From Patescibacteria group bacterium (GTDB lineage Bacteria > Patescibacteriota > Patescibacteriia > UBA2591 > UBA4787): a stretch of DNA of 64,000 nucleotides. The notes under the pieces were generated by a model. The model was not told the origin of the DNA. It saw only the letters and a list, made by a program, of their open reading frames with translations, and ran no database searches. Position numbers and translations under genes: made by a program. This document shows, piece by piece, positions 1 through 64,000 of the stretch (within the stretch, counting starts at the first letter, position 1; every line of letters begins with the position of its first letter). The stretch spans positions 4,944 to 68,943 of the forward strand of contig JAQUSN010000002.1 of NCBI GenBank assembly GCA_028715115.1, given 5' to 3'.

Positions 1-2
1 GC

Positions 3-620
3 TATCATTTGATTACCAACGACGAATGGATGGCCATTGCTCGAGACGCGGAACAAGTCCAAGCAAACTGGGCTAACAATCAAATCGGCTCGACCGTGGC
101 TTCTGGCGGCGGCTTAAAACGAGGCAATGTCGGCATTACCGATTCAGCCAGCTACAATGGCGCTGATCCGGAAAAGGGCCTAGGCAGAAATTCCAAAGCT
201 ATGTTGACCTTAAGTAACGGTTCAACTATTTGGGATATTTCTGGCAATGTCTACGAACACGTGTCTTTTACGCCGTCTGGCGCTGACGCTACCCACCAAG
301 AATTGGACCAACCAGACGATGACGATGTTTCAGGTTGGAATTACTATGAATTTACCGCTTTGAATAATAACGGGGCCAATACTTTTACTACCGGCTACAC
401 TGACGGCAAGGCGGTTTTTCGTCCCTCTGACGATACTTGGAATTCAAATTATGGTGTGGGCAAGATTTATGCCAACTCAAACTCAGCCGCTGTCACCGCT
501 CGCGTGTTCGTTCGTGGCGGCAACTGGCACAATACGTCCCGTGCCGGAGTCTTCGGCTTGGACTTGCATTGGACCGCGTCGGGTTCGAGCTACGATGTTG
601 GTTTTCGCTGCGCCCGGTAG
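3..620 (+). CDS. DGR target protein 1 (5'-truncated at window start); FGE-sulfatase / C-type-lectin-fold C-terminal domain carrying VR1
   Basis: The reading frame is open to the window edge. Motifs GNVYEHV and C-terminal VRGGNWHNTSRAG...VGFRCAR are typical of the FGE/CLec fold used by DGR variable proteins. The last ~120 nt match TR1 except at TR adenines. Confidence 0.8.
   Translation, partial: YHLITNDEWMAIARDAEQVQANWANNQIGSTVASGGGLKRGNVGITDSASYNGADPEKGLGRNSKAMLTLSNGSTIWDISGNVYEHVSFTPSGADATHQELDQPDDDDVSGWNYYEFTALNNNGANTFTTGYTDGKAVFRPSDDTWNSNYGVGKIYANSNSAAVTARVFVRGGNWHNTSRAGVFGLDLHWTASGSSYDVGFRCAR
497..619 (+). repeat. DGR variable repeat VR1 (cognate of TR1)
   Basis: The 123-nt alignment with 1683-1805 has ~17 mismatches. 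Every one lies at a position where TR1 has A, for example TR AAT/VR CGT and TR AACTTGAAC/VR GGCTTGGAC. The 3' ends are identical (...GTTGGTTTTCGCTGCGCCCGGTA). Confidence 0.9.
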
Positions 621-642
621 TCCCCGTAGATATTTGGTATTT

Positions 643-662
643 GGCCCGCCAGCAGGCGGGTT
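643..662 (+). other. GC-rich hairpin with 4-nt loop 24 nt downstream of VR1 (DGR target-site hairpin candidate)
   Basis: cccgcc AGCA ggcggg gives a 6-8 bp stem with a 4-nt loop. Placement and shape resemble the hairpins described downstream of DGR VRs. Confidence 0.55.
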
Positions 663-720
663 GGAAATTTGGCTTTCCGACTTAATCTTGTCTGTTCCGC
701 TTCATTTGTATAATTTTTAG

Positions 721-1207
721 AAAATTTTAGAAAATAATTACGCTTTTATTGATGGAGCCAATTTACACATGGGTGTAAAAAGTTTAGGTTGGAAATTAGA
801 CCATAGAAGATTTAGAATCTGGTTAACCGAGAAGTACTCTGTCAGCAAAGCATATATTTTTATCGGCTTGATTCCGAAGAACAAAGATCTTTATACTAAT
901 CTGCAAGAAGCCGGCTTCACTCTAATTTTTAAGGAAGTTGTTTATGATGGTGACGGCAAAGGGCAATTGCGATGCCGATTTGGTCTTAAAGACAACCCAA
1001 GAAGCTTATGAAAATTTATTTGATAAAGCTGCTATTGTTTCCAGCGACGGCGATTACGCTGGGTTAGTAAAATTTCTTCAAGATAAAAATAAATTGGCGA
1101 TAGTTCTTTCGCCAAATTTAGAAAATAAATGTTCGATTTTATTAAAAAGGACAAATGCGCGCATCGCTTATCTTAACGATCAAAAATCAATTTTAGAACT
1201 AAAATGA
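721..1207 (+). pseudogene. NYN/LabA-like (PIN-like RNase) domain gene, disrupted by a +1 frameshift in a GGG run (~961-963) and lacking an ATG start
   Basis: Frame 1 encodes AFIDGANL...LGWKLDHRRF...IFKEVVYDGDGK. The continuation GNCDADLVLK...IVSSDGDYAGLVKFLQDKNKLAIVLSP lies in frame 2 (ORFs 769-1011 and 938-1207). The only in-frame start after the upstream stop is ATT. Confidence 0.6.
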
Positions 1208-1326
1208 AAAAGCCCCCGATGGAGACGAGCTCCATAAGGGTCTTCTTCGTGGTGATAATGCTAGTACAATAGATTAGAGATTAAAGTCAAATTAAAATCT
1301 GTGGATAACCTTTAAAATTATTCAAA

Positions 1327-1662
1327 ATGCTTCAAAATCTACCGATTTTTCAAAAAATTTACGATTTAATCCTTTGGCTGCATCCGGTAATTAATAAATT
1401 TCCCAAGTCGCAGCGCTTTATCTTGGGCCAGCAGACGGAAAATACAGCCTTGGAAATTATCAAAAACGTCATTGCCGCCAACGCCGAAAGAAACAAGACG
1501 GCCTATCTTAAACAAGCCAGTATTGATTTAGATAAATTAAGAATTTTAATTCGTTTAAGTAAGGACTTGAAATTTATCAGTCTCAAACAATATAGCTTGG
1601 CCGCGGAGAAAATTAATGAAGTCGGCAAAATGCTCGGCGGTTGGCTGAAGAGCAGTTGTTAA
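1327..1662 (+). CDS. avd: DGR accessory variability determinant Avd (copy 1; four-helix-bundle family)
   Basis: 111 aa, helical, ending ...EVGKMLGGWLKSS. It is paralogous to the 3129-3482 ORF and lies immediately upstream of TR1. Size and position match the Avd / 23S-rRNA-IVS four-helix-bundle family. Confidence 0.75.
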   Translation: MLQNLPIFQKIYDLILWLHPVINKFPKSQRFILGQQTENTALEIIKNVIAANAERNKTAYLKQASIDLDKLRILIRLSKDLKFISLKQYSLAAEKINEVGKMLGGWLKSSC

Positions 1663-1682
1663 TCAAAGGGGCAAAGTCAAAG

Positions 1683-1805
1683 CGCTCACGTGTTCATTCG
1701 TGGCGGCAACTGGAACAATACGTCCAATGCCGGAGTCTTCAACTTGAACTTGAATTGGAACACGTCGAATTCGAACAACAATGTTGGTTTTCGCTGCGCC
1801 CGGTA
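1683..1805 (+). repeat. DGR template repeat TR1 (adenine-rich on + strand)
   Basis: Asn/AAC-rich pseudo-ORF (NWNNTSNAGVFNLNLNWNTSNSNNNVGFRCAR). It matches VR1 with all differences at TR adenines, and sits 20 nt downstream of avd1. Confidence 0.9.
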
Positions 1806-2055
1806 CTCTTTTTTCTGGCCAGAGCAAAATGTCTATGGACATGAGCCAGCGTCAGAAGACTACGGATTTTGTTCCTCTCCTTAGTAGGTCAAAGCAGTGG
1901 CAGCTAGAGGTTTGACCGAACAGGGAAACCAAAAAGCTCGTACCCTTGAGGAATCAAAGTAGTTTTTTTCGAAATCTTTCCTTAAGGCCAATGGGCTTTG
2001 GCTAAAAATAACAGGACTATTTGTGTTGTCTTGTTGTTTTTAGTCTCCGACCTTT

Positions 2056-3105
2056 TTAATCTTTCAACCACCACCAAAATTGATTTTTGAGATATTGGCC
2101 TAATTTGTAAGTATTAGCATGTGACAATACACCGAGATATGATTGGAGCGATTGTTCGAGCGTCTTCTCGCTAATTATACCATTTTTATATTCTTTAATT
2201 CGGCCCCTTAACTTTCGCATTATTCTTTGTTTCGTTTTAGTTTTGATTAGGCGGTAATAGGGTAGGAGTAGGTGGCCTAGAAAATCAATGCCCTGATCAA
2301 ATTTACGAATGATAATTTTCTTCGGATGAATTTTTAAGAATAATTTTTGCTCTAAAAGTTTTTTCATCGCTTTTAATATTTTTCTTAGATATTTTTTATC
2401 ATTAGCCACGACAATAAAATCATCTGTATAGCGCAAATATTTTTTAATTTGTAATTCATGCTTTACAAATTGGTCAAACTCGTTAAGATAGATATTCGCA
2501 AATAATTGAGAGGTCAAATTACCAATCGGGAGGCCTCTCTTTTTAAATAGATCGGATTGATTAGAGCAAAAACTTTCAATAATTTCCTTAATTAACCACA
2601 TTGCCTTGTCGTCTTTTATCTTTCTGCTGACAATTTCTAATAGAGTATCATGATCCACGCTGGCAAAGAATTTACTGATATCGCATTTGAGGATAAAACA
2701 AGGTTTGGTGTGATTAGCACTAGTAGCTCGTAGAATTTTGGTTAGACAATTCACGGCCTTGTGTGCTCCTTTGTTAATTCGACAAGAGAAAGAATGGCCG
2801 ATAAAGGTTGGTTCAAAAATTGGATTCAAAACAGTAAAAACCGCATGATGCAGTACGCGGTCACGAACCAAGGCTTTGTGAATGTGCCGTTGTTTGGGAT
2901 CGGTAATAAAGAAAGATGTGTATGGGCCATGCTTGTAAGCATGGTTTTGTAAGTCCCGGTACAATTGGAAAATATTGGGCTCTAAATTAAATTCAAACTT
3001 CAGGATATCTGATTTTTTCTTTTTATCTTGGCGAAATTCGTCCCAAGCTGAAAACAGATTTTCCAAAGAGATGATCTTTTCAAACAGATGGCTATAGATC
3101 TTCAT
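2056..3105 (-). CDS. DGR reverse transcriptase
   Basis: 349 aa RT with the YTDDF (YxDD) catalytic motif and LPIGNLTSQLFANIYLNEFD. The SQ substitution in motif 4 is the DGR-RT hallmark. Flanked by TRs and avd genes. Confidence 0.9.
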   Translation of the reverse strand: MKIYSHLFEKIISLENLFSAWDEFRQDKKKKSDILKFEFNLEPNIFQLYRDLQNHAYKHGPYTSFFITDPKQRHIHKALVRDRVLHHAVFTVLNPIFEPTFIGHSFSCRINKGAHKAVNCLTKILRATSANHTKPCFILKCDISKFFASVDHDTLLEIVSRKIKDDKAMWLIKEIIESFCSNQSDLFKKRGLPIGNLTSQLFANIYLNEFDQFVKHELQIKKYLRYTDDFIVVANDKKYLRKILKAMKKLLEQKLFLKIHPKKIIIRKFDQGIDFLGHLLLPYYRLIKTKTKQRIMRKLRGRIKEYKNGIISEKTLEQSLQSYLGVLSHANTYKLGQYLKNQFWWWLKD

Positions 3106-3128
3106 TTTAATTTTTAATAAATAAAACT

Positions 3129-3482
3129 ATGCCCAACGAATTCGACGTTCCCATCTTAAAAAACATCTATGATCTCTACAAAATATTCTATGGTTTTCGC
3201 CACGGTGTTTCCAAACAGGATCGCTACACTATTTGGCAAAAATCAGAGAACCTGATTTTAGAGATTATTGAAGCCATTCTTTTGGCTAGCCAGCAGAGCA
3301 AGATTAATAAAGTGCCAACCCTTGAGCGAGCTAGCGCTAAACTTAACTTCTTGCGAGTTTTTATACGCTTGATGAAAGAAGTCAAAATCATTGACCAGAA
3401 AAAGTATCTAACCTTGCAAGAAGCTGTTGATGAAATTGGCCGGATGCTTGGTGGTTGGTTAAAATCTAGTAAAGATTTTTAA
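3129..3482 (+). CDS. avd: DGR accessory variability determinant Avd (copy 2)
   Basis: 117 aa paralog of 1327-1662 with the same C-terminal ...EIGRMLGGWLKSS. Its start lies 23 bp from the divergently oriented RT start. Confidence 0.75.
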   Translation: MPNEFDVPILKNIYDLYKIFYGFRHGVSKQDRYTIWQKSENLILEIIEAILLASQQSKINKVPTLERASAKLNFLRVFIRLMKEVKIIDQKKYLTLQEAVDEIGRMLGGWLKSSKDF

Positions 3483-3492
3483 GACTTCAATC

Positions 3493-3517
3493 AAAGGGCC
3501 CCTTATGGGGGCCCTTT
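3493..3517. terminator. Perfect 10-bp GC-rich hairpin between avd2 (+) and TR2 (-); candidate bidirectional terminator / DGR RNA structural element
   Basis: The stem aaagggcccc pairs with ggggcccttt across loop ttatg. A T-rich run follows on the minus strand. Confidence 0.55.
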
Positions 3518-3535
3518 GGCTTAGACAGAGAAATG

Positions 3536-3654
3536 ACTTCCGGGCCGCGGACAGACCGATGTTGTCGTTGCGGTTGTCATCCCAGTTGTTGTTGACGTTG
3601 AGACCATTCGCATCGAAGTTGCCGACGTTGACGCGGTTACCGTCCGAAGTGAGA
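3536..3654 (-). repeat. DGR template repeat TR2 (adenine-rich on - strand)
   Basis: The plus strand is T-rich (ttgttgttgacgttg...), so the minus strand encodes an Asn-rich stretch (GNRVNVGNFDANGLNVNNNWDDNRNDNIGLSAARK). It matches VR2 and VR3 with differences only at plus-strand T, i.e. minus-strand A. Confidence 0.85.
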
Positions 3655-3985
3655 AAACTGTCTGTTTTCATCCAAATCTTCAGAAGTTGAGGTTTGCCGT
3701 TCCGTTAAGAATCTATATCCTCTTCTTCTTGTTTACCCTGAGTCGTGGGAAGGGTAGTTTATTCGAGAGTACTCCGATTAAATCAGAGATCTCCACTAAA
3801 AACAGACAAGAAGTTCTGCCTCCATCTTTTTTCACGCGCTATCGCAATCCGTAGAAAGGCGATACTCTGGTGAAGTCTCCCGCTTCCGCCGAAGCTTCGA
3901 CAGGTAGGCAAAAGAAGAGACGTTCGGCGAGGTTAAACCTTGATCTAGCCTTCATTAGCCGAACATTATTATAATATATCAATTT

Positions 3986-4046
3986 TAACAAAAAAGAAAG
4001 AGCCTCCACACAGAGCTACCGGTTGTGGTAGATGTAACGGAGGCTC
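3986..4046 (-). terminator. Rho-independent terminator / conserved 3' element downstream of target gene 2
   Basis: gagcctcc...ggaggctc forms an 8-bp outer stem enclosing an inner hairpin (ctacc ggttgt ggtag). On the minus strand a T-run follows. The block is conserved with 5135-5210. Confidence 0.6.
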
Positions 4047-4085
4047 AAGGATTCAAGAAGTGTCTAGGTCTCGATGACTCAAGAC

Positions 4086-4913
4086 TCAGAACTTCCGGGC
4101 CGCGGACAGACCGATGTGGTCGTAGCGGTAGCCATCCCAGTCGTCGACGACGAGACCATTCGCATCGAAGTAGCCGACGTAGACGCGGTAACCGCCCGAA
4201 GTGAGATCGGAGCAGCGGCCATATCTGGTCGGATTGACGTACTGACCGCTCTTCTTGAAGTACAGCATGGCCTTGGTAACTTCGGTCACAGCCGGCGGTA
4301 CCTCATAGTTGGTCGGCAGCATACTCTGTTGGTCAGCGAAGGTCTTGTCTTCGGAATTCGGTACGATCTCGAGGGGCATCAGCCGCCAACGCAACTTGCC
4401 GGTCGTTCTGACGGCGAAACGCTGGTTGCTGTACCAGGCCTCGGAACTGTACTTGTAGAACCTGGGTTGGCCCGGGGCCGGCTGCAACTGCTGCCACTTC
4501 ATGATGGTCAGCGGAGTGCCGTTGATCCGATCGAGCTCGAGGAAGGCGATGTGCGTTTCGCGAATCGTCTTGCCGGGCACGAAGGGGCACGGGCTGTTGA
4601 GCACTGTCTCGTTCCAGGGGAATCGGGCAATCTCTCGGAGCTGCTTCTTGGTGAAGCGTGCTCCGTAAAGCGCGGCCCAATCGTCAGGACCGAAGAAGCG
4701 TTCGTTACCCATCAGCTCACGGACGAGTTCCAGCGAGATCGGACTCTCGACTTCGCCGCTCAGGAAAGCTTCCGCCACCTTGCGGGCATAGTCAGGGTCG
4801 GTTCGCACACGATCCCAGTGGACCTTCGTCACTCCTCGATCTTGGAGTGCCTTGAGGGTCGATCCGATTTCTCCGAACTCCAGAGTCCAGAGACCATTTT
4901 GGTTTGTACCCAT
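4086..4913 (-). CDS. DGR target protein 2 (C-terminal CLec-like VR2); paralog of target 3
   Basis: 275 aa with C-terminus ...YRVYVGYFDANGLVVDDWDGYRYDHIGLSAARKF. The last ~116 nt match TR2 with A-site substitutions. GC-rich gene (~60%). Confidence 0.8.
   Translation of the reverse strand: MGTNQNGLWTLEFGEIGSTLKALQDRGVTKVHWDRVRTDPDYARKVAEAFLSGEVESPISLELVRELMGNERFFGPDDWAALYGARFTKKQLREIARFPWNETVLNSPCPFVPGKTIRETHIAFLELDRINGTPLTIMKWQQLQPAPGQPRFYKYSSEAWYSNQRFAVRTTGKLRWRLMPLEIVPNSEDKTFADQQSMLPTNYEVPPAVTEVTKAMLYFKKSGQYVNPTRYGRCSDLTSGGYRVYVGYFDANGLVVDDWDGYRYDHIGLSAARKF
4091..4206 (-). repeat. DGR variable repeat VR2 (cognate of TR2; one 3-nt deletion relative to TR2)
   Basis: The 3' end (acttccgggccgcggacagaccgatg) is identical to TR2. 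Internal differences are T to C/A/G on the plus strand. One CAA triplet of the TR CAA-repeat is missing. Confidence 0.85.
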
Positions 4914-5134
4914 GGTACTTACCTCCTGTTGTGTTTGTATTCTCTTTGTCCTTTAGAGACTTTAGAGAATTTGACCTAGGCCGTAGGTCGCGGTCTCATC
5001 TTGGAATAAGACGAGCGTTTTAAAAATCAATTATCTTGATGCCCAAAACGCTCGTCTTATTGTCATCCCCTTACTTATTCTGATTATATTTTATCACATT
5101 TTTCCAAAAAAGTCAAGTTCTAGCTTGATCTTTA

Positions 5135-5197
5135 AGATTAAAAGAAAAGAGCCCTCACCACATGACCCGCCAAGTTTGGCGGATGTAGCGAAGGCTC
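5135..5197 (-). terminator. Rho-independent terminator / conserved 3' element downstream of target gene 3
   Basis: gagccctc...gaaggctc forms the outer stem (7 of 8 bp) with an inner hairpin (ccgcc aagttt ggcgg), followed by a T-run on the minus strand. It shares the motif GATGTARCGRAGGCTCAAGGAWTCAA with 4031-4060. Confidence 0.55.
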
Positions 5198-5228
5198 AAG
5201 GAATCAAAAGGCTCGAGTGTTCGAGGTT

Positions 5229-5993
5229 TTAAGCTTCGAACTTCTGGGCCGCGGACAGACCGATGCCGTCGTCGCGGTAGTCATCCCAGTCGTCGCTGAC
5301 GAGGAGACCATCCGCACCGAAGTAGCCGACGTAGACGCGGTTACCGTCCGAAGCGAGATCACTGCAACGAACGTAGACGCTTTCGAACAAGCGCTTGCCG
5401 GTGGCCAGGAAGTACAGCACCATGGTGTAGATCACCGTCTGAGCGGTGGGTGTGTATTCGTTCTCGGCCAGCAGCGCCTGCTGCTCGGAGTAGGTCTTGC
5501 CGATGGAGTTGTCCACCGGTGTCTTCCGAATCAGTTCCCAGCCGACTTTGCCGGGTTGCGAAGCGAACTTCTGGTTGTTGTACCAGTCCTGACCATAGAA
5601 GACTTTGCCCTTGCCGGCAACCAGGCGACGGATCTCGATGATCGAGGTGCCGAGGTTGGCTACCAGCAGGTGGGTGTTCTTGCAGGCTTCGAGTTCACCC
5701 TCGGTGAACGGCACTTCGGCCAGGGCCTTGATGATTTCGGGGCTCGGAGTGAGTCCGAGATGCTTGGCCGCCTCTTCGATGCCGAGCATGTTCGTGCCCA
5801 TGATGGCACGGGCACGTTCCTGCGATGTCGTCGGCGTAAAGCCGCCGGCGGTTGCGAATGTGGCCAGGCGATCGACGAAGGCGGGGTCGGCGTTGATTCG
5901 ATTGACGATCTGATCGGCGTTGTCTCCGAAAGCAACCCGGAGACGCTGTTCCGCGGCATTGAGATCGCCGGCGGGGACTTGTGTCCATTTCAT
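5229..5993 (-). CDS. DGR target protein 3 (C-terminal CLec-like VR3); paralog of target 2
   Basis: 254 aa ending ...GNRVYVGYFGADGLLVSDDWDDYRDDGIGLSAAQKFEA. The last ~119 nt match TR2 with A-site substitutions. GC-rich. Confidence 0.8.
   Translation of the reverse strand: MKWTQVPAGDLNAAEQRLRVAFGDNADQIVNRINADPAFVDRLATFATAGGFTPTTSQERARAIMGTNMLGIEEAAKHLGLTPSPEIIKALAEVPFTEGELEACKNTHLLVANLGTSIIEIRRLVAGKGKVFYGQDWYNNQKFASQPGKVGWELIRKTPVDNSIGKTYSEQQALLAENEYTPTAQTVIYTMVLYFLATGKRLFESVYVRCSDLASDGNRVYVGYFGADGLLVSDDWDDYRDDGIGLSAAQKFEA
5240..5358 (-). repeat. DGR variable repeat VR3 (cognate of TR2)
   Basis: Same length as TR2 (119 nt). Differences sit at plus-strand T positions (ttg to ccg/tcg/ctg/agg etc.), plus a single C/T difference near the 3' (IMH-like) end. 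Confidence 0.85.
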
Positions 5994-6087
5994 GGCAGAC
6001 TCCTTTCTCTGTTGACCCTTTGAGATTATTGCTGGGCGACTAGATGAGGATTTTGGGCTTACGATCCCTGTTTACGACCTGTCTCGG

Positions 6088-6150
6088 GAATGAGGCAAGT
6101 TATCTAAAGACCATTGTTTAATGATTTCCAGATAACTTGTCTCATTTTTT
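6088..6150. repeat. Palindromic repeat copy C of the AAATGAGACA(C)...TGTCTCATTT family
   Basis: gAATGAGgCAAGTTATC - 26 nt - GATAACTTGTCTCATTTT is an inverted repeat of 17 bp with 2 mismatches. Related elements occur at 14807-14858 and 56692-56826. Confidence 0.5.
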
Positions 6151-6283
6151 CTCTTGAATTCCTAATATATTTTGAGTTGTAAAGAACCTCCTTTGATTCT
6201 TATGCATATATTATAGCACAAAATAGGAAAAAGTCAAGAGCAAATTTTTGGCTTAAAATAAGTAGGGTTTGATGATTTTACGG

Positions 6284-7618
6284 TTATTTATTCTCTTCCA
6301 TTACGGTAATCTTTTTATCTTTGTATTTTAATTTGCTTTTTAGATTAGCCAGTAGCTCCCGTTTGTCTGAGATACCGCCTTCTTTTAAGAGATACTTAGC
6401 ATATTCGCGGATATTAACTTCACTTTCTTCAACCAAGGTTGGCGCGGTTTTGGTATTGCTGTCAACGATTTTTCTTAATTTATTAAATCTTTTAATTTCA
6501 TCTTGGAGCTTAACTCTTATCCCCAGTTCATTGATACTTACAATATCTATAATCTTAAACAATTCGTCAATTAATTCCTCTTCCCTAATATATTTATTTT
6601 TACAGTTTCTATCTTTGGCCCTTGAGCAGCCGTAATAAATATAATGAGCCGAGCTGCCATCTTTGAGGGTTTTCCATTTTTCTTCAGCCGATATTCCTGA
6701 CCCGCAATAGCCGCAAGTGAATAGTTTAGTGAAGGCGAACTCCTTGTTTTCTCGGACGATCTGATCTCTTTTTAATTGTGCTTTGGCCTTTTCAAATAAT
6801 TCCTGAGTGATAATTGGCTGATGTTTGCCGGTATACCAGTTGCCGCTGCCTCGGGGATGTTCAAAAGCTCCATAATAGAACGAATTGTCTAGAATGCGAT
6901 AAATCCCGCTTAGGGTTAGCGGCTTATTGCCTCGAGTATAGAAGTTCAGCTCGAATCTTAGCCAGTTGTACAGCTTAATGCCGGAACAATATTCGTAAGC
7001 AACCTTTTCGAACATTTTTTTAATTATTGGAGCCCTAGCCGGATCAACGACGATCTGGCATTTTTTATCCATCAATTTTTGGTTTAGATATCCAAGGGGA
7101 GCTAGTCCGGGCCATAAGCCCATTTCTACCCTAGTGCGCAATCCTCGTTTAACGTTAATACTGCGATTATCATTTTCCAGTTTAGCTTGCGAACCCAATA
7201 TCATTAACAGAAATTTCTCGTTAGGGTTATTGGTAAATTTTTGGCCAAACGTACGAATCTCTATTAAAAGCTTGGCATCCATTAAATCAACTATTTTACC
7301 CAGATCGCCGGCATTTCTTGAAATTCTATCTGGCGCCCAAGTCAAAATAGCGTTATATTTTCCCTGTTTGATTTCTTCGATAATCTCATTGAAGATCGGC
7401 CTCTGTCCTGCTTCTTTGGCTGAATGCGACTCACGCTTCACGGCCGTGACCTCCAAGTTTTCCTTTTCGGCCAATTGAAACATTTCTTTAATCTGGCTAT
7501 CAATCGACAGTACCTGTCTTTCTTCACTTTCAGTGCTTTTTCTAGCATAAAGGCAATATTTAGCCTTAATTACTTGATTAAGTCCTTGATTTTTTGCTAA
7601 GGTTTTTGTTTGTTCCAT
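6284..7618 (-). CDS. Large serine recombinase (resolvase/invertase N-domain + recombinase domain + zinc ribbon)
   Basis: The N-terminus YCLYARKSTESEERQVLSIDSQ carries the catalytic Ser context. A recombinase domain follows, with a Cys cluster CGYCGSG...YYGCS. It is ~60% identical to 48535-49896. Confidence 0.85.
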   Translation of the reverse strand: MEQTKTLAKNQGLNQVIKAKYCLYARKSTESEERQVLSIDSQIKEMFQLAEKENLEVTAVKRESHSAKEAGQRPIFNEIIEEIKQGKYNAILTWAPDRISRNAGDLGKIVDLMDAKLLIEIRTFGQKFTNNPNEKFLLMILGSQAKLENDNRSINVKRGLRTRVEMGLWPGLAPLGYLNQKLMDKKCQIVVDPARAPIIKKMFEKVAYEYCSGIKLYNWLRFELNFYTRGNKPLTLSGIYRILDNSFYYGAFEHPRGSGNWYTGKHQPIITQELFEKAKAQLKRDQIVRENKEFAFTKLFTCGYCGSGISAEEKWKTLKDGSSAHYIYYGCSRAKDRNCKNKYIREEELIDELFKIIDIVSINELGIRVKLQDEIKRFNKLRKIVDSNTKTAPTLVEESEVNIREYAKYLLKEGGISDKRELLANLKSKLKYKDKKITVMEENK

Positions 7619-7923
7619 AGGTTTTTGTCTTATTGGTTACTATGGAAAGGAATGACAAAACTGCTCAAAGAGTCCAGAGCAGAGGAGTAGACAACCTGTC
7701 GGTAACTAAGCTTCACTTTTTACTTTGTTATGTTAAGATATAAGCACAATTAATTTGCCTAAACCCATGGATTTCTGTGGGCATGGCAATAAAAACCGGT
7801 AAAGGATATTAAGCTCGTCGTCAGAGCTCCTTTACCGGTCATATCCTCGAAAGGGGGTATGGGTAGCGCAAGCTATCGCTGGCGGCGAGCTTTGTGTTTT
7901 CCGCCAAATAGTAATTTTATTTT

Positions 7924-8778
7924 ATGAAAAACAAGGTTATTAATTGGCTATTTATTCTCTGTCTTTTTCTAGTTTCTTTATCTTTGACTGGCTGTTCAAG
8001 CCAGACCACTAATTTAATAAACCAGCCAACAAACAATGTTGTTAATCAAACTAATAGTCCGACAGAAGCAGCAAACGAGGTGGTGCAAAACCTTCAAAAC
8101 AATGTTGTCATTAACAATAAAGATAATAGTGTGGTGGATAATAATCAAATCCCCGACTATTATTCTGTCACTAAGGTGGTTGACGGCGATACTTTTAAGG
8201 TCTCAATCAATGGCTCAGAAAAAAGCATTCGTTTGATCGGCCTTGATACGCCAGAAACTGTTGACCCAAGAAAGCCAGTTCAATGTTTTGGAGTTGCGGC
8301 ATCAAATAAGGCCAAAGAGTTATTGTCTAGCAAAAAAGTAAAACTCGAAGCCGATTCATCTCAAGGCGATCTTGATAAATATGGCCGCTTGCTTCGTTAT
8401 GCTTTTTTGGAAGACGGTACCTTCTTTAACAAGTGGATGATCGCTAACGGTTATGGTCATGAATATACGTACAATTTGCCGTATAAATACCAAACAGAGT
8501 TTAAAGAGGCCGAGAGATCAGCCCAAACCAATAAATTGGGCTTATGGGCCGACGGCGCCTGTGATAGTCAAGCCAATACACAATCCCCAGTTCCGGCCAC
8601 ACCAGCAGCTACGGGGCATGTTTTTTACACCTCATCTTACTACACCTCTAAAACCTATTATTGTGATACAGATTTGGCATGGAAAAATCTTAGCCCAAAA
8701 TACCTGAAACAGTTTTCAAGCGAAGTAGAGCTATCAAAGGTTTATCCTACCAAGACTCTTCACGAACCATGCAAATAG
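7924..8778 (+). CDS. Thermonuclease (staphylococcal nuclease-like, SNase) lipoprotein
   Basis: Lipoprotein signal ...LSLTGCSS. SNase motifs DGDTFKV...IRLIGLDTPE...YGRLLRY. Confidence 0.8.
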   Translation: MKNKVINWLFILCLFLVSLSLTGCSSQTTNLINQPTNNVVNQTNSPTEAANEVVQNLQNNVVINNKDNSVVDNNQIPDYYSVTKVVDGDTFKVSINGSEKSIRLIGLDTPETVDPRKPVQCFGVAASNKAKELLSSKKVKLEADSSQGDLDKYGRLLRYAFLEDGTFFNKWMIANGYGHEYTYNLPYKYQTEFKEAERSAQTNKLGLWADGACDSQANTQSPVPATPAATGHVFYTSSYYTSKTYYCDTDLAWKNLSPKYLKQFSSEVELSKVYPTKTLHEPCK

Positions 8779-9984
8779 TTATCCGTTTGTTGAGCTATTA
8801 TTTTTAGGTGGTGGCCATGGCTTACTAATCATGCCTCCCTCCTTATTATAATCTATAAGATATTCTCGTGTTTTCTCCTTGCTCTCCATGAGCTCAAGGA
8901 AATGGTTCCAGTCTTCTACCGTTACCACCTCTCCATTTGGACCGACGCTTTTTGAGCTATAGGGAGCACTGATGCAAAAATCAGGATGAATATTTCTCTT
9001 TTCTCTCTCTTCAGGACTTAAATATTGACCGAAATATTTTTCATAAAGCGCTGGTGGATAAAATTCGCGAGTTCGAGGGCCGGTTACTAGTAAATATTCC
9101 TGTAGCCAAATTAATTCATCCGAGCAACTGCTTTTTATTCTTTCAATATCTTCGGGTTTGAATTTCTCCGGCCAAAGGTTTCGATCATTATCATCCAAGA
9201 GGGGATAAATGCAGCAGGCAGCATTGGCAATCCGATTCTGAACAATTTCCCTATAAAGCTTCATAATCAATGATGAATTGTCTAATAGATTGCCCAATAC
9301 GACAATGTTGGTTGATTTATCGCCGGCCGGCATAATCTCATTTTTAAACCATTCGCACATCCTTTTGCCTTCTTTGTAATTTTTCGCGGATTGCCTGTCT
9401 TCCAAATCGTCACAAATAATCAGGTCGGGTCGATGCTGTCCGAATTTTATTCCCCTGATATTTTGCCGTAATCCGGCAGCCATAATCATGGCTCCGTATT
9501 TTTTTAGCAAAATATGGTTTGGCCCCCAATCTTCATGATCTTGACGGAAGCCGCCGAAGTCATTATTTAATAGTTCATTGCTTTCCAGTTCGTATTTTAT
9601 ATTTTCCAGATGAAGCTTGGCTTGTTTTTTGTGCTGACTTAGAATCAGCACAAACTTTTTTTGCGGTTTGCCGATGATTGACCAAATAATGTTCGAAAGA
9701 TTCATGATGGTGCTTTTGCCTGAACCGCGAAAAGCGATTATGTTAACCAATCGATATGAGGGATCTTCTGTGATAGTCAGCATCTGTTTGTGGAAAATAG
9801 CCAAAGGATAGCTTAAATGATCAGCCAAGTAAATTTTTGAAAACCAATAGTGACTTTGCTTGGCAAGTTCTTGTCGGAATCGGCGGCTTGTTTTTATCTG
9901 TTCAAAAATGGTCCCAATCGGCTGGGTCTCGTTCCTTCTTGGCACCAGCTCCGTCTGTTTTTGGCGGGATTCCTGATTTGTCAT
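8779..9984 (-). CDS. Phage terminase large subunit (TerL)-like ATPase/nuclease
   Basis: Walker A AFRGSGKST and Walker B LIICDDLED, with C-terminal acidic nuclease-like motifs. It is overlapped upstream by a TerS-like ORF. Confidence 0.75.
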   Translation of the reverse strand: MTNQESRQKQTELVPRRNETQPIGTIFEQIKTSRRFRQELAKQSHYWFSKIYLADHLSYPLAIFHKQMLTITEDPSYRLVNIIAFRGSGKSTIMNLSNIIWSIIGKPQKKFVLILSQHKKQAKLHLENIKYELESNELLNNDFGGFRQDHEDWGPNHILLKKYGAMIMAAGLRQNIRGIKFGQHRPDLIICDDLEDRQSAKNYKEGKRMCEWFKNEIMPAGDKSTNIVVLGNLLDNSSLIMKLYREIVQNRIANAACCIYPLLDDNDRNLWPEKFKPEDIERIKSSCSDELIWLQEYLLVTGPRTREFYPPALYEKYFGQYLSPEEREKRNIHPDFCISAPYSSKSVGPNGEVVTVEDWNHFLELMESKEKTREYLIDYNKEGGMISKPWPPPKNNSSTNG

Positions 9985-10354
9985 ATTCCTCTTTTGCCAC
10001 TTCCGTGGCTATTTTTAACAATTTAATTTGCTCCGGCTTTAATTCTTCATAATACGCTTCTTTTACTGTGTGCAGTTTCTCGGCATATTGCGAATGGTGA
10101 TTCTTAAGCCAATAAATAATGGCCGTGATATTTCCTTTTTTTATCAAGCTGAGCAACTGACTTTCAGCCATATCGTTGATTAGTGACGATCCATCAGAAA
10201 TGGCATCATCGGCTAATCGGGCAAAGGCTTTATCTTCCTTGCGCCAACGATAATAGCTGCTTCTGTTGAGCCCGACCTTTTCACAGGCAAACTGAACTAT
10301 GGGGACCCTCTTTAGTTGCTCAAGCAGATTTCTTTTTATTTCTTTGGTCTTCAT
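9902..10354 (-). CDS. Phage terminase small subunit-like / HTH DNA-binding protein
   Basis: 150 aa with an N-terminal HTH-like segment (FACEKVGLNRSSYYRWRKED). Position immediately upstream of and overlapping TerL. Confidence 0.45.
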   Translation of the reverse strand: MKTKEIKRNLLEQLKRVPIVQFACEKVGLNRSSYYRWRKEDKAFARLADDAISDGSSLINDMAESQLLSLIKKGNITAIIYWLKNHHSQYAEKLHTVKEAYYEELKPEQIKLLKIATEVAKEEYDKSGIPPKTDGAGAKKERDPADWDHF

Positions 10355-11751
10355 AAAACCTTGTGCGCTTTAACTCCGGTTAGCTTTTCCCATCGGTTCC
10401 GAATAACCTCTGCATAGACGGGCGACTTCTCCATTAGATAGCAGCGACGTTTCATCTTCTCGGCAGCGATCAGTGTTGATCCGCTGCCGCCAAACGGCTC
10501 AATAATTAAGTCATTTCTCTTGGTTAAAACCTTGAGATAGGGGATAAGAACTTCAAGCGGTTTGGTTCCGAAGATAATCCCTTGGCCTGAGCTTTTCTCG
10601 TCGGCGGCCGTATATTCGATATAATCGGTGGGGCAATATTTCTTGCCGGCTTCGTAGCTTTCCCAATGCGGTTTGCCGGAAGTGGCGTAAAGAGCGTTTT
10701 CATATTCCTCTTGCAGTAATCCTTCTTCGGGCCCCAAATTCAAATCAACTTTCCCCTGGGTTCCCACGGCGGCAATATCTGTCTTATTGAAGAATTTATA
10801 TTTAGCTGCAAAGCCCTGGCATCTGTTTGGCACATGCCAAGTAATCGTATTTCTGTATTTCCAGTGTTTCTCTAATTCCAACCAAATAGTTTTAAGATTC
10901 TTGGGATTTTCAAAGACAATAATTGAAAAGTCGGACTTTTGAATCTTGGCAACATTAGCCATCCATTTTTCGGTAAAGTCCGGCGGCAATTCATCTGTTT
11001 CCAGATATTTGCGATCTCGCTTTAAACCAAATCCCTCGATTGCTTCGCCGTGCTTCTTTTTGCCTTTTAAATAATCTAAGAGGTAAGGTGGGTCAGTGAA
11101 ACACATATCTGCACTTTCATTGCCCATTAGCCTCAAGACGTCATTTTCAATAGTTGAATCGCCGCACATTAAGCGGTGATTACCTAATTGCCAAACGTCG
11201 CCCCTTTGAATCTCAATTTGAGAAATGTTTAATTTATCCAATTCTTTCTTTAGATCAAATATTTCTGGGCTTTCGTCAATGCCAAAGATGTTATCCATCT
11301 CTTCCGAAGAGAATCCAACGTCGCCCAGCATCTTTTCGCCAAAATCAGCCAAAATGTTCCAATCAAACTCACCGGTGTTTTTATTGAGGCGAAGATTGAT
11401 TTCTTTCTCAAGCTCTAGGCCTGGGATATCAACCCAAACAATGGGCACGGTGGTAAAGCCCAATTCTTTGACAATCTTTAACCGAAAATTCCCGCCTAAC
11501 ACCACCCCTTTGCGGTTTAACGCTGAATTAACAATTAAAGGATCAATTAGTCCGAATTTAGCAATTGATTCTTTTAGATTTTTGCTTGTTTCATCTGACC
11601 AGACTCGTGGATTATATTCACACGGTTTTAGTTGATCAATTGAAACGTACTCGACCTTTAGAATTGACTTCGCGACAGAAGTTTCCATAGGTATTAAATT
11701 AATGATTAATAAATTAAATAAACAAAAGCGACCCAAAAAAGAATTCATCAA
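10351..11751 (-). CDS. ParB-like nuclease domain fused to DNA methyltransferase (N6-adenine/N4-cytosine, beta class)
   Basis: N-terminal ParB-N-like region, a DPPY motif (MCFTDPPYLLDY) and a C-terminal SAM motif I (IIEPFGGSGST). This is the typical phage ParB-MTase architecture. Confidence 0.8.
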   Translation of the reverse strand: MMNSFLGRFCLFNLLIINLIPMETSVAKSILKVEYVSIDQLKPCEYNPRVWSDETSKNLKESIAKFGLIDPLIVNSALNRKGVVLGGNFRLKIVKELGFTTVPIVWVDIPGLELEKEINLRLNKNTGEFDWNILADFGEKMLGDVGFSSEEMDNIFGIDESPEIFDLKKELDKLNISQIEIQRGDVWQLGNHRLMCGDSTIENDVLRLMGNESADMCFTDPPYLLDYLKGKKKHGEAIEGFGLKRDRKYLETDELPPDFTEKWMANVAKIQKSDFSIIVFENPKNLKTIWLELEKHWKYRNTITWHVPNRCQGFAAKYKFFNKTDIAAVGTQGKVDLNLGPEEGLLQEEYENALYATSGKPHWESYEAGKKYCPTDYIEYTAADEKSSGQGIIFGTKPLEVLIPYLKVLTKRNDLIIEPFGGSGSTLIAAEKMKRRCYLMEKSPVYAEVIRNRWEKLTGVKAHKVL

Positions 11752-11961
11752 AAATTGATGTAACCCTTTTTTGGGCCGCGTTGTACATGTTGGAGATCAA
11801 CCTAGGTTGGTGATTATCTTGATTCGATGGCTAATGTTATCGTAGCCTATCGGCGGAATTACGCGGTCTGTATTAAATTGTTATTTATAGTATAAAACAA
11901 GAATATATTTTGGCAAGAAAAGTTATCCACATATCGTGAACCCTGTGAACATAGTATACAC

Positions 11962-11989
11962 TTGACAGTTTTTAAAATGATGTTATGAT
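11962..11989 (+). promoter_or_regulatory. Sigma70-like promoter (TTGACA - 16 nt - TATGAT) for the repressor gene
   Basis: ttgaca at 11962-11967 and tatgat at 11984-11989, directly upstream of the ATG at 11992. It lies in the divergent region between ParB-MTase and the repressor. Confidence 0.4.
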
Positions 11990-11991
11990 AA

Positions 11992-12645
11992 TTGCATATG
12001 ACTATTCATAAAACACAACTTAAATTATTAGAATTAATGAAAACACACAATCTGAATGGCCTGTCTTTGCGTGATATTGGTGAGTTAATTGGGATAAAGG
12101 ATAAACCCCATATAATTAGGCATCATCTTTTACAATTGAAGAAACGAGGACTCATCTATTGGGATCAATCAAAAAAAGAGATTAGAAAAATATCAAAGGG
12201 AATAGAGAGCGATAGCGGTTTAGTTCCCATTCCCATTCTTGGCGCGGCTAATTGTGGCCCGGCCACTCTTTTGGCTGAACAAAATATTCAAGGATATCTT
12301 AGGATATCAAAAAGATTTTTGCCTCGAGTTACAAAAAATATCTTTGCCATTAGAGCCGTTGGTTCATCTTTGAATAGGGCCGATGTTGATCACAAAGGAA
12401 TGCATATTGATGATGGCGATTATGTTTTGATCGATAGTAGTTATCGAAACCCACAAAACAAAGATTATGTTTTATCTGTTATTGATGATGTTGCCAATAT
12501 TAAGAAGTTTATCAGAGAGAAAAATAAAATAACTTTATTATCTGAATCAACAGAAAATATTCCACCCATCTATATACACCGTGATGATAATTATATGATT
12601 AACGGTAAGGTAATCCAAGTAATTAAGAAACCTAAAATAGATTAA
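11992..12645 (+). CDS. LexA/CI-like repressor (N-terminal winged HTH + S24 peptidase domain)
   Basis: An HTH-like N-terminus (LSLRDIGELIGIKDKPHIIRHHLLQLKKRGLI), then an S24-like AIRAVGSSLNRA (Ser) and a later Lys. The divergent orientation from the phage genes is typical of a CI repressor. Confidence 0.65.
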   Translation: MHMTIHKTQLKLLELMKTHNLNGLSLRDIGELIGIKDKPHIIRHHLLQLKKRGLIYWDQSKKEIRKISKGIESDSGLVPIPILGAANCGPATLLAEQNIQGYLRISKRFLPRVTKNIFAIRAVGSSLNRADVDHKGMHIDDGDYVLIDSSYRNPQNKDYVLSVIDDVANIKKFIREKNKITLLSESTENIPPIYIHRDDNYMINGKVIQVIKKPKID

Positions 12646-12806
12646 TAGTATTTATAGTTCTTTAAAAGCTGGCGAGGAAAAACGGCGCCCGATTTATGTT
12701 TCTTTTATCTCAGACTAATCACCTTTACCCCCTCCAAGAGTTATTTTACGATGATTCTTGGAGGGCTGGTTTAAAGGTTGAACAGTCCGAGTTTAATTAA
12801 CAATAA

Positions 12807-12998
12807 TTGACGTACTGTTTTATGAATGAACGAATTTCGGTTAAGACAGGACAGATAGCGCCAATCTCTGGTCAATATAGGCCGGTCGGCACTACTTTTG
12901 AGATCACCCTTTCTAAGGGCGATCGCGTCCCGCCTTATCAAGGCAGAGCCTGGACATTTGTTTTGGTTGATAAAACCAAACATATGATTAGGTACTAA
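12807..12998 (+). CDS. Small hypothetical protein (YjzC-like?)
   Basis: 63 aa. KTGQIAPISGQYRPVGTTFEITLSKGDRVPPYQG resembles the small YjzC family. The ORF overlaps an antisense ORF, so the call is weak. Confidence 0.3.
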   Translation: MTYCFMNERISVKTGQIAPISGQYRPVGTTFEITLSKGDRVPPYQGRAWTFVLVDKTKHMIRY

Positions 12999-13050
12999 TC
13001 TTGCTTTAAGCCTCGTCAGCTTTTAGAGAACTATACGATGTTATAATTTT

Positions 13051-13644
13051 ATGCTGTCTAAGAAATCTATCGAGGAATATAAAAGGATATACAAAGAACA
13101 TTATGGTCAAGAAATATCAGACCAAGAAGCTCTCGAACAGGGGACCAATCTGCTTAATTTTTATAAGATTCTTTATGAGTGCGAACTGAAGGAATTTCGA
13201 TGGAAAGAGAAATTAAAAGACAGCCCCAAGGGGGTTCACATAGATGCTGGGGAATATACTTGTTGTGTGTGCAAAAATCATGTTGATGGTACAGTTTGTT
13301 GGTATGATCAAAATGGTATTAAATGCCCTCTATGCCAGAAAGCTGTTGAGAATAATATCATTCCAGTAGAAGTTTGTAAGGATCGTGATAGTTGGTATGC
13401 TGTTTGGGAATTTGATCATTATTTTAAGATGAAAGCAGCTACCGTTCGTAAGTTCATTCGCAATGGTAAACTTAAAGCAAGAATTATAACAGATGAAAAC
13501 GGGCATACACATTGCGAGGTTTTAATGATTAAAGAAAATTCAGAAGTTTTACCATCCAAGCCAAAGAGTCATATGGTGCAAAATAAAGATGGGTCGTTCC
13601 ACGTAGAGTATGAAGAAGTTAATTTAGATAAGTTATTAAAATAA
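13051..13644 (+). CDS. Hypothetical Cys-rich protein (possible zinc-binding)
   Basis: 197 aa with CCVCKNH...CWYDQNGIKCPLCQK. No family was recognised. Confidence 0.5.
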   Translation: MLSKKSIEEYKRIYKEHYGQEISDQEALEQGTNLLNFYKILYECELKEFRWKEKLKDSPKGVHIDAGEYTCCVCKNHVDGTVCWYDQNGIKCPLCQKAVENNIIPVEVCKDRDSWYAVWEFDHYFKMKAATVRKFIRNGKLKARIITDENGHTHCEVLMIKENSEVLPSKPKSHMVQNKDGSFHVEYEEVNLDKLLK

Positions 13645-13653
13645 AAATATTTT

Positions 13654-14433
13654 ATGGATAATGATGGAATAAATTTAGATTTATGGAATAAATTAAGTGC
13701 TGTTCAAAAGAAGACTCGAATAGAGTTCGCGCTAAAAATTATTATTAATGTTGCGCAGATTCAAAAACAATCACTAAAAAATATTAAAAAATTTGGTAAT
13801 CCAGACGCAGAAAGGTTTCTCTATTTTGAGAAAACATTAGATGATATATGGGAAAACATAAAATTTGCTATTTCATTGGGAAAGGGGAAAAACAGAAAGT
13901 TTGCCTTTTATCCCGCTAGAAGTGTTTTAGAAAATTTTTTTAGATTAGATTATTTTACCCAGCAAAATCCGCAAGAACAAAAAAATATTGCCATGATGGA
14001 GGCTCTTAAAGTTTGTAAGATAATGTATGATCAAGAAAAAACAAACAATCATACAGAGGGGATGAAATCTTTTAATAATCACTATCAGAAAGTAAGCGAT
14101 GGTACCTACCAAGATATTGATAGTATAAATTTAAGTAGTCTTGATGCGTTTCCGTCAATGAAAGAAATGATGAAGCGTTCAAATCTTCTAGATGGGAATG
14201 AATGGTATTTTATATATCGGAGCTTGTCAGAGTCTGCTCATGGAAAATTTATGGCTAGACTGATTAGAGAACTTGATGATAGGGCAGAGTATATTAGATC
14301 ATTAATGTGTTTAAATCGTATAGCAATTGAAACAATTAAAATTACTGATTTCCATTTAAGATTTAAAACTAAAGATGACGTAAAAAGGGTTATTATACAG
14401 GCTAAGTCAATCATTGAGAGACAACAATCATGA
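13654..14433 (+). CDS. Hypothetical protein
   Basis: 259 aa ORF with coding-like composition. No motif was recognised. Confidence 0.5.
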   Translation: MDNDGINLDLWNKLSAVQKKTRIEFALKIIINVAQIQKQSLKNIKKFGNPDAERFLYFEKTLDDIWENIKFAISLGKGKNRKFAFYPARSVLENFFRLDYFTQQNPQEQKNIAMMEALKVCKIMYDQEKTNNHTEGMKSFNNHYQKVSDGTYQDIDSINLSSLDAFPSMKEMMKRSNLLDGNEWYFIYRSLSESAHGKFMARLIRELDDRAEYIRSLMCLNRIAIETIKITDFHLRFKTKDDVKRVIIQAKSIIERQQS

Positions 14434-14768
14434 TTCAATTTATTACACCAAAATTATTTCAGAGCATTGTTGATCAGGGTTATGATATGGCGGCTTTATG
14501 GATGAACGAAGTGGTCAAAATGATTTTAAAATTATATTGGCCATATATTTTAGCTTTTTTGTTTTTCGCTGCATTGGTCAAAATTTGCCAATGGAGAATT
14601 GGCAGTTTAATTTATCATATAATTGCCGGCACCTTTTTAATGGTCCTATTTATAATTGGTGGGGGATTTAAAATATTTTTTAATCCCTTCTTTGATTTAA
14701 TCTGTTTTTTCATATATAAACTTTCATTCTATTTAACGGGCCAAACTTGGCACAGTAGATTAAGGTAG
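14430..14768 (+). CDS. Small membrane protein (3 predicted TM segments)
   Basis: 112 aa with hydrophobic stretches. Overlaps the preceding gene by 4 nt. Confidence 0.5.
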   Translation: MIQFITPKLFQSIVDQGYDMAALWMNEVVKMILKLYWPYILAFLFFAALVKICQWRIGSLIYHIIAGTFLMVLFIIGGGFKIFFNPFFDLICFFIYKLSFYLTGQTWHSRLR

Positions 14769-14806
14769 TTAATGTTCTTCTGGATAGAGAAGAAGGGTAT
14801 CTTAGC

Positions 14807-14858
14807 AAAAAGAGACACAAAGCACTCCTTTTTATAGTGTCTCATTTGTCGCATTTTG
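14807..14858. repeat. Palindromic repeat copy A (AAAAGAGACAC - 18 nt - GTGTCTCATTTGTCGCATTTTG)
   Basis: The right arm is near-identical to 56734-56755 (GTGTCTCATTTGTCTCATTTTG). It lies just after the last gene of island 1. Confidence 0.5.
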
Positions 14859-15084
14859 GGCTGCATAAGGTCGGCCTAGCAACCCACGTGCTTCAAAATT
14901 AGCACTAGACAAGTCGCCAAATAAGCTTTATAATTTCTATATATACGGGGTACTTAACCAGAGTGTCCCGCCAGCAAAAATATTTATTACATAATCAAAA
15001 AGCTCCGCAAGTGGGGCTTTTTGGTTAGTTCAACATGTCCTTGACGTACGCCCCAGCATATTATATTATTTAAATAGTTGGATA

Positions 15085-15693
15085 TTGGAGGTCTTTTCGT
15101 CAGATATAACATTATTTTTTAATGGGTTTATGTCTGTATCGAAGGTGATCATAATATCCGGACCCCCATGTACGGGGAAAACTACTTTAGCGAAAAAAGT
15201 AGCAAGCGTTTTTGGTTTGCCTATAGTTAGTTGTGACTCGATAAGGGAAATACTGTTTGATATATTTAATTGTTCTAATTTAGTGATGTTTAGAAAAGAT
15301 CGAGAAGCCGGCTTTGCCATCATGTTTAATATTTTGAAATTACTTTTTACTTGCAACCAGAATTTAATAATTGATTCGACTTTTTGGAGAAGAGAGGTTA
15401 GGAAAGAATTAAAAAAATTACAGAAACAATATAAGTTTAAATCTTTACAAATCAATCTTAAGTCATCTGGCATTGTTCTTTGGGATAGATATCAAGAGAG
15501 GGTAGCGTCTGGCCATCGGCATAAGGGATATTTAGATCATTTAAGGCAAAGAGAATTAAGGGCTAAGATTATAAAAGGTTTTTCTATTCCGCCTAAATTG
15601 AAGGGCAAAACCATAAAAGTAGATACAACCGATTTTACCAAGGTTGATTATAGGGGGTTAATAAAGAAGATAAAAATTTTTTTAGCAGCATAG
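15085..15693 (+). CDS. P-loop NTPase / kinase (AAA_33 / zeta-toxin-like fold)
   Basis: Walker A ISGPPCTGKTTLAKK. The true start may be the internal Met (MSVSKV, ~15130). Confidence 0.55.
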   Translation: MEVFSSDITLFFNGFMSVSKVIIISGPPCTGKTTLAKKVASVFGLPIVSCDSIREILFDIFNCSNLVMFRKDREAGFAIMFNILKLLFTCNQNLIIDSTFWRREVRKELKKLQKQYKFKSLQINLKSSGIVLWDRYQERVASGHRHKGYLDHLRQRELRAKIIKGFSIPPKLKGKTIKVDTTDFTKVDYRGLIKKIKIFLAA

Positions 15694-15705
15694 ATTATAA
15701 TATAA

Positions 15706-16446
15706 ATGGTCGAGATAAAATTAGTCGCTACTATTTTTATTGGTATTGTCGCCGGATTTCTTGGCGCCGTTGCTGGCGGTGGTGGGTTGATTTCAATACC
15801 TTTTTTAATTTTTCTTGGCGTTCCTCCACAAATAACTTTAGCCACTAATAAATTTGGCGGTCTTGGTCTTAGTCTTGGCGGTTTATACAAATTTATTAAA
15901 GAAAAGCAAATCGTGTGGAAGTACGCCATTTTTTTGTCTATCGCCGGTATTTTGGGCAGCATTATTGGGTCGAAAATATTACTTTCTTCAAATATCGTCT
16001 TCCTTCAGAAATTAATTGGCGCTTCTTTGATTGTTTTGGTTCCGACTATATTTCTTAAAAAAGATTTTGGTATTGTAGAAAAAGAAGTTTCTAGCGCAAG
16101 AAAAATTTTAGGATGCTTTTTGTATTTTATTGTCGCGATAATAGCAAGTTTTTTGGGCGGCTTAGGCGGCATAAGCATGAGTATTGTTATTTTGTTTTTC
16201 GGTCTTTCGATAATTAAAGCCAATGCTACTGAGCTTTTTTCTTATTCGGCCTTTTCTTTGTCGGCAGTAATTATTTTTATTTTTAATAAGATTATTGATT
16301 ATCGAGTTGGCGTTGTGCTTTTTTTGGGCATGCTTATCGGCGGATATATAGGCGCCCATACGGCTATTAAAAAGGGCAATAAATGGGTTAAGGCTGTTTT
16401 TTCTATTGTTGTCGTTGCTTCGGCCGTTAAAATTCTTTTAAGTTAA
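15706..16446 (+). CDS. TauE/SafE family membrane transporter (sulfite exporter-like)
   Basis: Polytopic, with GGGLISIPFLIFLGVPPQITLATNKF. This is the TauE/SafE signature. Confidence 0.7.
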   Translation: MVEIKLVATIFIGIVAGFLGAVAGGGGLISIPFLIFLGVPPQITLATNKFGGLGLSLGGLYKFIKEKQIVWKYAIFLSIAGILGSIIGSKILLSSNIVFLQKLIGASLIVLVPTIFLKKDFGIVEKEVSSARKILGCFLYFIVAIIASFLGGLGGISMSIVILFFGLSIIKANATELFSYSAFSLSAVIIFIFNKIIDYRVGVVLFLGMLIGGYIGAHTAIKKGNKWVKAVFSIVVVASAVKILLS

Positions 16447-16526
16447 AATGTTTATTAATTATTTTTTTAATTAGTTTTTGCATAATAATTAATGGCATAT
16501 ATTTTGTTTATAATAAAGTAATTATT

Positions 16527-16871
16527 ATGATCGCATTAAAAAGAATTTATGAACCATATAAAAAGGATGACGGTTTCCGCGTCCTTGTCGATCGGCTTTG
16601 GCCGAGAGGTATTAGTAAAAGTAGGGCTAAAATTAATTTGTGGTTGAAAGATATCGGACCAAGTAATGAGTTAAGAAAATGGTTTTCTCATCGTGAAGAC
16701 AGGTGGATGGGGTTTAAGAAAAACTACAAGCAAGAACTCAGGGGGAAACAAGATTTACTAATTCAATTAGCGAACCTATCAAAAAAACGAAAGAAATTAA
16801 CCCTGCTTTACGGAGCTAAAGACGAGAAACATAATCAAGCGGTAGTTATAAAAGAAATGTTAAGACAATAA
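16527..16871 (+). CDS. DUF488 family protein
   Basis: RVLVDRLWPRGISK...LWLKDIGPS...LLYGAKDEKHN matches DUF488 (YeaO-like). Confidence 0.65.
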   Translation: MIALKRIYEPYKKDDGFRVLVDRLWPRGISKSRAKINLWLKDIGPSNELRKWFSHREDRWMGFKKNYKQELRGKQDLLIQLANLSKKRKKLTLLYGAKDEKHNQAVVIKEMLRQ

Positions 16872-16885
16872 ACAAAAGATTTTCT

Positions 16886-17770
16886 ATGGTCATGGCACTG
16901 GTGTTTGCCATCTTGGCTCCTTGCATTTGGGCGTTCATGAATGTTTTAGATAAATACGTGATTGTCCACAAAGTACAGAAGCCCTTAAGCTTTGCTGCCG
17001 TAGCCGGACTTGCCAATTTAACCATTGGCGTAGTCTTGGCGATTTTTTTGAACTGGTCTGATATTCAACTAAAAGATACTGTTTTTTCCGTTATTTCTGG
17101 AATTTTGTTTGGCGCGCAATTCTTTTTTTATTATTTGATTTTACAAAAAGAAGACGTTTCGCATTTTGTTGGCTTGTTATACATTTATCCGATTATTATT
17201 GCGATTTTGTCTTTTTTGTTATTGCATGAGCGATTGTCGCTTTTTAGCTATTTAGGCATGATTATTACTTTGAGCGGCATCGTTATTTTGTCAGTTCGTG
17301 TTAGCCAACTTAAATGGCAAACCGGCATCTGGATGCTTATTTCGATGATTGTAGTTGTGTCACTTTATGAATTCAATATAAAAGTATCTACGGAAAAATT
17401 ACCCGAATTAAATGGCGTATCTATTACCGGCATTTTTGCCGGGCTAACTGCTTTAACTATTTTATTCAAAAATGAAAATCGTCGTTGGTTTTGGTCAGAA
17501 TTAAAAAATATAAAATGGGCATATTTAATAGAGACCTTCACTTTTTTGGGAATTTTAACTACTTATTTAGCCATGTCCGGCCTTTCAGCGACAATCGTTT
17601 CTTCAATGGCTTCAATTCAGCCATTAGCAGTTTTGTTATTTGAAAGTGCAATGGAGAGAAAATTTGGTAAAATGACGCGCGATAAATCTTTTAGACATAA
17701 ATTATTGCCACTTAGTCTGGTCGTGGTTGGCATTTTCCTGTTATATTTGCCCGAAGCGCTTAAACGATAG
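16886..17770 (+). CDS. EamA/DMT family transporter
   Basis: 294 aa, ~10 TM, with a two-repeat EamA-like organisation. Confidence 0.65.
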   Translation: MVMALVFAILAPCIWAFMNVLDKYVIVHKVQKPLSFAAVAGLANLTIGVVLAIFLNWSDIQLKDTVFSVISGILFGAQFFFYYLILQKEDVSHFVGLLYIYPIIIAILSFLLLHERLSLFSYLGMIITLSGIVILSVRVSQLKWQTGIWMLISMIVVVSLYEFNIKVSTEKLPELNGVSITGIFAGLTALTILFKNENRRWFWSELKNIKWAYLIETFTFLGILTTYLAMSGLSATIVSSMASIQPLAVLLFESAMERKFGKMTRDKSFRHKLLPLSLVVVGIFLLYLPEALKR

Positions 17771-17908
17771 ATCTGGACTTTTCGTTTATTTTTGCTCTAG
17801 ATATCTCGGTTTTCAGTGTGGTGGGGTGGCAGAGTGCCTGCCTGTCCTGACTGCCGTCAGGTAGGCGGTAGGCAGGGACTATTACACTGGCTTGTCCCGC
17901 AATAGAGC

Positions 17909-17993
17909 GGAAGGGTGGCAGAGTGGACTATTGCACCGGTCTTGAAAACCGGAGTACCGCAAGGTACCGCGAGTTCGAATCTCGCCCCTTCCG
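17909..17993 (+). tRNA. tRNA-Ser (anticodon TGA), long variable arm
   Basis: Acceptor ggaaggg/cccttcc, anticodon loop cTTGAaa, variable hairpin agtaccgcaaggtac, T-arm gcgag-TTCGAAT-ctcgc, discriminator G, no encoded CCA. Confidence 0.75.
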
Positions 17994-18100
17994 CTCTGAT
18001 GCGGGGTCTTGAAAACCATCCGCTTACTGGCGGAAATCCCTGCCTGCCGGTAGGCAGGTCGCCCCCACCGCCAAGATATTTTTCGGTATTTAGATTTATT

Positions 18101-18138
18101 AGAAGTCGGCTCATTGTGAGTCGACTTCTGATGTTTTC
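18101..18138 (+). terminator. Rho-independent terminator after the tRNA-Ser region
   Basis: The stem agaagtcg pairs with cgacttct across a 13-nt loop, followed by tgatgttttct. Confidence 0.6.
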
Positions 18139-18156
18139 TGGCAAATTAATCGGGGA

Positions 18157-19671
18157 TTGACAAAAGAATATTTTTTTGCTTTAATGATATATATGAAGAA
18201 ATTAGTAGTGATTATTGCTTTATTAATTTTATCTCTCTCGAGCGCGAGGGATGTTTTTGCAGTAGCTACGCCGATTACCCAAACTATTTGGACGGCCAAT
18301 TTTACTTCAAAAAATTACGTTAATACCAGCAAAACCACCACTTATTGGCAATCTGGTTTTTATTCTTTACCGACTTCAAATGGGCAATATATTAATTCGG
18401 CTATTTTACAGACAAATGACATTTCTTTTAATCAGGACATTCTTCGTCTAACCATTTCTAATATTTCTAGCTTACCGGCCGGAACATCTATTATACCATA
18501 CGTTAGTTTTGACCAAAATGTAGTTCAGCATACATTAAGTTGGGGCCAAGCCTTTGCGCCGACAAATAGGACTCGAAAGCTGCATTTAACTTTATATTTT
18601 GCCACTAACGACGTTTTGGTTACGCCAAAATTATATACCATTTATTTGCAGGTCGAAATGCAAGATCGTTCGCCAAGCGGCGCGGCTTCAAGGGACAGTA
18701 AGAGAATTTCAAATTTAAAATCAATGGTTAACATAGTTGAACGTTATCATAAAGACTTTCAAGTCTATCCGATAGTTAACGTGGACAAGGACGAAAAAAC
18801 CGTTCAATGGGCTAGTTTAAGAAGCATTTTGGATTCGGCTACCAGTAATGGCTATAAGAAATATAATTCAGGTTTTATCGCCGAACCACAAGGCGTTGAT
18901 TCCGAATATCAATATGGCTATTTAACAGATAGTGGGGGATATAATTATCTTTTCTGGACACAATTAGAAGACAGCGCCAATTCAAAAAATGCTTGGCTGG
19001 GAACCGCTTTTGATGTGGTTTGTTCGCCGCCAATCTTTTGTTTATCCTCAACGAAGGTTACTTCAATATCCGAGGGTGGTAATAGCAGTAATAATTCTTT
19101 TCCTTCGCCTTATGTTCCAATAGTTCCGCTTCCAGAAGAAAATAATCAAAACCAAAACACAACTAATATGCCATCAGAATCAGAGAATAATCAAAACATT
19201 TTTCTCAGACAAGTGGGCGACTCAAGAGTTTGGTTATTTATTAACGACAGAGTTGTTTGGTTAAGAACGCCGCAGGTTTTTCAACGATTGGGCGGTGATT
19301 GGAACGATATTTTGCCGATTAAAAATCTAAATTCAAGGAAACTTTTAAAATTTGTTAAAAGTCAAAGTTCGCCGATGGTTTATTTGATCAATTCTGGCTT
19401 TAAGCGACCGATGCTGAATTTACAAATGCTTGGTTTTTATGGTAAGACAAATGAAATAGTTACGATTAGCGACGACCTAATTAATGCGTTGCCTGATGAT
19501 ACGTTAATTAGAGCAGTTGGCGATGATAAGGTTTATTTGTTTGATCAGGGAATTAAAAGGTGGATAACCACACCCGAAGCCATGGTTAATAATAATTTTA
19601 ATTTTAACGACATTATCCAGGTAAACCCGGCAGAGTTAAATTATTATCCAGACGGCAATCCGATTTTTTAA
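18157..19671 (+). CDS. Secreted hypothetical protein (signal peptide; Asn/Ser-rich)
   Basis: N-terminus MKKLVVIIALLILSLSSARDVFAVA. 504 aa with no recognised domain. Confidence 0.55.
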   Translation: MTKEYFFALMIYMKKLVVIIALLILSLSSARDVFAVATPITQTIWTANFTSKNYVNTSKTTTYWQSGFYSLPTSNGQYINSAILQTNDISFNQDILRLTISNISSLPAGTSIIPYVSFDQNVVQHTLSWGQAFAPTNRTRKLHLTLYFATNDVLVTPKLYTIYLQVEMQDRSPSGAASRDSKRISNLKSMVNIVERYHKDFQVYPIVNVDKDEKTVQWASLRSILDSATSNGYKKYNSGFIAEPQGVDSEYQYGYLTDSGGYNYLFWTQLEDSANSKNAWLGTAFDVVCSPPIFCLSSTKVTSISEGGNSSNNSFPSPYVPIVPLPEENNQNQNTTNMPSESENNQNIFLRQVGDSRVWLFINDRVVWLRTPQVFQRLGGDWNDILPIKNLNSRKLLKFVKSQSSPMVYLINSGFKRPMLNLQMLGFYGKTNEIVTISDDLINALPDDTLIRAVGDDKVYLFDQGIKRWITTPEAMVNNNFNFNDIIQVNPAELNYYPDGNPIF

Positions 19672-19835
19672 GTATTTTATCTATAAAAATAAGATGACGC
19701 CCAAAAGAGCGTCTTTTATTCTAGCCTCAATATCCTTCGGCCTACTTGCCGTTAGGCGGGTCTGTTGCGAGGTAATCGATTAATCTAGACAAAGAAGCAA
19801 GAATAGTTTATAATGGTTATGCAAAATAACAATTT

Positions 19836-20063
19836 ATGAACGAAATTAAAATAGGCAAATATCAACATTATAAAGGTAAGTGTTACGAAGTTATTGGCTT
19901 AGCTTGCCACAGCGAAACATTTAAAGAATTAGTTGTTTATCGGGCGCTTTTCGATTCTCCGGAATTTGGCCATAATGCTTTGTGGGTCAGGCCAGCGAAA
20001 ATGTTTTGCGAAGAGGTTGAGGTTAATGGTCAGAAAGTTCCTAGATTTAAACATCTTGGTTAA
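19836..20063 (+). CDS. DUF1653 family protein
   Basis: 75 aa. YQHYKGKCYEVIGLACHSETFKELVVYRALF matches DUF1653. Confidence 0.55.
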   Translation: MNEIKIGKYQHYKGKCYEVIGLACHSETFKELVVYRALFDSPEFGHNALWVRPAKMFCEEVEVNGQKVPRFKHLG

Positions 20064-20089
20064 AATTATAAATAGTGTAAAATAATTTT

Positions 20090-20536
20090 ATGACCGAAAA
20101 TAGAAAAATTGGCGCTGGGATCGGTATTATGATTTTAAAAGATGGCAAAGTTTTACTTGGTCATCGCCACGAAGACGCGGAAAAAGCTTCAAGCGCTTTA
20201 CATGGTGAAGGCACCTGGACTATGCCTGGTGGAAAACTAGATTTCGGTGAGAGCTTTGAAGATGGTTGCCGGCGCGAGGTAAAAGAAGAAATTGGAGTTA
20301 AAATAAACTCTTTTAATTTAATCAGTGTCACCAACGACGTTCGACCTGATGCGCATTTTGTGACTATGGGCTTTTTGTGTGATGATTTTACCGGTGAGCC
20401 TAAAATTATGGAGCCCGACGAAATCACAGAGTGGCGTTGGTTTGAGCTGGATAAATTGCCTTCGCCGATTTTTCCGCCCAGCATGGCGATTATTAAAAAC
20501 TATTTAGCTAAAAAAGTTTATCAACCCTATTTATAA
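20090..20536 (+). CDS. NUDIX hydrolase
   Basis: Nudix box GGKLDFGESFEDGCRREVKEEIGV. Confidence 0.8.
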   Translation: MTENRKIGAGIGIMILKDGKVLLGHRHEDAEKASSALHGEGTWTMPGGKLDFGESFEDGCRREVKEEIGVKINSFNLISVTNDVRPDAHFVTMGFLCDDFTGEPKIMEPDEITEWRWFELDKLPSPIFPPSMAIIKNYLAKKVYQPYL

Positions 20537-20559
20537 ATAACCATTAAATTTTTAATTTT

Positions 20560-21075
20560 ATGGCCGAAGAAAAACAAACACAAAACGATGCTGAGATGGT
20601 CGATCGCGGTGAAAAATTAGTGGAATGGAACTTTACCGAATATGTTCATTATCAGCGCACTAGAGCTTGGTATGTCTTAATTAGTTTAATCGGCTTGGCT
20701 TTAATCATTTATTCGGTTTTAAGTAATAATTTCTTGTTTGCCTTAATCACGGTTTTAGTTATTATTATTTTGGTTTTACATTCGCGCCGCCAGCCTATGG
20801 ATTTAAGTTGCGCAATATTCGAAGATGGAATTCAGGTCGGCGGGAAATTTTATGAATGGGACAATATCAGAAGTTTTCGCATTGTTTATCGCCCGCCGCA
20901 GGCAAAATTATTATATATTGATTTAAAAAACTTTATGTTGTCGGATTTTTCTATTCCACTTAATGATCAAAATCCCCTTGAACTTCGCGATGCCTTAAAA
21001 CAATATTTAACCGAAGAATTAGATCGCCCGTATGAAAATATTACTGACAGAATTAATCGCTGGCTGAAAATTTAA
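20560..21075 (+). CDS. Hypothetical membrane protein (2 TM)
   Basis: 171 aa with two hydrophobic segments after an acidic N-terminus. Confidence 0.5.
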   Translation: MAEEKQTQNDAEMVDRGEKLVEWNFTEYVHYQRTRAWYVLISLIGLALIIYSVLSNNFLFALITVLVIIILVLHSRRQPMDLSCAIFEDGIQVGGKFYEWDNIRSFRIVYRPPQAKLLYIDLKNFMLSDFSIPLNDQNPLELRDALKQYLTEELDRPYENITDRINRWLKI

Positions 21076-21082
21076 AGATTAG

Positions 21083-21154
21083 GCTCCCATAGCTCAACGG
21101 ATAGAGTACAGGTTTGCGGAACCTGTGATAGAGGTTCGATTCCTCTTGGGAGCA
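21083..21154 (+). tRNA. tRNA-Arg (anticodon read as GCG)
   Basis: Acceptor gctccca/tgggagc, D-arm gctc-aacggata-gagt, anticodon stem caggt/acctg with loop ttGCGga, T-arm agagg-ttcgatt-cctct. Confidence 0.6.
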
Positions 21155-21207
21155 TATAATCAAAAAGAGCCTTTTGGCTCTTTTTGTATTTTAATTTTAT
21201 TTTTATC

Positions 21208-21286
21208 TGGCGGTCCGTACGGGATTTGAACCCGTGATCTTCGCCGTGACAGGGCGACGTGTTAAACCGGGCTACACCAACGGACC
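21208..21286 (-). tRNA. tRNA-Asp (GTC), CCA encoded
   Basis: The reverse complement gives ggtccgt...tcgcc-ctGTCac-ggcga...acggacc-g-cca with T-loop ttcaaat. Confidence 0.8.
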
Positions 21287-21314
21287 ATCGTAATCAATTC
21301 GTAATTCGTAGTAG

Positions 21315-21659
21315 TTATTTTACTGATTCAACTAGTTTTTGGAAAACAGCAGGGCAGTTCATTGCTAGTTCGGCCAAAACCTTGCGGTCAAGTTCAATAT
21401 TATTTTTCTTTAAAGCGTTAATAAGGCTAGAATATTTAGTGCCATTTTCTCGGCAAGCGGCGTTTATTTTAATTTGCCAAAGAGCGCGAGCCGCTCTTTT
21501 TTTGTTACGGCGATCGCGATAGGCATAGCTGCCGGCTTTATAAACGGCGACTTTGGCCAATTTAATTTTGCTTTTTCTGCCCCACCTATAGCCCTTAGTT
21601 TTTTTAAGTAGGTTTTTTCGACGTTTTAAGTGTAGCTTTCCTCTTTTAATTCTAGACAT
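21315..21659 (-). CDS. rplT: 50S ribosomal protein L20
   Basis: MSRIKRGKLHLKRRKNLLKKTKGYRWGRKS... Confidence 0.9.
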   Translation of the reverse strand: MSRIKRGKLHLKRRKNLLKKTKGYRWGRKSKIKLAKVAVYKAGSYAYRDRRNKKRAARALWQIKINAACRENGTKYSSLINALKKNNIELDRKVLAELAMNCPAVFQKLVESVK

Positions 21660-21685
21660 AAAATATTCTGAAATTTTTAAATTAA

Positions 21686-21871
21686 TTAAACAGAACGAAG
21701 AATAGTTTTTTTGAAAGATTTTGACATTTCCAGATTACGGCGTTTGTTTTTAGTAACTCTTGAAGATTCTTTGGCGTTAAAATGATTTTGTCCGCAAGCT
21801 TTGTGAAAAATTTTAGACTTTTTTGTCAGTTTTACTCTTTTACTGATAATGTTTTTTGTTTTCATGGCCAT
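21686..21871 (-). CDS. rpmI: 50S ribosomal protein L35
   Basis: Small basic protein MAMKTKNIISKRVKLTKKSKIFHKACGQNHF. It lies in the conserved infC-rpmI-rplT operon order. Confidence 0.85.
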   Translation of the reverse strand: MAMKTKNIISKRVKLTKKSKIFHKACGQNHFNAKESSRVTKNKRRNLEMSKSFKKTILRSV

Positions 21872-21883
21872 AATATTTTTAGA

Positions 21884-22381
21884 TTACTTACGGGCAATGA
21901 TAATATTTAATTTGTTGCCCAGACGAGCAATGGGTTGCTCTATTATAATATCTTCACCCAATAAGGCAATTAATTCGTTAATATTTTTTTCTCCTATATT
22001 TTGATGCATTCTTTCCCGACCTCGCAAGAACATTTCAATGCGGATTTTATCTCCTTCTTCGAAGAATTTTTTTGCTTGTTTGGCCTTAACTTCAAGATCA
22101 TGCTTGCCGGTGCGCGGCGAAAGGCGAATACACTTTATCTCAGCTTTTTTGGTTTTTTTGACTTTATCTTTTTTGGTTTCTTCGTAACGGAATTGTCCGA
22201 AGTCCATAATTTTAGCAATAGGTGGATTTTGTGTGGGGTTGATTTCCACTAGGTCTAATCCTTTTTCTTTGGCTTTTTCTAGCGCTTCTTCGATGCTGAC
22301 CACGTTCAAAAAATTGCCCTCTTCGTCAATAAGTCGGACTTGTGGAGCCCTGATTCGATTGTTGATGCGATAATACTTCAA
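21884..22381 (-). CDS. infC: Translation initiation factor IF-3
   Basis: INNRIRAPQVRLIDEEGNFLNVV...IAKIMDFGQFRYEETKK. The true start may be a non-ATG codon. Confidence 0.9.
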   Translation of the reverse strand: MKYYRINNRIRAPQVRLIDEEGNFLNVVSIEEALEKAKEKGLDLVEINPTQNPPIAKIMDFGQFRYEETKKDKVKKTKKAEIKCIRLSPRTGKHDLEVKAKQAKKFFEEGDKIRIEMFLRGRERMHQNIGEKNINELIALLGEDIIIEQPIARLGNKLNIIIARK

Positions 22382-22445
22382 AATTAATAGATTACAACTT
22401 AGTAGGAGATTCTATTTTAATAGACAGTTAAATTTTAGTCAATAG

Positions 22446-22694
22446 TTAAGACGCGATAAATGCCTCTTTTCTTTTGCGTCGCCATGATTTGATAAGAATT
22501 TCTTTTTTCAAGGCAGACGATCGATTCGGGTGTTTTTCGTTATAAACCAATTTAACCGGCCCTCTGGTTTTAGTGTAATGAGCGCCAAGTCCTTGGTTAT
22601 GATCTTTAATCCTTTTATCAATATCTATTGTTATCCCGGTATATAGAGAATTGTCGCGGCAACGAACAATATATATAAACCAGGGTTTAGACAT
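22446..22694 (-). CDS. GIY-YIG nuclease family protein
   Basis: WFIYIVRCRDNSLYTGITIDIDKRIKDHNQG. Confidence 0.75.
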   Translation of the reverse strand: MSKPWFIYIVRCRDNSLYTGITIDIDKRIKDHNQGLGAHYTKTRGPVKLVYNEKHPNRSSALKKEILIKSWRRKRKEAFIAS

Positions 22695-22783
22695 ATTAAA
22701 AGCATTAATGCTGCCCTTCTTCGCCTATCGGCGAATCCGGGCACTCAGTTTTCCTAAAAATTTTATGAAAATTTTTGGAAAAC

Positions 22784-23133
22784 TGGTGGAGATGGCGGGT
22801 ATTGCACCCGCGTCCGTAGGTTAAGAAATAAAAACACTTACTTTCATATTCTGGTTTGTTTCTCGATCAGAGCGTAAGAACCAGACAAAAACGCTCCAAC
22901 CAGAGCCCAGATTTTCTAAACTACCTGACCGAGGGCGCAATCAAATAGTCGATCCTGCTGAATAAAGCCGAGAGTACTAGCAGGAGTCACGCTCTCGACT
23001 CACTACCTAACAAAAATTAGGCAGTGGCAAATGCAAAGTTATTGGCATTTGTAATTGCGAGAGAATAACGGTAACTCTCAAACGGAAAGCCGTTTTTATT
23101 TCTTGTGAGCCTCGTCAATTTTTAAACATCCCC
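22784..23133 (-). ncRNA. ssrA: tmRNA (ssrA), ~350 nt, candidate tag (A)NNFAFATA
   Basis: The minus strand reads 5' GGGGATGTTTAAAAATTGACGAGG... (compare GGGG...AUUCGACGGG). Its 3' end is tRNA-like: ...GGACGCGGG-TGCAATA-CCCGCCATCTCCACCA. An internal ORF gcc aat aac ttt gca ttt gcc act gcc TAA is present. It lies adjacent to smpB. Confidence 0.85.
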
Positions 23134-23277
23134 ATATATAAAGAGGGCATTAAGCCCTGTGTTGTCAGCTCCGCTATTCGCCCTTGCCTTCGCTGGTTAG
23201 TGAATGGCGGATCAGAAAAGAAAAAATATTTTTCTTTTCTTCGTTTGCTTGACTATTTAAAGAACTTTTGAGCTGAT

Positions 23278-23727
23278 TTAATAATTTTTTAAGGCTTGCT
23301 GGATTTTGCGGTCAGTATCTCTTTTTTTAAGGTCTTCGCGTTTATCATGTTTTTTCTTGCCCTTGGCTAGACCGATTTCTATCTTTACCAGGCCACCTTT
23401 AGTATACACCTTAATAGGGATGATTGTCAAGCCCTGGGTTTTAGCCTTAGTGCTTAATTTAATTAATTCATGTTTTTTAAGCAATAATTTACGAGACCTA
23501 GTCGGATCATAATTTTGTTGGACTTGTTTGGCCGGCGCATAAGCAGAAATATTAGCGTTAATCAGCCAGGGGGTTAAGGTTTTATCAATGGCAATATAGC
23601 TGCCGCCCAAGTCGAGAGAGCCACGTTTGGCAGATTTAACCTCTGGGCCGGTAAGCAAAAGACCGGCTTCATAAGCCTCTAGAATTTCGTAATCAAAATT
23701 AGCTTTTTTATTATAAACTGGATTCAT
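23278..23727 (-). CDS. smpB: SsrA-binding protein SmpB
   Basis: 149 aa. KKANFDYEILEAYEAGLLLTGPEVKS...KKHELIKL...IIPIKVY. Confidence 0.9.
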   Translation of the reverse strand: MNPVYNKKANFDYEILEAYEAGLLLTGPEVKSAKRGSLDLGGSYIAIDKTLTPWLINANISAYAPAKQVQQNYDPTRSRKLLLKKHELIKLSTKAKTQGLTIIPIKVYTKGGLVKIEIGLAKGKKKHDKREDLKKRDTDRKIQQALKNY

Positions 23728-23868
23728 ATGATGATTTTAGCGCATTTGACAGATTTTATCAAGACAATTACTATAATTATAGTATAGGGCATTTTTGGCT
23801 TTACTTGTTTCGCCGATTTTATTATAATATTACTTGGCCTTATAATATTATTAAAACATTACTCATTT

Positions 23869-25011
23869 ATGCGTATTGGTATAGATTGTCGGACAATTTT
23901 AAATCCTGATCACGGCGAGGGCGCGGGTATTGGTCATTATACTTATCAGTTAGTGCGGCATTTATTAATGATTGATAAAAAAAATGACTATTTTTTGTTT
24001 TTTGATCGTAGTATTGAGAAGCGTCGGTTGGATAAATTTAAAAAAGAAAACGTTTTCATAAAATTTTTCCCATTCAGTCAGTATAAAAGATTTTTACCGA
24101 GCAGTTATAGTAATTTTTTAACCAGCGCAAATTTGATGAAATTTAAGCTAGATGTTTTTCATTCTCCTGCGTTAAATTTGCCCCTAGCTTATCCCGGCAA
24201 CACCATAGTGACTGCTCATGATTTAGCGATTTATAAATTCCCCGAGCTTTATACCAATCGTCAAGCAAGTTCCCTTAAGAATGTTATTCCGCAAATTGTT
24301 CAAAAAGCAAAAAAAATTATTGCTGTTTCTCAAACCACCAAAAAAGATTTAATAGATCTTTTACAGGTAGACAAAGACAAGATAAAAGTCATTTATCACG
24401 GCCTTGATAAAAGATTTTTAAGAAATACTTCACGTCAAGACATTGATCGGGTAAAAAATAAATTAAATATAAAAGGAGAATATTTATTATTTTTGGGCAC
24501 TTTAGAAAAAAGGAAAAATATTATTCGCATTATCGAAGCCTATGAAAGATTAAGAGAAAAAATTAATAATGGTTATAAATTAGTTTTAGCCGGTTCGCCG
24601 GGCTTCGGATTCAAAGAGATTAAGAAAAAGACAAGTCAATCAAAATATAAAAACGACATTATTGTCACGGGTTACATTATGCCAGATGACGTCGATCCTT
24701 TATTTGAAGGAGCCAAAATTTTTATTTTTCCAACTCTTTATGAGGGCTTTGGTTTGCCAGTTATCGAGGCCATGGCTGATCGCGTACCCGTTATCACTAG
24801 TAATATTTCTTCTTTACCAGAGACCAGTGGTGGCAATGCGCTATTAGTTGATCCATACAATGTTTCGGAAATTTATCGGGCAATTTTAGAAATTTTGACT
24901 AAACCAGGGTTGACTCAAGAGTTGCGGCGCGAAGGCATAAAATGGGTTGCGCAATTTGATTGGGAGGCTACGGCCAGAGAAACATTAGATGCCTATCAAC
25001 AAGCAGTTTAA
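23869..25011 (+). CDS. Glycosyltransferase family 4 (GT-B, glycosyl transferase group 1)
   Basis: C-terminal EGFGLPVIEAMA motif. 380 aa. Confidence 0.8.
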   Translation: MRIGIDCRTILNPDHGEGAGIGHYTYQLVRHLLMIDKKNDYFLFFDRSIEKRRLDKFKKENVFIKFFPFSQYKRFLPSSYSNFLTSANLMKFKLDVFHSPALNLPLAYPGNTIVTAHDLAIYKFPELYTNRQASSLKNVIPQIVQKAKKIIAVSQTTKKDLIDLLQVDKDKIKVIYHGLDKRFLRNTSRQDIDRVKNKLNIKGEYLLFLGTLEKRKNIIRIIEAYERLREKINNGYKLVLAGSPGFGFKEIKKKTSQSKYKNDIIVTGYIMPDDVDPLFEGAKIFIFPTLYEGFGLPVIEAMADRVPVITSNISSLPETSGGNALLVDPYNVSEIYRAILEILTKPGLTQELRREGIKWVAQFDWEATARETLDAYQQAV

Positions 25012-25037
25012 TTTATTAATTTTTTAATTTAAAATTT

Positions 25038-25466
25038 ATGGAAAATACAAATCCAATGTTAAATCCAGAAACCGGGAAGACCGCTTCTTGTTGCCGAAAG
25101 CGATTTTGGCCGTGTTTCATCTTTTTGCTGGTCATTATTATTGTAATTTTAATCGGTATTTCCATTTACTTAACCAGTCAAGCTTCTTCTTTGGTTGGCA
25201 ATACCAGATCTTACAAGGCAGTATTTTTAACTAGTGGCCAGGCCTATTTTGGCAAGGTGGTGAGTGAAACCAAAAAGACCATTGTTTTACGCGAAGCACA
25301 TTATCTACAGGCCGCTAATGAGAATGAGGGATATAATTTAATGGCCGTAGGATCGGAAATTTATGGGCCAACCAATGAAGTGAGAATAAATAAAGATCAG
25401 GTGGCTTTTATTGAAACCCTAAGCTCAACTTCTGAGGTGGCGAAGAAAATTCAAGGCGGTAAGTAA
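25038..25466 (+). CDS. Hypothetical membrane-anchored protein
   Basis: One N-terminal TM segment (FWPCFIFLLVIIIVILIGISIYL), 142 aa. Confidence 0.5.
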   Translation: MENTNPMLNPETGKTASCCRKRFWPCFIFLLVIIIVILIGISIYLTSQASSLVGNTRSYKAVFLTSGQAYFGKVVSETKKTIVLREAHYLQAANENEGYNLMAVGSEIYGPTNEVRINKDQVAFIETLSSTSEVAKKIQGGK

Positions 25467-25527
25467 AGGACCGTCGCCCTTATTGCCAGCGCTCGCTCGC
25501 TTGGTAAAAAATTTATTTTTTTAAATA

Positions 25528-26883
25528 TTGCATATGGCTCGAAAGGCCGCTCTTAACAGCTCGGGCACAAGATCATCCCTTTTGCATAAACTGATTATCG
25601 TTATTGTGATATTAATTTTATTAATATCTGGAGCAATTTTAACGAGCGTTTTGATTTTCGGGCGTTCGACTGGCAGCGCGGGAGATAGGTTGGTAGAATT
25701 AGACGTACAAGGAGAAAATATGGTTGATAGTTTAGCTACTAATAGATATAGTTTTTCATTAACCAACAGAGAAATATCAGATCTTAGGTCTGCTGAAATG
25801 AACGTTGTTTTTCCAGATGGTTTTATTCTAACCAATACCGATCAGCCTTGCGAAGAGAAATTAACTTCAGGATGTACCTGGCTGTTAGGGAAAGTTAAAA
25901 GAGGCGAAAGTAAAAATATTTCCATTGAAGGTTATTTTTTGGGAGCCAGTAAAACAGAACAGGATTTCAAGACGATTAAAGGTACAATAAATTTTCAGTT
26001 AGAAGACTTTAGTTCCAACTTCCAAAAGCAGTTTGCTAAAAATATTTTTGTCCGACCAGTTTTAACCATAGGTTTGATAGGTCTGAATGACGCCGTGGTT
26101 GGCCAAAAAAGCGAATGGCAGATCAACTTGTCTAATACTTCTGATAAAACCATTAATCAAGTTAGTGCATCACTTATTGCGCCGAGCGGTTTTAACGTAG
26201 AGTTTAATCAAACAGATTCAGACTTATTTTTTAACCAATCTCGCTTGGTTTGGGCGGTTAAAAATTTAGGCCCACGCGCTGAGCGCATTATTAAGTTTAG
26301 GGGTTATTTTAGCGATTCTAATATAACCACGGCCCAGCTAATTGTTAAAGCCGATTTGCCGGACAATGAAAATAAATTATTTCTGCAGGCCGAAAGTAGC
26401 CAGGAGGTTAGCGTTAGAAATGAAAACGTCGGCTTATCGTTGTTAATAGATGCTAGCGAAGGCGCGCTTGCTCCGAGTCAGGAAATACCCGTTTATATAA
26501 CATATAATAATATACCCGCAGATATAAAAGACTTAACACTAAGATTGTCTTTCTCTGATTCCAGCTTGTTTAATTGGTCAGATTTAACCACTAAGTCTTG
26601 GCAATGGCAAAGCGGCGGAAGCAATTTAAACTCACAGTCATGGCTGATCGAATCATCAGCCGACGCTCGATCGATTGTTTGGGGTAAGGCGCAAATTGGC
26701 GCGCTTGAGAATCTATCATCGGCCGATTCAGGCACGATCGAATTAAACATTAAATCAACAGATGTTTTTATTAGCAACAATTCTTTGGTGGAAATAAAAT
26801 TAACAGCCACCGGTAAATATGCCGACAATAGTCCGTTTTCTATTGCCGGTCCGGTGAAATTATTAACGGTTAAAGCATATTAA
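25528..26883 (+). CDS. Hypothetical membrane-anchored extracellular protein
   Basis: N-terminal TM segment. 451 aa, likely beta-rich, no recognised motif. Confidence 0.5.
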   Translation: MHMARKAALNSSGTRSSLLHKLIIVIVILILLISGAILTSVLIFGRSTGSAGDRLVELDVQGENMVDSLATNRYSFSLTNREISDLRSAEMNVVFPDGFILTNTDQPCEEKLTSGCTWLLGKVKRGESKNISIEGYFLGASKTEQDFKTIKGTINFQLEDFSSNFQKQFAKNIFVRPVLTIGLIGLNDAVVGQKSEWQINLSNTSDKTINQVSASLIAPSGFNVEFNQTDSDLFFNQSRLVWAVKNLGPRAERIIKFRGYFSDSNITTAQLIVKADLPDNENKLFLQAESSQEVSVRNENVGLSLLIDASEGALAPSQEIPVYITYNNIPADIKDLTLRLSFSDSSLFNWSDLTTKSWQWQSGGSNLNSQSWLIESSADARSIVWGKAQIGALENLSSADSGTIELNIKSTDVFISNNSLVEIKLTATGKYADNSPFSIAGPVKLLTVKAY

Positions 26884-26892
26884 AGCGATTCT

Positions 26893-27213
26893 ATGATAGA
26901 TATTTTGTATTTTCCGATTTGGTGGTATACGATTGGGCTTATAAAAAGGCTCAAGGGCTTTATTGACAACTTGAATTATTTAAGCCGTTACTTGGCGATT
27001 AAAATACTTTTAGCCAATTTGTTTAAGCCGATGTTTGGCCAATATAGCTGGCAAGGGAGAATCATCAGCTTTTTTATGAGAATTTTACAACTAGCCTTTT
27101 CGTTGGTTGTTTTTGTTTTAGGTACGATATTTTTCTTGGCAATTTTAATTCTCTGGATTGTAACAATTCCGATAGCAGTTATTCAGATTATTCGTTTAGC
27201 CAGCTTATTTTAA
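26893..27213 (+). CDS. Small membrane protein
   Basis: 106 aa with 2 TM segments. Confidence 0.45.
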   Translation: MIDILYFPIWWYTIGLIKRLKGFIDNLNYLSRYLAIKILLANLFKPMFGQYSWQGRIISFFMRILQLAFSLVVFVLGTIFFLAILILWIVTIPIAVIQIIRLASLF

Positions 27214-27217
27214 TTTT

Positions 27218-29938
27218 ATGGAATACATATATTGTCCGACATGTCGGGGATTTGGTCGGTTAGAAAAGCGGGTTTGCCCAACCTGCCGTGGCCGAGGACT
27301 GTACGCCTGGGTCGGCGGTTATTTGTTGTATTGGTATAAAAGATTCAGCAAAACTGAATTAGCTTGGTTAAAATTAAAAATAGCCGTCATGTTTTTAATT
27401 AATTTGGCTCTTTTTGCCTTTGGCCTTTTGGGTATTTTAGCGTTGGCGCAAAGCATTTTTCATTTATATTATTTTGATAAAGTCTGGAATTTTTTTACTC
27501 AAAGCAAAAATTTTTTACAACTTATTTTTTGGATTTCTGTTATCACAGACGCTTATTTATTTTATCGATTTGAAAAGTTAACGGAAAGGCGCCGCAAAAT
27601 TTGGCCGAAAACTACGCAAAATTTATTACCGCCGACCAGTGACTGGATGACAATTAATCATTTGAGCTCCAAATTTAAAATAAACGTTGCCGATTCTTTA
27701 TCCGACGAAGCCAAAAAATTAATTTTAAACGCTTGGCAATTGGCCGAAAAAATGAGCAGCGCAGAAATTTTGCCGATTCATTTATTGGCTGCTGGGTTGA
27801 CTAGTTCGCAAATTAGTTTGGTAATTAATCGTTTAGGCTTAAACTGGCCCAAGTTAAATGAAAAAGTTGCTCGAGCTTTAGCCGTTACTCCAAAAGTTTC
27901 TGGGCTGATAGACCCCAAAATTTCCAAAGACAGTAAGGCAGTAATTTTAACGGCCTATGAACTTGCTTGCCAAGACAAAATGATTAACGTTGATTGCCTT
28001 AAAATTCTCGAAGCCTTAGCTGCGCCAGAAGGAGTGATTAAAGAAATTTTTTATGACTTAGAAATTGGTTTAGATGAAATAAAAAACGTTTCGGTTTGGG
28101 TGAAGGTTTACGAAGCTTTACAAAAAGAATACCATCGCTTTCGTGGCGCTGCGCGTTTTAAACCCAAGGGCGCTATGAATCGGGCCATGACTGCCATTGC
28201 TACGCCCAATTTGGATTCTTTTAGTCAGGATTTAACTCAGGTGGCTCGTTATGGTTATTTGGGTTATTGTTTAGATCGAGAAAAAGAATATGCGGAAATT
28301 CTGCGAGCCATTGAAGGCGGACACGGCAGCGCGGTTTTAGTCGGCCAACCTGGCGTTGGTAAAACGACCATCATTAATGGTATTGCCAGACGAATGACCA
28401 CTGAAGATGTGCCTTCGGTTTTGCGCGATAAAAGACTAGTTAGTTTGTCGTTGGCGAGCTTAGTGGCCGGTGCTTCACGACCCGGAGAAATTGAACAGAG
28501 ATTACAGCTTTTAATGAGCGAGATAGTTCGTTCTGGCAATATTATTTTATTCATTCCCAATATTCATAATATGATCGGCGTTAAAACCACGGAAGGCGAA
28601 TTGGACATTTCTGAAATTTTAGCTGATGCTTTAAAGAAAAAACTTTTTACAGCTATAGCCACGACAACCACGGCCGATTATCGTAAATACATCGAAAATA
28701 AGAGCTTGGGCGAGGCCTTGCAAAAAATAGAAGTTGAAGAGCCGGGCAAAAATGAAACCATCCAAATTTTGGAGGCCAATGCGGCGTCAATTGAAGGAAA
28801 GGAACAGGTTTACTTTTCTTACGGATCACTCACCAAGGCCATAGAATTATCGGTTCGTTATATTTCGGAAAGATTTTTGCCGGACAAGGCAATTAATTTG
28901 ATGAAAGAAGTGGCTATTTTTGTTCGCAACAAACGCGGTCGGCAAACTGTGGTGCAAACTGAAGACGTGGCTGCGATCGTGGCGGAAAAAACCAACATTC
29001 CGGTGACTAAAATCACCGAACAAGAAAGTCAAAAGTTATTAAACCTTGAGGATGAAATTCACAAAAGAATTATCGGTCAGGATGAAGCAGTCGAAATGGT
29101 GGCTTCGGCCTTGCGTCGAGCTCGCGCGGAGTTGCGCGACAATAAGCGACCAATTGTTAATTTGCTCTTTTTGGGCCCAACCGGCGTTGGTAAAACCGAA
29201 TTAGCTAAAACCGTAGCTGAAGTTTATTTCGGCGATGAGAATAAAATGGTTCGTTTAGATATGAGCGAATATCAGACCGCCGAAAGCATCAATCGTTTAA
29301 TTGGCGCGACAGGCGGCGAAGAGGGCGGACAATTAACCGAGCAAGTTAGGCAAAATCCTTTCACCTTATTATTATTAGATGAAATCGAAAAAGCTCATCC
29401 GGATATTTTAAATCTTTTCTTGCAATTAATGGACGATGGGCGTTTAACTGATGCCATGGGCCGGACCGTGGACTTTACCAATGTAATTTTAATTGCCACC
29501 TCTAATGCCGGCACTGATTTTATACAAGAGCAGATAAAAAATAACGTGGCCGTGGCAACAATTCAGGATGTTTTAGTGCGAGAAAAGCTTAAAACATACT
29601 TTAAGCCAGAATTTATTAATCGTTTTGATGGGGTTATTGTCTTTAAGCCGTTGACAATGGCGGAAATAACCAAAATCGCCCAGTTAATGATTAATAAATT
29701 AGTTAAACAAATGTTAGCCAAGGGAATTATTCTTAGGGCCACTGATGCTGCAATTCAAGAGTTATCACAAAAAGGATTTGATCCTATTTTCGGCGCCAGG
29801 CCCTTACGTCGTGTGATTCAAGAGAACGTTAATAACGCCTTAGCAGATTTTCTATTAAGCGGTAAGATTGGTAGGCGAGATGTGGTAGTTTTAGATAAGG
29901 GCAATCAAATTAGGATAGAAAAGGGCTCTAGCATTTAA
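27218..29938 (+). CDS. Clp/Hsp100-family AAA+ ATPase (ClpC/ClpB-like) with N-terminal zinc ribbon and transmembrane segments
   Basis: CPTCRGFGRLEKRVCPTCRGRG is followed by 2 TM helices and Clp_N-like repeats. D1 Walker A is GQPGVGKTT, D2 Walker A is GPTGVGKTELAK, and D2 sensor/arginine-finger motifs are present. Confidence 0.75.
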   Translation: MEYIYCPTCRGFGRLEKRVCPTCRGRGLYAWVGGYLLYWYKRFSKTELAWLKLKIAVMFLINLALFAFGLLGILALAQSIFHLYYFDKVWNFFTQSKNFLQLIFWISVITDAYLFYRFEKLTERRRKIWPKTTQNLLPPTSDWMTINHLSSKFKINVADSLSDEAKKLILNAWQLAEKMSSAEILPIHLLAAGLTSSQISLVINRLGLNWPKLNEKVARALAVTPKVSGLIDPKISKDSKAVILTAYELACQDKMINVDCLKILEALAAPEGVIKEIFYDLEIGLDEIKNVSVWVKVYEALQKEYHRFRGAARFKPKGAMNRAMTAIATPNLDSFSQDLTQVARYGYLGYCLDREKEYAEILRAIEGGHGSAVLVGQPGVGKTTIINGIARRMTTEDVPSVLRDKRLVSLSLASLVAGASRPGEIEQRLQLLMSEIVRSGNIILFIPNIHNMIGVKTTEGELDISEILADALKKKLFTAIATTTTADYRKYIENKSLGEALQKIEVEEPGKNETIQILEANAASIEGKEQVYFSYGSLTKAIELSVRYISERFLPDKAINLMKEVAIFVRNKRGRQTVVQTEDVAAIVAEKTNIPVTKITEQESQKLLNLEDEIHKRIIGQDEAVEMVASALRRARAELRDNKRPIVNLLFLGPTGVGKTELAKTVAEVYFGDENKMVRLDMSEYQTAESINRLIGATGGEEGGQLTEQVRQNPFTLLLLDEIEKAHPDILNLFLQLMDDGRLTDAMGRTVDFTNVILIATSNAGTDFIQEQIKNNVAVATIQDVLVREKLKTYFKPEFINRFDGVIVFKPLTMAEITKIAQLMINKLVKQMLAKGIILRATDAAIQELSQKGFDPIFGARPLRRVIQENVNNALADFLLSGKIGRRDVVVLDKGNQIRIEKGSSI

Positions 29939-29956
29939 TATTATAATAATTTTGGC

Positions 29957-31066
29957 ATGCTCATCGGCATTGATGCTTCAAGGGCTAATCGCGCCCACAA
30001 AACTGGAGTAGAATGGTATTCTTTTTACCTGATTCAGGAACTAAAGAAAATCCCCGTTAAAGCAGGGGATACTTTTGTCTTATATGGGTCAGGCGAACTA
30101 AAAGGAGAGTTAAGTAATTTACCGGGACACTGGTATGCTAAAATATTAAAATGGCCCTTAAAATATTTTTGGACGCAAATCAGATTGTCGTGGGAAATGA
30201 TGTTTAATCCGCCAGACGTGCTATTTGTGCCTTCACATGCTTTGCCTATTTTTTGCCGAGCTAAGACCGTTATCACCTTGCATGATTTGGGATTTGAAAG
30301 ATTTCCTAAGGCTTATAGTTTTTGCCAGAAAAATTATCTAAAATTTGTTTATAAGTGGGCTGTTAAGCGAGCCAATAAAATAATCGTGCCTTCAGAATTT
30401 ACCCGCCAAGAGCTGATTAATCTTTATAAAGCAGAAGAAAATAAAATAGAAAAAATTTATTTGGCCTATCAGCCCGAGACCTTTCGATTAATAAGCGACC
30501 AAGAAAAAGCAGAATCCGTATTGATAAAATATAAGATTAAAAAACCATATCTTTTATACATCGGCCGCTTAGAAAAAAAGAAAAATACACTTGGCCTATT
30601 AAAAGCCTGGCAAGAGATTTCCCGAGCTGACAATAATTTAAATTTGGTTTTAGTCGGGCCCGAAGGTTATGGCTTTGAAGAAGTAAGGGAGTTGTTAAAT
30701 AAATTGAAAAATAAAATTATTTATTTGCCATATATTGGTCAAGACGAAACGCCTTATTTATATTCTGGAGCTGTTTGTTTTGTGTTTCCAAGTTTTTATG
30801 AAGGATTTGGTTTGCCGATTTTAGAAGCCATGGCCTGTGGTTGTCCGGTAGTTGCTTCTAAGGTCGCCTCCATTCACGAAGTTGGCGGCGAAGCATTAGA
30901 ATATTTTAATCCGCAAGAAATCGACGATATGGTAGGGACGATTAGGAAGATAGTTTATAATTCAGAGATTCGAGAACAAATGATTGCCAGGGGGCTAGCG
31001 CGGGTTAATAATTTTTCTTGGGCTAAATGTGCCCAAGAAACCCTTAGCGTTTTAAAAAATTTGTAA
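29957..31066 (+). CDS. Glycosyltransferase family 4
   Basis: EGFGLPILEAMACGCPVV motif. 369 aa. Confidence 0.8.
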   Translation: MLIGIDASRANRAHKTGVEWYSFYLIQELKKIPVKAGDTFVLYGSGELKGELSNLPGHWYAKILKWPLKYFWTQIRLSWEMMFNPPDVLFVPSHALPIFCRAKTVITLHDLGFERFPKAYSFCQKNYLKFVYKWAVKRANKIIVPSEFTRQELINLYKAEENKIEKIYLAYQPETFRLISDQEKAESVLIKYKIKKPYLLYIGRLEKKKNTLGLLKAWQEISRADNNLNLVLVGPEGYGFEEVRELLNKLKNKIIYLPYIGQDETPYLYSGAVCFVFPSFYEGFGLPILEAMACGCPVVASKVASIHEVGGEALEYFNPQEIDDMVGTIRKIVYNSEIREQMIARGLARVNNFSWAKCAQETLSVLKNL

Positions 31067-31069
31067 TTT

Positions 31070-32020
31070 ATGGTCCAGGTTAATTGGCCGATTGCCGGTC
31101 ATAAAAAAATTGTAGAATTTTTACAAAAAAGCATTGCCAATAATCGATTGGCTCATGCTTATTTGTTTTATGGCTCACAAAATGTCGGAAAAGGTCTGGT
31201 GGCCTTAAATTTTATTTCGGAAATTTTAACTAAAAATTCAATCGGTCGTGATAAAAATTTAATTCAAGAACAAATTAGGCAAAAATCACATCCAGACGTT
31301 TTTTGGATAGAAAAGCTTGAAAATAAAAGGAATATCAGCATTGATCAAGTCAGGGATCTGAGGATAAACCTAAATTTAAGCCCCTTTTCAAATGGCCATA
31401 AAATTGTTATAATCAATAATGCCGAGGAGTTGAGTGAGGCGGCTGCCAACTCTTTTTTAAAAATCCTGGAAGAGACGCCGAGCAAAACGATAATCATTTT
31501 ATTAGTAAATAATCTAAAAAGAATTTTGCCGACCATTACTTCGCGCTGTCAATTGATAAAATTTAATCCGGTTCCACTGGAAGAAATTAAAAAATTTTTG
31601 GTCAATAAACTAAAAGTTAAGGCCGGGGAAGCGGAGATACTGAGTCAATTGTCCTTCGGTCGTCCAGGATTAATCGTTGATTGGTTGGAGCAAAAAGAAA
31701 AATCAAAAGAATATCAGCAACAAATAAAATTTTTTATAAAAATTATTAATGGAACATTGCACGAAAAAATAAATTTTGTGTCGCAAATAGAAGATGTTCC
31801 GTTTTTTGCCTGGCAAATTATTTTAAGAGACATGCTTTTGTTTAAAAATAATTTACCCATCATTAATTCAGAGATAAAAATTTCTATTGAACGACTGATA
31901 GGGAAGTGGTCGGAAGAAAAAATTTACGCCGCAATTAAATCTCTTGAGCGAACAGAAAAATTATTTAGATTCAATATAAATAAGAAACTAGCTTTGGAGA
32001 ATTTTTTTATTAATTTATAA
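31070..32020 (+). CDS. holB: DNA polymerase III delta' subunit (clamp-loader AAA+)
   Basis: AHAYLFYGSQNVGKG P-loop-like region, SRC motif (TSRCQLIKF), ~316 aa. Confidence 0.7.
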   Translation: MVQVNWPIAGHKKIVEFLQKSIANNRLAHAYLFYGSQNVGKGLVALNFISEILTKNSIGRDKNLIQEQIRQKSHPDVFWIEKLENKRNISIDQVRDLRINLNLSPFSNGHKIVIINNAEELSEAAANSFLKILEETPSKTIIILLVNNLKRILPTITSRCQLIKFNPVPLEEIKKFLVNKLKVKAGEAEILSQLSFGRPGLIVDWLEQKEKSKEYQQQIKFFIKIINGTLHEKINFVSQIEDVPFFAWQIILRDMLLFKNNLPIINSEIKISIERLIGKWSEEKIYAAIKSLERTEKLFRFNINKKLALENFFINL

Positions 32021-32025
32021 ACTCT

Positions 32026-33075
32026 ATGAAAAACAAAATTATTTTTCTCGGATTAATTTCGTCTTTGCTTTTAATGGGAGCTGGTTGTAGTAAGGTGCAA
32101 GTTGTTTCTAATGATGGCGGTGTTTATAAATCTTTTGACAACGGCACCAGATGGGAACAGAAGGTCGCAGTTCTAAGTGTGGGTCAGCCCAAGAGCATTG
32201 CCACCATCAATGTGGCTAAATTAGTTTTTGATCCATCAGATGCCAATTTGCTTTATGCCGTATCTAGCGACGGTAGATTATTTACAACTCTTGATGCGGC
32301 TGAATCTTGGCAGGAGCTAACCAAAGTCCCAAAGGGAATTATAAATAGTATTGCTTTTAACCTACAAACTGGCGAAACAGTTTATTTGGCTATTGGCAAT
32401 AAGATATATAAAAGTGACTGTTCTTGCCGTTCTTGGCAAAACGTTTATTTAGAAGCATTGCCGAATATTCAGGTAATGGCCTTGGCGGTTGATGGCGGTG
32501 ATGTAAATAAAGTTTTAGCTGGCCTTTCTGATGGCCGAATCATTAAAAGTAGCGATGGAGGTAACAATTGGTCAACCTTTTATGACTTTAAAAACAAAAT
32601 TGCCCAGATTATGTTTAGCCCCAATAGTACAGGGGTTATTTATGTGAACACAAATGGCGGTGGCTTATGGCGATCGACCGATGCCGGAAATAGCTGGCAA
32701 AATCTAGACCAAAATCTTAAGAGTTTTAGAGGCGGTCGAGACGTTAGTTTAATGGTTGCGGACGCGACTAGGCCGGATTCATTGGTTATTTCAAGTACTT
32801 ATGGTCTTTTGCGCTCAAATGATGGCGGCCAGAGCTGGACCGATTATAAATTATTGTCTCAACCGGGCAAGGCCACTATTTCGGCCTTTGGTTTCAACCC
32901 CAAGAACCCCAATGAAATCTATTATACCACTAACAACACCCTATATCGGTCTTCAGACGGAGGAGCAAAGTGGCAAACCAAGCCCTTACCCAGCAAAAGG
33001 ACTCCGACCGTACTTCTGGTTGACCCGAACAATCCACATGTCCTTTATTTAGGACTTGCCAGAATTGAAAAATAG
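32026..33075 (+). CDS. BNR/Asp-box repeat lipoprotein (Ycf48/sialidase-like beta-propeller)
   Basis: Lipobox LLMGAGCS. Repeated SxDGGxxW motifs: KSSDGGNNWS, RSTDAGNSWQ, RSNDGGQSWT, RSSDGGAKWQ. Confidence 0.7.
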   Translation: MKNKIIFLGLISSLLLMGAGCSKVQVVSNDGGVYKSFDNGTRWEQKVAVLSVGQPKSIATINVAKLVFDPSDANLLYAVSSDGRLFTTLDAAESWQELTKVPKGIINSIAFNLQTGETVYLAIGNKIYKSDCSCRSWQNVYLEALPNIQVMALAVDGGDVNKVLAGLSDGRIIKSSDGGNNWSTFYDFKNKIAQIMFSPNSTGVIYVNTNGGGLWRSTDAGNSWQNLDQNLKSFRGGRDVSLMVADATRPDSLVISSTYGLLRSNDGGQSWTDYKLLSQPGKATISAFGFNPKNPNEIYYTTNNTLYRSSDGGAKWQTKPLPSKRTPTVLLVDPNNPHVLYLGLARIEK

Positions 33076-33155
33076 TTCTAAACTAAAAATCCATTTATTA
33101 TAATTAATTAACGCTGATTGATTTTTTAGAATTAATCGGCCCTAAAGAAATTCTT

Positions 33156-35174
33156 ATGCCCAAAACAGCCAAAACCAAAATCGCCAACATTAAAAAAAGA
33201 GACGGACAACTCGTTGCTTTCGATCAAAGTAAAATTACCAATGCAATTTATCGTGCCGTGACCGCTGTCGAGGGCGAAGACGGAAAATTATCAAAAAAAT
33301 TATCTAAACAAGTGGTAGAAATTCTAAATAGGCGCTTTAAGAAGACCATCCCCAGCGTCGAAGACATCCAAGATATTGTCGAAGAAGTTTTAATCTTATC
33401 TGATTTAGTCGAAATAGCTCGCGCTTATATTCTCTATCGTGAACAGCGCAGAAAAATTCGCGAAAGCAATCTAGCCACGCAAGAGACCGTCTCTTCAGTC
33501 GATCAATATTTAGAAGAATTAGATTGGGAGGTTCACGAAAATGCCAACATGGCTTATTCGCTACAGGGACTAAATCATTATGTAACGACTTCGGTCATCA
33601 AACAATATTGGTTGAATAAATTTTATCCAAAAGAAATTCGCGAAGCGGCTAAGGGTGGCGATTTTCACATCCACAACCTGGATTGTCTCGGACCGTATTG
33701 TATGGGTTGGGATTTATATGATTTTTTGGTTCGTGGTTTTGGCGGAGTTGTCGGCAAAATTGAAACTAAGCCGGCTAAACATTTAAGAACAGCCTTAGGA
33801 CATTTAGTAAATTTATTTTATACACTACAAGGAGAATCAGCTGGTGCGCAAGCTGTTTCTTCATTTGATACTTTACTCGCGCCGTTCATTCGTTTTGATA
33901 ATTTGGATTATAAGGGTATTAAACAGGCCGTGCAAGAGTTTCTGTTTAATTGTTCAGTGCCGACTCGAGTAGGTTTTCAGACTCCGTTTACTAATATCAG
34001 TTTAGACATTAAATCGCCATCAAATCTGGCTAATACGCCAGTAATTATTGGCGGAAAACCACAGAAAGAGACCTATGGTGAATTTCAGGAAGAAATGAAT
34101 ATGTTAAATAAGGCGCTTTTTGAATGTATGACCGAAGGGGATGCCAAGAAAAGGGTTTTTACTTTTCCCATCCCGACCATTAGTATTGGTAAGGACTTTA
34201 ATTGGGAAGATCCGGCGCTCGATACGATGTGGGAGGCGACAGCCAAATATGGCATTAATTATTTCAGCAACTTTATTCAGTCAGATATGAAGCCAGAAGA
34301 TGTGCGTAGTATGTGTTGCCGATTAAGACTTGATAAGCGAGAGTTATATAAAAGAGGCGGTGGTTTATTCGGCGCCAATCCTTTAACCGGCAGCATGGGG
34401 GTGGTAACATTAAATTTGCCGCGTATCGGGTATTTATCTAAAAATGAAAAAGAATTTTTTGCTCGTTTAAGTCATTTAATGGATTTAGCTAAAGAAAGTT
34501 TGGAAATAAAAAGAAAAGGATTGGAAGATTTAATAGAAAAAGGTTTATATCCTTATTCAAAGTTTTATTTATCCAGCATTAAAAAGGTCCGCGGTAGTTA
34601 TTGGGCTAATCATTTTGCTACCATTGGTATTGTTGGGATGAATGAGGCCTTGCTAAATTTTGTTAAAATCAAAAAAGATATCACCACCAAAGAAGGCAAG
34701 GCGTTTGCCATTAAAGTGATGGATTTCATGAGAGATAAATTACTTCAGTATCAAGAAGAAACCAGCAATATCTATAATCTGGAAAGCACGCCGGCAGAAA
34801 GCACTTCGTATCGTTTGGCTGAAAAAGATAAATTAGCCTATCCGGATATTATTACTTCGGGCGAGAAAGTTCCTTATTATACCAACTCAACTCAATTGCC
34901 GGTTAATTTCAGCAATGATATTTTTACTTCACTGAAACTACAAGATGATTTGCAAACAAAATATACGGGTGGAACTGTCTTCCATATCTGGTTAGGAGAA
35001 CGATTGCCGGACGGAAAAACTTGTAAAAAATTGGTTAAGAGAATTTTCGAAAATTTTAAACTACCTTATATTACCTTTACCCCCACCTTTAGTATTTGTC
35101 CTAAGCACGGTTATTTAAGCGGTGAGCATGAATTTTGTCCGATTTGTGACGAAGAAATTGGCTATAAAAAGTAA
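33156..35174 (+). CDS. nrdD: Anaerobic ribonucleoside-triphosphate reductase NrdD (class III), lacking the glycyl-radical C-terminal segment
   Basis: N-terminal ATP-cone (IKKRDGQLVAFDQSKITNAIYRAV), a class III RNR core, and a C-terminal Zn-ribbon CPKHGY...CPICDEE. The ORF stops before the RxxGY glycyl-radical motif. Confidence 0.8.
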   Translation: MPKTAKTKIANIKKRDGQLVAFDQSKITNAIYRAVTAVEGEDGKLSKKLSKQVVEILNRRFKKTIPSVEDIQDIVEEVLILSDLVEIARAYILYREQRRKIRESNLATQETVSSVDQYLEELDWEVHENANMAYSLQGLNHYVTTSVIKQYWLNKFYPKEIREAAKGGDFHIHNLDCLGPYCMGWDLYDFLVRGFGGVVGKIETKPAKHLRTALGHLVNLFYTLQGESAGAQAVSSFDTLLAPFIRFDNLDYKGIKQAVQEFLFNCSVPTRVGFQTPFTNISLDIKSPSNLANTPVIIGGKPQKETYGEFQEEMNMLNKALFECMTEGDAKKRVFTFPIPTISIGKDFNWEDPALDTMWEATAKYGINYFSNFIQSDMKPEDVRSMCCRLRLDKRELYKRGGGLFGANPLTGSMGVVTLNLPRIGYLSKNEKEFFARLSHLMDLAKESLEIKRKGLEDLIEKGLYPYSKFYLSSIKKVRGSYWANHFATIGIVGMNEALLNFVKIKKDITTKEGKAFAIKVMDFMRDKLLQYQEETSNIYNLESTPAESTSYRLAEKDKLAYPDIITSGEKVPYYTNSTQLPVNFSNDIFTSLKLQDDLQTKYTGGTVFHIWLGERLPDGKTCKKLVKRIFENFKLPYITFTPTFSICPKHGYLSGEHEFCPICDEEIGYKK

Positions 35175-35209
35175 AGGGCTAATTAATAATTAATATTTAT
35201 TTAACAAAT

Positions 35210-35362
35210 ATGAATAAATCCGAAAAATCAACCGAAAATTTATCCCGCACGCGTTGTGAAGTTTATTCTCGCGTGGTTGGCTATTTAAGGCCTGTTCAAC
35301 AATGGAACAAAGGCAAGAAAGAGGAATTTCGACAAAGACAGACCTTTAAGGCTAAGATTTAA
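35210..35362 (+). CDS. Stand-alone NrdD-type glycyl-radical domain micro-ORF (50 aa)
   Basis: MNKSEKSTENLSRTRCEVYSRVVGYLRPVQQWNKGKKEEFRQRQTF carries the NrdD C-terminal signature RV(C/V)GY...W N.GK..E..R. It lies 35 nt after the nrdD stop, in a different frame, and is absent from the ORF track. Confidence 0.6.
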   Translation: MNKSEKSTENLSRTRCEVYSRVVGYLRPVQQWNKGKKEEFRQRQTFKAKI

Positions 35363-35390
35363 TAATTTCAGATAATTTGAATTTTAAGAT

Positions 35391-36401
35391 ATGCCCGTTA
35401 AGGCTATAATTATTGGTTATCTTATTTTTGCTGTTTTAGCTGTTTTTTTATATTTTAATTGGCAGGCCATGGCGCCCAAAGCAAAAAACCTGGAGCCGCA
35501 AGCTTTTGTTTTAGAAAATGGACAGGGCGTAAAAGAAATCGCTGCGCAATTAAAAAATGCTGGTTTGATAAAAAATGATACCTTATTTAAAACGCTCGTG
35601 TTTTTAATGAATGCTAAAAATTCTTTCTGGCCAGGAAAATATTATTTAAGTCCGGATATGGACGTAATCAAGGTAATTAAAACCCTAACGGCCAGACAGG
35701 GACCAGACGAAGTGAGTGCTACAATTATTGAAGGATGGAGCAATAAAGAAATTGCCGCTTATTTAGAAAAACTAAACTTAGTTTCTCAGAAAGACTTCCT
35801 GGCAGCTTTGGCTAACGATCAGGATAAATTTAGAACCAGGTATTCTTGGTTAGATGACGTTCCGAAATCAATTAATTTAGAAGGATTCTTATTTCCCGAC
35901 ACTTATCGTTTTTATAAAGAGACAACAGCCGACGATATAATTGATAAAATGTTGGCTAATTTTGATCAAAAAATTACTCCCGACATAATTACCGCGATTA
36001 ATAAAAACCATCGTACGTTATTTCAGACAATCACCATGGCCAGTTTGGTTGAGAAAGAAGCATCGGATGACGTAGAAAGAAGGTTAATCGCCGACGTTTT
36101 CTGGCGCCGGTTAGAAAACAAAATAGCCCTGCAATCTTGCGCTAGCGTTAATTATGTTTTAGGCGAAACCAAAAAAAGATTATCCATTGCCGATACGCAA
36201 ACCAAGTCTCCCTATAATACTTATTTAAATCGGGGTTTGCCGCCCGGGCCGATCGACAATCCAGGCCTGTCTTCAATTAAAGCGGCTGTTTATCCACTAT
36301 CCAATGATTATTGGTTTTTTTTGGCAGCGGATAATGGTAAAACTATTTTTAGTAAAACACTGGAAGAGCACAATCAAAATAAAAAAGTATATTTAAAATA
36401 A
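35391..36401 (+). CDS. mltG: Endolytic murein transglycosylase MltG (YceG-like)
   Basis: N-terminal TM segment and YceG motifs ...LNRGLPPGPIDNPGLSSIKAAVYP. Confidence 0.8.
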   Translation: MPVKAIIIGYLIFAVLAVFLYFNWQAMAPKAKNLEPQAFVLENGQGVKEIAAQLKNAGLIKNDTLFKTLVFLMNAKNSFWPGKYYLSPDMDVIKVIKTLTARQGPDEVSATIIEGWSNKEIAAYLEKLNLVSQKDFLAALANDQDKFRTRYSWLDDVPKSINLEGFLFPDTYRFYKETTADDIIDKMLANFDQKITPDIITAINKNHRTLFQTITMASLVEKEASDDVERRLIADVFWRRLENKIALQSCASVNYVLGETKKRLSIADTQTKSPYNTYLNRGLPPGPIDNPGLSSIKAAVYPLSNDYWFFLAADNGKTIFSKTLEEHNQNKKVYLK

Positions 36402-38629
36402 TGAAAAATAAATTATCAAAAATAAAATTCATTGTTTTTGGCCTTAGTATAATCGCGGCTAGTTTTAATTTTTCCAATTTTAATTTAAAAGCCCAGGCCC
36501 CGTCTCTAAATTATGCCCCTGACGAATTACTAATTAAATTAAAGAAACAAGATACTATTTATAAAGTTCATTATTCCGGCGCTGTTGATATTTTGGCGCA
36601 GCAAAAATCAGTTGCCCAAATGTCCGATGTTGAAGCAGTTGAATTAAATTATTATTTTATTTCGGCTTATATTCCCAGTGATACCTATTTTTCCGAAGAG
36701 TGGTATTTAAACAAAATTCAAGCGCCGCAAGCTTGGGATATTGTTCGCGGTGGATTTGAAGATGTGACTATTGCCGTTTTAGATACAGGAGTAGATATTG
36801 ATAACCCTGACTTAAAAGATAATATTTGGGTTAATAAAAAAGAAATACCCGGTAACGGGATTGATGATGATAAAAATGGTTACGTGGATGATTATTATGG
36901 CTGGGATTTCGTAAAAAACACCTCCGATCCGCGACCTAAGTTTGAAGACATTTTTACCGCTGGTGCGATTAATCATGGAACTATTGTGGCCGGAACTGCG
37001 GCGGCTATGGGTGATAACGGGCAAGGAGTTGCCGGTATAACCTGGAAATCTAAAATTATGCCTTTAAGAGTTTTAAACGGTCAAGGAGTTGGCTCTATTG
37101 ATGCGGTTATTGCCGCGGTTAATTATGCTAAGAATAGTGGAGCTAAGATAATTAATCTAAGTTTTGTCGGGACGAGCCCAAGTGATTTTTTAGCTCAGGC
37201 ACTTAAACAAGCCTGGAGAGAGGGGGTGTTTATTGTCGCGGCCGCTGGAAACGAAGCAACGGGCCAAACTGAAAATCTAAACAATGTTCCCTCATATCCG
37301 GTTTGTTTAGACGCCAACGATACAGATAATTACATTATCGGCGTGGGAGCTACTGATCAGTTTGATCGTAAGGCTAGTTTTTCCAATTATGGTTCGAATT
37401 GCGTTGACATCATGGCGCCGGGCAGTAGAATTTTTAGTACTTTGGCTTATAATCCTAATTTGCCAGATTATAAAGATCGTTTTGGTGGTTATTGGTCTGG
37501 GACTTCAGTGGCCACTCCGCTGGTTTCTGGTGCGGCGGCTTTAATTAAATCACTTAATCCCTTGTTAACCAATCAGCAAGTCAGGGATATTATTTTAACG
37601 CAAGCAGATGATATTTCTTATATTAATCCCGATTATGGAAACGGCTTGGGTCGCGGACGATTAAATCTTTACCGCGCCGTTGATTACGAGTATTCGCAAT
37701 TAGCCGAAGCGCCGCAAACTAGATATATTGTGACAGCCGCTGGCCCGGGTGGCGGGCCCCATGTTCGCGTTATGAAATCCAATGGCTTGCCTGTTAGCGG
37801 ATTTATGGCTTATGATTCCAAATTTCGCGGTGGCGTGAAGATAGCTACTGGTGACGTTGATGGCGATAATCAAGAAGAAATTATAACTGTGCCTGCCACT
37901 TTGGGTTCGGCCCAAGTAAAAATATTCGACATTAACGGTAACATAAAGGGCAGTTTTTTGGCGATTAAAAATTATAATAAAGGATTAAATTTGGCAAGTT
38001 GTGATTTAGATGGCGATCAGCTTTTTGAAATAATCGCTAGTCCGAACGGTCGTGCCGATCCGTATATTTATATCTTCAATGGTCAGGGCCGATTACAATT
38101 AAAATTTTTAGCTTATAGCCCCAGGATTTTCCGAGGAGAAGTAAGGGTTGGCTGCGGCGATGTCGATGGTGATGGAGAAAGCGAAATCGTTACCGCCTTG
38201 GGTTCCGGCGGTTCGCCGCAAATAAAAATTTTTAGCCCCACCGGACAACTTAAAGTCCAGTGGTATGCCTTTTTGCAAAAGTTTACCGGTGGAGTTAATG
38301 TGGCCGTGGGAGATGTTAATGGTGATGGTCGAGCGGAAATAGTCACGAGCATTGCCTCCAAGGCCAGTCCTTATATTAGGGTTTTTGATTACTTCGGTTT
38401 TTTACAAACTCAGTTTTTAGCTTATGACGCGAACAATTTTTACGGCGTAACTTTGGCGGTTAATGATTTAAACGAGGACAATGTTTCAGAAATAATCACT
38501 GGCGTAGGCAAGGGATCTCAGCCACACGTAAGATTATTTGATTATTTAGGCGTCAGTCAAGGCGGATTTTTTGCTTATGACAAAAAGTTTTTGGGCGGCA
38601 TATTTTTGGCGACCATTAAAGGAAAATGA
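36401..38629 (+). CDS. Secreted subtilisin-like serine protease (S8) with C-terminal FG-GAP/VCBS-like repeats
   Basis: Signal peptide. The Asp/His/Ser triad contexts are IAVLDTGVD, HGTIVAG and GTSVATP. FG-GAP-like repeats follow (GDVDGDG..EI). Confidence 0.8.
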   Translation: MKNKLSKIKFIVFGLSIIAASFNFSNFNLKAQAPSLNYAPDELLIKLKKQDTIYKVHYSGAVDILAQQKSVAQMSDVEAVELNYYFISAYIPSDTYFSEEWYLNKIQAPQAWDIVRGGFEDVTIAVLDTGVDIDNPDLKDNIWVNKKEIPGNGIDDDKNGYVDDYYGWDFVKNTSDPRPKFEDIFTAGAINHGTIVAGTAAAMGDNGQGVAGITWKSKIMPLRVLNGQGVGSIDAVIAAVNYAKNSGAKIINLSFVGTSPSDFLAQALKQAWREGVFIVAAAGNEATGQTENLNNVPSYPVCLDANDTDNYIIGVGATDQFDRKASFSNYGSNCVDIMAPGSRIFSTLAYNPNLPDYKDRFGGYWSGTSVATPLVSGAAALIKSLNPLLTNQQVRDIILTQADDISYINPDYGNGLGRGRLNLYRAVDYEYSQLAEAPQTRYIVTAAGPGGGPHVRVMKSNGLPVSGFMAYDSKFRGGVKIATGDVDGDNQEEIITVPATLGSAQVKIFDINGNIKGSFLAIKNYNKGLNLASCDLDGDQLFEIIASPNGRADPYIYIFNGQGRLQLKFLAYSPRIFRGEVRVGCGDVDGDGESEIVTALGSGGSPQIKIFSPTGQLKVQWYAFLQKFTGGVNVAVGDVNGDGRAEIVTSIASKASPYIRVFDYFGFLQTQFLAYDANNFYGVTLAVNDLNEDNVSEIITGVGKGSQPHVRLFDYLGVSQGGFFAYDKKFLGGIFLATIKGK

Positions 38630-39078
38630 TGTTTAAAAATTTATACAACTCGGCGGTTAGCAGGGTAAGGAATAATTTTTGGTTCGAAAAATATCCATGG
38701 ACAAAGCAGTTTATTAAATTTTCTATCGCTGGCGGAGTTTGCGCGATTATAGACTTTTTAGTCTATATAATTTTAACCAGACTTTCTCCCTTTTGGGCTC
38801 AACGTGCAGGTTGGGCTAATTTTTTGGCGATTTCCTTGGCTTCGACTGTTAATTTCGTTTGGAATAAGAAGTGGACCTTTCATAGCAATCAACCGAATCT
38901 ACTTGCGCAATATATAAAATTTTGGGTAGTAGTTATTTTAGGCATAGTCGTTTATCAGTGGATTTTTGTTTTTTCAATTAAACAATTCCATTTTTTCGAT
39001 CTTTTAGGAAAGGCTATCGCGGCCGCTATCGTCTGGATTTTAAGATTTATATTTAATAAATTTTGGAGTTTTAAGTAA
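38626..39078 (+). CDS. GtrA family membrane protein
   Basis: 150 aa with 4 TM segments and GtrA-like W..KF..VG. Confidence 0.6.
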   Translation: MMFKNLYNSAVSRVRNNFWFEKYPWTKQFIKFSIAGGVCAIIDFLVYIILTRLSPFWAQRAGWANFLAISLASTVNFVWNKKWTFHSNQPNLLAQYIKFWVVVILGIVVYQWIFVFSIKQFHFFDLLGKAIAAAIVWILRFIFNKFWSFK

Positions 39079-39083
39079 TTTAT

Positions 39084-39539
39084 ATGATTCAAGGAGTTCA
39101 ATTAAAAAAAATTAACGCCAATTTCGATGATCGGGGTTTTTTGTGTGAAGTTTTTAAAGATTCAGAGATTAGCCCCAACCAGATCAAGCAGACTACTTAT
39201 ACGGAAACTTTGCCCGGAGTTATCAAGGCTTTTCATTGGCACAAAAAACAACGGGACTACTGGTTTGTAGCGGGAGGCTTAGCCCAGGTTGTTTTATATG
39301 ATTTACGTCAAGATTCTTCGACTAAAGGGCAAATAGATGTTTTTTACTTGGGCGAGAAAAATTTAGCCCTATTAATTATTCCGCCAGGAGTGGCGCATGG
39401 TTACCGAGTTTTGGGCAATAAACCGGCTTGCTTATTTTATCATACCAGCGAAGTATATAATCCTCAGCAGCCGGACGAAGAAAGAATATCTTTTGATGAT
39501 CCACAAATTAATTTTAATTGGCAGACAAAAAATCGTTAA
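39084..39539 (+). CDS. dTDP-sugar epimerase/ketoisomerase, RmlC-like cupin
   Basis: NFDDRGFLCEVFK...HWHKKQRDYWFVAGG...PPGVAHGY. Confidence 0.65.
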   Translation: MIQGVQLKKINANFDDRGFLCEVFKDSEISPNQIKQTTYTETLPGVIKAFHWHKKQRDYWFVAGGLAQVVLYDLRQDSSTKGQIDVFYLGEKNLALLIIPPGVAHGYRVLGNKPACLFYHTSEVYNPQQPDEERISFDDPQINFNWQTKNR

Positions 39540-39542
39540 TTT

Positions 39543-40403
39543 ATGAAAATTTTAATCCTTGGAGCCAAGGGGCTTTTAGGTCACGACCTAATGGCCGTGT
39601 TTAAAAATTATCGGCCGATTGGCTACGATATTGAAAATATTAATTTGATCCAGCGGAATAAAATATTCGAAGAAATAAGCCGCTTAAAACCAGACTTAGT
39701 CTTGAATGCCGCTGGCTATACTGACGTTGATTGCGCCGAAAAAGAGTTAAACATGGCAAAATTAATTAATGGTATTGCTGTTGATTATCTTGCCGAAATA
39801 TGTTCCAAGCTTAATATCATTTTAGTTCATTTTAGTACCGATTACGTATTTTCTGGGCGGCAAAAAACCGGTTATTTAGAAAAATATTTTGATCATCAGC
39901 CGGTTAATGCTTATGGCCGTTCCAAATTGCTTGGAGAAGTTGCCATTAAAAAATGGGCCAACAAAGGATTAAAATATTATTTAGTTAGAAGTGCTTGGCT
40001 CTTCGGTCCGTTTAGTCATTCTCATCAGCATAAAAATTTTGTTGATACTATTTTAAGGTTAGCTAAAGAAAAAGACGAAATTAAGGTGGTTAATGATCAA
40101 TTTGGCTGCCCGACTTATAGTTTAGACTTAGCAAAGGCAGTCGAGAGGTTAATCATAGAAAAACACCCTTTCGGTATTTATCATTTAATCAATGATGGAT
40201 TTGCCAGCTGGTGCGATTTTGCCAAAAAAATAGTCCAAATCGCCGAAGAAAAAACAAAGATCATTCCTTGCTCAAGTAAAGAATATCCGCGCCCAGCCAA
40301 GCGACCAAAATATTCGATTTTACTCAACACCAAATGCTTCAAATTAAGAAAATGGGAGGAAGCCCTAAAAGACTATTTAAAAATTAAAAATACTATCTTA
40401 TGA
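39543..40403 (+). CDS. rmlD: dTDP-4-dehydrorhamnose reductase (RmlD-like)
   Basis: MKILILGAKGLLG Rossmann N-terminus, ~286 aa, in an operon with RmlC-like and RmlA-like genes. Confidence 0.7.
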   Translation: MKILILGAKGLLGHDLMAVFKNYRPIGYDIENINLIQRNKIFEEISRLKPDLVLNAAGYTDVDCAEKELNMAKLINGIAVDYLAEICSKLNIILVHFSTDYVFSGRQKTGYLEKYFDHQPVNAYGRSKLLGEVAIKKWANKGLKYYLVRSAWLFGPFSHSHQHKNFVDTILRLAKEKDEIKVVNDQFGCPTYSLDLAKAVERLIIEKHPFGIYHLINDGFASWCDFAKKIVQIAEEKTKIIPCSSKEYPRPAKRPKYSILLNTKCFKLRKWEEALKDYLKIKNTIL

Positions 40404-41122
40404 AGGGAATTATTTTGGCCGGAGGCAATGGCACCAGGATGTTGCCATGTACCCGAATTACCAATAAACATTGTTTGCCGGTTTATGATAAACCGATGAT
40501 CTATCATCCGCTTGAAACCTTGACCAAGGCCGGCATTAAAGAAGTAATGATTGTCACGGGTGGTAATAATCCCGGCGATTTTTTAAAGCTTTTAGAAAAC
40601 GGTAAGGAGTTTGGTTTAAAAGAAATCCGTTATGCATATCAAGAGGGCGCTGGCGGGATTGCCGAAGCCTTAGGCCTAGCTGAAAATTTTGCTAAGGGAG
40701 ACGGAGTGGTGGTTATTTTGGGCGATAATATATTCGAAGACGATATAGCGCCGTATGTTAAAAAATTTATAAATCAAGTCAGGGGTGGCAAGGTTTTTTT
40801 AAAAGAAGTAAGCGACCCAGAAAGATTTGGTGTAGCTGATATAAAAGGCGACAAGATTACTGATATCGAAGAAAAACCCAAAAATCCAAAATCAAATTAC
40901 GCGGTTACTGGTTTATACATGTATGACAGCCAAGTTTGGGATTTAATTAAAAAATTAAAACCCTCCGGAAGGGGAGAGTTAGAGATAACCGACGTTAATA
41001 ATTTTTATATCAGAAACAATTCTTTGACTTATGAGATTGTAAAAGGATTTTGGTCAGATGCTGGAACGTTTGATTCATTATTGCGAGCTGCTAATTTTTT
41101 GGCCGGTAAAAACAAAAATTAA
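40400..41122 (+). CDS. Sugar-phosphate nucleotidyltransferase (glucose-1-phosphate thymidylyltransferase-like, short form)
   Basis: MKGIILAGGNGTRMLPCT...LPVYDKPMIYHPLETL. Confidence 0.75.
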   Translation: MKGIILAGGNGTRMLPCTRITNKHCLPVYDKPMIYHPLETLTKAGIKEVMIVTGGNNPGDFLKLLENGKEFGLKEIRYAYQEGAGGIAEALGLAENFAKGDGVVVILGDNIFEDDIAPYVKKFINQVRGGKVFLKEVSDPERFGVADIKGDKITDIEEKPKNPKSNYAVTGLYMYDSQVWDLIKKLKPSGRGELEITDVNNFYIRNNSLTYEIVKGFWSDAGTFDSLLRAANFLAGKNKN

Positions 41123-41133
41123 GGACATTGAAA

Positions 41134-42621
41134 TTATTGCAATTTTAATCGCCAAATTCCTGATTGTTCGCCAATTTTTCCCAAAACATAAACCAAGTTT
41201 GGATTAGCGTTGTTCCAGATGGTTTGTAGGTTATCAAAACGGAATAGGTTGTATATATTTCGAGAATCTCGGCCGTCCAATTCTATAGCCATCAAATTGT
41301 TGTTTTTATCGGCGTTCAGAATGTAATTATTGCCAGTTCGCCAAAGAACTTGATTGACTTGATTACTACTGCGATTAATTAAGTCATTTTTTATTTGCCA
41401 CAGATCATTTTTTTTATTAATGGCGTAAAGAGAAATTTCAAAATCATTATAAGCTAGAATATTTTTAGCTTCTGGCTGGACAATAATTTTTTTTGCTGGA
41501 TTCCTGGCAATAATATAATTTGTTTTTTGCGATGGATCTATAATGAAAAATTCTTGATTAGCAGTTAAAATCATCAAATCGTCATTTAGTTGTTGGGGGT
41601 TAATCGCAAATAAATAATTAGGCAGAGATAAGCTGTAGACAATTGATTGTTTGGTATATTTTTCGGCAGAAATTGCTAAATTTATTTTATCGAGATAAAT
41701 GTCACCATCTATTTTTTTAATTAAAAATATCGCATCTTTACCAATAAACCAATCTTTAAGCTGCGACCTAGTGGGCGATATGTTTGCCAAATCGAAAAAT
41801 AAATTTACTTTTTGTGTATTCGGATCAAGGGCGTATATTTTTTTGTTTGATTGAACATAAAAAATATTATTAAAGAGCGATATCTTTTGTGGCGATGAAA
41901 CTAAATTATTGATTAAAATAGTTTTAGTGGCGTCATCAAGATTAATTAAATAAAGACCGGTATCAGATTTAACCGCCAAATAATTGTTATTTTTTTCTAG
42001 AGACGAAACCTTTCCTTTTATTTTTGTAATTAATTCAGCCGCGGGCTTAGGCTGTTCTGGTCTGATGATTTTTATTTCAGAAATTTTGGCGCCGGCATCA
42101 TATATAGAATAAAAAATCTGTTTTCCATTATCGGTTGGCAGTAAATATGATATTTTTTCAGCTAAAACTAATTCCGGAGAAATATCTTGCAAGAACAAAT
42201 ATATTCTTCCGGTATTAGTCGTTTGTTCTGGTAAAATCTCGAGACTTTTTTGCCATAAACGATAGCCATCTTTTTGTACAACCAAGTTATACTTATTAGG
42301 AATAAGGTTAGAGACGGCTGTCGGTGTAGTGCCGCTGACCTTTGCTAGTCCAAGCATTTTCTTGTGGATAAATATTTTTTGATACCAGGGCTCAACCGGA
42401 GATTGATCGTTGATTAAAATCGTAGCATCGCGAGGCGTAGAGTCGACATAAAAATTACCGGTTTTACTTAAGCGTTTATTTTGCCAATCATAACGATAGC
42501 CTTCGCCGTAAAGAATCAGGGCTGGTCCGCTGATGACAAAAATTATAACTAGTGGTATAATTATTAATAATCTGTAACGAAAACTCATATGGCTCAATTT
42601 ATTATTAATGGCGGTCAACAT
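41134..42621 (-). CDS. Membrane-anchored extracellular protein with PEGA domain and beta-propeller-like C-terminal region
   Basis: N-terminal TM segment, a PEGA-like FYVDSTPRDATILINDQ...YNLVVQKDGY region, 495 aa. Confidence 0.55.
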   Translation of the reverse strand: MLTAINNKLSHMSFRYRLLIIIPLVIIFVISGPALILYGEGYRYDWQNKRLSKTGNFYVDSTPRDATILINDQSPVEPWYQKIFIHKKMLGLAKVSGTTPTAVSNLIPNKYNLVVQKDGYRLWQKSLEILPEQTTNTGRIYLFLQDISPELVLAEKISYLLPTDNGKQIFYSIYDAGAKISEIKIIRPEQPKPAAELITKIKGKVSSLEKNNNYLAVKSDTGLYLINLDDATKTILINNLVSSPQKISLFNNIFYVQSNKKIYALDPNTQKVNLFFDLANISPTRSQLKDWFIGKDAIFLIKKIDGDIYLDKINLAISAEKYTKQSIVYSLSLPNYLFAINPQQLNDDLMILTANQEFFIIDPSQKTNYIIARNPAKKIIVQPEAKNILAYNDFEISLYAINKKNDLWQIKNDLINRSSNQVNQVLWRTGNNYILNADKNNNLMAIELDGRDSRNIYNLFRFDNLQTIWNNANPNLVYVLGKIGEQSGIWRLKLQ

Positions 42622-43845
42622 CTTAAGGGTGAAATAGAGGTGATGGGCATGAAAAATGCCGCAACGCCGATTTTAGCCGCCACGCTTTTAACCAAACAAA
42701 CTTGTATCTTAAAAAATATTCCCAACATCTCCGACGTGAGAGTGGTGATTGATATTTTAAAAAGTCTAGGTTCACGAATAGAGGCTATTGGCGAACATGC
42801 CTTTAAAATAGATAATTCGCAAATTAACCCCCAACAATTAGATGAAAAATCCGTTCGCCATATTCGCTCTTCGGTTCTTTTTATGGGGCCGCTGTTGGCG
42901 CGATTTGGTCAAGTGGAATTGCCCGAGCCGGGCGGATGTATTATTGGTAACCGGCCGCTTGATACTCACTTGTATGCCTTAGAACACCTTGGGGCGCAAA
43001 TCGCGAAAAAAGATCGTTTTTATGGTTTAAGTGCTAAGCATCTTAAGGGCGCAGTAATTATTCTACCAGAATTTTCAGTTACGGCAACAGAAAATCTGTT
43101 AATGGCCGCCACGTTGGCCGAGGGTCGCACGATTATTAAATTAGCGGCGGCCGAACCGCATGTCCAGGATTTGTGTAATTTTTTACAAAAAATGGGCGCA
43201 AAAATTTCCGGTATCGGTACTCATACTTTAGTAATTGATGGCGTTAAAGAATTGAAAGGCACTGAGCATACGATTATTCCCGATCAAATAGAAGCGGGAA
43301 CATTCGCCGCCATGGCTGTGGCCACGCGCGGAGAAATGAAGATAAAAAATATCAACCCGGAACATTTAGAAATTATTTTGTTAAAGTTAAAACAAATCGG
43401 CGCTGGCTTTGAGGTTGGACCAGACTATCTTAATGTTTTTCCTGCGAACGATTTAAAGGCTTTTAAATTACAGGCCCTGCCTTATCCCGGGTTCCCTACA
43501 GACCTACAGTCGCCATTTGGCGTTTTAGCTACCCAAGGCCAGGGGACAACCTTGATTCAAGATCCATTATTCGAAGGTAGAATGGGTTATGTTAATGAGT
43601 TGATAAAAATGGGCGCTAATGCTATTATTGCTGACCCGCACAGAGTTATTATTACCGGACCGACACCGCTTTATGGACAGGACATTAAGACTTTAGATTT
43701 GCGTGCTGGTGCCACTTTAATTATCGCTAGTTTAATAGCTAACGGTCAGAGCACAATTAATCAGGCCGAAATAATTGACCGCGGTTATGAAAAAATAGAG
43801 GAACGGTTGCTAAAATTAGGAGCTGAAATAAAAAGGGTTAGTTAA
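42589..43845 (+). CDS. murA: UDP-N-acetylglucosamine 1-carboxyvinyltransferase
   Basis: MAQFIINGGQHLKGEIEV..., 418 aa with the EPT fold, Cys...RPLD motifs and the active-site loop. Confidence 0.9.
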   Translation: MAQFIINGGQHLKGEIEVMGMKNAATPILAATLLTKQTCILKNIPNISDVRVVIDILKSLGSRIEAIGEHAFKIDNSQINPQQLDEKSVRHIRSSVLFMGPLLARFGQVELPEPGGCIIGNRPLDTHLYALEHLGAQIAKKDRFYGLSAKHLKGAVIILPEFSVTATENLLMAATLAEGRTIIKLAAAEPHVQDLCNFLQKMGAKISGIGTHTLVIDGVKELKGTEHTIIPDQIEAGTFAAMAVATRGEMKIKNINPEHLEIILLKLKQIGAGFEVGPDYLNVFPANDLKAFKLQALPYPGFPTDLQSPFGVLATQGQGTTLIQDPLFEGRMGYVNELIKMGANAIIADPHRVIITGPTPLYGQDIKTLDLRAGATLIIASLIANGQSTINQAEIIDRGYEKIEERLLKLGAEIKRVS

Positions 43846-43900
43846 ATTATTTTAAAAGATTTTTTAATTTAAAACCGAGCATAGTGCTCGGTTTTAAATT

Positions 43901-43974
43901 TGGTGGACCTAGGCGGAATCGAACCGCCGTCTCGGCAATGCGAATGCCGCGTACTACCGCTGTACTATAGGCCC
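43901..43974 (-). tRNA. tRNA-Ala (CGC), CCA encoded
   Basis: The reverse complement gives gggccta-ta-gtac-agcggta-gtac-g-cggca-ttCGCat-tgccg...ggcgg-ttcgatt-ccgcc-taggtcc-a-cca. Confidence 0.7.
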
Positions 43975-44093
43975 CTCAATTTTTTATCATGCCCTGACGA
44001 GGAGCCTCGAATCTTGACCTTATCCTCCCGCCCGCAGCGCCAAGCCGCAGCTTTGGCGGGCGCGGTAGGACGGATTTATTTTTATAGTATCTA

Positions 44094-44165
44094 TGCCCCC
44101 AGGAGGAATTGAACCTCCATCTAGAGCTTAGGAGTCTCTCGTTCTATCCGTTGAACTATGAGGGC
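44094..44165 (-). tRNA. tRNA-Arg (CCT)
   Basis: The reverse complement gives gccctca...anticodon loop ctCCTaa...T-arm ggagg-ttcaatt-cctcc-tgggggc-a. No CCA is encoded. Confidence 0.65.
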
Positions 44166-44635
44166 TAATTCGTTTAAATTATTCTGGGTGGCTATGGCAA
44201 TTTTTAAAAACAAAACAGAGTTTTTAGAAAGCTCCGCCTAAAGCTGTATTATGAATCTATATTAGTAAATGATTGCTGATGATAAAGTGGTCGTCGTTTA
44301 TTTTTTAATAGCTATTATTTGCGCAAGCTTCATTAAAAATCCGGTTTTATCGTCAACAATTTTAATGACGATCAAAAAAACAACAATAGCCAAAAGCACC
44401 AAAATTAATTTTCTTAAATCTCGGCGGACGTAATCAAGATTATTTTTTTGTACTGGTTGATTGTTTCCGTTCATAAAAATTTCTTTTAAATTTTTAATAA
44501 TTAGTTTAAAAATATTATAGCACCCACTGGCATTTTGTCAATTTTTGTCCACTTCCAAAGATTTGACAAGTGGGCTCTAATTTTCTATAATAATGCTATA
44601 AATTTTAATTTTAACTCGTAATTTTATCAAAAGCT

Positions 44636-45013
44636 ATGGATAAAGATCGCAAGCTTAATTCAGCAGATACCCAGACCGTTATTGGTGCCGGGGTAAAAGT
44701 CGAAGGTAAATTTGACGCCATCGGCGATGTAGTTTTAAAGGGTAGGCTCACCGGAACATTAGATACGCAAAGCGCTTTATTTTTGGAAGAGGGCGCTTTT
44801 ATAGATGGCGACATGACGGCAAAGAACGCCAATTTAGCCGGAGAAATAAAAGGTAACGTGAAGGTTCAAAATCAGGTTGGCCTTACCAAGACCGCCAAGA
44901 TTAAAGGTGATTTAGAATGCCAAATCTTATCAATCGAGGCTGGCGCTATTTTCAACGGCCGCTGTTCCATTGGTCGACAAGTTCCCGAGAAGGCAACTGA
45001 AGAAGGGAAATAA
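44636..45013 (+). CDS. Bactofilin
   Basis: Repetitive beta-helix motifs VIGAGVKVEGKF...VVLKGRLTG...EIKGNVKV...KIKGDLEC match bactofilin (DUF583). Confidence 0.75.
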   Translation: MDKDRKLNSADTQTVIGAGVKVEGKFDAIGDVVLKGRLTGTLDTQSALFLEEGAFIDGDMTAKNANLAGEIKGNVKVQNQVGLTKTAKIKGDLECQILSIEAGAIFNGRCSIGRQVPEKATEEGK

Positions 45014-45061
45014 TTATTTATTTCTCTTTGTTCCCATTTTTAATTTTTAATTAAAAGGGAA

Positions 45062-45841
45062 ATGTATTTGTATTTATACGACTCATTTTTAGTTGACCAG
45101 AAATATCGCCGGCTGATTGATCGCATTGAAACCAGGCTGACCGACTTGGGAATTAATGGTCGGACAATTCGTTTAACTATTTTAAAAAACGCTCGTGAGG
45201 TCATTAAGGATAATCTTAAGGCAGAAATTGATACGGTGGTGGCGATTGGCGGTGATAAACTATTTGCTGAATCGGCAACGGCCCTAGCTGGAACCGATGT
45301 GTCTCTTGGTTTTATCCCGGTAGGCGAGTCAAAACTGGGGCAAATTTTAGATATTCCGGTCAGCGAAGCTGCTTGTGATATTATTTCCGGTCGACGTTTA
45401 GAGCAGATTGACCTAGGGAAAATCAATGGTCAATATTTTTTTAATGCCATAGACATTAATACTTCTAAGGTGAATATTTGGTGCGACGATTCGTACGAAA
45501 TTAAGCCACAAAGGATTAAAGCGGTTAAAATAGTCAACTTAGGTTGGGTTAACTTTCGTCTTAGCGAGCCAGATATTGTTATTGATAGACTGGCCAGCAA
45601 TGCTCGAGATAAGTTTTTAGAAATTGTTTTAGATCAACCAGATAAAGCCAAGTTTTTATTTTTTAAAAAAATAGAAGAAAAAGATAGCTTGTTTTTTGCC
45701 AAAAAAATAAAAATTTCATCGTCGAACGACAAAGAGGTAATGGTTAGGGTTGATGGCGATAGAGTTCTGAAATTACCGGTTATTGTTGAGGTTGTGCCAA
45801 AATGTTTAAAAATTATTGTCGGTCGGGACAGAATGATTTAA
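45062..45841 (+). CDS. Hypothetical protein (weak lipid-kinase/DAGK-catalytic-like features)
   Basis: VVAIGGDKL loosely resembles the GGDG motif. 259 aa. Confidence 0.4.
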   Translation: MYLYLYDSFLVDQKYRRLIDRIETRLTDLGINGRTIRLTILKNAREVIKDNLKAEIDTVVAIGGDKLFAESATALAGTDVSLGFIPVGESKLGQILDIPVSEAACDIISGRRLEQIDLGKINGQYFFNAIDINTSKVNIWCDDSYEIKPQRIKAVKIVNLGWVNFRLSEPDIVIDRLASNARDKFLEIVLDQPDKAKFLFFKKIEEKDSLFFAKKIKISSSNDKEVMVRVDGDRVLKLPVIVEVVPKCLKIIVGRDRMI

Positions 45842-45896
45842 AAATTTTTAAAATTAAGAATAGGCGAGAGGCCTATTTTTTTATTTTTATTTAAAT

Positions 45897-46499
45897 TTAT
45901 TCGATAACCTCGCGCCTTTTTATAGCGTTAGATAAAGTTATTTCATCGGCGTATTCCAAATCGCTGCCAATCGGTAAACCTCTAGCAAGACGGCTGATTT
46001 TTATTTTTAATGGTTTTAGCAAGTTAATTAAGTAAAGAGAAGTGGTTTCGCCTTCCAGATCAGGATTAAGGGCTAGAATTATTTCTTTGACTTTAACGGC
46101 CGATTTGGCGATGCGCTGTAATAATTGGTTGACGCGCAGGTTCTCCGGGCTGGTATTTTGTGTAGTACTGATTAAACCGCCCAAGATATGATAGACGCCC
46201 TTAAAATCTTGAGTTTTTTCCAAGGCCATTAAATCCTGCGGATCGGCGACTACGCAAATGATCGAGTGATCGCGATTTTGGTTGCCGCAAAGAGGGCAAA
46301 TGTTTTTTTCCGCGAAATTATTGCAAAGCGGGCAAAGCGATATTTTTTTTAATTCTTTAATGCTCGTTGAGAGTTTTTCCAGTTGGGCTGGCGATTTTTT
46401 TAATAAATAAAAAATAAACCGTTCGGCGGTTTTAGGCCCAATAGACGGGAATTGGGCAAACTCATTAATCAGATCTTGAAGATTTTTAGGATACGACAT
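45897..46499 (-). CDS. recR: Recombination protein RecR
   Basis: HhH N-terminus, C4 zinc finger CPLCNNFAEKNICPLCGN, and a Toprim domain. Confidence 0.9.
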   Translation of the reverse strand: MSYPKNLQDLINEFAQFPSIGPKTAERFIFYLLKKSPAQLEKLSTSIKELKKISLCPLCNNFAEKNICPLCGNQNRDHSIICVVADPQDLMALEKTQDFKGVYHILGGLISTTQNTSPENLRVNQLLQRIAKSAVKVKEIILALNPDLEGETTSLYLINLLKPLKIKISRLARGLPIGSDLEYADEITLSNAIKRREVIE

Positions 46500-46547
46500 G
46501 ACTGAAATTATTAAATTTTACCAGATAAAATTTTTATAGAAAATTCA

Positions 46548-47978
46548 TTAAAATGGTTCTTCGGTTTGGCTTACTGGTTGTTCGCCCGATTGTTCTTCGT
46601 TATATTCATAACTAAATTCTTCTGAAGGAGCAAACTGCAAATTCTTAAAGCTAGCCGTGTGCTCGTCAAAGAACAATTTAACCATGACGCCAGCTGGGCC
46701 ATGGCGATGTTTGGCAACATGAATTTCGGCTACACCCCGCTCTTCAGGCGGGCAGAATTTAATGCCACGGTCAGTGGCCTTGCGATAAATAAACAAAACC
46801 ACGTCGCTATCTTGTTCTAAACTGCCACTTTCTCTTAAGTCTGCTAATTTAGGAATAGCCGGTGTACGCGCTTCAGTAGCGCGAGATAATTGAGAAAGAG
46901 CGATAACCGGGATGTGCAGTTCTCGAGCAATGGCCTTTAAAGCGCGAGAAATAGCGGAAACCTCTTGAACGCGATTGTCAGCCCCTTCGCCGCCTTCCAT
47001 TAGTTGTAAGTAGTCGATAATAATAAGTCCTAGTCCATGTTCAGCTTGTAGTCTTCGGGCTTTAGTGCGGATTTCCATGATATTAGCCATCGGTGAATCA
47101 TCAATAAAAATCGGCGCTTCAGATAAAATATTAATTGAGTCGCCGATTTTTGAAAAGGCGCCTTCGTCGCTTTTTGATAAGGCGCCGGTTCGCATTTTCC
47201 ATAAGTTAATATTGGCCTGAGAGCAGATCATACGATCAACGATTTGTTCACGAGACATTTCCAGGCTAAATATGCCAACCGGAATTTTATGCAAGACCGC
47301 CACTTGGCGGGCGATATCAATTGCTAAAGCGCTTTTACCAACCGATGGGCGAGCGGCTAAAATAATTAAATCAGAAGCTTGTAAGCCGCCCAAAGCGGCA
47401 TCGAGGTCGGAGAAGCCGCAAGGTAAACCGCGCAACTTACCGCCGCTTTTATGAATTTCTTCGATACGAGTGAAGGCATCGCCAAGTACATCTTGGATGG
47501 GCGTGAAATTTTGTTTTAAAAATCTTTGGGAGACGGCAAAAAGTTTTTGCTCGGAACGATCGAGTATTTTATCAACCTGTTCTTCTTCGTCATAAGCCAT
47601 TTTGGTTATTTCGGTTGAGGCATTAATGAGATTCCTTAGAGTTGCTTTGCGTTGGATTATCTGGGCATAAGAAACTACATGAGTAGCACTGGGTACGCCA
47701 TTAGCTAAATCGGCTAAATGGCTTCGTCCGCCGATTAAGTCCAGCTGTCCCTTTTCCTCTAAACGGTTAGAGATACTTAAAATATCAATTGGTTCACGAT
47801 GCTCAAAAACTTCGAGCATAGCTTCGTAAATAATGCGATGAATGTCTTTATAAAAATCATCTGGGCCGATAATATCAGCGATTTTAATAATCGCATCTTT
47901 GTCTATTAGAAGACAGCCAAGCAACGCCTCTTCAGCTTCGATGTTTTGTGGTGGAAGTTTTTCTAGATTATTTTTCAT
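46548..47978 (-). CDS. dnaB: Replicative DNA helicase DnaB
   Basis: N-terminal domain (LPPQNIEAEEALLGCLL), Walker A GARPSVGKSALA, 476 aa. Confidence 0.9.
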   Translation of the reverse strand: MKNNLEKLPPQNIEAEEALLGCLLIDKDAIIKIADIIGPDDFYKDIHRIIYEAMLEVFEHREPIDILSISNRLEEKGQLDLIGGRSHLADLANGVPSATHVVSYAQIIQRKATLRNLINASTEITKMAYDEEEQVDKILDRSEQKLFAVSQRFLKQNFTPIQDVLGDAFTRIEEIHKSGGKLRGLPCGFSDLDAALGGLQASDLIILAARPSVGKSALAIDIARQVAVLHKIPVGIFSLEMSREQIVDRMICSQANINLWKMRTGALSKSDEGAFSKIGDSINILSEAPIFIDDSPMANIMEIRTKARRLQAEHGLGLIIIDYLQLMEGGEGADNRVQEVSAISRALKAIARELHIPVIALSQLSRATEARTPAIPKLADLRESGSLEQDSDVVLFIYRKATDRGIKFCPPEERGVAEIHVAKHRHGPAGVMVKLFFDEHTASFKNLQFAPSEEFSYEYNEEQSGEQPVSQTEEPF

Positions 47979-48077
47979 GTGAGATTTTCCCCATTAAACC
48001 CTTTACAATTTAATTTCTTTATTCTATAATTTTAGAACGTTTTAGACAACTCTCGTTTACACATTTTATCCCCATTT

Positions 48078-48317
48078 ATGCTTGATCATAAAGAAAACAT
48101 TCATGGTTATTTGGTTTATTATGATGACGAGGCGAAGTTGGGCATAGAACATTTGGCTCATGTTTTGAGTTTTGATGAAGCGCGGTCGATGTTTTTAGCC
48201 GCTCATCGTACTTTAGATAAAATAGATTTCGAAGATCGCCTGGGAAGAAACTTTGTTCTTATAGGCAGAATGGATGGCAATTTCGAACTTTATGCACGCA
48301 AAGAAGGATGGTTCTAA
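48078..48317 (+). CDS. Small hypothetical protein
   Basis: 79 aa ORF upstream of tRNA-Lys. No motif was recognised. Confidence 0.45.
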   Translation: MLDHKENIHGYLVYYDDEAKLGIEHLAHVLSFDEARSMFLAAHRTLDKIDFEDRLGRNFVLIGRMDGNFELYARKEGWF

Positions 48318-48332
48318 GTAAAACCAAAATAC

Positions 48333-48406
48333 GCCCCCTTAGCTCAGTGGTAGAGCAGTAGCCTTTTAAGCTATTGATGAAGGTTCGATTCCTTCAGGGG
48401 GTACCA
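48333..48406 (+). tRNA. tRNA-Lys (TTT), CCA encoded
   Basis: gccccct-ta-gctc-agtggta-gagc-a-gtagc-ctTTTaa-gctat-tgat-gaagg-ttcgatt-ccttc-agggggt-a-cca. Confidence 0.75.
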
Positions 48407-48534
48407 AGTAGTGCTAAGTCAAGTGACCGTGAGGGGTCGGCTAAAAATCGACCAAACATTGCCCTTGACTTAATCACCTTAAAAGAAAAACCACGGAATT
48501 TTATCCGTGATTTTTCTATTTTATCTTTACCTTT

Positions 48535-49896
48535 TTACTCCAGATGTATTTTTCTGTCTAGAAGTATTAACTTGCTTTGCAGACAAGTCAGCAATTCTCT
48601 TTTTTCAATCAGCGTTCCTTCTTTTAAGATGTATTTGGCATAGTTCCGGGTATTAATATCAGTATTCAATTTTACTTTATTACTTACTCCTAAGACCCCA
48701 ATTCTGAATTTGTTATATCTGGTCATCTCGTGTTCAATTTTTGCCTTGATACCCAGATCATCTAGATTAACTTTATTAATCATTTCAATTAATTCTTTAA
48801 TCAGGTTTTCTTCATTAATAGCCGAGTTCTTACAATCAATATTTCTGGCCTTGGTACAGCGGTAGTAGACATGGCGGTTGACTCCGCCATCTTTTAATTT
48901 CTTGAATTTCTCGTCAGCCGTAATGCCCGAGCCACAACAGCCGCACTTAATCAGTTTAGTGAAGGCAAATTCTTTGCTCTCGGTCTTGGGGATATAGTGT
49001 TGGTCTAGGGCTTCTTGAACTTTACCAAACACCTCTTTGTTAATAATCGGCGTGTGTTTGCCGGTATACCATTGACTACTCTTGGCAGGAAACTCGAATT
49101 CGCCGTAGTAGAACGTATTTCTTAGCAGCTCATAGACATTGGCAATTGATAGGGGTTTATTGTTTTTAGTCTTAAACCCTATTTCCTGAAACCAGCGATG
49201 AATTTTTCGGCCACTCCAGTTTTCATAAGCTACTTTTTCAAACATTTGTTTGATAATTACCGATCTTTTGGGGTCTAGCCGGCACTGACCCTTTTTATCA
49301 ACATGGCTTTCCATTAGATAGCCAGTCGGGGCCATGTTTGGTCGCCAGCCCATTTCGCATTTAGCTTTTAGCCCTCGTTTTACATTAACCGACTTATTAT
49401 CGTTCTCCAGTTTGGCATGACTACCTAGAATCATTAATAGAAATTTTTCATTTGGGTTGTTGGTAAATTTCTGGCTGTAGGTTTTAATTTCGAGCAACAC
49501 TCCTTGATCCATCAAATCAACCAAAGTTCCTAGGTCGCCGGCATTCCTACTTAAGCGATCCGGCGCCCAGGTTAGAATGGCATTAAATTTGCCACTTCGT
49601 ATCTCCTCAATCATTTGATTGAAGACAGGTCTTTGGCCAACTGCCTTTGATGAATGCGATTCCTTCTTGATCTCAATCACGTTGAGATTGTCGCGTTTAG
49701 CGATTTCTGACATTTCCTTGATCTGGCTATCAATGGAAAGTGCCTGCATTTCATCTTGCTCGGTCGACTTGCGAGCATAAAGGCAGTACTTGATGATAAC
49801 CGGTGTTTGGATTGCTTGCGGGTGTCTACTTAAAGTTGTTGTTTGTTCCATAGGTCTAAGGTTATTGATTAATCCCATGGAACATTGATGACGCAC
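48535..49896 (-). CDS. Large serine recombinase (paralog of 6284-7618)
   Basis: IIKYCLYARKSTEQDEMQALSIDSQ, a recombinase domain, and a Cys cluster CGCCGSG...YYRCTKA. Confidence 0.85.
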   Translation of the reverse strand: MRHQCSMGLINNLRPMEQTTTLSRHPQAIQTPVIIKYCLYARKSTEQDEMQALSIDSQIKEMSEIAKRDNLNVIEIKKESHSSKAVGQRPVFNQMIEEIRSGKFNAILTWAPDRLSRNAGDLGTLVDLMDQGVLLEIKTYSQKFTNNPNEKFLLMILGSHAKLENDNKSVNVKRGLKAKCEMGWRPNMAPTGYLMESHVDKKGQCRLDPKRSVIIKQMFEKVAYENWSGRKIHRWFQEIGFKTKNNKPLSIANVYELLRNTFYYGEFEFPAKSSQWYTGKHTPIINKEVFGKVQEALDQHYIPKTESKEFAFTKLIKCGCCGSGITADEKFKKLKDGGVNRHVYYRCTKARNIDCKNSAINEENLIKELIEMINKVNLDDLGIKAKIEHEMTRYNKFRIGVLGVSNKVKLNTDINTRNYAKYILKEGTLIEKRELLTCLQSKLILLDRKIHLE

Positions 49897-50039
49897 CTGG
49901 TCAGGGAGTCCAGGCCCTATTGTAGATAACTAATTCTTCATAAAGTTATCCACAAATTTCTATTGATAAAAATTAGTTTTGGTTATATATTCATAATATC
50001 AAGGTCGAATTATTAATTAATAAATAAACATTTAAAATT

Positions 50040-50303
50040 ATGCCAAGATTTAATAGTAGTGGTCCTGCTGGTTATGGCCCTCGGACTGGCTGGGGCTTGG
50101 GTCCTTGTGGCGCCGGAATGGCTTGGCGCAGAGGCGGAAGGTTTAGCCGCGGTTTTGGTTGGAGGAGATTTTGGGGTTATTATCCTACTCCTACTCAGAC
50201 TAAAAAAGAAGAAATAGAAACTCTTTCAGAAGAAGTTATTATTTTAGAAGAGGAACTCAAGACTATTAAAACCAGATTGGCCGAACTCAAAGGACAAAAA
50301 TAA
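50040..50303 (+). CDS. Gly/Arg-rich small protein with C-terminal coiled coil (DUF5320-like)
   Basis: PRFNSSGPAGYGPRTGWGLGPCGAGMAWRRGGRFSRGFGWRR...EELKTIKTRLAELKGQK. Confidence 0.5.
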   Translation: MPRFNSSGPAGYGPRTGWGLGPCGAGMAWRRGGRFSRGFGWRRFWGYYPTPTQTKKEEIETLSEEVIILEEELKTIKTRLAELKGQK

Positions 50304-50322
50304 AATTAAACAAGAAAACTTT

Positions 50323-50658
50323 ATGAAAATAGCAGTAAGTTCGATAAGGGAAACTATTGACAGTAGTGTTTCTGATATTTTTGGAAGATGTCCTTATTTT
50401 ATTATTGCTGAAATTGAAAGCCAGAAAATAGAAAAAACCGAAGCAATAGAAAATAAAAACACAGACCAAATGAGTGGTGTTGGTATTTCAGCTGCTCAAT
50501 TAATGGCAGAAAAAAATATCGATACCGTAATCACAGGTAATGTGGGTCCGAGAGCCTTAGATGTGTTAAGGCAATTTAATATTGATGTTTATTACGGAAA
50601 TGGAACGGTAAAAGAGATTTTACAAGATTTCATAAATGGAAAACTTAAGAAAATTTAA
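50323..50658 (+). CDS. NifB/NifX-family (dinitrogenase FeMo-cofactor-binding domain, PF02579-like) protein
   Basis: MKIAVSS...DIFGRCPYFIIAEIE...VITGNVGPRALDVLRQFNIDVY. Confidence 0.7.
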   Translation: MKIAVSSIRETIDSSVSDIFGRCPYFIIAEIESQKIEKTEAIENKNTDQMSGVGISAAQLMAEKNIDTVITGNVGPRALDVLRQFNIDVYYGNGTVKEILQDFINGKLKKI

Positions 50659-50660
50659 AA

Positions 50661-51008
50661 ATGAAAATTGTAATTCCGACTAATAAGAGAAATGGGCTTG
50701 ACGATAAAGTGGCCGACCATTTTGGTCGTTGCCCGACTTATACCTTTCTTAATGAAGAAGGCGAGATTGTTGAGATAATAGACAATACCAGCGAACATAT
50801 GGACGGCGTTGGTCTGCCGCCGGAATTGATGAAAAAACACGGAGCGAACATTTTACTTTGTAAGGATCTTGGACCGAGGGCTTTAAATTTATGTCAAGAA
50901 TTAGGTATAGATGTATATGTTTGTCGAGCAGAAACAGTAAGAGATGTTTTTGAAATGTGGAAAAATAATATAATTAAAAAAGCAAGTATAGGGGATACCT
51001 GCAAATAA
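50661..51008 (+). CDS. NifB/NifX-family (PF02579-like) protein, second copy
   Basis: MKIVIPT...HFGRCPTYTFLNEEGE...LLCKDLGPRALNLCQELGIDVY. Confidence 0.7.
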   Translation: MKIVIPTNKRNGLDDKVADHFGRCPTYTFLNEEGEIVEIIDNTSEHMDGVGLPPELMKKHGANILLCKDLGPRALNLCQELGIDVYVCRAETVRDVFEMWKNNIIKKASIGDTCK

Positions 51009-51024
51009 TATAAATAGTAAATTT

Positions 51025-51888
51025 ATGAAAATTGCGATTACTGGTGGAAAAGGTGGGGTGGGAAAATCAATGGTAGCGACTTCATTAGCAGTAGAATTTG
51101 CAAAACGAACCAAGACAATGCTGGTAGATGCTGATGCGGAATGTCCAAATGATCATCTCCTACTTTCCGTAAAAAGAAAAAAATATATAACAGTTTTTCA
51201 ACCGATTCCTAAATGGAATTTTAAGAAGTGTACAAAATGCGGTAAATGCGCTTCCGTTTGCAAACAAAATGCCATTGTTTTCACTAAAGGAAAATTTCCC
51301 GCTTTTGTTAAAGATGTTTGTATCGGATGTAAGGCATGTATTGTTACTTGTCCAACTGGCGCGATAACGGAAACTAAAAAAGAAATCGGGAAAATTTATA
51401 CTGGGAAAAATTATAATGTTAATTTAGTTTCTGGAGAGCTTAAATTGGGAGAATTGGCTTCCGGTGAGGTGGTGGCTAAGGTAAGAAAATATGCTGATAA
51501 AATTAATAAAAAAATAAAAGCTGAAATAACGATTATTGATTCTTCGCCGGGAATTGGTTGCCCTGTAATTGCTTCTTTAGTTGGCACTGACTATATTGTC
51601 GGCGTAACAGAACCGACGCCGTCAGCCCTTTTTGATTTGAAAAGGGTTTTATATTTGGCTGAACACTTTGGGATAAAGCGCGGCATAGTTATTAATAAAT
51701 TTGATCTTGAAGAAAGTTTTTATTCTGAGATAGAAAACTTTGCCAGAATAAATAAAATTCTAATCCTAGGAAAAATTCCTTACCGAAAAGATTTTGTTAG
51801 GTCAACCGTTAAAATGAAACCAGTAATTGAAATAAATCCAGTTTATAAAAAGTTATTTCAAGCAATTATTAAAAAGATATTAGAATAA
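51025..51888 (+). CDS. MinD/Mrp-like P-loop ATPase with 4Fe-4S ferredoxin-type Cys motifs
   Basis: Deviant Walker A ITGGKGGVGKS, plus CTKCGKCASVC and CIGCKACIVTCP. Confidence 0.75.
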   Translation: MKIAITGGKGGVGKSMVATSLAVEFAKRTKTMLVDADAECPNDHLLLSVKRKKYITVFQPIPKWNFKKCTKCGKCASVCKQNAIVFTKGKFPAFVKDVCIGCKACIVTCPTGAITETKKEIGKIYTGKNYNVNLVSGELKLGELASGEVVAKVRKYADKINKKIKAEITIIDSSPGIGCPVIASLVGTDYIVGVTEPTPSALFDLKRVLYLAEHFGIKRGIVINKFDLEESFYSEIENFARINKILILGKIPYRKDFVRSTVKMKPVIEINPVYKKLFQAIIKKILE

Positions 51889-51894
51889 ATTATT

Positions 51895-53046
51895 ATGAAT
51901 TTAAAATCTATTTATAAAAAATTTATAATTATTTTTATTTTAACCGTTTTTTGTATTATTTTTTCAATAAAAGTTAATGCTCAAAATAATCTTAATAATC
52001 AAAATGATGTTTCTTTACATATGTTTTACGGTCAGGGATGTCCTCATTGCAGTAAGTTAAAATTATTCTTGGATAACATGAGGAACAAATACTCGTCGTT
52101 GAAAATATATGAACACGAAGTTTATCAGGATCCTGAGGGAAGAAAGTTATTTGAACAAATGTCCCAGGCCTTTAATACTCCCATAAAAGGGGTGCCAACA
52201 GTATTTATTGATGATAAAGTAATTATCGGATTTAGCAATGAAATAGGAGATTCGATAGAAAATGAAATAAAAAGATGTTTGGAAGCCGATTGCATTGATC
52301 CTGAATTAATGGTGAATAAATCATTCCCAGACAATTTTGGTAAAAACGAAATTGTAAAAAAACTTACAATTCCCATTGTTGTTTCTGCGGCGGCAGTAGA
52401 CGCAATTAATCCTTGTGCTTTTGCGGTTTTAATAATTTTGATGACCGCTGTTTTGTCTATAAGCAGTAGGAAAAAGGCTTTAAATTTTGGTTTAGCTTTT
52501 ACAGCATCGGTCTATATTTCATATTTCTTAATAGGTCTTGGTTTATTTTCAGCCTTGCAGATTAGCGGACTTAGTCACAAGTTTTATATAGTAGTAACAA
52601 TTTTAGCTTTTATTGTTGGCTTATTGAATATTAAAGATTATTTTTGGTATGGAAAGGGGTTTTTAATGGAGATTCCACTGAGATGGAGGCCAACTATAAA
52701 AAGAATATTAAACAGCGTGACAACTCCTTTTGGAGCTTTTATTGCTGGTTTTGCCATATCTTTATTTGAATTACCTTGTACGGGCGGACCATATATAGTT
52801 ATCTTGGGCTTATTGGCAAAAGAAGTTACCAGGAGTACGGGAATTTTTTATTTACTTATCTATAATTTGGTTTTTGTATCGCCATTAATAATACTTTCCT
52901 TAATAATTTATAAAGGTTTATCTACTGCCAGCAAGTTAGAAGCAATAAGGCAGAAAAAAATAAAATTGTTGCATTTAATAGCTGGAATACTGATGCTTGG
53001 AGTTGCGACGGCTATGGTCATATCTTTGATCAAAGGTTGGGTCTAA
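51895..53046 (+). CDS. Thioredoxin-fold (CxxC) domain fused to DsbD/CcdA-type thiol:disulfide transmembrane domain
   Basis: Signal/TM segment, then FYGQGCPHCSKL, then a polytopic domain with the conserved Cys in INPCAFAV and ELPCTGGPY. Confidence 0.7.
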   Translation: MNLKSIYKKFIIIFILTVFCIIFSIKVNAQNNLNNQNDVSLHMFYGQGCPHCSKLKLFLDNMRNKYSSLKIYEHEVYQDPEGRKLFEQMSQAFNTPIKGVPTVFIDDKVIIGFSNEIGDSIENEIKRCLEADCIDPELMVNKSFPDNFGKNEIVKKLTIPIVVSAAAVDAINPCAFAVLIILMTAVLSISSRKKALNFGLAFTASVYISYFLIGLGLFSALQISGLSHKFYIVVTILAFIVGLLNIKDYFWYGKGFLMEIPLRWRPTIKRILNSVTTPFGAFIAGFAISLFELPCTGGPYIVILGLLAKEVTRSTGIFYLLIYNLVFVSPLIILSLIIYKGLSTASKLEAIRQKKIKLLHLIAGILMLGVATAMVISLIKGWV

Positions 53047-53071
53047 TTAATAATGAAAAATAATAACCGAA

Positions 53072-54121
53072 ATGAAAGAAAAAATAGCTAAAATTTCAAT
53101 ACTAACTAACGTGTTTTTAGCCGGAAGTAAATTAGCGGTTGGCTTTATAACTGGTTCTGGCGCTATTTTTGCTGAAGGTTTTCATTCGGGAATGGATGTA
53201 TTAACCTCGGCGATAAGTTTTGTCGGCATTAAAATAGCCAAAAAGCCCATCGATCAAAAACATCCTTATGGCCATTATAAATTTGAAGTTTTGGCCGGAT
53301 TAATAATAACTATTGTTCTGTTCGGAACCGGTTTATTTATTATATTTGAGGCGATTCACGAACTTCAGAGCCCTTCTCCCGCTGCAATTGGATACTTGGC
53401 ATTAGGTACGATGTTAATTTCAGCTGTGATTAATGAGATAATGGCGAGATTGAAGATTCATTATGGTAAAGAAGAAAATTCCGTTGCTTTATTATCAGAT
53501 GGATTTCATTCTCGAATAGATGTTTACGCTTCGCTAGTCGTTTTAGCAGGATTATTTTTGACTAAATACTGGGTTTATGTTGATTCAGCTTTGGCCCTAT
53601 TAATCGGTTTATATATTATTAAAGAATCATTTTCAATTGGTAAAGAAGCGGTTGATTCTTTGCTTGATGTTTCAGCTGGCGAAAAGATAGAAGAAAAAAT
53701 AAAAACAATAATTAAGACGCAGAATATTGAGATCTCATCCTTAAAAACTCAAAAAAAGGGTTCAGCCATTACCGCTAATATGGAAATAAAATTACCCAGT
53801 AATTTGAGCGTAGAAGAAGCGGTAAGAACCTCCGACAATTTGAGAGAAGAGTTAATAAAAGAAATTGAAAATCTTTCTTATGTCGCCATTCAGATCAAAG
53901 GTCATGAAGTAGAGACCGGATTTTATAAACCGGCTTTTGGTCAAAGTTTCGGTTGGCAAAGGAAAGGAAAATTTAGGAAAGAAATTAAAGAGGCAAAAGG
54001 AGGTGGACCCGGTGGTTATTGTGTTTGTCCAAAATGTGGTTATAAAATTCTTCATGAACGAGGCATTCCTTGTTTGACATTTGAATGTCCGAAGTGCAAA
54101 ATTAATTTAATTAGAAAATAA
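53072..54121 (+). CDS. Cation diffusion facilitator (CDF) transporter with C-terminal Cys4 zinc ribbon
   Basis: 6 TM. CDF motifs FAEGFHSGMD and HPYGHYKFE. A C-terminal CVCPKCGY...CPKC. Confidence 0.8.
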   Translation: MKEKIAKISILTNVFLAGSKLAVGFITGSGAIFAEGFHSGMDVLTSAISFVGIKIAKKPIDQKHPYGHYKFEVLAGLIITIVLFGTGLFIIFEAIHELQSPSPAAIGYLALGTMLISAVINEIMARLKIHYGKEENSVALLSDGFHSRIDVYASLVVLAGLFLTKYWVYVDSALALLIGLYIIKESFSIGKEAVDSLLDVSAGEKIEEKIKTIIKTQNIEISSLKTQKKGSAITANMEIKLPSNLSVEEAVRTSDNLREELIKEIENLSYVAIQIKGHEVETGFYKPAFGQSFGWQRKGKFRKEIKEAKGGGPGGYCVCPKCGYKILHERGIPCLTFECPKCKINLIRK

Positions 54122-54122
54122 T

Positions 54123-54404
54123 ATGGTTAGACCATTAAAACCAAGAAGAGTATTATTCGACCCCAATGTAACTTATTTTAAACCACAGGCAGTGCCTCTC
54201 TCAATATTAGAAGAAGTAGATTTGGGTGTAGACGAGCTGGAGACTTTACGACTTTGCGATTACAAAAATTTAGAACAAATTGAAGCGGCCAAGAAAATGA
54301 AAGTTTCTCAAAGCACTCTTCAACGAATACTAACATCAGCCCGCAAAAAAGTTGTTGAAGCTTTAATTGAGGGAAAGGCAATAAAAATTAGAAAAAATTT
54401 ATAG
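54123..54404 (+). CDS. DUF134 family DNA-binding protein
   Basis: MVRPLKPRRVLFDPNVTYFKPQAVPL... matches DUF134 (RRV.F.P....FKP). Confidence 0.65.
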   Translation: MVRPLKPRRVLFDPNVTYFKPQAVPLSILEEVDLGVDELETLRLCDYKNLEQIEAAKKMKVSQSTLQRILTSARKKVVEALIEGKAIKIRKNL

Positions 54405-54508
54405 CCAGGTATTCTTGTAAATTTAATTGACCTTTATCACAGAAATAAAAAAGATTTTAATTAATCTTTTTCTTGTTATTATAATTATTTTTTGTTATTA
54501 TTAACAAT

Positions 54509-54760
54509 ATGAAAGAAGAATTGACTCTTATTGATTTAAAAGAAAACCAAGAAGTTGAAATTATTTCTGTTGTCGGTGGACAAATGGTCACTAAAAGATT
54601 GGCTGATTTAGGATTAGTTTTCGGGACTAAAATAAAAATTTTAGGAAAAGCCCCATTTTGGGGACCAATAGAAATTGAGGTTTTGGGTTCAAAATTAGCT
54701 TTAGGCAGAGGGATAGCCTCTAAAATTTTAGTTAAAATTTTAGCCGAGAAACATGGCTAA
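54509..54760 (+). CDS. feoA: Ferrous iron transport protein A
   Basis: 83 aa SH3-like FeoA domain (LKENQEVEIISV...RLADLGLVFGTKIKIL). Confidence 0.8.
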   Translation: MKEELTLIDLKENQEVEIISVVGGQMVTKRLADLGLVFGTKIKILGKAPFWGPIEIEVLGSKLALGRGIASKILVKILAEKHG

Positions 54761-56690
54761 AGAAGGAAAATTAAATATAGTTTTGGCCGGAAACGCTAAT
54801 ACCGGGAAAAGCGTGATTTTTAATTACTTAACCGGTCTCCATCAGCATTTGGGTAATTGGCCAGGGAAAACAGTAGAGAAAGCAGAAGGAACTTTGTGTT
54901 ACAAAGGATACACTATTGATGTTTTAGATTTGCCAGGAATTTATTCTCTCGCCACTTATTCAATGGAAGAGTTAGTTTCAAGAGAATACATTGCCTCTCA
55001 GAAATCAGATTTTGTCGTGAATGTCGTAGACGGTACCAACTTAGAGAGAAACTTAATTTTTACTTTGCAACTTTTAGAATTAGAGCGACCAACCGTTTTA
55101 GCCTTGAATATGGTGAATTTGTTTAAAAAAAAGAGAATAGATATTAATATTGAAAAATTAGAAGAAATCTTAAAAATTCCCGTGGTGCCGGTTGCAGCCA
55201 TTTATGGTAAGGGGATAACAAAAATTTTAGATAGAGGTATTGCTTTAATAGAATCGAAAAGGGTAGGAAATCAGAGCAATCTAAAATACGGAAAAGAAGT
55301 AGAAGAGCAGATTGAAAAACTTATCAGCATGATGTCCAATCTTGAACTTTCCTATTCAAAAAGGTGGTTGGCCATAAAGCTTTTAGAAAAAGATAAAGAA
55401 GTTGAAAAATTAGTCAGAAATAAAGCCCCCGCCATATTAGAAAAGGCAAAAGAATTAATTTCTTATATTGAGAAAATTCATGGGCATGACTCATCTATTG
55501 TCGTCGCCGGCGAGCGTTGCCATTTGGTTTCAGACATAATTCAAAGTGTACTAAGAATAACCAAATTATCGAAAACAAGCTTCACTGAAAAATTAAACTC
55601 GATAACCAGCCATAAAATTTGGGGTTATCCTGTTTTAATTTTAGTCTTATTTTTAATGTTCGGATTCATTTTTAAATTTGGCGACTGGTTTTCCTCGTAT
55701 TTTATAAAGATATTTCCCAACGTTCAGCTATGGTATGAAAACTTTCTCGGTAATTCAGTTTTAGCTTCGTTGATTTGGGCAGGAATTGAAAGTGTTTTGG
55801 GTTTAATCATGATCGCTATTCCTTATATTATTCCCTTTTATTTTGTTTTATATTTTTTAGAAGATTGCGGATATTTGGCCCGCATTGCTTTTTTAATGGA
55901 CAATTTAATGCACAAACTTGGCGTACATGGTAAGGCCTGTATCCCATTGCTTCTTGGTTATGGTTGTAATGTTCCGGCCTGTCTTTCTTGCCGCATTATG
56001 GAGACTAAAAGGGAAAGATTTTTGACAGGATTTTTATCCACCCTTATTCCTTGTAGCGCCATCACGGTTGTTATTTTAGGATTAGTAGGAAAATTTGTCG
56101 GTATAAAATGGGCCCTTGCTTTATATTTATTTAATATTTTAATTATTTTTATTATAGGAAAATTGGCTTCCAAAATTTTACCAGGCGAGCCGACAGGGCT
56201 TATTATGGAAATGCCAGACTATAGAAAACTACATTTTAGAACAATATTTCTACAAACTTGGTTCAGGTTAAAAGATTTTCTTTTTATCGCCGGCCCTTTA
56301 GTGATTATCTCCGGAATAATAATTAAAGGACTTTATTTAGTTGGTTGGCTGGCGGTGATTGCTAATTTTTTAAGCCCCGTCACTGTAAAATGGCTCGGGT
56401 TGCCAGTTCTAACTGGAATTTTATTGATTTTCGGCATTTTGAGAAAAGAATTAATTTTGGTTATGTTAGCTACGCTATTAGGAACCGCTAATTTTGCTCT
56501 AGCTTTGAGTCCTGTCCAAATGATTACCTTGGCGTTAATTACCATGTTTTATATTCCCTGTGTAGCCACCATTGCTGTTCTTCGACGAGAATTTGGCTGG
56601 AAAAGAGCTTTGGGAATTACCATCTTTAAAATATTTTTAGCTATTTTGTTGGGCGGAATAGCTTTTAGATTATTGAGTGCATTTTTATAA
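54753..56690 (+). CDS. feoB: Ferrous iron transport protein B
   Basis: N-terminal G-domain GNANTGKSVIFN and DLPGIYSL, plus a polytopic membrane domain. 645 aa. Confidence 0.9.
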   Translation: MAKEGKLNIVLAGNANTGKSVIFNYLTGLHQHLGNWPGKTVEKAEGTLCYKGYTIDVLDLPGIYSLATYSMEELVSREYIASQKSDFVVNVVDGTNLERNLIFTLQLLELERPTVLALNMVNLFKKKRIDINIEKLEEILKIPVVPVAAIYGKGITKILDRGIALIESKRVGNQSNLKYGKEVEEQIEKLISMMSNLELSYSKRWLAIKLLEKDKEVEKLVRNKAPAILEKAKELISYIEKIHGHDSSIVVAGERCHLVSDIIQSVLRITKLSKTSFTEKLNSITSHKIWGYPVLILVLFLMFGFIFKFGDWFSSYFIKIFPNVQLWYENFLGNSVLASLIWAGIESVLGLIMIAIPYIIPFYFVLYFLEDCGYLARIAFLMDNLMHKLGVHGKACIPLLLGYGCNVPACLSCRIMETKRERFLTGFLSTLIPCSAITVVILGLVGKFVGIKWALALYLFNILIIFIIGKLASKILPGEPTGLIMEMPDYRKLHFRTIFLQTWFRLKDFLFIAGPLVIISGIIIKGLYLVGWLAVIANFLSPVTVKWLGLPVLTGILLIFGILRKELILVMLATLLGTANFALALSPVQMITLALITMFYIPCVATIAVLRREFGWKRALGITIFKIFLAILLGGIAFRLLSAFL

Positions 56691-56691
56691 T

Positions 56692-56755
56692 AAAATGAGA
56701 CATATGATCTGTACCCCAAAAAGTGGACACATCGTGTCTCATTTGTCTCATTTTG
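56692..56755. repeat. Palindromic repeat copy B1 (AAAATGAGACAT - 30 nt - GTGTCTCATTTGTCTCATTTTG)
   Basis: The arms form a perfect 10-bp inverted repeat (aaatgagaca / tgtctcattt). It starts 2 nt after the feoB stop. Confidence 0.55.
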
Positions 56756-56791
56756 CCCGAAACCCTTTATTTTATCTACCTCTCAATTTTT

Positions 56792-56826
56792 AAAATGAGA
56801 CACTACTTTTTTACCGTGTCTCATTT
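56792..56826. repeat. Palindromic repeat copy B2 (AAAATGAGACAC - 12 nt - GTGTCTCATTT)
   Basis: Perfect 11-bp inverted repeat. Same family as B1, A and C. Confidence 0.55.
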
Positions 56827-57014
56827 ATATAACCAGACCGAGAGGGGTCATTTTCGTCCTTGACCGATCCCCAAAGAACCCTTATACTGATTGATAGTTA
56901 TACGTCTCAGACCGACATGGGGTATAGGCCTTCTCCGCCAACTGGCGGATATGGACTACGAGTTAATTTGAAAATCATCAGCTCTCGACTTGTCTTGCAA
57001 AGCTCAATAGAGCG

Positions 57015-57043
57015 AAGCGGGATTCCTTCGGAGGGGTACCAAA
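57015..57043 (+). other. Degenerate partial copy of the tRNA-Lys 3' half (candidate attR remnant)
   Basis: gaagcggGATTCCTTCggaGGGGTACCAAa versus tRNA-Lys gaaggttcGATTCCTTCagGGGGTACCAAg. Two identical blocks of 9-10 nt in the same order. Confidence 0.4.
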
Positions 57044-57133
57044 CAAAGTCATTGGAGGCAATCAAAAGAGTCTTGATATAGAACTCTTTTTAGTATATAA
57101 TAATTTATAGATTAATATCGTAATAAAATTTAT

Positions 57134-57262
57134 ATGGCACAAAGAGCAAAAAGAGATAATGCAGTCGGAAAGCACAAAAAGTCACACTCGCACAAGACCA
57201 AAAAGAGATTAGAGATCAAGCGATTAATGCTTGAAGCAAGAAAGAATAAAAAACACAGATAG
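57134..57262 (+). CDS. Small highly basic protein (42 aa; ribosomal-protein-like composition)
   Basis: MAQRAKRDNAVGKHKKSHSHKTKKRLEIKRLMLEARKNKKHR, followed by a hairpin/T-run. It is below the ORF-track size cutoff. Confidence 0.3.
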   Translation: MAQRAKRDNAVGKHKKSHSHKTKKRLEIKRLMLEARKNKKHR

Positions 57263-57412
57263 AAGCTGATATATCCTTAAGACCTAAGGACATGCAAAAC
57301 AAAAGGACAAGGAGTCTGCATTTTGCCTAAATTAATTATAGTAATATATCTTTAATCTTAAAAAGATTATAATTTATATTATTTATTGTTTTTTTAAGTA
57401 AAAGGGCAGAAG

Positions 57413-58123
57413 TTGATTAAAAAATATTTTATGAAAAAAATATTACTAATCATTATTTTATTTATCATTGCCGCAGTAATTTTATTTTTAGTACGATATT
57501 TTTTAATGCCAAAACAACTCCAGCCGGTTTCAAATACAAATCAGTCACTGGCGATAATCAACAATTCCTCTAATCCTGCGCCTTTGCCGAATCATATTCT
57601 AACGATGTCTAATTTTCAGCCGCCCCTTGATAGAGCAGGTGAGCGGGTTACGAAGAAAAACTTTGGTATTTATATTACTCCGCAAACTTCACCGGTCCAG
57701 CCGGAAAGATTTGCTGGCTATCATACTGGCGCTGACTTTGAAATATTTCCCGAAGAAATCAACATCGACGTGCCGGTTAAAGCAATTTGTTCTGGCGATT
57801 TAAAATTAAAAAAATCGGCTAGTGGTTATGGTGGTGTGGCGGTAGAATCTTGTTCTTTAAACGGCCAGTCATTCACAATAATTTATGGGCATTTAAAATT
57901 AGCGAGCATCAGCTCTAAGGTCGGGAATAGTATTAAAAGCGGCGATATAATCGGCGTTTTGGGTGCCGCTTATAGTCCAGAAACCGACGGCGAAAGAAAA
58001 CATTTGCATTTAGGAATTCACCGAGGAACCGCCATTAATATTTTGGGCTATGTTCAAAATAAGGCCGATTTATCCGCCTGGACTGATCCTTGTTTGTATG
58101 TTTGCCCCGCAGTGAAAATTTAA
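57413..58123 (+). CDS. M23 family metallopeptidase (LytM-like)
   Basis: N-terminal TM segment. HTGADFEI (HxxxD) and HLHLGIH (HxH). Confidence 0.8.
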   Translation: MIKKYFMKKILLIIILFIIAAVILFLVRYFLMPKQLQPVSNTNQSLAIINNSSNPAPLPNHILTMSNFQPPLDRAGERVTKKNFGIYITPQTSPVQPERFAGYHTGADFEIFPEEINIDVPVKAICSGDLKLKKSASGYGGVAVESCSLNGQSFTIIYGHLKLASISSKVGNSIKSGDIIGVLGAAYSPETDGERKHLHLGIHRGTAINILGYVQNKADLSAWTDPCLYVCPAVKI

Positions 58124-58235
58124 TGGTTCTTAAAACTGCGTTTTGCGACCACGACAAGCGTCTAGCTAAAATGTTATCGATATATTAAATTATTATTTAT
58201 TTTTCGAACCCCAAGCAGTATCAAATTTCTACTTC

Positions 58236-58245
58236 GGGGGGGGGG
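58236..58245 (+). repeat. Homopolymeric G10 tract immediately upstream of a TTGCCA -35-like hexamer and the ECF sigma gene
   Basis: acttcGGGGGGGGGGttgccataattaaat lies ~38 nt upstream of the ATG at 58283. Such a run is unusual in a ~35% GC background. Confidence 0.6.
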
Positions 58246-58282
58246 TTGCCATAATTAAATATTTTTATATATTATATTTAGC

Positions 58283-58861
58283 ATGATAGGCCAAGATATA
58301 AATTTAGTGCGGCAATATCTTAATGGCGATGAACAATCGCTAGAGATTTTGATTAAAAAATACCTTAAACAGATTTATGGTTTTGTCTATCGTTATACAA
58401 ATAGCGCTTCAGAGACAGAAGACATAACACAGGAGGTCTTTTTGCGGATGTGGCGAAATATTAAAAAATTTGATCAAAAGAAAAATTTTAAAACCTGGCT
58501 ATTTGCCATTGCTAAAAACGCAGCTATTGATCATTTCCGAAAATACCGCCTGGCAACAGGTGAAAGAAAAGCGGTGCCTTTTTCGAACTTTGAGAATGAA
58601 GACGGCAGCAATTTAATCTTTGATACTTTAGCTGACCTTGGCCCCACGGCTCACGAAATTTTCGAAAGAAAGAATTTAGTCCAAATTATTTCTTTAGCTG
58701 TGGAAAAACTCTCCGAAAAATACCAAACCGTCCTTTCTCTTTATTATCACAAACAATTAAATTTCCGGGAAATTGCCGAGCAACTTAATCAATCTATTAA
58801 TACGGTGAAAAGTAATCACCGCCGAGCTATTATTGCTTTAAAAAATATCCTATTAAAATAA
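58283..58861 (+). CDS. RNA polymerase ECF-type sigma-70 factor
   Basis: Sigma region 2 (ITQEVFLRMWRNIKKFD...FKTWLFAIAKNAAIDHFRK) and region 4 HTH (LNFREIAEQLNQSINTVKSNHRRA). Confidence 0.85.
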   Translation: MIGQDINLVRQYLNGDEQSLEILIKKYLKQIYGFVYRYTNSASETEDITQEVFLRMWRNIKKFDQKKNFKTWLFAIAKNAAIDHFRKYRLATGERKAVPFSNFENEDGSNLIFDTLADLGPTAHEIFERKNLVQIISLAVEKLSEKYQTVLSLYYHKQLNFREIAEQLNQSINTVKSNHRRAIIALKNILLK

Positions 58862-58895
58862 TCTACCAACCGAATGATCGTATAAGTTTTAAAGG

Positions 58896-59351
58896 GTGCA
58901 CCAAGAGGCACCCTTTTGTCGTATTAACAATATTATGAAAGAAAGCCATATTGACAATTTAGCGCCTCAACTGCCGCCAAATCCGCCGGACTATCTTTTT
59001 ATTAAAATTATCAACCGCATTGAGATCGAAAGAAAAATAGCCATAGCTAGGCGCAGGTTTATTTTGTTCTCTATTGGTTTAATTAGTTCGTTAATAGCAC
59101 TTGTTCCTGTTTTTAAAATAATGCAAAGCGGGTTAATTGAATCCGGATTTATTCAATTCTTTTCTTTGCTTTTCTCCGATTCATCGGTCGTTCTTACTTA
59201 TTGGCACGAATTCGTTTTAACACTTCTAGAATCTATGCCGGTCGCAAGTATTTTGGCTTTTTTGACCACTATTTTTGTTTTTCTTTCTTCGCTTAAATTC
59301 GTGGTTCAAGATGCTAAAGTTGCCTTTAAACATAATTTAGCGAGCAATTAA
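58896..59351 (+). CDS. Putative anti-sigma factor (membrane protein)
   Basis: Located immediately downstream of the ECF sigma gene, with several TM segments. The true start may be the internal MKESH codon. Confidence 0.5.
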   Translation: MHQEAPFCRINNIMKESHIDNLAPQLPPNPPDYLFIKIINRIEIERKIAIARRRFILFSIGLISSLIALVPVFKIMQSGLIESGFIQFFSLLFSDSSVVLTYWHEFVLTLLESMPVASILAFLTTIFVFLSSLKFVVQDAKVAFKHNLASN

Positions 59352-59359
59352 TATAAAAC

Positions 59360-59827
59360 ATGAAATTAGATTTTGTTAAAATTTTTCAATCTAAACAATT
59401 TAAGATTATTTTCATTGGCGTGGTGGGAGTGATTATGCTTTTGCTTATTTTCAAGATTGGCATGATGGTGGGATTTAAACAAGCAGATTTTTCTTATCGT
59501 TGGGGAGATAACTACCACACAAACTTTGCCGGTCCCCAGGGTGGATTTTTACTTAGGGATTTTAATGGGCGGGAGTTTATGGATGCTCACGGAGTCTTTG
59601 GTCAAATAATAAAAATTGATAACCCAATGATTATCACCAGGGGGCCTGGCGACATGGAAAAGATAGTTTTAGTAAAAAACAATACCATAATTAACCGCTT
59701 AAGAGACAGAATAGAGATCGACGATTTAAGGCCAGATGATTTTATTGTAGTTATCGGTGCTCCAAATAATATCGGTCAGATAGAGGCGCGTTTAATTAGA
59801 ATGGTTTTGTCGCCGTCATTTCGCTAG
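59360..59827 (+). CDS. Hypothetical membrane-anchored protein
   Basis: N-terminal TM segment, 155 aa. Confidence 0.5.
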   Translation: MKLDFVKIFQSKQFKIIFIGVVGVIMLLLIFKIGMMVGFKQADFSYRWGDNYHTNFAGPQGGFLLRDFNGREFMDAHGVFGQIIKIDNPMIITRGPGDMEKIVLVKNNTIINRLRDRIEIDDLRPDDFIVVIGAPNNIGQIEARLIRMVLSPSFR

Positions 59828-59881
59828 CCTAGCCAGAAGCCATTTATTCTTTAATTATAAGATAATTAAAAAATTATTTTT

Positions 59882-61678
59882 ATGACTGCAAAAATCATTA
59901 AAAGGTTATCAAAGCATAAGGCGATTACTATTTTTAGTGTTGTTGTAATAATTGTAATCGGTTATTTCGGAGTCAAGGCTCTTAAGGGAAGCGGCGTTTC
60001 AATTACCTATGCTTTAGCTTCGGTTGAGAAAGGAACGGTTATAAGTTCTGTTTCCGGCAGTGGCCAGGTTTCTGCCTCTGATCAAATTGAAATTAAATCA
60101 AAGGCCTCAGGAGATGCGCTTTATGTTGGCACTAAGGCGGGACAAAGCGTTAAGTCCGGGACAGTGTTGGTTCAACTTGATTCCAAGAATGCACAAAAGT
60201 CTGTTAGAGACGCGCAGACTAATTTAGATTCAGCTAAGCTATCTTTACAAAAATTACAACAGCCACCAGATTCGCTTTCTCTTTTGCAGGCTCAAGACGC
60301 TCTGGTTCAAGCCAATCAATCCAAACAAAATGCGCTAGATGATTTGGCTAAAACCTATGAAGACGGTTTTAATACAGTCTCTAATGCTTTTTTGGATTTA
60401 CCTACTATTATGACCGGGCTAGATAATATTTTACACAGTTATACCCTTAGCCAAACGCAAATGAATTTGGATTATTATGCTAATGGGGCCCTGAGGTATG
60501 ATAGCGCGGCTACGCAATACAGAAATGACGCCGAAGACAAGTATCAAAAAGCTAAAAAAGAATACGATCAAAATTTTACCGACTATAAGTCCACGACCAG
60601 GTTTTCTTCAACTGAAGCGATTGAGAGTTTAGTCACGGAAACTTATAACACTACAAAAGATTTGGCCGAAGCGGTGAAAAGCACCAATAATTTAATTCAA
60701 TTTTACAAAGATAAACTAACAGAACATAGCATAATTCCTAGTCCAATGGCTGATACGCATCTAACAAATTTAAATACTTATACCAGTAAGACTAATAGTA
60801 GTCTTTCAAGCTTGCTTTCGATTAAAACTTCCATCACGGACGATAAGCAGGCCATTACCAATGCTGATGCAACCATTGCCGAACGAACCGCTTCATTAGC
60901 AAAACTTCAGGCTGGAACCGATCCTTTAGATATTCAATCACAGCAACTCAGTATTAAACAAAAAGAAAATGCTTTACTTGATGCCAAACAAACTTTGACC
61001 GACTATTCAATTCGGGCTCCGATTGACGGCACAATCGCCGAATTAGACGTTAAAAAAGGAGATTCTGTTTCTAGTGGTACGACCGTAGCCATAATCATCT
61101 CCAAACAAAGCATTGCCGAGATTCCTTTAAATGAAGTTGACGTATCAAAAGTAAAAATTGGCCAAAAGGCAACACTTACTTTTGATGCGATTGAAGGGTT
61201 AAATATCTCTGGCCAAGTGGCGGAGATAGACACCATTGGTACTGTTTCGCAGGGAGTAGTTAATTATAATGTGAAAATTACTTTTGATACCGAAGATACT
61301 CGTGTTAAACCGGGTATGAGCGTTTCAGCAGCCATTATTACCGATATACGACAGGATGTTCTGGTCGTATCAAATTCGGCTATAAAATCATCAGGCGATA
61401 CTAGTTATGTTGAAATTCCGTTGGAAAAAGTTTCTGATACTCAGCTAGCTAGCGCCGGCGGCATTAATTTAAGTGAGACACCTAAAAGACAAATAGTTGT
61501 TACCGGCTTGAGCGATGATAGTTTTACGGAAATTACCAGTGGTTTGAATGAAGGCGATCAAATTATCATTAAAACGATCGCTAATGGCGCCAAAACATCT
61601 TCTACTAAAACGCAAAATATTTTTCAAACAACCGGAGCTAATCGCGGCACTGGCGGTGGTATGATTTTTCGGCCATAA
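59882..61678 (+). CDS. Efflux periplasmic adaptor (HlyD/MacA-like membrane fusion protein) with long coiled coil
   Basis: N-terminal TM segment, a lipoyl/beta-barrel motif at both ends (VSGSGQVSASDQIEIKSKASG...; IRAPIDGTIAELDVKKGDSV) and a long Gln/Leu-rich coiled coil. Confidence 0.75.
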   Translation: MTAKIIKRLSKHKAITIFSVVVIIVIGYFGVKALKGSGVSITYALASVEKGTVISSVSGSGQVSASDQIEIKSKASGDALYVGTKAGQSVKSGTVLVQLDSKNAQKSVRDAQTNLDSAKLSLQKLQQPPDSLSLLQAQDALVQANQSKQNALDDLAKTYEDGFNTVSNAFLDLPTIMTGLDNILHSYTLSQTQMNLDYYANGALRYDSAATQYRNDAEDKYQKAKKEYDQNFTDYKSTTRFSSTEAIESLVTETYNTTKDLAEAVKSTNNLIQFYKDKLTEHSIIPSPMADTHLTNLNTYTSKTNSSLSSLLSIKTSITDDKQAITNADATIAERTASLAKLQAGTDPLDIQSQQLSIKQKENALLDAKQTLTDYSIRAPIDGTIAELDVKKGDSVSSGTTVAIIISKQSIAEIPLNEVDVSKVKIGQKATLTFDAIEGLNISGQVAEIDTIGTVSQGVVNYNVKITFDTEDTRVKPGMSVSAAIITDIRQDVLVVSNSAIKSSGDTSYVEIPLEKVSDTQLASAGGINLSETPKRQIVVTGLSDDSFTEITSGLNEGDQIIIKTIANGAKTSSTKTQNIFQTTGANRGTGGGMIFRP

Positions 61679-61689
61679 AAAATTGAATT

Positions 61690-62403
61690 ATGATAGAATG
61701 TAAAAATATAAATAAAATATATAAAAGCGAGGCCTTCGAGACTATCGCCCTAAAAGACATTTCTTTTATTATTAAAGATGGGGAATTTGTGGCTATTATG
61801 GGTCCGTCTGGCTCGGGCAAATCTACTTTGATGCATATTTTAGGCGCGCTGGACACTCCCACCAGCGGTGAATATTTTTTAGACGGCAAAGATGTTTCTA
61901 AACTTTCCGATGATGAATTAGCGGATATTAGAAAACAAAAAATAGGTTTTATTTTTCAGTCATATAATTTATTGCCACGCGCTACGGTTATTCGCAACGT
62001 AGTTTTGCCGTTAATTTATTCCGGAGTTCCAAAAGAAGAACGCGACCAGCGCGCGAAAGAATCACTGAAAAACTCAGGATTAGATGAATCGCACTTTTAT
62101 CATCTTTCCAATCAGCTTTCCGGCGGTCAGATGCAGCGAGTGGCTATTGCCAGAGCGCTGGTTAATAGCCCTTCTTTAATTTTAGCCGATGAACCGACCG
62201 GAAATCTTGATACGAAGACAGGCGAAATTGTTTTAGCTACCTTTCAAGAATTAAACGATAAACAAAAACGAACTATAATTCTAATTACCCATGAGCGTTA
62301 TGTAGCTGAACATGCTGATCGCATTATTACTATTCGCGACGGCGCTATTGTTGAAGACAGTAAAAATATTCAAAAGAGAATTATTAATTTTAATAATTTA
62401 TGA
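61690..62403 (+). CDS. ABC transporter ATP-binding protein (MacB/LolD-like)
   Basis: Walker A GPSGSGKST, signature LSGGQMQRVAIARAL, Walker B ILADEPTGNLD. Confidence 0.9.
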   Translation: MIECKNINKIYKSEAFETIALKDISFIIKDGEFVAIMGPSGSGKSTLMHILGALDTPTSGEYFLDGKDVSKLSDDELADIRKQKIGFIFQSYNLLPRATVIRNVVLPLIYSGVPKEERDQRAKESLKNSGLDESHFYHLSNQLSGGQMQRVAIARALVNSPSLILADEPTGNLDTKTGEIVLATFQELNDKQKRTIILITHERYVAEHADRIITIRDGAIVEDSKNIQKRIINFNNL

Positions 62404-63623
62404 GAATATCGGATTTATTCCAAGAAACATTTTTGGCTCTGTTGGCCAATAAGGCTCGGTCAGGATTAACTGTTCTTGGTATTGTTATTGGCATTGGATC
62501 GGTTATTGCCATGATTTCCATTGGTCAGGGAGCGCAGGGTTCTATTCAATCCAGCATTCAATCGTTAGGATCGAATTTAATTTTAGTTACGCCTGGCATG
62601 CAACGAGGAGTTGGTAATCAAGTCAGCCAAGGTCGCGGCTCGGCTCAGACGTTAACGCTCGAAGATGCTAGTGCTATTTCGCAAAATATTTTTAATATTT
62701 CTGGCGTCGCTCCAGATTTATCAGGCCGTTATCAAGTTACGGCCAAAGGGACCAACACCAACACATCTATTGACGGCGTGACTCCGTTTTATTCTTCTGT
62801 TAGGAATATAGAGATTGCTGATGGAGTATTTATTACGGATCAAAATGTAGCCAACTTAAGTAGGGTGGCGATTCTGGGGTCGGCAGTTAGCGAAGACCTT
62901 TTCGGTACAGACGTAAGTCCGATTGGCCAAACAATTCGCATTAAAAATATAAATTTTACGGTCGTTGGGCTTACCAAAAGCAAGGGTGGGACTGGCTTTG
63001 GCAGCCAGGATGACATGATCTTTATTCCTTTAACTACGGCGCAACAATTTTTAGCCGGCAGTCAAAGGGTTAGTACAATTAGTGTTCAGGCGACCAGTCA
63101 AGCGGTTATGTCGCAAGTTCAAGAAGATATTACTTTTTTATTATTAGAACGTCATCATATTTCTGATTCAGCCTTAGCAGATTTCAGTATTTTAAATCAA
63201 TCTGATATTGTTGCCGCTGCTTCATCGGTAACCAACACCTTTACGATTTTATTAGGTTCAGTCGCGGCTATTTCGCTTTTAGTTGGTGGTATTGGTATTA
63301 TGAATATGATGCTCACTACGGTTACTGAGCGGACGCGCGAAATCGGTCTTCGTAAAGCGATTGGCGCAAAGGGCGGAGATATTAATTTGCAATTTTTAAC
63401 CGAAGCCATAATGCTAACTTTTGTCGGTGGCATTGTCGGCGTTATTTTTGGCTGGCTTATCTCTTGGGGCGTTTACCAGTTTGCTAATATTGCTACAAAA
63501 GTTTCTTTGACTTCGATTTTATTGGCTTTCGGAGTTTCGGCTTTAATTGGCATTATTTTTGGCTATTATCCGGCTCGCCGCGCCTCAAAATTAAATCCGA
63601 TTGAAGCCTTAAGATATGAATAA
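62400..63623 (+). CDS. ABC transporter permease (MacB/FtsX family)
   Basis: MacB_PCD periplasmic domain between TM1 and TM2, and a C-terminal FtsX 3-TM bundle (GGIGIMNMMLTTVTERTREIGLRKA). Confidence 0.85.
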   Translation: MRISDLFQETFLALLANKARSGLTVLGIVIGIGSVIAMISIGQGAQGSIQSSIQSLGSNLILVTPGMQRGVGNQVSQGRGSAQTLTLEDASAISQNIFNISGVAPDLSGRYQVTAKGTNTNTSIDGVTPFYSSVRNIEIADGVFITDQNVANLSRVAILGSAVSEDLFGTDVSPIGQTIRIKNINFTVVGLTKSKGGTGFGSQDDMIFIPLTTAQQFLAGSQRVSTISVQATSQAVMSQVQEDITFLLLERHHISDSALADFSILNQSDIVAAASSVTNTFTILLGSVAAISLLVGGIGIMNMMLTTVTERTREIGLRKAIGAKGGDINLQFLTEAIMLTFVGGIVGVIFGWLISWGVYQFANIATKVSLTSILLAFGVSALIGIIFGYYPARRASKLNPIEALRYE

Positions 63624-63680
63624 TTTTATCAAAAAAATCTCCCCATCAGAAGTTATTATCTTAATTAATAAAATAATTTT

Positions 63681-64000
63681 ATGAAAAAATTTTTACCCTT
63701 AATCATTATAATTGTCGTGGCGATTGCGCTTAGCGCATTTTGGGGCGGCGCTAAATATGCGCAAAGCAAAAGCAGATCAATATCTCAGGCGAATATGCAA
63801 AGGTTTCAACAAATGGGCGGGGCAAGGCCTAGTGCTGGCAGTCGACAGGCAGGAACGGCTTTTATTAACGGACAAATAATTGCTAAAGATGATAAAAGCG
63901 TCACCATCAAACTTCGCGACGGTGGATCTAAAATAATTTTTTACTCTGATAAAACAGAGATAGGCAAATTCGTTGCCGGTACAATTAATGATTTAGTCGT
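63681..64000 (+). CDS. Hypothetical membrane-anchored protein (3'-truncated at window end)
   Basis: MKKFLPLIIIIVVAIALSAFWGG... The ORF is open to the window end. Confidence 0.45.
   Translation, partial: MKKFLPLIIIIVVAIALSAFWGGAKYAQSKSRSISQANMQRFQQMGGARPSAGSRQAGTAFINGQIIAKDDKSVTIKLRDGGSKIIFYSDKTEIGKFVAGTINDLV

Follow-up and report, generated by a model that had tools for sequence, protein, structure and literature searches.

One template repeat, two live targets and the loss of an AAC codon alongside target rewriting in a Patescibacteria DGR

Organization of the locus

The window analyzed here is a 64 kb stretch of a Patescibacteria chromosome, the left 6 kb of which is occupied by DGR components. 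A DGR-type reverse transcriptase, RT-A, is encoded at positions 2056-3105 on the minus strand, which is also the strand of the template repeat TR2. The protein contains the sequences LPIGNLTSQ and YTDD, and the motif IGxxxSQ is a hallmark of DGR reverse transcriptases. RT-A matched RVT_1 with a score of 83 bits. Its best relative of solved structure was the 328-residue reverse transcriptase 8ub7_A, to which RT-A aligned along its full length (residues 4-343; E = 1.4e-44). NCBIfam is without a DGR reverse transcriptase model, and against the NCBIfam models for group II intron, Drt and retron enzymes RT-A scored far under the respective cutoffs.

The gene avd2 lies at 3129-3482 on the plus strand, between TR2 and RT-A and antiparallel to both. 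Its product is an accessory four-helix-bundle protein that matched bAvd (PF22296) with 69.3 bits against a cutoff of 40 and the NCBIfam model DivGenRetAVD with 75.9 bits, just under the cutoff of 80. TR2 itself occupies 3536-3654 on the minus strand. It is 118-119 nt long and contains 31 adenines and ten AAC codons, three of which form a tandem (AAC)3 run at 3585-3593 (gttgttgtt on the plus strand). This run is the likely site of the one-codon length changes described below.

The order TR-(avd)-RT, with TR2 and RT-A on one strand and avd2 between them on the other, is likewise present in the three relatives L023, L024 and L030. It corresponds to architecture B3 in the survey of Wu et al. (2018, NAR 46:11, PMC5758913, Fig. 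5); order and strand of TR2, avd2 and RT-A all agree with that architecture, and we found no difference from it. The arrangement differs from that of the Bordetella phage BPP-1 DGR (mtd, avd, TR, brt), which is of the form avd-TR-Sp, whereas here avd2 is antiparallel within a TR-(avd)-RT module and there are two targets. Also in contrast to BPP-1, a structured non-coding domain of about 300 nt appears to lie 5' of the TR, and only a hairpin region of about 55 nt lies 3' of it.

The 5' element extends from 3655 to 3962 on the minus strand, directly upstream of TR2. These approximately 300 nt are conserved in L023, L024 and L030 and appear to be structured. Covariation across four sequences supports this view: 24 pairs were changed on both sides, as against 1-6 in slid controls. 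A model of 68 predicted pairs had 97% of cells paired. All of these figures are to be read with the fact that the structure was derived from the same sequences, only four in number. In the TR RNA this element probably constitutes the 5' domain. Rfam gave no match in the DGR region, the 5' element included, and a search of a viral contig collection with a degenerate motif of the element returned nothing. On the other side of the template, about 20 nt 3' of TR2, the TR RNA is predicted to form a hairpin (3493-3517, minus strand; dG -24.8 kcal/mol, z -3.05). L023 and L024 have a hairpin of different sequence at the same position.

Two target genes lie beyond the 5' element, adjacent and co-oriented on the minus strand. 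Target gene 2 (4086-4913) encodes 275 residues and is separated from TR2 by about 430 nt of non-coding DNA. Target gene 3 (5229-5993) encodes 254 residues with a C-type-lectin/FGE-like fold. The two proteins are paralogues with 37% identity, and in each the VR is found at the C terminus of a C-type-lectin-fold protein. No Pfam or NCBIfam family matched the target proteins. Each gene has its own sigma-70-like promoter, TTGACT-17-TAAAAT at 5088-5116 on the minus strand for target gene 2 and TTGACT-16-TATAAT at 6237-6210 for target gene 3. Each is also followed by a hairpin and T-run. The one downstream of target gene 2 (3999-4048, minus strand) was recognized by direct reading of the sequence and by a repeat finder, and a paralogous copy lies downstream of target gene 3, at approximately 5150-5207 (repeat D3, 4026-4056 and 5177-5207).

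The target genes stand out in base composition. In all of the genomes examined, which are themselves AT-rich, the target genes of this family have along their entire length a GC content of 58-61% and a GC3 of 73-84%; target gene 2 has a GC content of 59% and a GC3 of 73%. Neighboring genes have a GC3 of 27-62%, and of 34-40% in the window. A and T are both depleted at the third positions of the target genes, so adenine mutagenesis by itself does not account for the high GC3.

A second DGR-type reverse transcriptase was detected in the sister contig L001, just beyond the left end of the window, where it is co-oriented with a pilin-like target 1 (containing VR1), avd1 and TR1. We considered whether RT-A might serve both TR1 and TR2. 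This arrangement was rejected given the second reverse transcriptase beside TR1 in L001 and the TR-(avd)-RT module that stands alone in L024. The locus is thus two DGRs back to back. TR2 is assigned to the neighboring RT-A and avd2, the same grouping as in L024, where the cassette stands alone.

Relationship of TR2 to VR2 and VR3

TR2, VR2 and VR3 were aligned with MAFFT, and the three copies were located independently by the repeat finder as repeat family D1 (3536-3660, 4088-4212 and 5240-5364). A preliminary description of this DNA had proposed that one template serves two VRs, one of them a codon short. Both methods recovered the three repeats where that description had placed them, with VR2 at 4091-4206 and VR3 at 5240-5358, both on the minus strand. 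We refer to the alleles present in the window as VR2b and VR3a.

The description had further proposed that substitutions are confined to template adenines, and this was borne out by all 26 of the substitutions in VR2 and VR3 apart from a single G>A in VR3. Specifically, the 12 substitutions in VR2 all fall at TR adenines (29 A in 115 aligned positions; hypergeometric P = 8e-9). In VR3, 14 substitutions are at adenines; the one exception is the G>A, which lies at TR position 113 (CGG>CAG; P = 6e-9) and accounts for the C/T difference previously noted near the VR3 3' end, at plus-strand position 5245. When the two further alleles described below are included, each of the four VR alleles has 12-14 substitutions, exclusively at adenines if the VR3 G>A is set aside (P between 5e-10 and 9e-8).

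The difference in length is confined to a short stretch. On the minus strand, TR2 codons 18-24 read CTC AAC GTC AAC AAC AAC TGG. The corresponding stretch of VR3 is CTC CTC GTC AGC GAC GAC TGG, and VR3 keeps the length of TR2, as had been claimed. In VR2 the stretch is CTC GTC GTC GAC GAC TGG, one in-frame codon fewer, the missing codon falling near plus-strand position 4142. The reported in-frame deletion was therefore confirmed, with the refinement that its site in VR2 is ambiguous: the gap can be placed in (AAC)3 or, two codons further upstream, at an isolated AAC, and the changes are A-only either way.

In DGRs directionality is set by an IMH at the 3' end of the VR that differs from the IMH* of the TR. 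A GC-rich 3' block, ATCGGTCTGTCCGCGGCCC, is common to TR2, VR2 and VR3; these three are its only occurrences in the 64 kb window, against none expected by chance. In VR2 the 3' block of 25 nt is the same as that of TR2; the match runs to GGAAGT, and the two sequences differ only past that point. The identity of the GC-rich block in TR2 and VR2 is a further difference from BPP-1. Otherwise the relationship is that of known multi-target DGRs, in which one TR serves several paralogous VRs with common 3' homology, and there is no essential difference from them. Exact scans of metagenome and genome contig collections for the 19-nt 3' block yielded only isolated chance matches in genomes of high GC content, and tblastn gave no match to the targets there.

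Variation among sister assemblies

The VR3 protein has a relative, P0001, that is 95% identical and one residue shorter. It is encoded on contig L001 (GCA_028686935.1), one of five sister assemblies of the same strain (L001, L019, L020, L021 and L022) that were compared with the window. Three sequencing runs supplied contigs, as did two further MAGs, and the samples are related. L001 aligned with window positions 1-15993 over 15,993 bp with 35 differing columns, all of them within VR2 (4118-4195) or VR3 (5267-5354); VR1, TR1, TR2, RT and avd were identical. L019, L020 and L022 differed from the window by 17 mismatches and one gap and by nothing else, and L021 was the same as the window. Thus, over up to 15,993 bp compared, every difference among the six assemblies falls in VR2 or VR3. 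VR1 is invariant among them.

These differences resolve into two alleles of each VR. VR2b of the window differs from VR2a, found in L001, L019, L020 and L022, at 17 positions and by a 3-nt indel, and all 17 positions correspond to TR adenines. VR3b, found in L001, is one codon shorter than VR3a, and at minimal mismatch its gap can be placed only inside (AAC)3. Exact look-ups in a collection of 15 billion proteins returned four alleles only, encoding target proteins of 276 (VR2a), 275 (VR2b), 254 (VR3a) and 253 (VR3b) residues, and two clusters at 90% identity contain those four alleles alone. The alleles combine into three haplotypes. Haplotype A (L019, L020 and L022) has VR2a and VR3a, both of full length. 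Haplotype B (the window and L021) has VR2b, one codon short, with full-length VR3a. Haplotype C (L001) has full-length VR2a with VR3b, one codon short.

An assembly artifact was considered as the source of the short VR2 allele and was rejected. VR2b was assembled independently in L021, a Logan assembly (SRR22315506), and the length change preserves the reading frame and coincides with substitutions at A sites only.

The variation of VR2 across the population, which the preliminary description had named as the check to be made, is now documented by two alleles with 17 TR-adenine differences and an indel in genomes that are otherwise identical. One TR, TR2, serves two live VRs, VR2 and VR3, and diversification is ongoing and restricted to the VRs. 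The alternative raised in the same description, that VR2 is a decayed former target which no longer receives cDNA and lost its codon by drift, fails against this variation at A sites. It also sits poorly with a 25-nt 3' block the same as that of the TR and with an intact open reading frame that has its own promoter and terminator. Only the mismatch in length itself speaks for decay, and we regard that explanation as exceedingly improbable.

The same comparison bears on the direction of the length change. Judged from the window alone, a recent gain of an AAC by the TR, with only VR3 updated since and VR2 retaining the ancestral length, is no less parsimonious than a VR2 deletion. However, the TR2 sequence is constant as far as it was assembled. 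Two contigs, L021 and L022, end within the repeat; the five assemblies that reach the AAC run, all but L021, carry (AAC)3. With this constant template, VR2a is nevertheless of full length and VR3b is short. In addition, the modal VR length in the target family is the TR length, which indicates that the short alleles are derived. The chance that the TR has gained a codon is accordingly negligible in our estimation.

Because the short alleles are in different genes and on different haplotypes, the codon loss arose independently, at least twice. Gene conversion between VR2 and VR3 as the origin of a shared deletion was rejected, since more than 10 positions distinguish the deletion alleles, which are on separate haplotypes.

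The alleles also delimit the transferred sequence. The CAG of VR3, where the TR has CGG, is retained in both VR3 alleles despite rewriting, which places the 3' boundary of the transferred sequence upstream of that base. At the other end, codon 2 of VR3a carries an A>G that has been reset in VR3b, so each event replaces nearly all of the repeat.

Origin and significance of the codon loss

In two different VRs the codon deletion co-occurs with complete rewriting of the A sites, and the TR is constant. Since there is no background mutation in about 16 kb and full rewriting accompanies both deletions, retrohoming itself is the most plausible occasion for the loss. As one explanation, the preliminary description had offered slippage at the repeated Asn codons in the course of cDNA synthesis or of homing. 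The finding that deletion and rewriting arise together supports it, and the step at which slippage took place is most likely reverse transcription, as far as allele comparison can indicate. Taken as a whole, the explanation that we consider best, and very probably correct, is a working TR-(avd)-RT DGR in which slippage of RT-A on tandem AAC shortens the rewritten VR.

The machinery in this explanation would be RT-A, Avd2 and the RNA elements that flank TR2. An RNA comprising the structured 5' domain, TR2 and the 3' hairpin would be copied to cDNA by RT-A with Avd2, with random misincorporation opposite template adenines during synthesis. The cDNA would then replace the last ~115 nt of either paralogous C-type-lectin-fold gene, both targets sharing with TR2 homology and the GC-rich 3' block. 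Within tandem AAC, two in every three incorporations may be mismatched, and a nascent cDNA that occasionally realigned by a single repeat unit across the three AAC codons would yield a VR one codon shorter. The TR would remain untouched, so the next homing event could restore full length.

Several observations temper this explanation. The gap in VR2 can equally be placed at the isolated AAC two codons upstream of the triple run. VR2b and VR3b share the same two substitutions at the VR 5' end (GGC GGT TAC). Two short alleles out of four is an anecdotal rate, there being only four alleles, and selection for a shorter loop could inflate it. Finally, a VR may retain short repeats after mutagenesis, such as GAC GAC GAC, that are open to slippage during DNA replication.

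This last point leads to an alternative in which the codon was lost after homing, when ordinary slippage during DNA replication acted on trinucleotide repeats left in the fresh VR, with the DGR enzyme uninvolved. The GTC GTC GAC GAC of VR2b could indeed stem from a full-length predecessor in which either GAC or GTC stood three times. Yet two genes have each lost a codon independently within the same short run of NAC codons with no other mutation in about 16 kb, a repeat of three units is a poor substrate for such slippage, and VR3b (TAC GTC GAC CGC) retains little repeat at all. Indels across the family likewise fall in NAC-periodic template stretches. We therefore consider replication slippage quite improbable.

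Alternatively, a full-length cDNA may anneal out of register, or be trimmed during heteroduplex repair or integration, with loss of a repeat unit. The periodic NNC sequence would allow many pairings in and out of register with mismatches at A sites only. However, the published interpretation of such length changes prefers slippage of the reverse transcriptase (PMC5758913), and insertions of 3 nt found in relatives are equally well explained by backward slippage of that enzyme. Loss at the annealing or repair step is in our judgment unlikely, and slippage of RT-A during cDNA synthesis remains the preferred explanation.

The relatives provide a wider view of VR length. About 13 of 99 family proteins have a VR of off-modal length. 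Three off-modal relatives were compared with their own TR, and the differences were +3 nt in L023, +3 nt in L024 and -3 nt in L030, all in NAC-periodic stretches.

Such length changes have precedents. Wu et al. (2018) reported TR/VR length differences in 7% of DGRs, 14 of 25 such cases being multiples of 3. The in-frame indels mostly adjoin AAC, for which template slippage of the reverse transcriptase was proposed (PMC5758913, Fig. 4C and text), and they were reported to be concentrated in Lineage 4-related DGRs; targets of one DGR can show different indel patterns. The same survey noted frequent non-A substitutions in CPR DGRs and put multi-target DGRs at about 15%, with Treponema denticola and Legionella among the examples. 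The slippage model was repeated in a 2026 study (PMC12875486). The present DGR resembles the indel DGRs of the 2018 survey in its multiple-of-3 length difference, its AAC-rich TR stretch and its otherwise A-to-N changes. Multi-target DGRs, in-frame AAC indels and the TR-(avd)-RT layout are all already known (PMC5758913), and the codon loss at the AAC run is a further example of described DGR behavior that introduces no new principle.

The contribution made here is a natural before-and-after comparison. The survey dealt with single genome snapshots, whereas here a comparison of three haplotypes reveals an indel together with full VR rewriting, independently in each of two targets and with an unchanged TR, in otherwise identical genomes from related samples that differ only in two VRs. 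The comparison shows that both targets are live, that nearly the whole VR is replaced in each event, that the codon loss travels with the rewriting and that the template is fixed, and it supports the published slippage idea. A small reverse transcriptase with Avd and a TR RNA also makes a tractable system in which to measure how frequently a DGR reverse transcriptase changes loop length, which is of relevance to the engineering of DGRs for directed evolution.

In this Patescibacteria lineage of TR-(avd)-RT elements, slippage in NAC-codon stretches may even be more than a rare error, namely a second way of diversifying that is used frequently and has possibly been selected. The hints of such a mode are that two of the four alleles in one clonal population are short, that about 13 of 99 family proteins are off-modal, and that all three of the relatives checked differ in length from their own TR. 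We advance this proposal tentatively, rating it somewhat below an even chance. If it is true, slippage would vary the length of the loop as well as its sequence, and the unchanged TR could restore that length at a later homing event.

Predicted structured elements on either side of TR2

A non-coding element is conserved directly 5' of the TR in the TR-(avd)-RT cassettes (four sequences). In the window it lies on the minus strand at 3655-3962, next to TR2, the template for VR2 and VR3, and in the relatives it is found at L024 1085-1334, L023 6094-6345, and L030 4140-4398. The predicted multi-helix structure of this element had compensatory changes in 24 of 68 pairs, as against 1-6 in slid controls (n = 4 sequences). 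Rfam holds no family for the element. A -10-like box is located shortly upstream. In the DGR template RNA, the element may constitute the 5' domain.

On the other side of TR2, ∼20 nt from its 3' end, a strong hairpin was detected at 3493-3517 (minus strand), with a dG of -24.8 kcal/mol and a z of -3.05. A conserved GTCA..CTCT.TC.AAG motif stands before it. At the equivalent place, L023 and L024 carry a hairpin whose sequence differs from that in the window. The hairpin could be a primer/spacer analogue or, alternatively, a bidirectional terminator that also serves avd2.

Alleles and a duplication in the VRs

The one-codon-short alleles VR2b (window) and VR3b (the same-strain assembly L001) are independent deletion alleles. 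The two have a pair of A-site substitutions in common at the VR 5' end (window 4185-4199 in VR2b, L001 10645-10659 in VR3b), GAC>GGC and AAC>TAC, giving GGC GGT TAC. Chance, context-biased misincorporation, or selection could account for these common substitutions. A three-codon VR duplication (YFDAFDA; L025/L026 7628-7777) is present in one lineage of the target family, represented by proteins P0052, P0035, and P0040. No TR with which to compare it was found in the L025/L026 DNA examined.

The second DGR

Two DGRs stand back to back, the second at window 1-1808 and L001 14190-17928. Its target is a pilin-like protein with an FGE-type VR1 (497-622), and it includes avd1 (1327-1662) and TR1 (1683-1808), with differences at A only. 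VR1 is the same in all assemblies; VR2 and VR3 vary. The RT of this DGR, RT-B, falls just beyond the window and is present in L001, where, between conserved RT motifs, it contains a (GA)n dinucleotide run (17490-17512, outside the window) encoding ...LEREREREDK.... The run could be prone to slippage. Between target 1 and avd1, an NYN-domain gene (769-1207) appears to be broken into a pair of overlapping ORFs, at 769-1011 and at 938-1207. L001 shows the identical split, which may reflect a frameshift or a pseudogene.

Composition and setting of the target genes

Every DGR target family member examined has a GC content of 58-61% and a GC3 of 73-84%. These GC-rich ORFs are 4086-4913 and 5229-5993 in the window and L023 6577-7347, L024 216-986, L025 7001-7777, L028 4001-4765, L029 4001-4768, and L030 3285-4049 in the relatives. 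The high GC3 spans the entire ORF rather than the VR alone, and A and T are depleted to an equal degree at third codon positions. The genes around family members, in Patescibacteria, have a GC3 of 27-62% (34-40% for the window neighbors), and the intergenic flanks of the target genes are AT-rich. Some copies (L028 and L029) have housekeeping genes as neighbors and lack an RT within 4 kb.

In the window the target genes adjoin a large serine recombinase (6284-7618, minus strand), which is followed by a LOOT RNA (7756-7877, plus strand; Rfam RF03000, 93 bits). A large serine recombinase likewise adjoins the DGR of L023. The DGR may be carried on an integrative element.

Follow-up and report, generated by a model that had tools for sequence, protein, structure and literature searches.

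The 64,000-nucleotide stretch of Patescibacteria DNA analysed here (the window) carries at 6.1–15.0 kb a block of roughly 8.9 kb, which we take to be an intact member of a widespread Patescibacteria island family (7–17 kb) that integrates by means of a large serine recombinase and would spread by a satellite-type mechanism; we regard this interpretation as evenly balanced. The hosts of the family are ultra-small CPR/Patescibacteria bacteria. Its core is a phage-derived operon encoding a ParB_N-DNA methyltransferase, a small HTH TerS-like protein and TerL, usually with the recombinase next. Many members, the present island among them, also have a LexA/CI-like S24 repressor that is divergent from the packaging operon (Table 1). 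An island family of this sort, which combines phage-type packaging genes with a serine integrase but lacks virus-particle genes, has apparently not yet been described.

Every gene listed for this block in the initial annotation is present (Pfam, PHROGs). Its statement that capsid and tail genes are missing is likewise borne out, as Pfam and PHROGs reveal no capsid, portal or tail family among the proteins encoded in 6088–14973. Searches of the island's 10 proteins against Pfam, PHROGs and NCBIfam return no primase/helicase or other replication domain. Judged from sequence, "satellite-like", one of two terms applied earlier to the block, seems the best reading of it. Many CPR genomes indeed share the capsid-less architecture, in elements that vary in cargo, have ends linked to tRNAs and occur in tandem arrays; packaging into helper capsids is what we infer.

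Table 1. Coordinates of genes and non-coding elements of the island, numbered by window position
Feature	Position	Strand	Basis or remark
58-bp imperfect palindrome, ends AATGAGGCA...TGTCTCATT, then T-run	6089..6146	.	27-nt arms, 81% complementary
Large serine recombinase (integrase)	6284..7618	-	Pfam Resolvase + Recombinase + Zn_ribbon_recom; PHROG 95 integrase, 3e-60
LOOT RNA (Rfam RF03000), 5' of SNase gene	7756..7877	+	93.2 bits vs gathering score 46.4; model positions 1-121 (full length)
Secreted SNase-family lipoprotein (cargo)	7924..8778	+	Pfam SNase 6e-22; N-terminal lipobox LSLTGC
TerL-like large-terminase ATPase without nuclease domain	8779..9984	-	PHROG 38, 2e-34
Small HTH TerS-like protein, overlaps TerL start	9902..10354	-	Pfam HTH_Tnp_1_2; PHROGs 309/4044/4102 (TerS), 1e-7 to 5e-4
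ParB_N + N6_N4_Mtase DNA methyltransferase fusion	10351..11751	-	Pfam; PHROG 498, 3e-77
Divergent promoter region	11889..11989	.	TTGCCA-16-TATACT (-), packaging operon; TTGACA-16-TGnTATGAT (+), repressor
LexA/CI-like S24 self-cleaving repressor (putative)	11998..12645	+	Pfam Peptidase_S24 5e-15 (PF00717, 55.8 bits)
58-aa hypothetical protein	12822..12998	+	Kept in close relatives L001, L177 (gene calls); no family match
197-aa Zn-ribbon (CxxC...CxxC) + Xis/BldC/MerR-like winged-helix protein	13051..13644	+	Alignment A2; AF2 pLDDT 91
DUF5677-like protein (cargo, possible defence)	13654..14433	+	Pfam DUF5677 3.6e-4, under cutoff
112-aa hypothetical protein, overlaps 13654..14433 gene	14430..14768	+	No family match (Pfam, PHROGs, PADLOC, NCBIfam)
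Conserved distal-end site: tandem 9-mers (AATGCGACA AATGAGACA), loop CTATAAAAAGGAG, inverted 9-mer	14805..14859	-	Covariance model R1, 56.7 bits
Distal non-coding module: core AACCCACGTGCTTCAAAA, promoter-like TAGACA-17-TATAAT, 7-bp hairpin + GCCA (GGGGTACTTAACCAGAGTGTCCCGCCA)	14889..14973	+	

The packaging operon and its relatives

Relatives are encoded in 491 of 600 matched stretches from GTDB species representatives. The order ParB_N-methyltransferase, TerS-like, TerL occurs in ~80 species-representative genomes and ~38 IMG/VR contigs; these family sequences are mostly MAGs, and in about one third of them the record title gives a non-CPR taxon. All of the 82 related loci have TerL, 81 have the ParB-methyltransferase and 77 have TerS, and in 57 a recombinase lies no more than 10 kb away; no portal or capsid family is conserved, and any other family occurs in at most 19. 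In 18 of 79 loci, no more than 300 nt separate the TerL stop from the recombinase start. In the island itself, the TerS-like gene lies directly upstream of TerL (PF13022, 29.8 bits vs a cutoff of 27.9), and gene callers place the start of the ParB_N-methyltransferase at 11688. Homology searches, which the initial annotation had recommended, find TerL nearest to the TerLs of Mu-like phages and the recombinase to match a phage integrase family.

The TerL-like protein has 401 aa, or 388 aa from an alternative start. Its earlier identification is right for one half of a large terminase, the ATPase; the C-terminal nuclease domain is absent (Pfam, alignment). Walker A and B motifs of an N-terminal ASCE packaging ATPase are kept (AFRGSGKST and PDLIICDDLE), and the AF2 model (pLDDT 86.5) matches the ATPase domains of T4 gp17 (the best Foldseek match), T7, HK97 and P74-26 with E values of 1e-8 to 1e-5. 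Pfam detects no RNase-H-like nuclease (e.g., PF17289, Terminase_6C) in the protein, and the nuclease columns are missing from the alignment. The 100-aa tail is unrelated and has only an ISAP motif in common. Homologue lengths are bimodal, ~480–510 aa with PF17289 and ~335–405 aa without, the short forms retaining the ATPase and the common ISAP tail. In a neighbour-joining tree of 120 homologues among the matches listed plus the query, TerLs of <430 aa make up one clade, bar two exceptions nested among long forms. On this phylogenetic evidence, the nuclease-less TerL is an old, diversified monophyletic clade that contains the island's TerL. Without a nuclease, TerL would be unable to cut concatemers, so packaging would need another nuclease or a unit-length substrate, and this counts against the satellite explanation. 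So do the lack of a recognisable replication gene, a recombinase-side junction with neither tRNA nor direct repeat, and the GC content of the island, which at 37.5% equals the window background and shows no difference from the host.

The lack of virion genes, a TerL without its nuclease domain and the failure to find a clean recombinase-side border could all be read as signs of a decaying prophage remnant without present function, the other term used in the initial annotation. We reject this reading as highly improbable. All ORFs of the island are intact, and dN/dS is ~0.1 (0.11 for TerL; 0.09–0.17 for TerS, S24, the 197-aa protein and SNase), indicating purifying selection. The nuclease-less TerL clade is old and its tail conserved; this is no local truncation. 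Module boundaries, including the TerL-to-recombinase junction, are identical across distant, deeply diverged lineages, and the cis module is conserved as well.

Repressor, cargo and the left flank

The consensus promoter noted earlier for the divergent repressor is confirmed, with 11 of 12 matches to its elements (11962–11989). The distance from its end to the ATG at 11998 is 8 nt, suggesting a leaderless mRNA, from which the S24 repressor is probably translated. NCBIfam lexA (TIGR00498) matches the protein over its full length (residues 6–211) at 9e-22, under cutoff; GSS...K motifs and a Cys-Gly site can be spotted by eye, and self-cleavage is predicted. Where three hypothetical genes had been reported, we find three to four, and one of them, of 197 aa, encodes a Zn-ribbon plus Xis/BldC/MerR-like DNA-binding protein. 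Its best Foldseek matches (BldC, phage P2 DNA-binding protein 4lhf, Pukovnik Xis) are weak, with E of 0.15–1.5 and TM ~0.6 over ~52 aa.

Cargo here consists of the SNase lipoprotein with a LOOT RNA leader and the DUF5677-like pair, possibly together with the adjacent DGR. The SNase gene is a PADLOC candidate ("SNc+LTD", 3e-48). The LOOT RNA was overlooked in the initial annotation, and is not discussed in the accessible passages of its discovery paper. Rfam types it as an sRNA; its position directly 5' of an SNase-family gene, both in the island and in three relatives (L007, L071, L128), suggests that it is a cis-acting leader of that gene. Among relatives, restriction-modification and defence cargo includes type I RM with AbiV and OLD, Vsr with Dcm, ResIII with a methyltransferase, DUF5677 with HEPN (as the DUF5677 + HEPN_AbiU2 pair of L009) and CBASS. 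Other cargo comprises Cu/metal resistance, DsbA, an ABC transporter, DUF4352 with HTH, and DGRs.

That defence systems dominate the cargo raises the possibility of an integrative defence or cargo island in which the terminase-like module has ceased to package the island's own DNA. Such an island could spread via natural transformation or generalised transduction, as SCC cassettes move with Ccr recombinases alone, and its module might interfere with how phages that invade the cell package their DNA, either as a decoy or by competing for portals or pac sites. Several observations are in line with this: the TerL clade is nuclease-less yet strongly conserved, the same recombinase/site frame occurs without any terminase in island 2 (see below) and in L187, and among named families the recombinase comes nearest to CcrB (NCBIfam, far under cutoff at 122 bits vs 900). 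Still, we find this alternative doubtful. TerS, TerL and ParB-methyltransferase stay together in ~80 lineages, overlapping and in phage order; the TerL of most relatives is full-length with a nuclease, as real packaging would predict; and PADLOC models match neither TerL nor TerS.

The initial annotation suggested that the neighbouring DGR may have belonged to the block. This is plausible, given that DGR cassettes with related reverse transcriptases (~52% identical) lie inside related elements (L119, L122, L027, L108). In the window, the DGR sits beyond the recombinase, on the side where no border could be placed. A lysis-like cassette further left, 6–10 kb from the island, is a possible alternative owner of the DGR. 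Beyond the left edge of the window are genes for proteins of 344+ and 1062 aa, for an XhlA-like protein of 71 aa, for an endolysin of the Amidase_2 family (PHROG lysis, 9e-36) and for bPH_2, along with a second DGR; past these the 298-kb contig terminates. These lysis genes, with the contig ending so close by, could mean that the island is the integrase, lysogeny and packaging end of a larger prophage, running left through the two DGRs and the XhlA-like/amidase cassette to structural genes past the contig end; DGRs are often phage-borne, and cargo between recombinase and attachment site does occur in relatives. Such an arrangement is unlikely in our view. The 344-aa, 1062-aa, XhlA-like and amidase proteins recur in none of 126 related loci, and relatives with both ends visible measure 7–17 kb and lack virion genes. 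Moreover, the left-hand genes converge on the recombinase rather than following TerL, and it is the recombinase that comes right after TerL, where phages have their portal and head genes.

Island ends, attachment sites and a proposed mechanism

The initial annotation delimited the block by two members of one palindromic repeat family. The 9-mer that they share is real (AATGAGACA/TGTCTCATT, 8 occurrences in the window vs 0.9 expected), and the right-hand copy belongs to a conserved site family. The left-hand copy does not: it has only the terminal 9-mers in common with the right one and is unmatched by site model R1. Lying 138 nt beyond the recombinase stop, it may be a protein-binding site or a terminator at the recombinase-side end. 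No tRNA or direct repeat was found at this junction of the island, and the left border could not be placed. The recombinase domains all score over cutoff (PF00239, 7.8e-20; PF07508, 2.8e-11; PF13408, 2.8e-9).

At the distal end, two-sided changes occur in 5 of 9 pairs of the site, although the sequences aligned for the model had been chosen to contain an exact inverted 6-mer, leaving only the three outer pairs as unbiased covariation evidence. In variants of the site, changes in the 9-mer are concerted across all three copies. Model R1 matches 30 further genome loci (E<1e-3). An element typically has a single full-length site, which lies at its recombinase-distal end in an orientation fixed relative to the recombinase. 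The gene for the Zn-ribbon/Xis-like protein frequently adjoins this site, and the protein is a candidate 9-mer site binder or directionality factor. The adjacent non-coding module includes a tRNA-acceptor-like hairpin terminating in CCA, and is found in many CPR metagenome contigs, where the element genes are invariably on the site side. The right border, put at 14858 earlier, has to be moved outward, since the homology of three related elements at different insertion places stops at ~14973, ~115 nt further. L007 and L177 have the same distal module, but their flanks diverge beyond it, which implies insertion at different loci. Comparison with genomes lacking the block, another check proposed earlier, yielded no contrast, because every contig with the flank protein also has the island; neither an excised circle nor an empty site nor a copy from virions was found for it, a further point against the satellite explanation.

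Relatives have a tRNA gene (Ser, Gln, Lys) directly at their recombinase-side end, and a tRNA-Ser or tRNA-Gln lies 0.1–5 kb beyond the recombinase in ~17 loci. The distal module of these relatives repeats the tRNA 3' end, downstream linker and core; in L024, a 36-nt direct repeat of tRNA-Ser 3' end, linker and core is present at both ends. The linker and core found 3' of real tRNA-Ser genes reappear after the distal module. The distal module therefore looks like a fresh attachment site, which would explain the tandem elements seen at L113/L127, L120, L257 and L305. Island 2, at tRNA-Lys (48.4–57.0 kb in the window), has the same frame and no terminase, and is flanked by direct repeats of the tRNA-Lys 3' end (48386–48407 and 57021–57042).

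Under the satellite interpretation, DNA damage would trigger self-cleavage of the S24 repressor and thereby derepress the packaging operon and recombinase. The recombinase would then excise the island, possibly aided by the Zn-ribbon/Xis-like protein on the 9-mer site, and TerS/TerL would load island DNA into helper-phage capsids, making the island a phage satellite. Going further, we tentatively propose that these islands may be a new, CPR/Patescibacteria-specific class of phage satellite, with their own complete terminase (ATPase-only TerL in one old clade), no capsid, and serine recombinase integration beside tRNA genes. Each copy would install a tRNA-acceptor minihelix, driven by a promoter and at the same time a new attachment site, giving rise to arrays of defence, metal-resistance and DGR cargo, and islands without a terminase, island 2 for example, would be mobilised in trans via the common 9-mer site.

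Comparison with known systems

Several hallmarks of PICIs (SaPIs and capsid-forming PICIs included) are found in the island: site-specific integration by an integrase (serine, not tyrosine type), a repressor divergent from the operon, a size of about the PICI kind (~10–15 kb), a small terminase subunit of its own by which packaging would be redirected, accessory or defence cargo, and the lack of a complete virion. Classical PICIs have tyrosine integrases, a primase/rep-ori module and TerS only; cfPICIs add capsid and portal genes. The island, in contrast, encodes a large serine recombinase, TerS-like and TerL proteins and no capsid gene, lacks a recognisable replication module, contains a ParB_N-methyltransferase in its core and resides in CPR hosts.

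SCC elements, with their Ccr large serine recombinases, are also cargo cassettes that sit at the 3' end of a conserved gene and repeat the integration-site sequence at the distal end, permitting tandem accretion. Unlike the island, they have no terminase genes and no S24 switch, and their target is rlmH rather than a tRNA gene.

PLEs, of ~18 kb, use the packaging machinery of their helper, not a TerL of their own. These Vibrio cholerae satellites are integrated by a large serine recombinase (PMC6002521). As satellites of this kind that restrict and exploit a phage, they resemble the island by description.

The island's TerL ATPase domain comes closest to the TerLs of Mu-like transposable phages (Terminase_6N/6C), such as FP_Mushu and the Pseudomonas and Ralstonia transposable phages, at only 24–30% identity over that domain. 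In those phages, portal and head genes follow TerL, whereas in the island the recombinase does. Finally, phi29 gp16 is a packaging ATPase without a nuclease, and phi29 packages protein-capped, unit-length DNA, of which the island shows no sign. The island's TerL clade is likewise an ATPase without a nuclease.

Gene content of island 1 and of its relatives

The ORF listing and Pfam/PHROG scans of island 1 (the block under study, at about 6.1-15.0 kb) recover every gene named in the initial annotation, along with three to four unnamed ORFs, and in agreement with that annotation they match no capsid, portal or tail family (see the table). These scans also recognise no replication gene. The SNase homologue is a predicted lipoprotein, based on its N-terminal lipobox, and also matches the PADLOC candidate-defence model 'SNc+LTD'. 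The gap between it and the large serine recombinase (LSR) gene, left empty in the initial annotation, is filled by a full-length LOOT RNA. Here and at three related loci (L007, 6052-6173; L071, 8910-9034; L128, 6663-6784), LOOT stands immediately 5' of an SNase-family gene or operon; it is not found at two loci with larger SNase proteins. This distribution points to a cis-regulatory leader and suggests that LOOT acts in cis on the SNase cargo gene rather than as a free sRNA; an orphan RNA thereby gains a genomic context.

Features of the window, with the evidence for each
Feature	Position	Strand	Evidence or remark
Avd genes of the DGR	1327-1662; 3129-3482		flank the RT
RT of the DGR	2056-3105	-	
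DGR target ORFs, first pair	4074-4979; 4086-4913	+; -	GC-rich, open on both strands
DGR target ORFs, second pair	5217-6023; 5229-5993	+; -	GC-rich, open on both strands
Left palindrome	6089-6146		no R1 match
LSR	6284-7618	-	Pfam/PHROG
LOOT RNA	7756-7877	+	RF03000, 93 bits
SNase homologue	7924-8778	+	Pfam/PHROG; lipobox LSLTGC at N-terminus
TerL relative	8779-9984	-	Pfam/PHROG
TerS-like 150-aa HTH protein	9902-10354	-	small-terminase PHROGs; overlaps TerL gene
ParB_N + N6_N4 methyltransferase fusion	10351-11751	-	Pfam/PHROG
S24 repressor promoter	11962-11998 region		TTGACA-16-TGnTATGAT
S24 repressor, divergent	ATG at 11998	+	aligns with LexA over whole length
9-mer site	14805-14859		R1, 56.7 bits
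Distal module	14889-14973		core (G/A)ACCC(A/G)nnTGCCTCAAA, GACCCnnnTGCCTCAAA; promoter-like TAGACA-17-TATAAT, 11/12 matches
Hairpin of distal module	14947-14973		7-8 bp, then (G)CCA; GGGGTACTTAACCAGAGTGTCCCGCCA
tRNA-Ser-like stretch	17826-17870		GGTGGGGTGGCAGAGTG...
tRNA-Ser(tga)	17909-17994		
Island 2	48386-57042		bounded by tRNA-Lys 3'-end direct repeats
tRNA-Lys 3'-end repeats	48386-48407; 57021-57042		GACCGTGAGGGGTC and GACCGAGAGGGGTC further in
Island 2 LSR	48535-49896	-	paralogue of island 1 LSR, phmmer E 9e-162
9-mer site, island 2	56690-56756		R1, 49 bits
9-mer site, island 2	56790-56826		R1, 27 bits, hairpin only

In the S24 repressor promoter, 8 nt separate the -10 box from the start codon. 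This short gap suggests a leaderless mRNA, like that of lambda cI transcribed from PRM. A 197-aa ORF, unnamed in the initial annotation, encodes a CxxC...CxxC zinc ribbon and, behind it, a winged helix; structurally it is nearest, though weakly in each case, to BldC, to a phage P2 DNA-binding protein (4lhf) and to a mycobacteriophage Xis. Several assemblies of this species are broken in or beside TerL/SNase (contig ends L003, L004, L093 and L095), and the predicted TerL start alternates between gene callers (401 versus 388 aa), which hints at strain variation or assembly trouble in island 1.

Relatives were sought in one genome per GTDB species, and 491 of 600 matched stretches encode them. 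About 50 of the 79 retained loci are labelled Patescibacteria/CPR, the remainder being MAGs labelled otherwise. For 82 loci, annotated by ORF calling and phmmer followed by clustering of all ORFs, the core is highly consistent: TerL is present in all 82, the ParB-methyltransferase in 81 (sometimes with a second methyltransferase) and the TerS-like protein in 77. An LSR is encoded within 10 kb of TerL at 57 of the 82; it is downstream on the same strand at 46 of 79 loci, and at 18 of 79 starts less than 300 nt from the TerL stop. Every other protein family occurs in at most 19 loci, so no portal or capsid gene is conserved across the set. The next commonest families, identified from representatives and from Pfam annotation in the locus gene tables, are cargo throughout: DUF4352 with HTH; copper/metal resistance (CsoR, DUF305, P-type ATPase, DsbD-HMA); DsbA with an ABC transporter; type I restriction-modification with AbiV and an OLD-like ATPase; Vsr with Dcm; ResIII with a methyltransferase; DUF5677 with HEPN_AbiU2; and a CBASS operon. 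In one close relative with a short TerL (L304, 59-4305), CBASS genes (SMODS, SAVED, E2-like, trypsin-like protease) stand beside the S24 repressor.

From distal site (the end away from the LSR) to LSR, the elements span 7-17 kb. The same layout is seen in about 38 IMG/VR contigs, presumably classed as viral on account of TerL; no circular or terminal-repeat contig was seen in IMG/VR. Taking family membership and architecture together, we are highly confident that island 1 belongs, as a typical and intact member, to a large family of CPR islands. This family is apparently new: we could not find such elements described for CPR bacteria in the literature searched, although subscription-only papers might hold a description.

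A terminase reduced to its ATPase half

Contrary to the initial reading, the TerL of island 1 is only half a terminase. Homologue lengths are bimodal, with forms of about 480-510 aa that carry the Terminase_6C nuclease (PF17289) and forms of about 335-405 aa that lack it. In alignment, long and short forms are collinear and highly conserved across Walker A and B to a REYLL motif; past this point the nuclease columns are missing from the short forms, whose shared sequence is limited to a small ISAP motif. We built a neighbour-joining tree of the ATPase domain from 120 homologues among the matches listed, plus the query. Forms shorter than 430 aa make up a single clade, apart from two exceptions nested among the long forms, and this clustering indicates that the nuclease loss is old and inherited rather than a local truncation. 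The AlphaFold model (pLDDT 86.5) matches the ATPase domains of T4 gp17, T7, HK97 and P74-26. Among annotated phages, the nearest TerLs are those of Mu-like transposable phages, at 24-30% identity. Two full-length TerL paralogues (about 510-560 aa each) stand in tandem at nine loci (L033, L039, L050, L084, L104, L116, L117, L124, L126).

Compared with the 75%-identical L007 orthologue, TerL has a dN/dS of 0.11; the range for TerS, S24, the 197-aa protein and SNase is 0.09-0.17, and all these values are rough because dS is near saturation. Thus, the description of the block as a decayed prophage is not upheld: its genes are intact, dN/dS is about 0.1, and the missing nuclease is an old, inherited loss. 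For the packaging field, the nuclease-less clade is a testable oddity.

The distal end and its link to tRNA genes

The 9-mer AATGAGACA/TGTCTCATT occurs eight times in the window, versus 0.9 expected, and is clustered at many related loci. Its copies form a site with the consensus AAAATGAGACA-AATGAGACA-C-TATAAAAAGG...-TGTCTCATTTT, comprising two tandem copies and one inverted. A covariance model built from 25 sites (R1) matches one full-length site in each of 30 more genome loci (E<1e-3), and others in IMG/VR loci. The site is LSR-distal and its orientation is fixed relative to the LSR, even when the packaging operon is inverted within this frame. Inverted and direct copies covary, with both sides changed in 5 of 9 pairs (reached in 0 of 500 shuffles); six inner pairs were preselected during site collection, so the three outer pairs alone are independent evidence. 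In variant sites all three copies change jointly (GAGACA to GTGACA, GTCCCA or GCGACA), which points to a candidate protein-binding site rather than an RNA hairpin alone. A sigma-70 promoter was considered and rejected, the spacing to TATAAA being wrong. The gene for the 197-aa Zn-ribbon/Xis-like protein frequently adjoins the site, and BldC/Xis-type proteins bind direct repeats, making this protein a candidate binder. Since a recognisable homologue is present in only 17 of 82 loci, the LSR itself is an alternative candidate.

Past the 9-mer site lies a second conserved stretch of about 85 nt, the distal module, whose terminal hairpin and CCA resemble a tRNA acceptor minihelix. In a three-way alignment of the window with L177 and L007, homology runs through the hairpin and is lost directly after it, indicating different insertion flanks and a distal border at about 14973. 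The initial annotation had placed the borders at two palindromes. The right-hand one proves to be an R1 site, but the true border lies beyond it, and the left one is rejected as a member of the site family, as it shares the 9-mer ends only. An Rfam search with the module gave chance-level matches only. A hairpin scan of metagenomes mainly recovered genuine copies of the entire module, always with the island genes on the site side and often with a tRNA-Ser 0.5-12 kb off, in the same orientation and with variable intervening content. The module is very common in CPR metagenome contigs (L183-L259), sometimes in two or three copies per contig. It could serve as a mimic of the attachment site, be expressed as a tRNA-acceptor minihelix, or do both.

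Behind true tRNA-Ser genes in related contigs comes a conserved linker plus core, CCGCCA-AGACAAnTTTTTATCGGnnnGACCCGAGTG, in CPR genomes as diverse as those of L217 (3419-3560), L192 (1158-1270), L187 (1179-1310) and L058 (19950-20080); in many contigs the same linker and core stand behind the minihelix. At L024, both element ends carry a 36-nt repeat that combines the tRNA-Ser 3' end with linker and core, and about 17 loci have a tRNA-Ser or tRNA-Gln 0.1-5 kb beyond the LSR, with its 3' end facing the LSR. The sequence behind tRNA-Ser is the likely attB of this LSR family. We infer a model in which attB consists of tRNA 3' end, linker and core, and the distal module is the element's own copy, which would offer a new attB after integration. 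This would explain tandem elements (L113/L127, L120, L257, L305) and short remnants. No conserved motif was found behind the LSR stop in relatives. In the window, directly before the real tRNA-Ser(tga), a stretch resembling the 5' part of tRNA-Ser could be either a pseudo-tRNA or a scar left by recombination.

Island 2, the second island in the window, has its LSR 128 nt from tRNA-Lys. About 7 kb to the right of this LSR are two 9-mer sites (56690-56826) and a core-like motif, and the tRNA-Lys 3' end recurs there as a 22-nt copy. Its cargo is related to metal/iron (two Nitro_FeMo-Co proteins, a MinD-like Fe-S ATPase, a glutaredoxin-DsbD protein, a CDF transporter and FeoB), and its genes include neither a terminase nor a 197-aa protein homologue. 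Speculatively, island 2 may depend in trans on island 1.

The recombinase-side flank and a possible mode of transfer

For island 1 we found no second copy of the distal tRNA-like end and no tRNA on the LSR side, including the 3.7 kb beyond the window covered by L001-L003, nor any linker-core motif on this side. Direct repeats between the island ends do not exceed chance. In exact-protein look-ups with the LSR, TerL and right-flank kinase, which might have revealed an empty site or an island-free strain, every contig returned had the island at the same position.

The DGR lies to the left of island 1, with two Avd genes around one RT; its target ORFs are open on both strands, and gene callers disagree on the strand between strains. 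Related cassettes, with RTs about 52% identical, are found within related elements: between TerL and LSR (L119, L122, L108), just inside the distal site (L027), between LSR and tRNA (L087) or past the LSR (L106). DGRs are thus recurrent cargo, and cargo may sit beyond the LSR. Left of window position 1, L300 (1-8006) encodes a coiled-coil protein of at least 344 aa, a 1062-aa protein, an XhlA-like 71-aa protein, an Amidase_2 endolysin, bPH_2, a split RT and, as the target of a second DGR, a 488-aa protein with a type IV pilin methylation motif at its N-terminus. Beyond these genes the 298-kb contig comes to an end. Apart from the DGR proteins, nothing encoded on this flank recurs in 126 related loci, and these genes may represent another mobile element or a prophage end. 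The window DGR may accordingly be cargo of island 1 or part of a separate element on the left.

Sequence comparison shows that the genes for predicted integration, for a LexA-like switch and for a packaging ATPase and its TerS-like partner are intact and conserved. It also shows that the cis module is conserved, that relatives have direct repeats linked to tRNA genes, and that related elements are inserted at different loci. The initial annotation was largely right in what it observed and half right in its interpretation; the block is not decaying. One possible life cycle would begin with SOS-type derepression. The LSR would then excise the island, possibly guided by the Xis-like protein, and the island's own TerS/TerL would package its DNA into capsids of a hypothetical helper phage. 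Lacking the TerL nuclease, the island would need another enzyme for cutting (the ParB_N domain is a candidate) or a unit-length substrate. We favor this satellite mechanism only tentatively, at somewhat under even chances. Its main rival sees the block as an SCC-like cargo island whose packaging module has a role other than packaging, for example hindering that of phages.

CPR bacteria account for a large part of bacterial diversity, yet to our knowledge very little has been learnt about their phages and routes of gene transfer. If real, a conserved and readily recognised family of islands carrying restriction-modification, CBASS, DGRs and metal resistance would be one of the main routes of horizontal transfer in genomes this small, and would account for many TerL-only 'prophage' calls in CPR MAGs and IMG/VR. 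The tRNA-minihelix attachment module is a testable oddity for the serine-integrase field, and the predicted attB/attP pairs could yield new serine integrases with defined sites. Among known systems, PICI-type satellites and SCC cassettes offer the best comparison, and island 1 fits the full definition of neither.

Follow-up and report, generated by a model that had tools for sequence, protein, structure and literature searches.

Results

A serine recombinase and an iron gene cluster lie beside a tRNA-Lys gene

The window, by which we mean the whole stretch of 64,000 nucleotides analysed here, from a tiny-genome CPR (Patescibacteria) bacterium, carries on its plus strand a tRNA-Lys(UUU) gene with an encoded CCA (48333..48406; ARAGORN, Rfam tRNA score 76 bits), whose 3′ end faces that of a large serine recombinase (LSR) gene on the minus strand (48535..49851; 438 aa from its ATG). 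The 128 nt between the end of the tRNA (48406) and the LSR stop (48535) include a spacer (48407..48517) in which a hairpin (48411-48477) containing the post-tRNA motif TAGTGCTAAGTCAAGTGACCGTGAGG is followed by a bidirectional terminator (48484-48517). The spacer folds with z = -4.3, and its terminator stem shows compensatory changes. It is conserved at four related loci (L094, L096, L210 and L098), where it travels with the LSR, and it was not found downstream of LSR-free tRNA-Lys genes.

The LSR is intact, with Pfam domains in the order Resolvase (E = 3e-22), Recombinase (1e-15) and Zn_ribbon_recom (1e-9), and the residues of its YxRxS catalytic motif (Y25, R27 and S29, counted from the ATG start) are invariant among 23 homologues. 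Among solved structures it is nearest to the SPbeta YokA/SprA integrases, the match to YokA spanning residues 25-379, and its homologues number more than 8000. Upstream of the LSR start lies an invariant motif (49887..49930; delimited by BLASTN breakpoints, multiple alignment and direct reading of the sequence) of the form GATGACGCA-N8-GGGAGTCCAG-N7-TGTAGATAAC, which occurs in 18 loci. Because 49887-49913 is a conserved non-coding motif, translation probably does not begin at a GTG at 49896, and we take the ATG as the start. The BLASTN similarity of the window to L096 and to L094 ends at 49913 in both cases, and conservation in multiple alignment A5 declines past GTAGATAAC (~49930), a position that marks the limit of the conserved LSR module. 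The preliminary description called this recombinase ~60% identical to another in the same stretch of DNA; a second LSR does exist, at 6284-7618, with a measured identity of 56%. Pfam annotation of the island genes revealed no candidate recombination directionality factor or excisionase.

Beyond the motif, nine plus-strand genes form an iron/Fe-S module. It opens with a DUF5320 protein (50040..50303; PF17253) and continues with two NifX/NifB-C-like (Nitro_FeMo-Co) genes (50323-50658 and 50661-51008; PF02579), a MinD/ParA-type P-loop ATPase into which a 2x[4Fe-4S] ferredoxin motif is inserted (51025..51888; Pfam CbiA, ParA and Fer4, with two 4Fe-4S motifs) and a glutaredoxin/thioredoxin-fold membrane protein (51895..53046; Pfam Glutaredoxin, 30 bits) whose transmembrane part is DsbD-like, with a DsbD_TM score of 20.7 bits that is below the cut-off of 27.1. 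Next come a cation-diffusion-facilitator (CDF) transporter (53072..54121; Cation_efflux, ZT_dimer), ending in a Cys-rich zinc-ribbon-like tail of the form CxCxxC...CxxC that reads CVCPKCG...CPKC, and a small DNA-binding-type DUF134 protein (54123..54404; PF02001). The final genes, feoA (54509-54760) and feoB (54753-56690), encode the FeoA domain and the N-terminal GTPase (FeoB_N), helical (FeoB_Cyto) and Gate/FeoB_C membrane domains of FeoB, all above their Pfam cut-offs; together they are a predicted ferrous iron transporter.

After feoB come two strong hairpins, at 56691-56755 (z -4.3) and 56793-56826 (z -6.8), with stems AAAATGAGACA...TGTCTCATTTT. Since the same stem word occurs at 6138 and 14838, they belong to a terminator family rather than being specific to an attachment site, and they are probably bidirectional terminators. 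A rare GC palindrome, CCGCCAACTGGCGG, lies at 56935-56948, 45 nt upstream of a degenerate tRNA-Lys copy on the plus strand (56990..57046). This copy is followed by an AT-rich hairpin with a T-run on the plus strand (AAAAGAGT...ACTCTTTTT; 57064..57101), which was identified by eye, as it is under the GC threshold of the terminator scanner. The hairpin overlaps a strong sigma-70-like promoter of the next gene, TTGATA-17-TATAAT (promoter scan, 11/12 matches), and we presume that the host flank begins here. The right flank continues with a small basic ORF of 42 aa (57134..57262, plus strand; also predicted as a gene on the Logan contigs L082 and L083), an M23 peptidase gene and an ECF sigma factor gene, the latter two recognized by Pfam. 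The preliminary description had placed the tRNA-Lys, the LSR, the nine-gene cluster, the two hairpins and the tRNA-like fragment correctly, and its reading of the cluster content also held.

The far end resembles the 3′ half of tRNA-Lys

The core of the degenerate copy, GATTCCTTCGGAGGGGTACCAA (57022-57043), matches the tRNA-Lys blocks GATTCCTTCAG-GGGGTACCAA at 20/22 aligned columns, with one mismatch and one gap, and is the best non-tRNA match to the 3′ half of tRNA-Lys in the whole window. Its score is 17, a value that none of 300 shuffles reaches (10 kb downstream, dinucleotides preserved; mean 12.1, sd 1.2, max 16), so the resemblance noted in the preliminary description withstands a shuffled control. 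Gapped alignment extends the similarity ~50 nt further 5′, into a D-arm-like or anticodon-like stretch, and the copy as a whole, which has no 5′ acceptor strand, runs from this D-arm/anticodon-like part through the T-arm to the acceptor 3′ strand with CCA. The fragment also aligns to an LSR-proximal pseudo-tRNA at L094 (score 34 versus 22.8 +/- 2.3 for shuffles, max 30; z ~4.8), with which it shares CGAAG, a disrupted T-loop and a nearby CCGCCANNTGGCGG palindrome. On this evidence the tRNA-like copy is a candidate for the right end of an island. An inverted copy of the spacer motif, which would form a P/P′ pair, was not found above shuffled levels at the far end, and a direct GACCGNGAGGGGTC match at 56837 was set aside as not significant alone (~0.15 expected, by estimate).

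The recombinase family is habitually linked to tRNA genes

Seven of ten non-redundant loci whose LSR is at least 58% identical to that of the window have a convergent tRNA gene (Lys, Gln or Glu) within 400 nt of the LSR stop, where the chance level of such linkage is ~1% (background, 0.053 tRNA per kb). On independent contigs, the LSR stop of family homologues is followed at a distance of 90-300 nt by a convergent tRNA, an arrangement shared by more than 14 homologous loci. The adjoining gene is tRNA-Lys in L094, L096, L098 and L210, tRNA-Gln in L102, L104, L121, L136 and L185, tRNA-Glu in L103 and L155, tRNA-Asp in L139, tRNA-Asn in L123 and tRNA-Trp in L130, with possible further cases at tRNA-Ser. 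The tRNA-Lys of the window itself also adjoins LSR homologues in L096, L210 and L098, and its host surroundings vary from DnaB/RecR genes (L096, L210) to a DnaJ/DnaK operon (L098). The association of the recombinase with the 3′ end of a tRNA, originally described for this one locus, is thus real and family-wide, and the LSR family, as judged from these comparisons, is a very large, CPR-wide one that appears habitually at tRNA gene 3′ ends.

Several of these loci bear scars. Tandem tRNA remnants occur at the LSR sites of L104 and L121, CCA-terminated remnants adjoin the LSR at related loci, one of them (L102) a hybrid with a foreign acceptor strand, and 5′-truncated tRNA copies with an inserted GC hairpin lie next to the LSR in L094 and L102. 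No far-end tRNA repeat was found within 4-10 kb at 11 other tRNA-linked family loci. An encoded CCA proved uninformative on whether a tRNA 3′ end is foreign, as three of the six tRNAs in the window encode it.

The accessory genes on the 5′ side of the LSR differ between relatives. They comprise AlwI restriction-modification genes and methyltransferases in L094, HsdM and a diversity-generating retroelement (DGR) in L096, and ArsP/ArsR, a P-type ATPase and a fluoride riboswitch in L098, and methyltransferase, terminase and reverse-transcriptase genes are found there in 14 further loci. In many family members the LSR is part of a multi-gene, prophage-like element running from its 5′ side. The synteny break at the LSR is by itself weak evidence, because synteny with L096 is also lost at the other edge of the shared 5-kb block.

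The iron module recurs elsewhere and differs in composition

The gene order DUF5320-NifX-NifX-MinD/Fer4-CDF-DUF134-FeoA-FeoB recurs in other CPR contigs at 57-85% identity, with no LSR called in the sequence available upstream of the module. DUF5320 likewise opens the homologous modules in L205 and L208, to whose copies the NifX-like proteins are 59-77% identical, the MinD/Fer4 ATPase 83-85% and the CDF 75%; the glutaredoxin/DsbD-like gene is not present in either of these two modules. The module in L207 adjoins a tyrosine integrase, and that in L208 sits between Y1 transposases. Within the window, the iron module is atypical when compared with its flanks, as had been proposed for checking: its GC3 is 0.267, against 0.357 +/- 0.046 for 50 other window genes (p = 2e-5). 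The LSR, with a GC3 of 0.44 where the cargo has 0.27, lies on the opposite side of the host mean, which argues against one long-standing co-travelling unit. The best non-self match of FeoB among 5.8 billion proteins searched is 72% identical, whereas DnaB is 86-88% identical in the sister lineages; this suggests that the sisters are without an orthologous feoB. Taken alone, the window suggests that the only visible Feo system of this organism is accessory rather than core.

Age of the proposed insertion and the search for an empty site

An uninterrupted junction between tRNA-Lys and the flank at 57.1 kb, expected in relatives under the preliminary description, was found in none of them; few relatives are available, so this is absence of evidence. 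A genome scan based on DnaB returned relatives that are at most 69% identical and syntenic for DnaB-RecR only, with no empty site. Exact-protein look-ups with the flanking sp79 and sigma genes returned same-population contigs only, all with the island, and a metagenome scan with sp79 gave no match. The contig of a 78%-identical sigma homologue (P0122) begins inside the M23 gene and yielded no empty junction, and the sole LSR-free tRNA-Lys seen (L002) is distant and has a non-syntenic right flank. No polymorphism at the island was detected within the population in six samples. Contig breaks at 48375-48377 were rejected as a sign of polymorphism, as the same contig breaks inside a tRNA-Arg too; such breaks occur in tRNAs because tRNA k-mers are shared across species. 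Among viral contigs, a single-protein scan for a free attP gave nothing, and pattern searches gave no match or one chance match.

The same tRNA-Lys/DnaB locus is occupied by an LSR in two sister lineages (L096 and L210). LSR identity to these lineages is 78-82%, close to the 79-88% of DnaB and RecR, which fits old vertical inheritance of the LSR; its presence at this locus may accordingly be old. The proposal that ferrous-iron uptake is a mobile trait here stands in part: the LSR-tRNA link, the variable cargo, the atypical GC3 and the tRNA fragment speak for it, and the missing empty site and the sharing of the LSR with sister lineages speak against it. Because no empty site was found, the LSR and cargo are split in GC3 and no far-end repeat was found at the 11 other loci, we regard present-day mobility of this trait as plausible and nothing stronger.

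Discussion

The arrangement from ~48407 to ~57043 is likely to represent an integrated island. The explanation that we prefer, with a probability of about 0.5, is that this island integrated at the 3′ end of tRNA-Lys and owes its formation, or at least its beginning, to an LSR of a CPR-wide, tRNA-associated clade. The island would consist of two parts with separate histories. One would be a 1.5-kb recombinase module, comprising the post-tRNA spacer, the LSR and the invariant upstream motif to ~49930, and the other a self-contained metal-homeostasis module from DUF5320 to FeoB, a cassette of many CPR genomes that would have come from a source of lower GC3. The decayed tRNA-Lys copy at 56990-57046 would form the distal end, beyond which lie the hairpin resembling a terminator and the promoter that serves the next host gene. 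The tRNA-Lys gene is presumed to be the integration target, on the attL side. The LSR would recombine a site on the element with one that lies in, or at, the 3′ part of the tRNA gene. The 3′ terminal segment of the tRNA would then come from the element, so that the tRNA remains functional, and the old or mimic 3′ segment would stay at the far junction. Of this account, the anatomy, the link of the whole family to tRNA genes, the varying cargo, the break in composition and the statistical backing of the fragment are observed, and the position of the crossover, the joint arrival of LSR and cargo and any excision at present are inferred. In this population the island is probably old or fixed rather than actively moving. 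A counterpoint is that a neutral displaced fragment of such age should not remain 20/22 identical.

It is also conceivable, if somewhat doubtful, that only the 1.5-kb recombinase module (48407 to ~49930) is tRNA-targeting, or is an ancient resident, and that the iron module is not its cargo, having already been downstream of tRNA-Lys or having been gained separately; the tRNA copy at 57.0 kb would then be the relic of an earlier, unrelated integration at a hotspot. This would suit the BLASTN matches to two relatives, which end at 49913, just short of the motif end at ~49930, as well as the presence of the LSR at the tRNA-Lys/DnaB locus of the window and of both L096 and L210, diverged about as far as the host genes, the contrast in GC3 between LSR (0.44) and cargo (0.27), and the presence of the iron module elsewhere without an LSR, next to a tyrosine integrase (L207) or Y1 transposases (L208). 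The tandem remnants in L104 and L121 indicate, moreover, that such sites gather scars. However, no tRNA fragment or junction signal is found just past 49930, many LSRs of the family are clearly part of multi-gene prophage-like elements extending from their 5′ side, and the iron module fills the interval between LSR module and fragment, leaving only non-coding sequence.

The island bounds would be the same, and the mechanism different, if the far-end fragment were an element-borne attP arm that mimics a tRNA, with the crossover at the tRNA 3′ end or immediately beyond it, and the imperfect repeat arose from a likeness of attP to attB and not from duplication. Serine recombinases are generally known not to need long identity, the imperfect fragment resembles the L094 pseudo-tRNA about as well as it does the resident tRNA, and 5′-truncated tRNA copies with a GC hairpin recur by the LSR in L094 and L102. 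We nevertheless consider this mechanism unlikely, since L104, in its host region, has such copies between tRNA and LSR and not at the far end, the copy in L102 resembles a former hybrid tRNA, and the searches recovered no free element carrying an intact attP. Very improbable, in our estimation, is that there is no island at all, the tRNA-like stretch being due to chance or unrelated, the iron cluster native and the recombinase a lone domesticated or selfish gene. The fragment is indeed both short and decayed, no empty site was found and six samples show no polymorphism, but none of 300 shuffles attains the fragment score, the independent L094 alignment stands at z ~4.8, the GC3 shift has p = 2e-5 and the family adjoins tRNA genes far more often than expected by chance.

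Whereas the preliminary description saw a classic signature of integration into a tRNA 3′ end, this overstates the case. A partial tRNA repeat at the far end is the signature of tyrosine integrases, for which tRNA genes are the classic landing sites; for serine recombinases a 2-bp overlap suffices, and long repeats are neither needed nor made. The Yersinia high-pathogenicity island, which lies in tRNA-Asn and carries an iron-uptake system, is an example of such a tyrosine-integrase island. The general pattern of tRNA-gene islands of tyrosine integrases (Islander-type) has been described (PMC4383910, PMC7192596). The present locus resembles them in having an integrase gene by an intact tRNA, metal-acquisition cargo, a candidate partial copy of the tRNA 3′ end at the far end and atypical composition. 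It differs in that the recombinase is an LSR rather than a tyrosine integrase, the host is a CPR bacterium, the repeat is degenerate (one mismatch and one gap in the 22-column core, and more further 5′), no excisionase or recombination directionality factor was recognised among its genes, and no sporadic distribution was found.

To our knowledge, the sites used by characterised LSRs are protein-coding or intergenic. The LSR of the window has the three-domain architecture and the catalytic serine motif of SPbeta SprA/YokA, A118, TP901-1, Bxb1, phiC31 and SCCmec Ccr, the recombinase lies at the element edge as it does in LSR elements, and the best solved-structure matches are SPbeta YokA and the TP901-1 integrase. 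Similarity to these characterised enzymes is nevertheless remote (E ~1e-9), and the clade considered here is compact (431-444 aa) and tRNA-linked. Use of tRNA genes by serine integrases has been reported only in a few unverified computational cases: the TIGER/Islander survey placed 14 of 297 S-Int cases in t(m)RNA genes, called this usage previously unreported and stated that experimental proof was needed (Mageeney et al. 2020, PMC7192596). In those cases, as here, tRNA-gene use was deduced computationally. Unlike those singletons, we describe a whole, very large CPR clade with at least six tRNA identities (Lys, Gln, Glu, Asp, Asn and Trp) and tRNA remnants left behind. As for the cargo, Feo systems in a neighbourhood of NifX-like, MinD-Fer4, DUF134 and CDF genes are found in anaerobes and CPR bacteria, and the copy in the window matches the modules of other CPR contigs in gene content and order (57-85% identity). 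It departs from the CPR modules by the added glutaredoxin/DsbD-like gene and the position by an LSR, and from L207 and L208 by being without the YibE_F gene that comes after feoB there.

Tentatively, we suggest a broader scenario in which a CPR-wide clade of compact LSRs is specialised on tRNA genes of at least six identities, each tracking an LSR subclade. Each element would carry a tRNA 3′ end of its own, CCA included, and thereby keep the target functional, repeated hits would leave arrays of truncated tRNAs interrupted by hairpins, and the slot adjacent to the LSR would swap accessory modules (defence, DGRs and metal homeostasis, including FeoAB). If true, integration at tRNA sites would depend mainly on this large, well-conserved clade in a bacterial radiation for which textbooks lead one to expect tyrosine-integrase islands, and the genomic islands of ultra-small CPR bacteria would have to be searched for differently. 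The scenario would also help to explain the exchange of modules for ferrous-iron uptake, Fe-S handling and defence in metabolically minimal cells, and would provide a source of compact serine integrases, of use in genome engineering, whose natural attB sites are universally conserved.

The idea that the far end of the island is a degenerate LOOT RNA was rejected, as there is no Rfam match at E <=10; a custom LOOT model (seven copies, filters off) likewise found no LOOT in 48000-58500 (best 8.8 bits, E 0.26), with no hit on the plus strand in 56900-57050. Elsewhere in the family, the orphan Rfam LOOT RNA (RF03000) is linked to the LSR, frequently lying 140-230 nt from the LSR start; given this position and the phage-like and methyltransferase genes that flank it on both sides, we also rejected LOOT as the distal boundary of the elements.

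tRNA Linkage of a Large Serine Recombinase Family

The tRNA-Lys(UUU) gene of the window (48333-48406, + strand) is separated by 128 nt from an intact large serine recombinase (LSR) gene on the opposite strand (48535-49851), whose product matches the Pfam families Resolvase, Recombinase and Zn_ribbon_recom. Beyond the LSR lie nine co-directional genes (50040-56690), assigned by Pfam to DUF5320, two NifX-like proteins, a MinD-type ATPase with 4Fe-4S motifs, a glutaredoxin/DsbD-like membrane protein, a CDF transporter with a Cys-rich tail, DUF134, FeoA and FeoB, and the gene calls and coordinates of the preliminary description proved accurate. The cluster is followed by 444 non-coding nt containing two strong hairpins and then a tRNA-like fragment (56990-57046). 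Because the hairpin stem word AAAATGAGACA/TGTCTCATTTT recurs at two other gene ends of the window (6138 and 14838, in addition to 56693-56826), one of them just 3′ of the first LSR, the hairpins after feoB appear to be terminators of a reused sequence family and not att features. The window belongs to a CPR/Patescibacteria genome. The species representatives recovered with its DnaB protein in a genome scan were exclusively Patescibacteria MAGs, with identities no higher than 69%, and exact-protein look-ups recovered the same sequence in MAGs GCA_028686935.1 and GCA_028713815.1.

The most interesting result is that linkage to tRNA genes extends to the family of this recombinase. Homologues of the LSR number more than 8000. 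Those among the matches listed share 68-82% identity with it and bear the names Parcubacteria, Nomurabacteria, Staskawiczbacteria and Minisyncoccales; DnaB, by comparison, reaches only ~60-69% against the species representatives of the genome scan described above. Exact-protein look-ups and scans of a metagenome collection and of IMG/VR supplied the loci of the family that were compared. In the closer members, a convergent tRNA gene (Lys, Gln, Glu, Asp, Asn, Trp and possibly Ser) nearly always lies 90-300 nt beyond the LSR stop. Such linkage was present in 7 of 10 non-redundant loci with at least 58% LSR identity and at least 400 nt of sequence beyond the stop, and in 6 of 69 more distant members, with ~1% expected by chance from a background of 0.053 tRNA genes per kb. 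The LSR-tRNA junction is thus a family trait, since the spacer sequence is conserved together with the LSR and was not found after tRNA-Lys genes that lack one. The literature searched describes tRNA-gene use by serine integrases as uncommon and yet to be proven (14 of 297 cases, "not reported previously"; PMC7192596). The window would hold a tRNA-site island whose integrase is of the serine and not the tyrosine type, in a CPR bacterium.

An invariant non-coding motif, GATGACGCA-N-GGGAGTCCAG-N-GTAGATAAC, precedes the LSR start codon by 40-80 nt at 18 loci, including 49887-49930 and, upstream of the first LSR, 7650-7700. It is conserved more strongly than the coding sequence, and the variable bases flanking it can pair around GAGTCCAG. 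The motif may act as an operator, form a 5′-UTR structure or serve as a recombination site. For both L096 and L094, two related loci, the BLASTN match with the window ends at 49913, within the motif (whose end is at ~49930). This breakpoint favours the iron genes being cargo of the LSR; as a caution, the 5-kb block shared with L096 loses synteny on its other side too.

tRNA Remnants at Related Loci

Strand exchange by serine recombinases takes place at an overlap of 2 bp, and long repeats are neither required nor created. A tRNA-like far end could therefore have two possible origins: it could be the displaced native 3′ part of the gene, provided that the element brings in a substitute, or an arm of the element that resembles its target. 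Related loci favour elements that carry their own tRNA 3′ end. At several of them, extra tRNA copies without the 5′ acceptor strand lie between the host tRNA and the LSR (L094:11430-11545, L102:2830-2935, L104:11280-11580 and L121:1540-1770). In L102, an intact tRNA-Gln is followed by a second, hybrid copy with a host-like middle but a foreign acceptor 3′ strand and CCA, joined directly to the LSR-linked motif. L121 and L104 carry tandem units, each made up of the motif, a T-arm and an acceptor, with two units of ~105 nt each in L104, and the truncated copies of L094 and L102 have a GC-rich hairpin inserted at the D-loop. The copies in L102, L121 and L104 look like scars of repeated integrations. 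No free attP was found in searches that included viral contigs.

Origin of the Proposed Island

We assign a probability of roughly 0.5 to the reading that the region from 48407 to ~57043 is a mosaic island, composed of an LSR module and one imported iron/Fe-S/Feo module, with a decayed tRNA-Lys copy at its far end; such an island would probably be old or fixed. Over 22 aligned columns, the core of the terminal fragment (57022-57043) matches the 3′ end of tRNA-Lys in 20. No other non-tRNA sequence of the window matches this end better, and none of 300 dinucleotide shuffles of the 10 kb downstream reached its score. When gaps are allowed, the similarity continues in the 5′ direction for another ~50 nt and, on the other side, for a few bases beyond CCA. 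Independent support comes from an alignment of the region to the truncated tRNA-Lys copy of L094 (score 34 versus 22.8 +/- 2.3 for shuffles), which adjoins an LSR 82% identical to that of the window, and the rare palindrome CCGCCANNTGGCGG occurs near both. The tRNA-like fragment noted in the preliminary description is thus real, and an explanation by chance is unlikely. On the 3′ side, an AT hairpin with a T-run precedes a near-consensus promoter for the next gene, and this stretch looks like the original end of a tRNA transcription unit. A far-end tRNA repeat within 4-10 kb was not found at 11 other tRNA-linked loci of the family, which speaks against the island reading. To call the arrangement a classic signature of integration into a tRNA 3′ end claims more than the evidence holds.

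The mosaic island is the most likely reading. Its main rival, which we regard as a tentative alternative, restricts the tRNA-targeting entity to the 1.5-kb LSR module and gives the iron module and the tRNA relic separate histories. Several observations favour the iron cluster being cargo of the LSR. The genes on the 5′ side of the LSR are entirely different from locus to locus, with restriction-modification genes in L094, HsdM and a diversity-generating retroelement (DGR) in L096, arsenic/cation/fluoride-type genes in L098, and mostly DNA methyltransferases, terminases and reverse transcriptases at 14 further loci. The iron cluster is atypical in composition, a point that the preliminary description had proposed to check (GC3 0.267 versus 0.357 +/- 0.046 in 50 other genes; p = 2e-5). 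The closest FeoB match in a large protein database is 72% identical, compared with 86-88% for DnaB in sister lineages, and these lineages therefore probably lack an orthologous feoB. Other observations call for caution. The sister lineages L096 and L210 carry an LSR at the same tRNA-Lys/DnaB locus, 78-82% identical to that of the window and with a divergence near that of core genes, which suggests that the LSR may be an old resident of this site. Because GC3 deviates from the host in opposite directions (0.44 for the LSR and 0.27 for the cargo), the LSR and its cargo do not look like one long-standing unit. In favour of a cargo role, iron modules in the same gene order occur in other CPR contigs at 57-85% identity, and no LSR was called in the sequence available upstream of them. 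No unoccupied tRNA-Lys site, joined directly in a relative to the flank at 57.1 kb, was found by genome scan, exact-protein look-ups or metagenome scan, and the island showed no polymorphism among six samples; the proposal that ferrous-iron uptake is a mobile trait here therefore goes beyond the evidence.

In L098, a fluoride riboswitch (8060-8124) immediately precedes the start of an MFS transporter gene (L098:6756-8024, - strand), both being part of a metal/ion-resistance cargo that adjoins an LSR of 73% identity at tRNA-Lys. This locus provides a second instance of ion-homeostasis genes as cargo of this type of island.

LOOT RNA and Other Features of the Window

The first LSR (6284-7618) is 56% identical to the LSR at tRNA-Lys. 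Predicted viral contigs of IMG/VR (those behind L141/L169, L143/L151, L152/L177, L176/L180, L178/L181 and L202/L203) likewise carry two LSR genes of the family 5-40 kb apart, mirroring the two LSRs of the window, which are 42 kb apart. A LOOT RNA (RF03000, an orphan Rfam family; 7756-7877, + strand) is located 138 nt upstream of the first LSR and is divergently transcribed. With a model built from seven copies, LOOT was detected in 29 of 100 loci of the LSR family (including L094, L104, L106, L107, L110, L112, L127, L136, L140-L149, L154, L157, L158, L165, L173 and L184), almost always on the opposite strand to the LSR and either 0.14-0.23 kb or 1-10 kb from its start. Its conservation runs ~40 nt beyond the Rfam model (CTGGYGGCGRGCTTTGTGT), and no published account of a LOOT-LSR link was found in the literature searched. 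Most of the genes that separate LOOT from the LSR encode DNA methyltransferases, ParB fusions, terminases and restriction-modification proteins.

Beside the first LSR and its LOOT RNA, the region 7924-11751 encodes a staphylococcal-nuclease-domain protein, two proteins without family match and a fusion of ParB_N with an N6_N4 methyltransferase. Since this fusion is the commonest gene type between LSR and LOOT at related loci, the island at the first LSR seems to belong to the same family of prophage-like elements. A DGR lies at 2056-6023, with a reverse transcriptase (2056-3105, - strand), a 117-aa ORF (3129-3482, + strand) that corresponds in position to the bAvd gene of L096, a template-like repeat (~3536-3660) and a variable-like repeat (~4095-4200). 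The variable-like repeat closes a GC-rich (55-57%) target-gene block without Pfam match, and the presence of the DGR explains this block. A homologous DGR is found within the tRNA-Lys/LSR island of L096 (L096:2800-4872), and therefore the same cargo occurs beside different LSRs in different genomes. Elsewhere in the window, a tmRNA gene (22784-23133, - strand) is detected by Rfam with 109.6 bits and is missed by ARAGORN.
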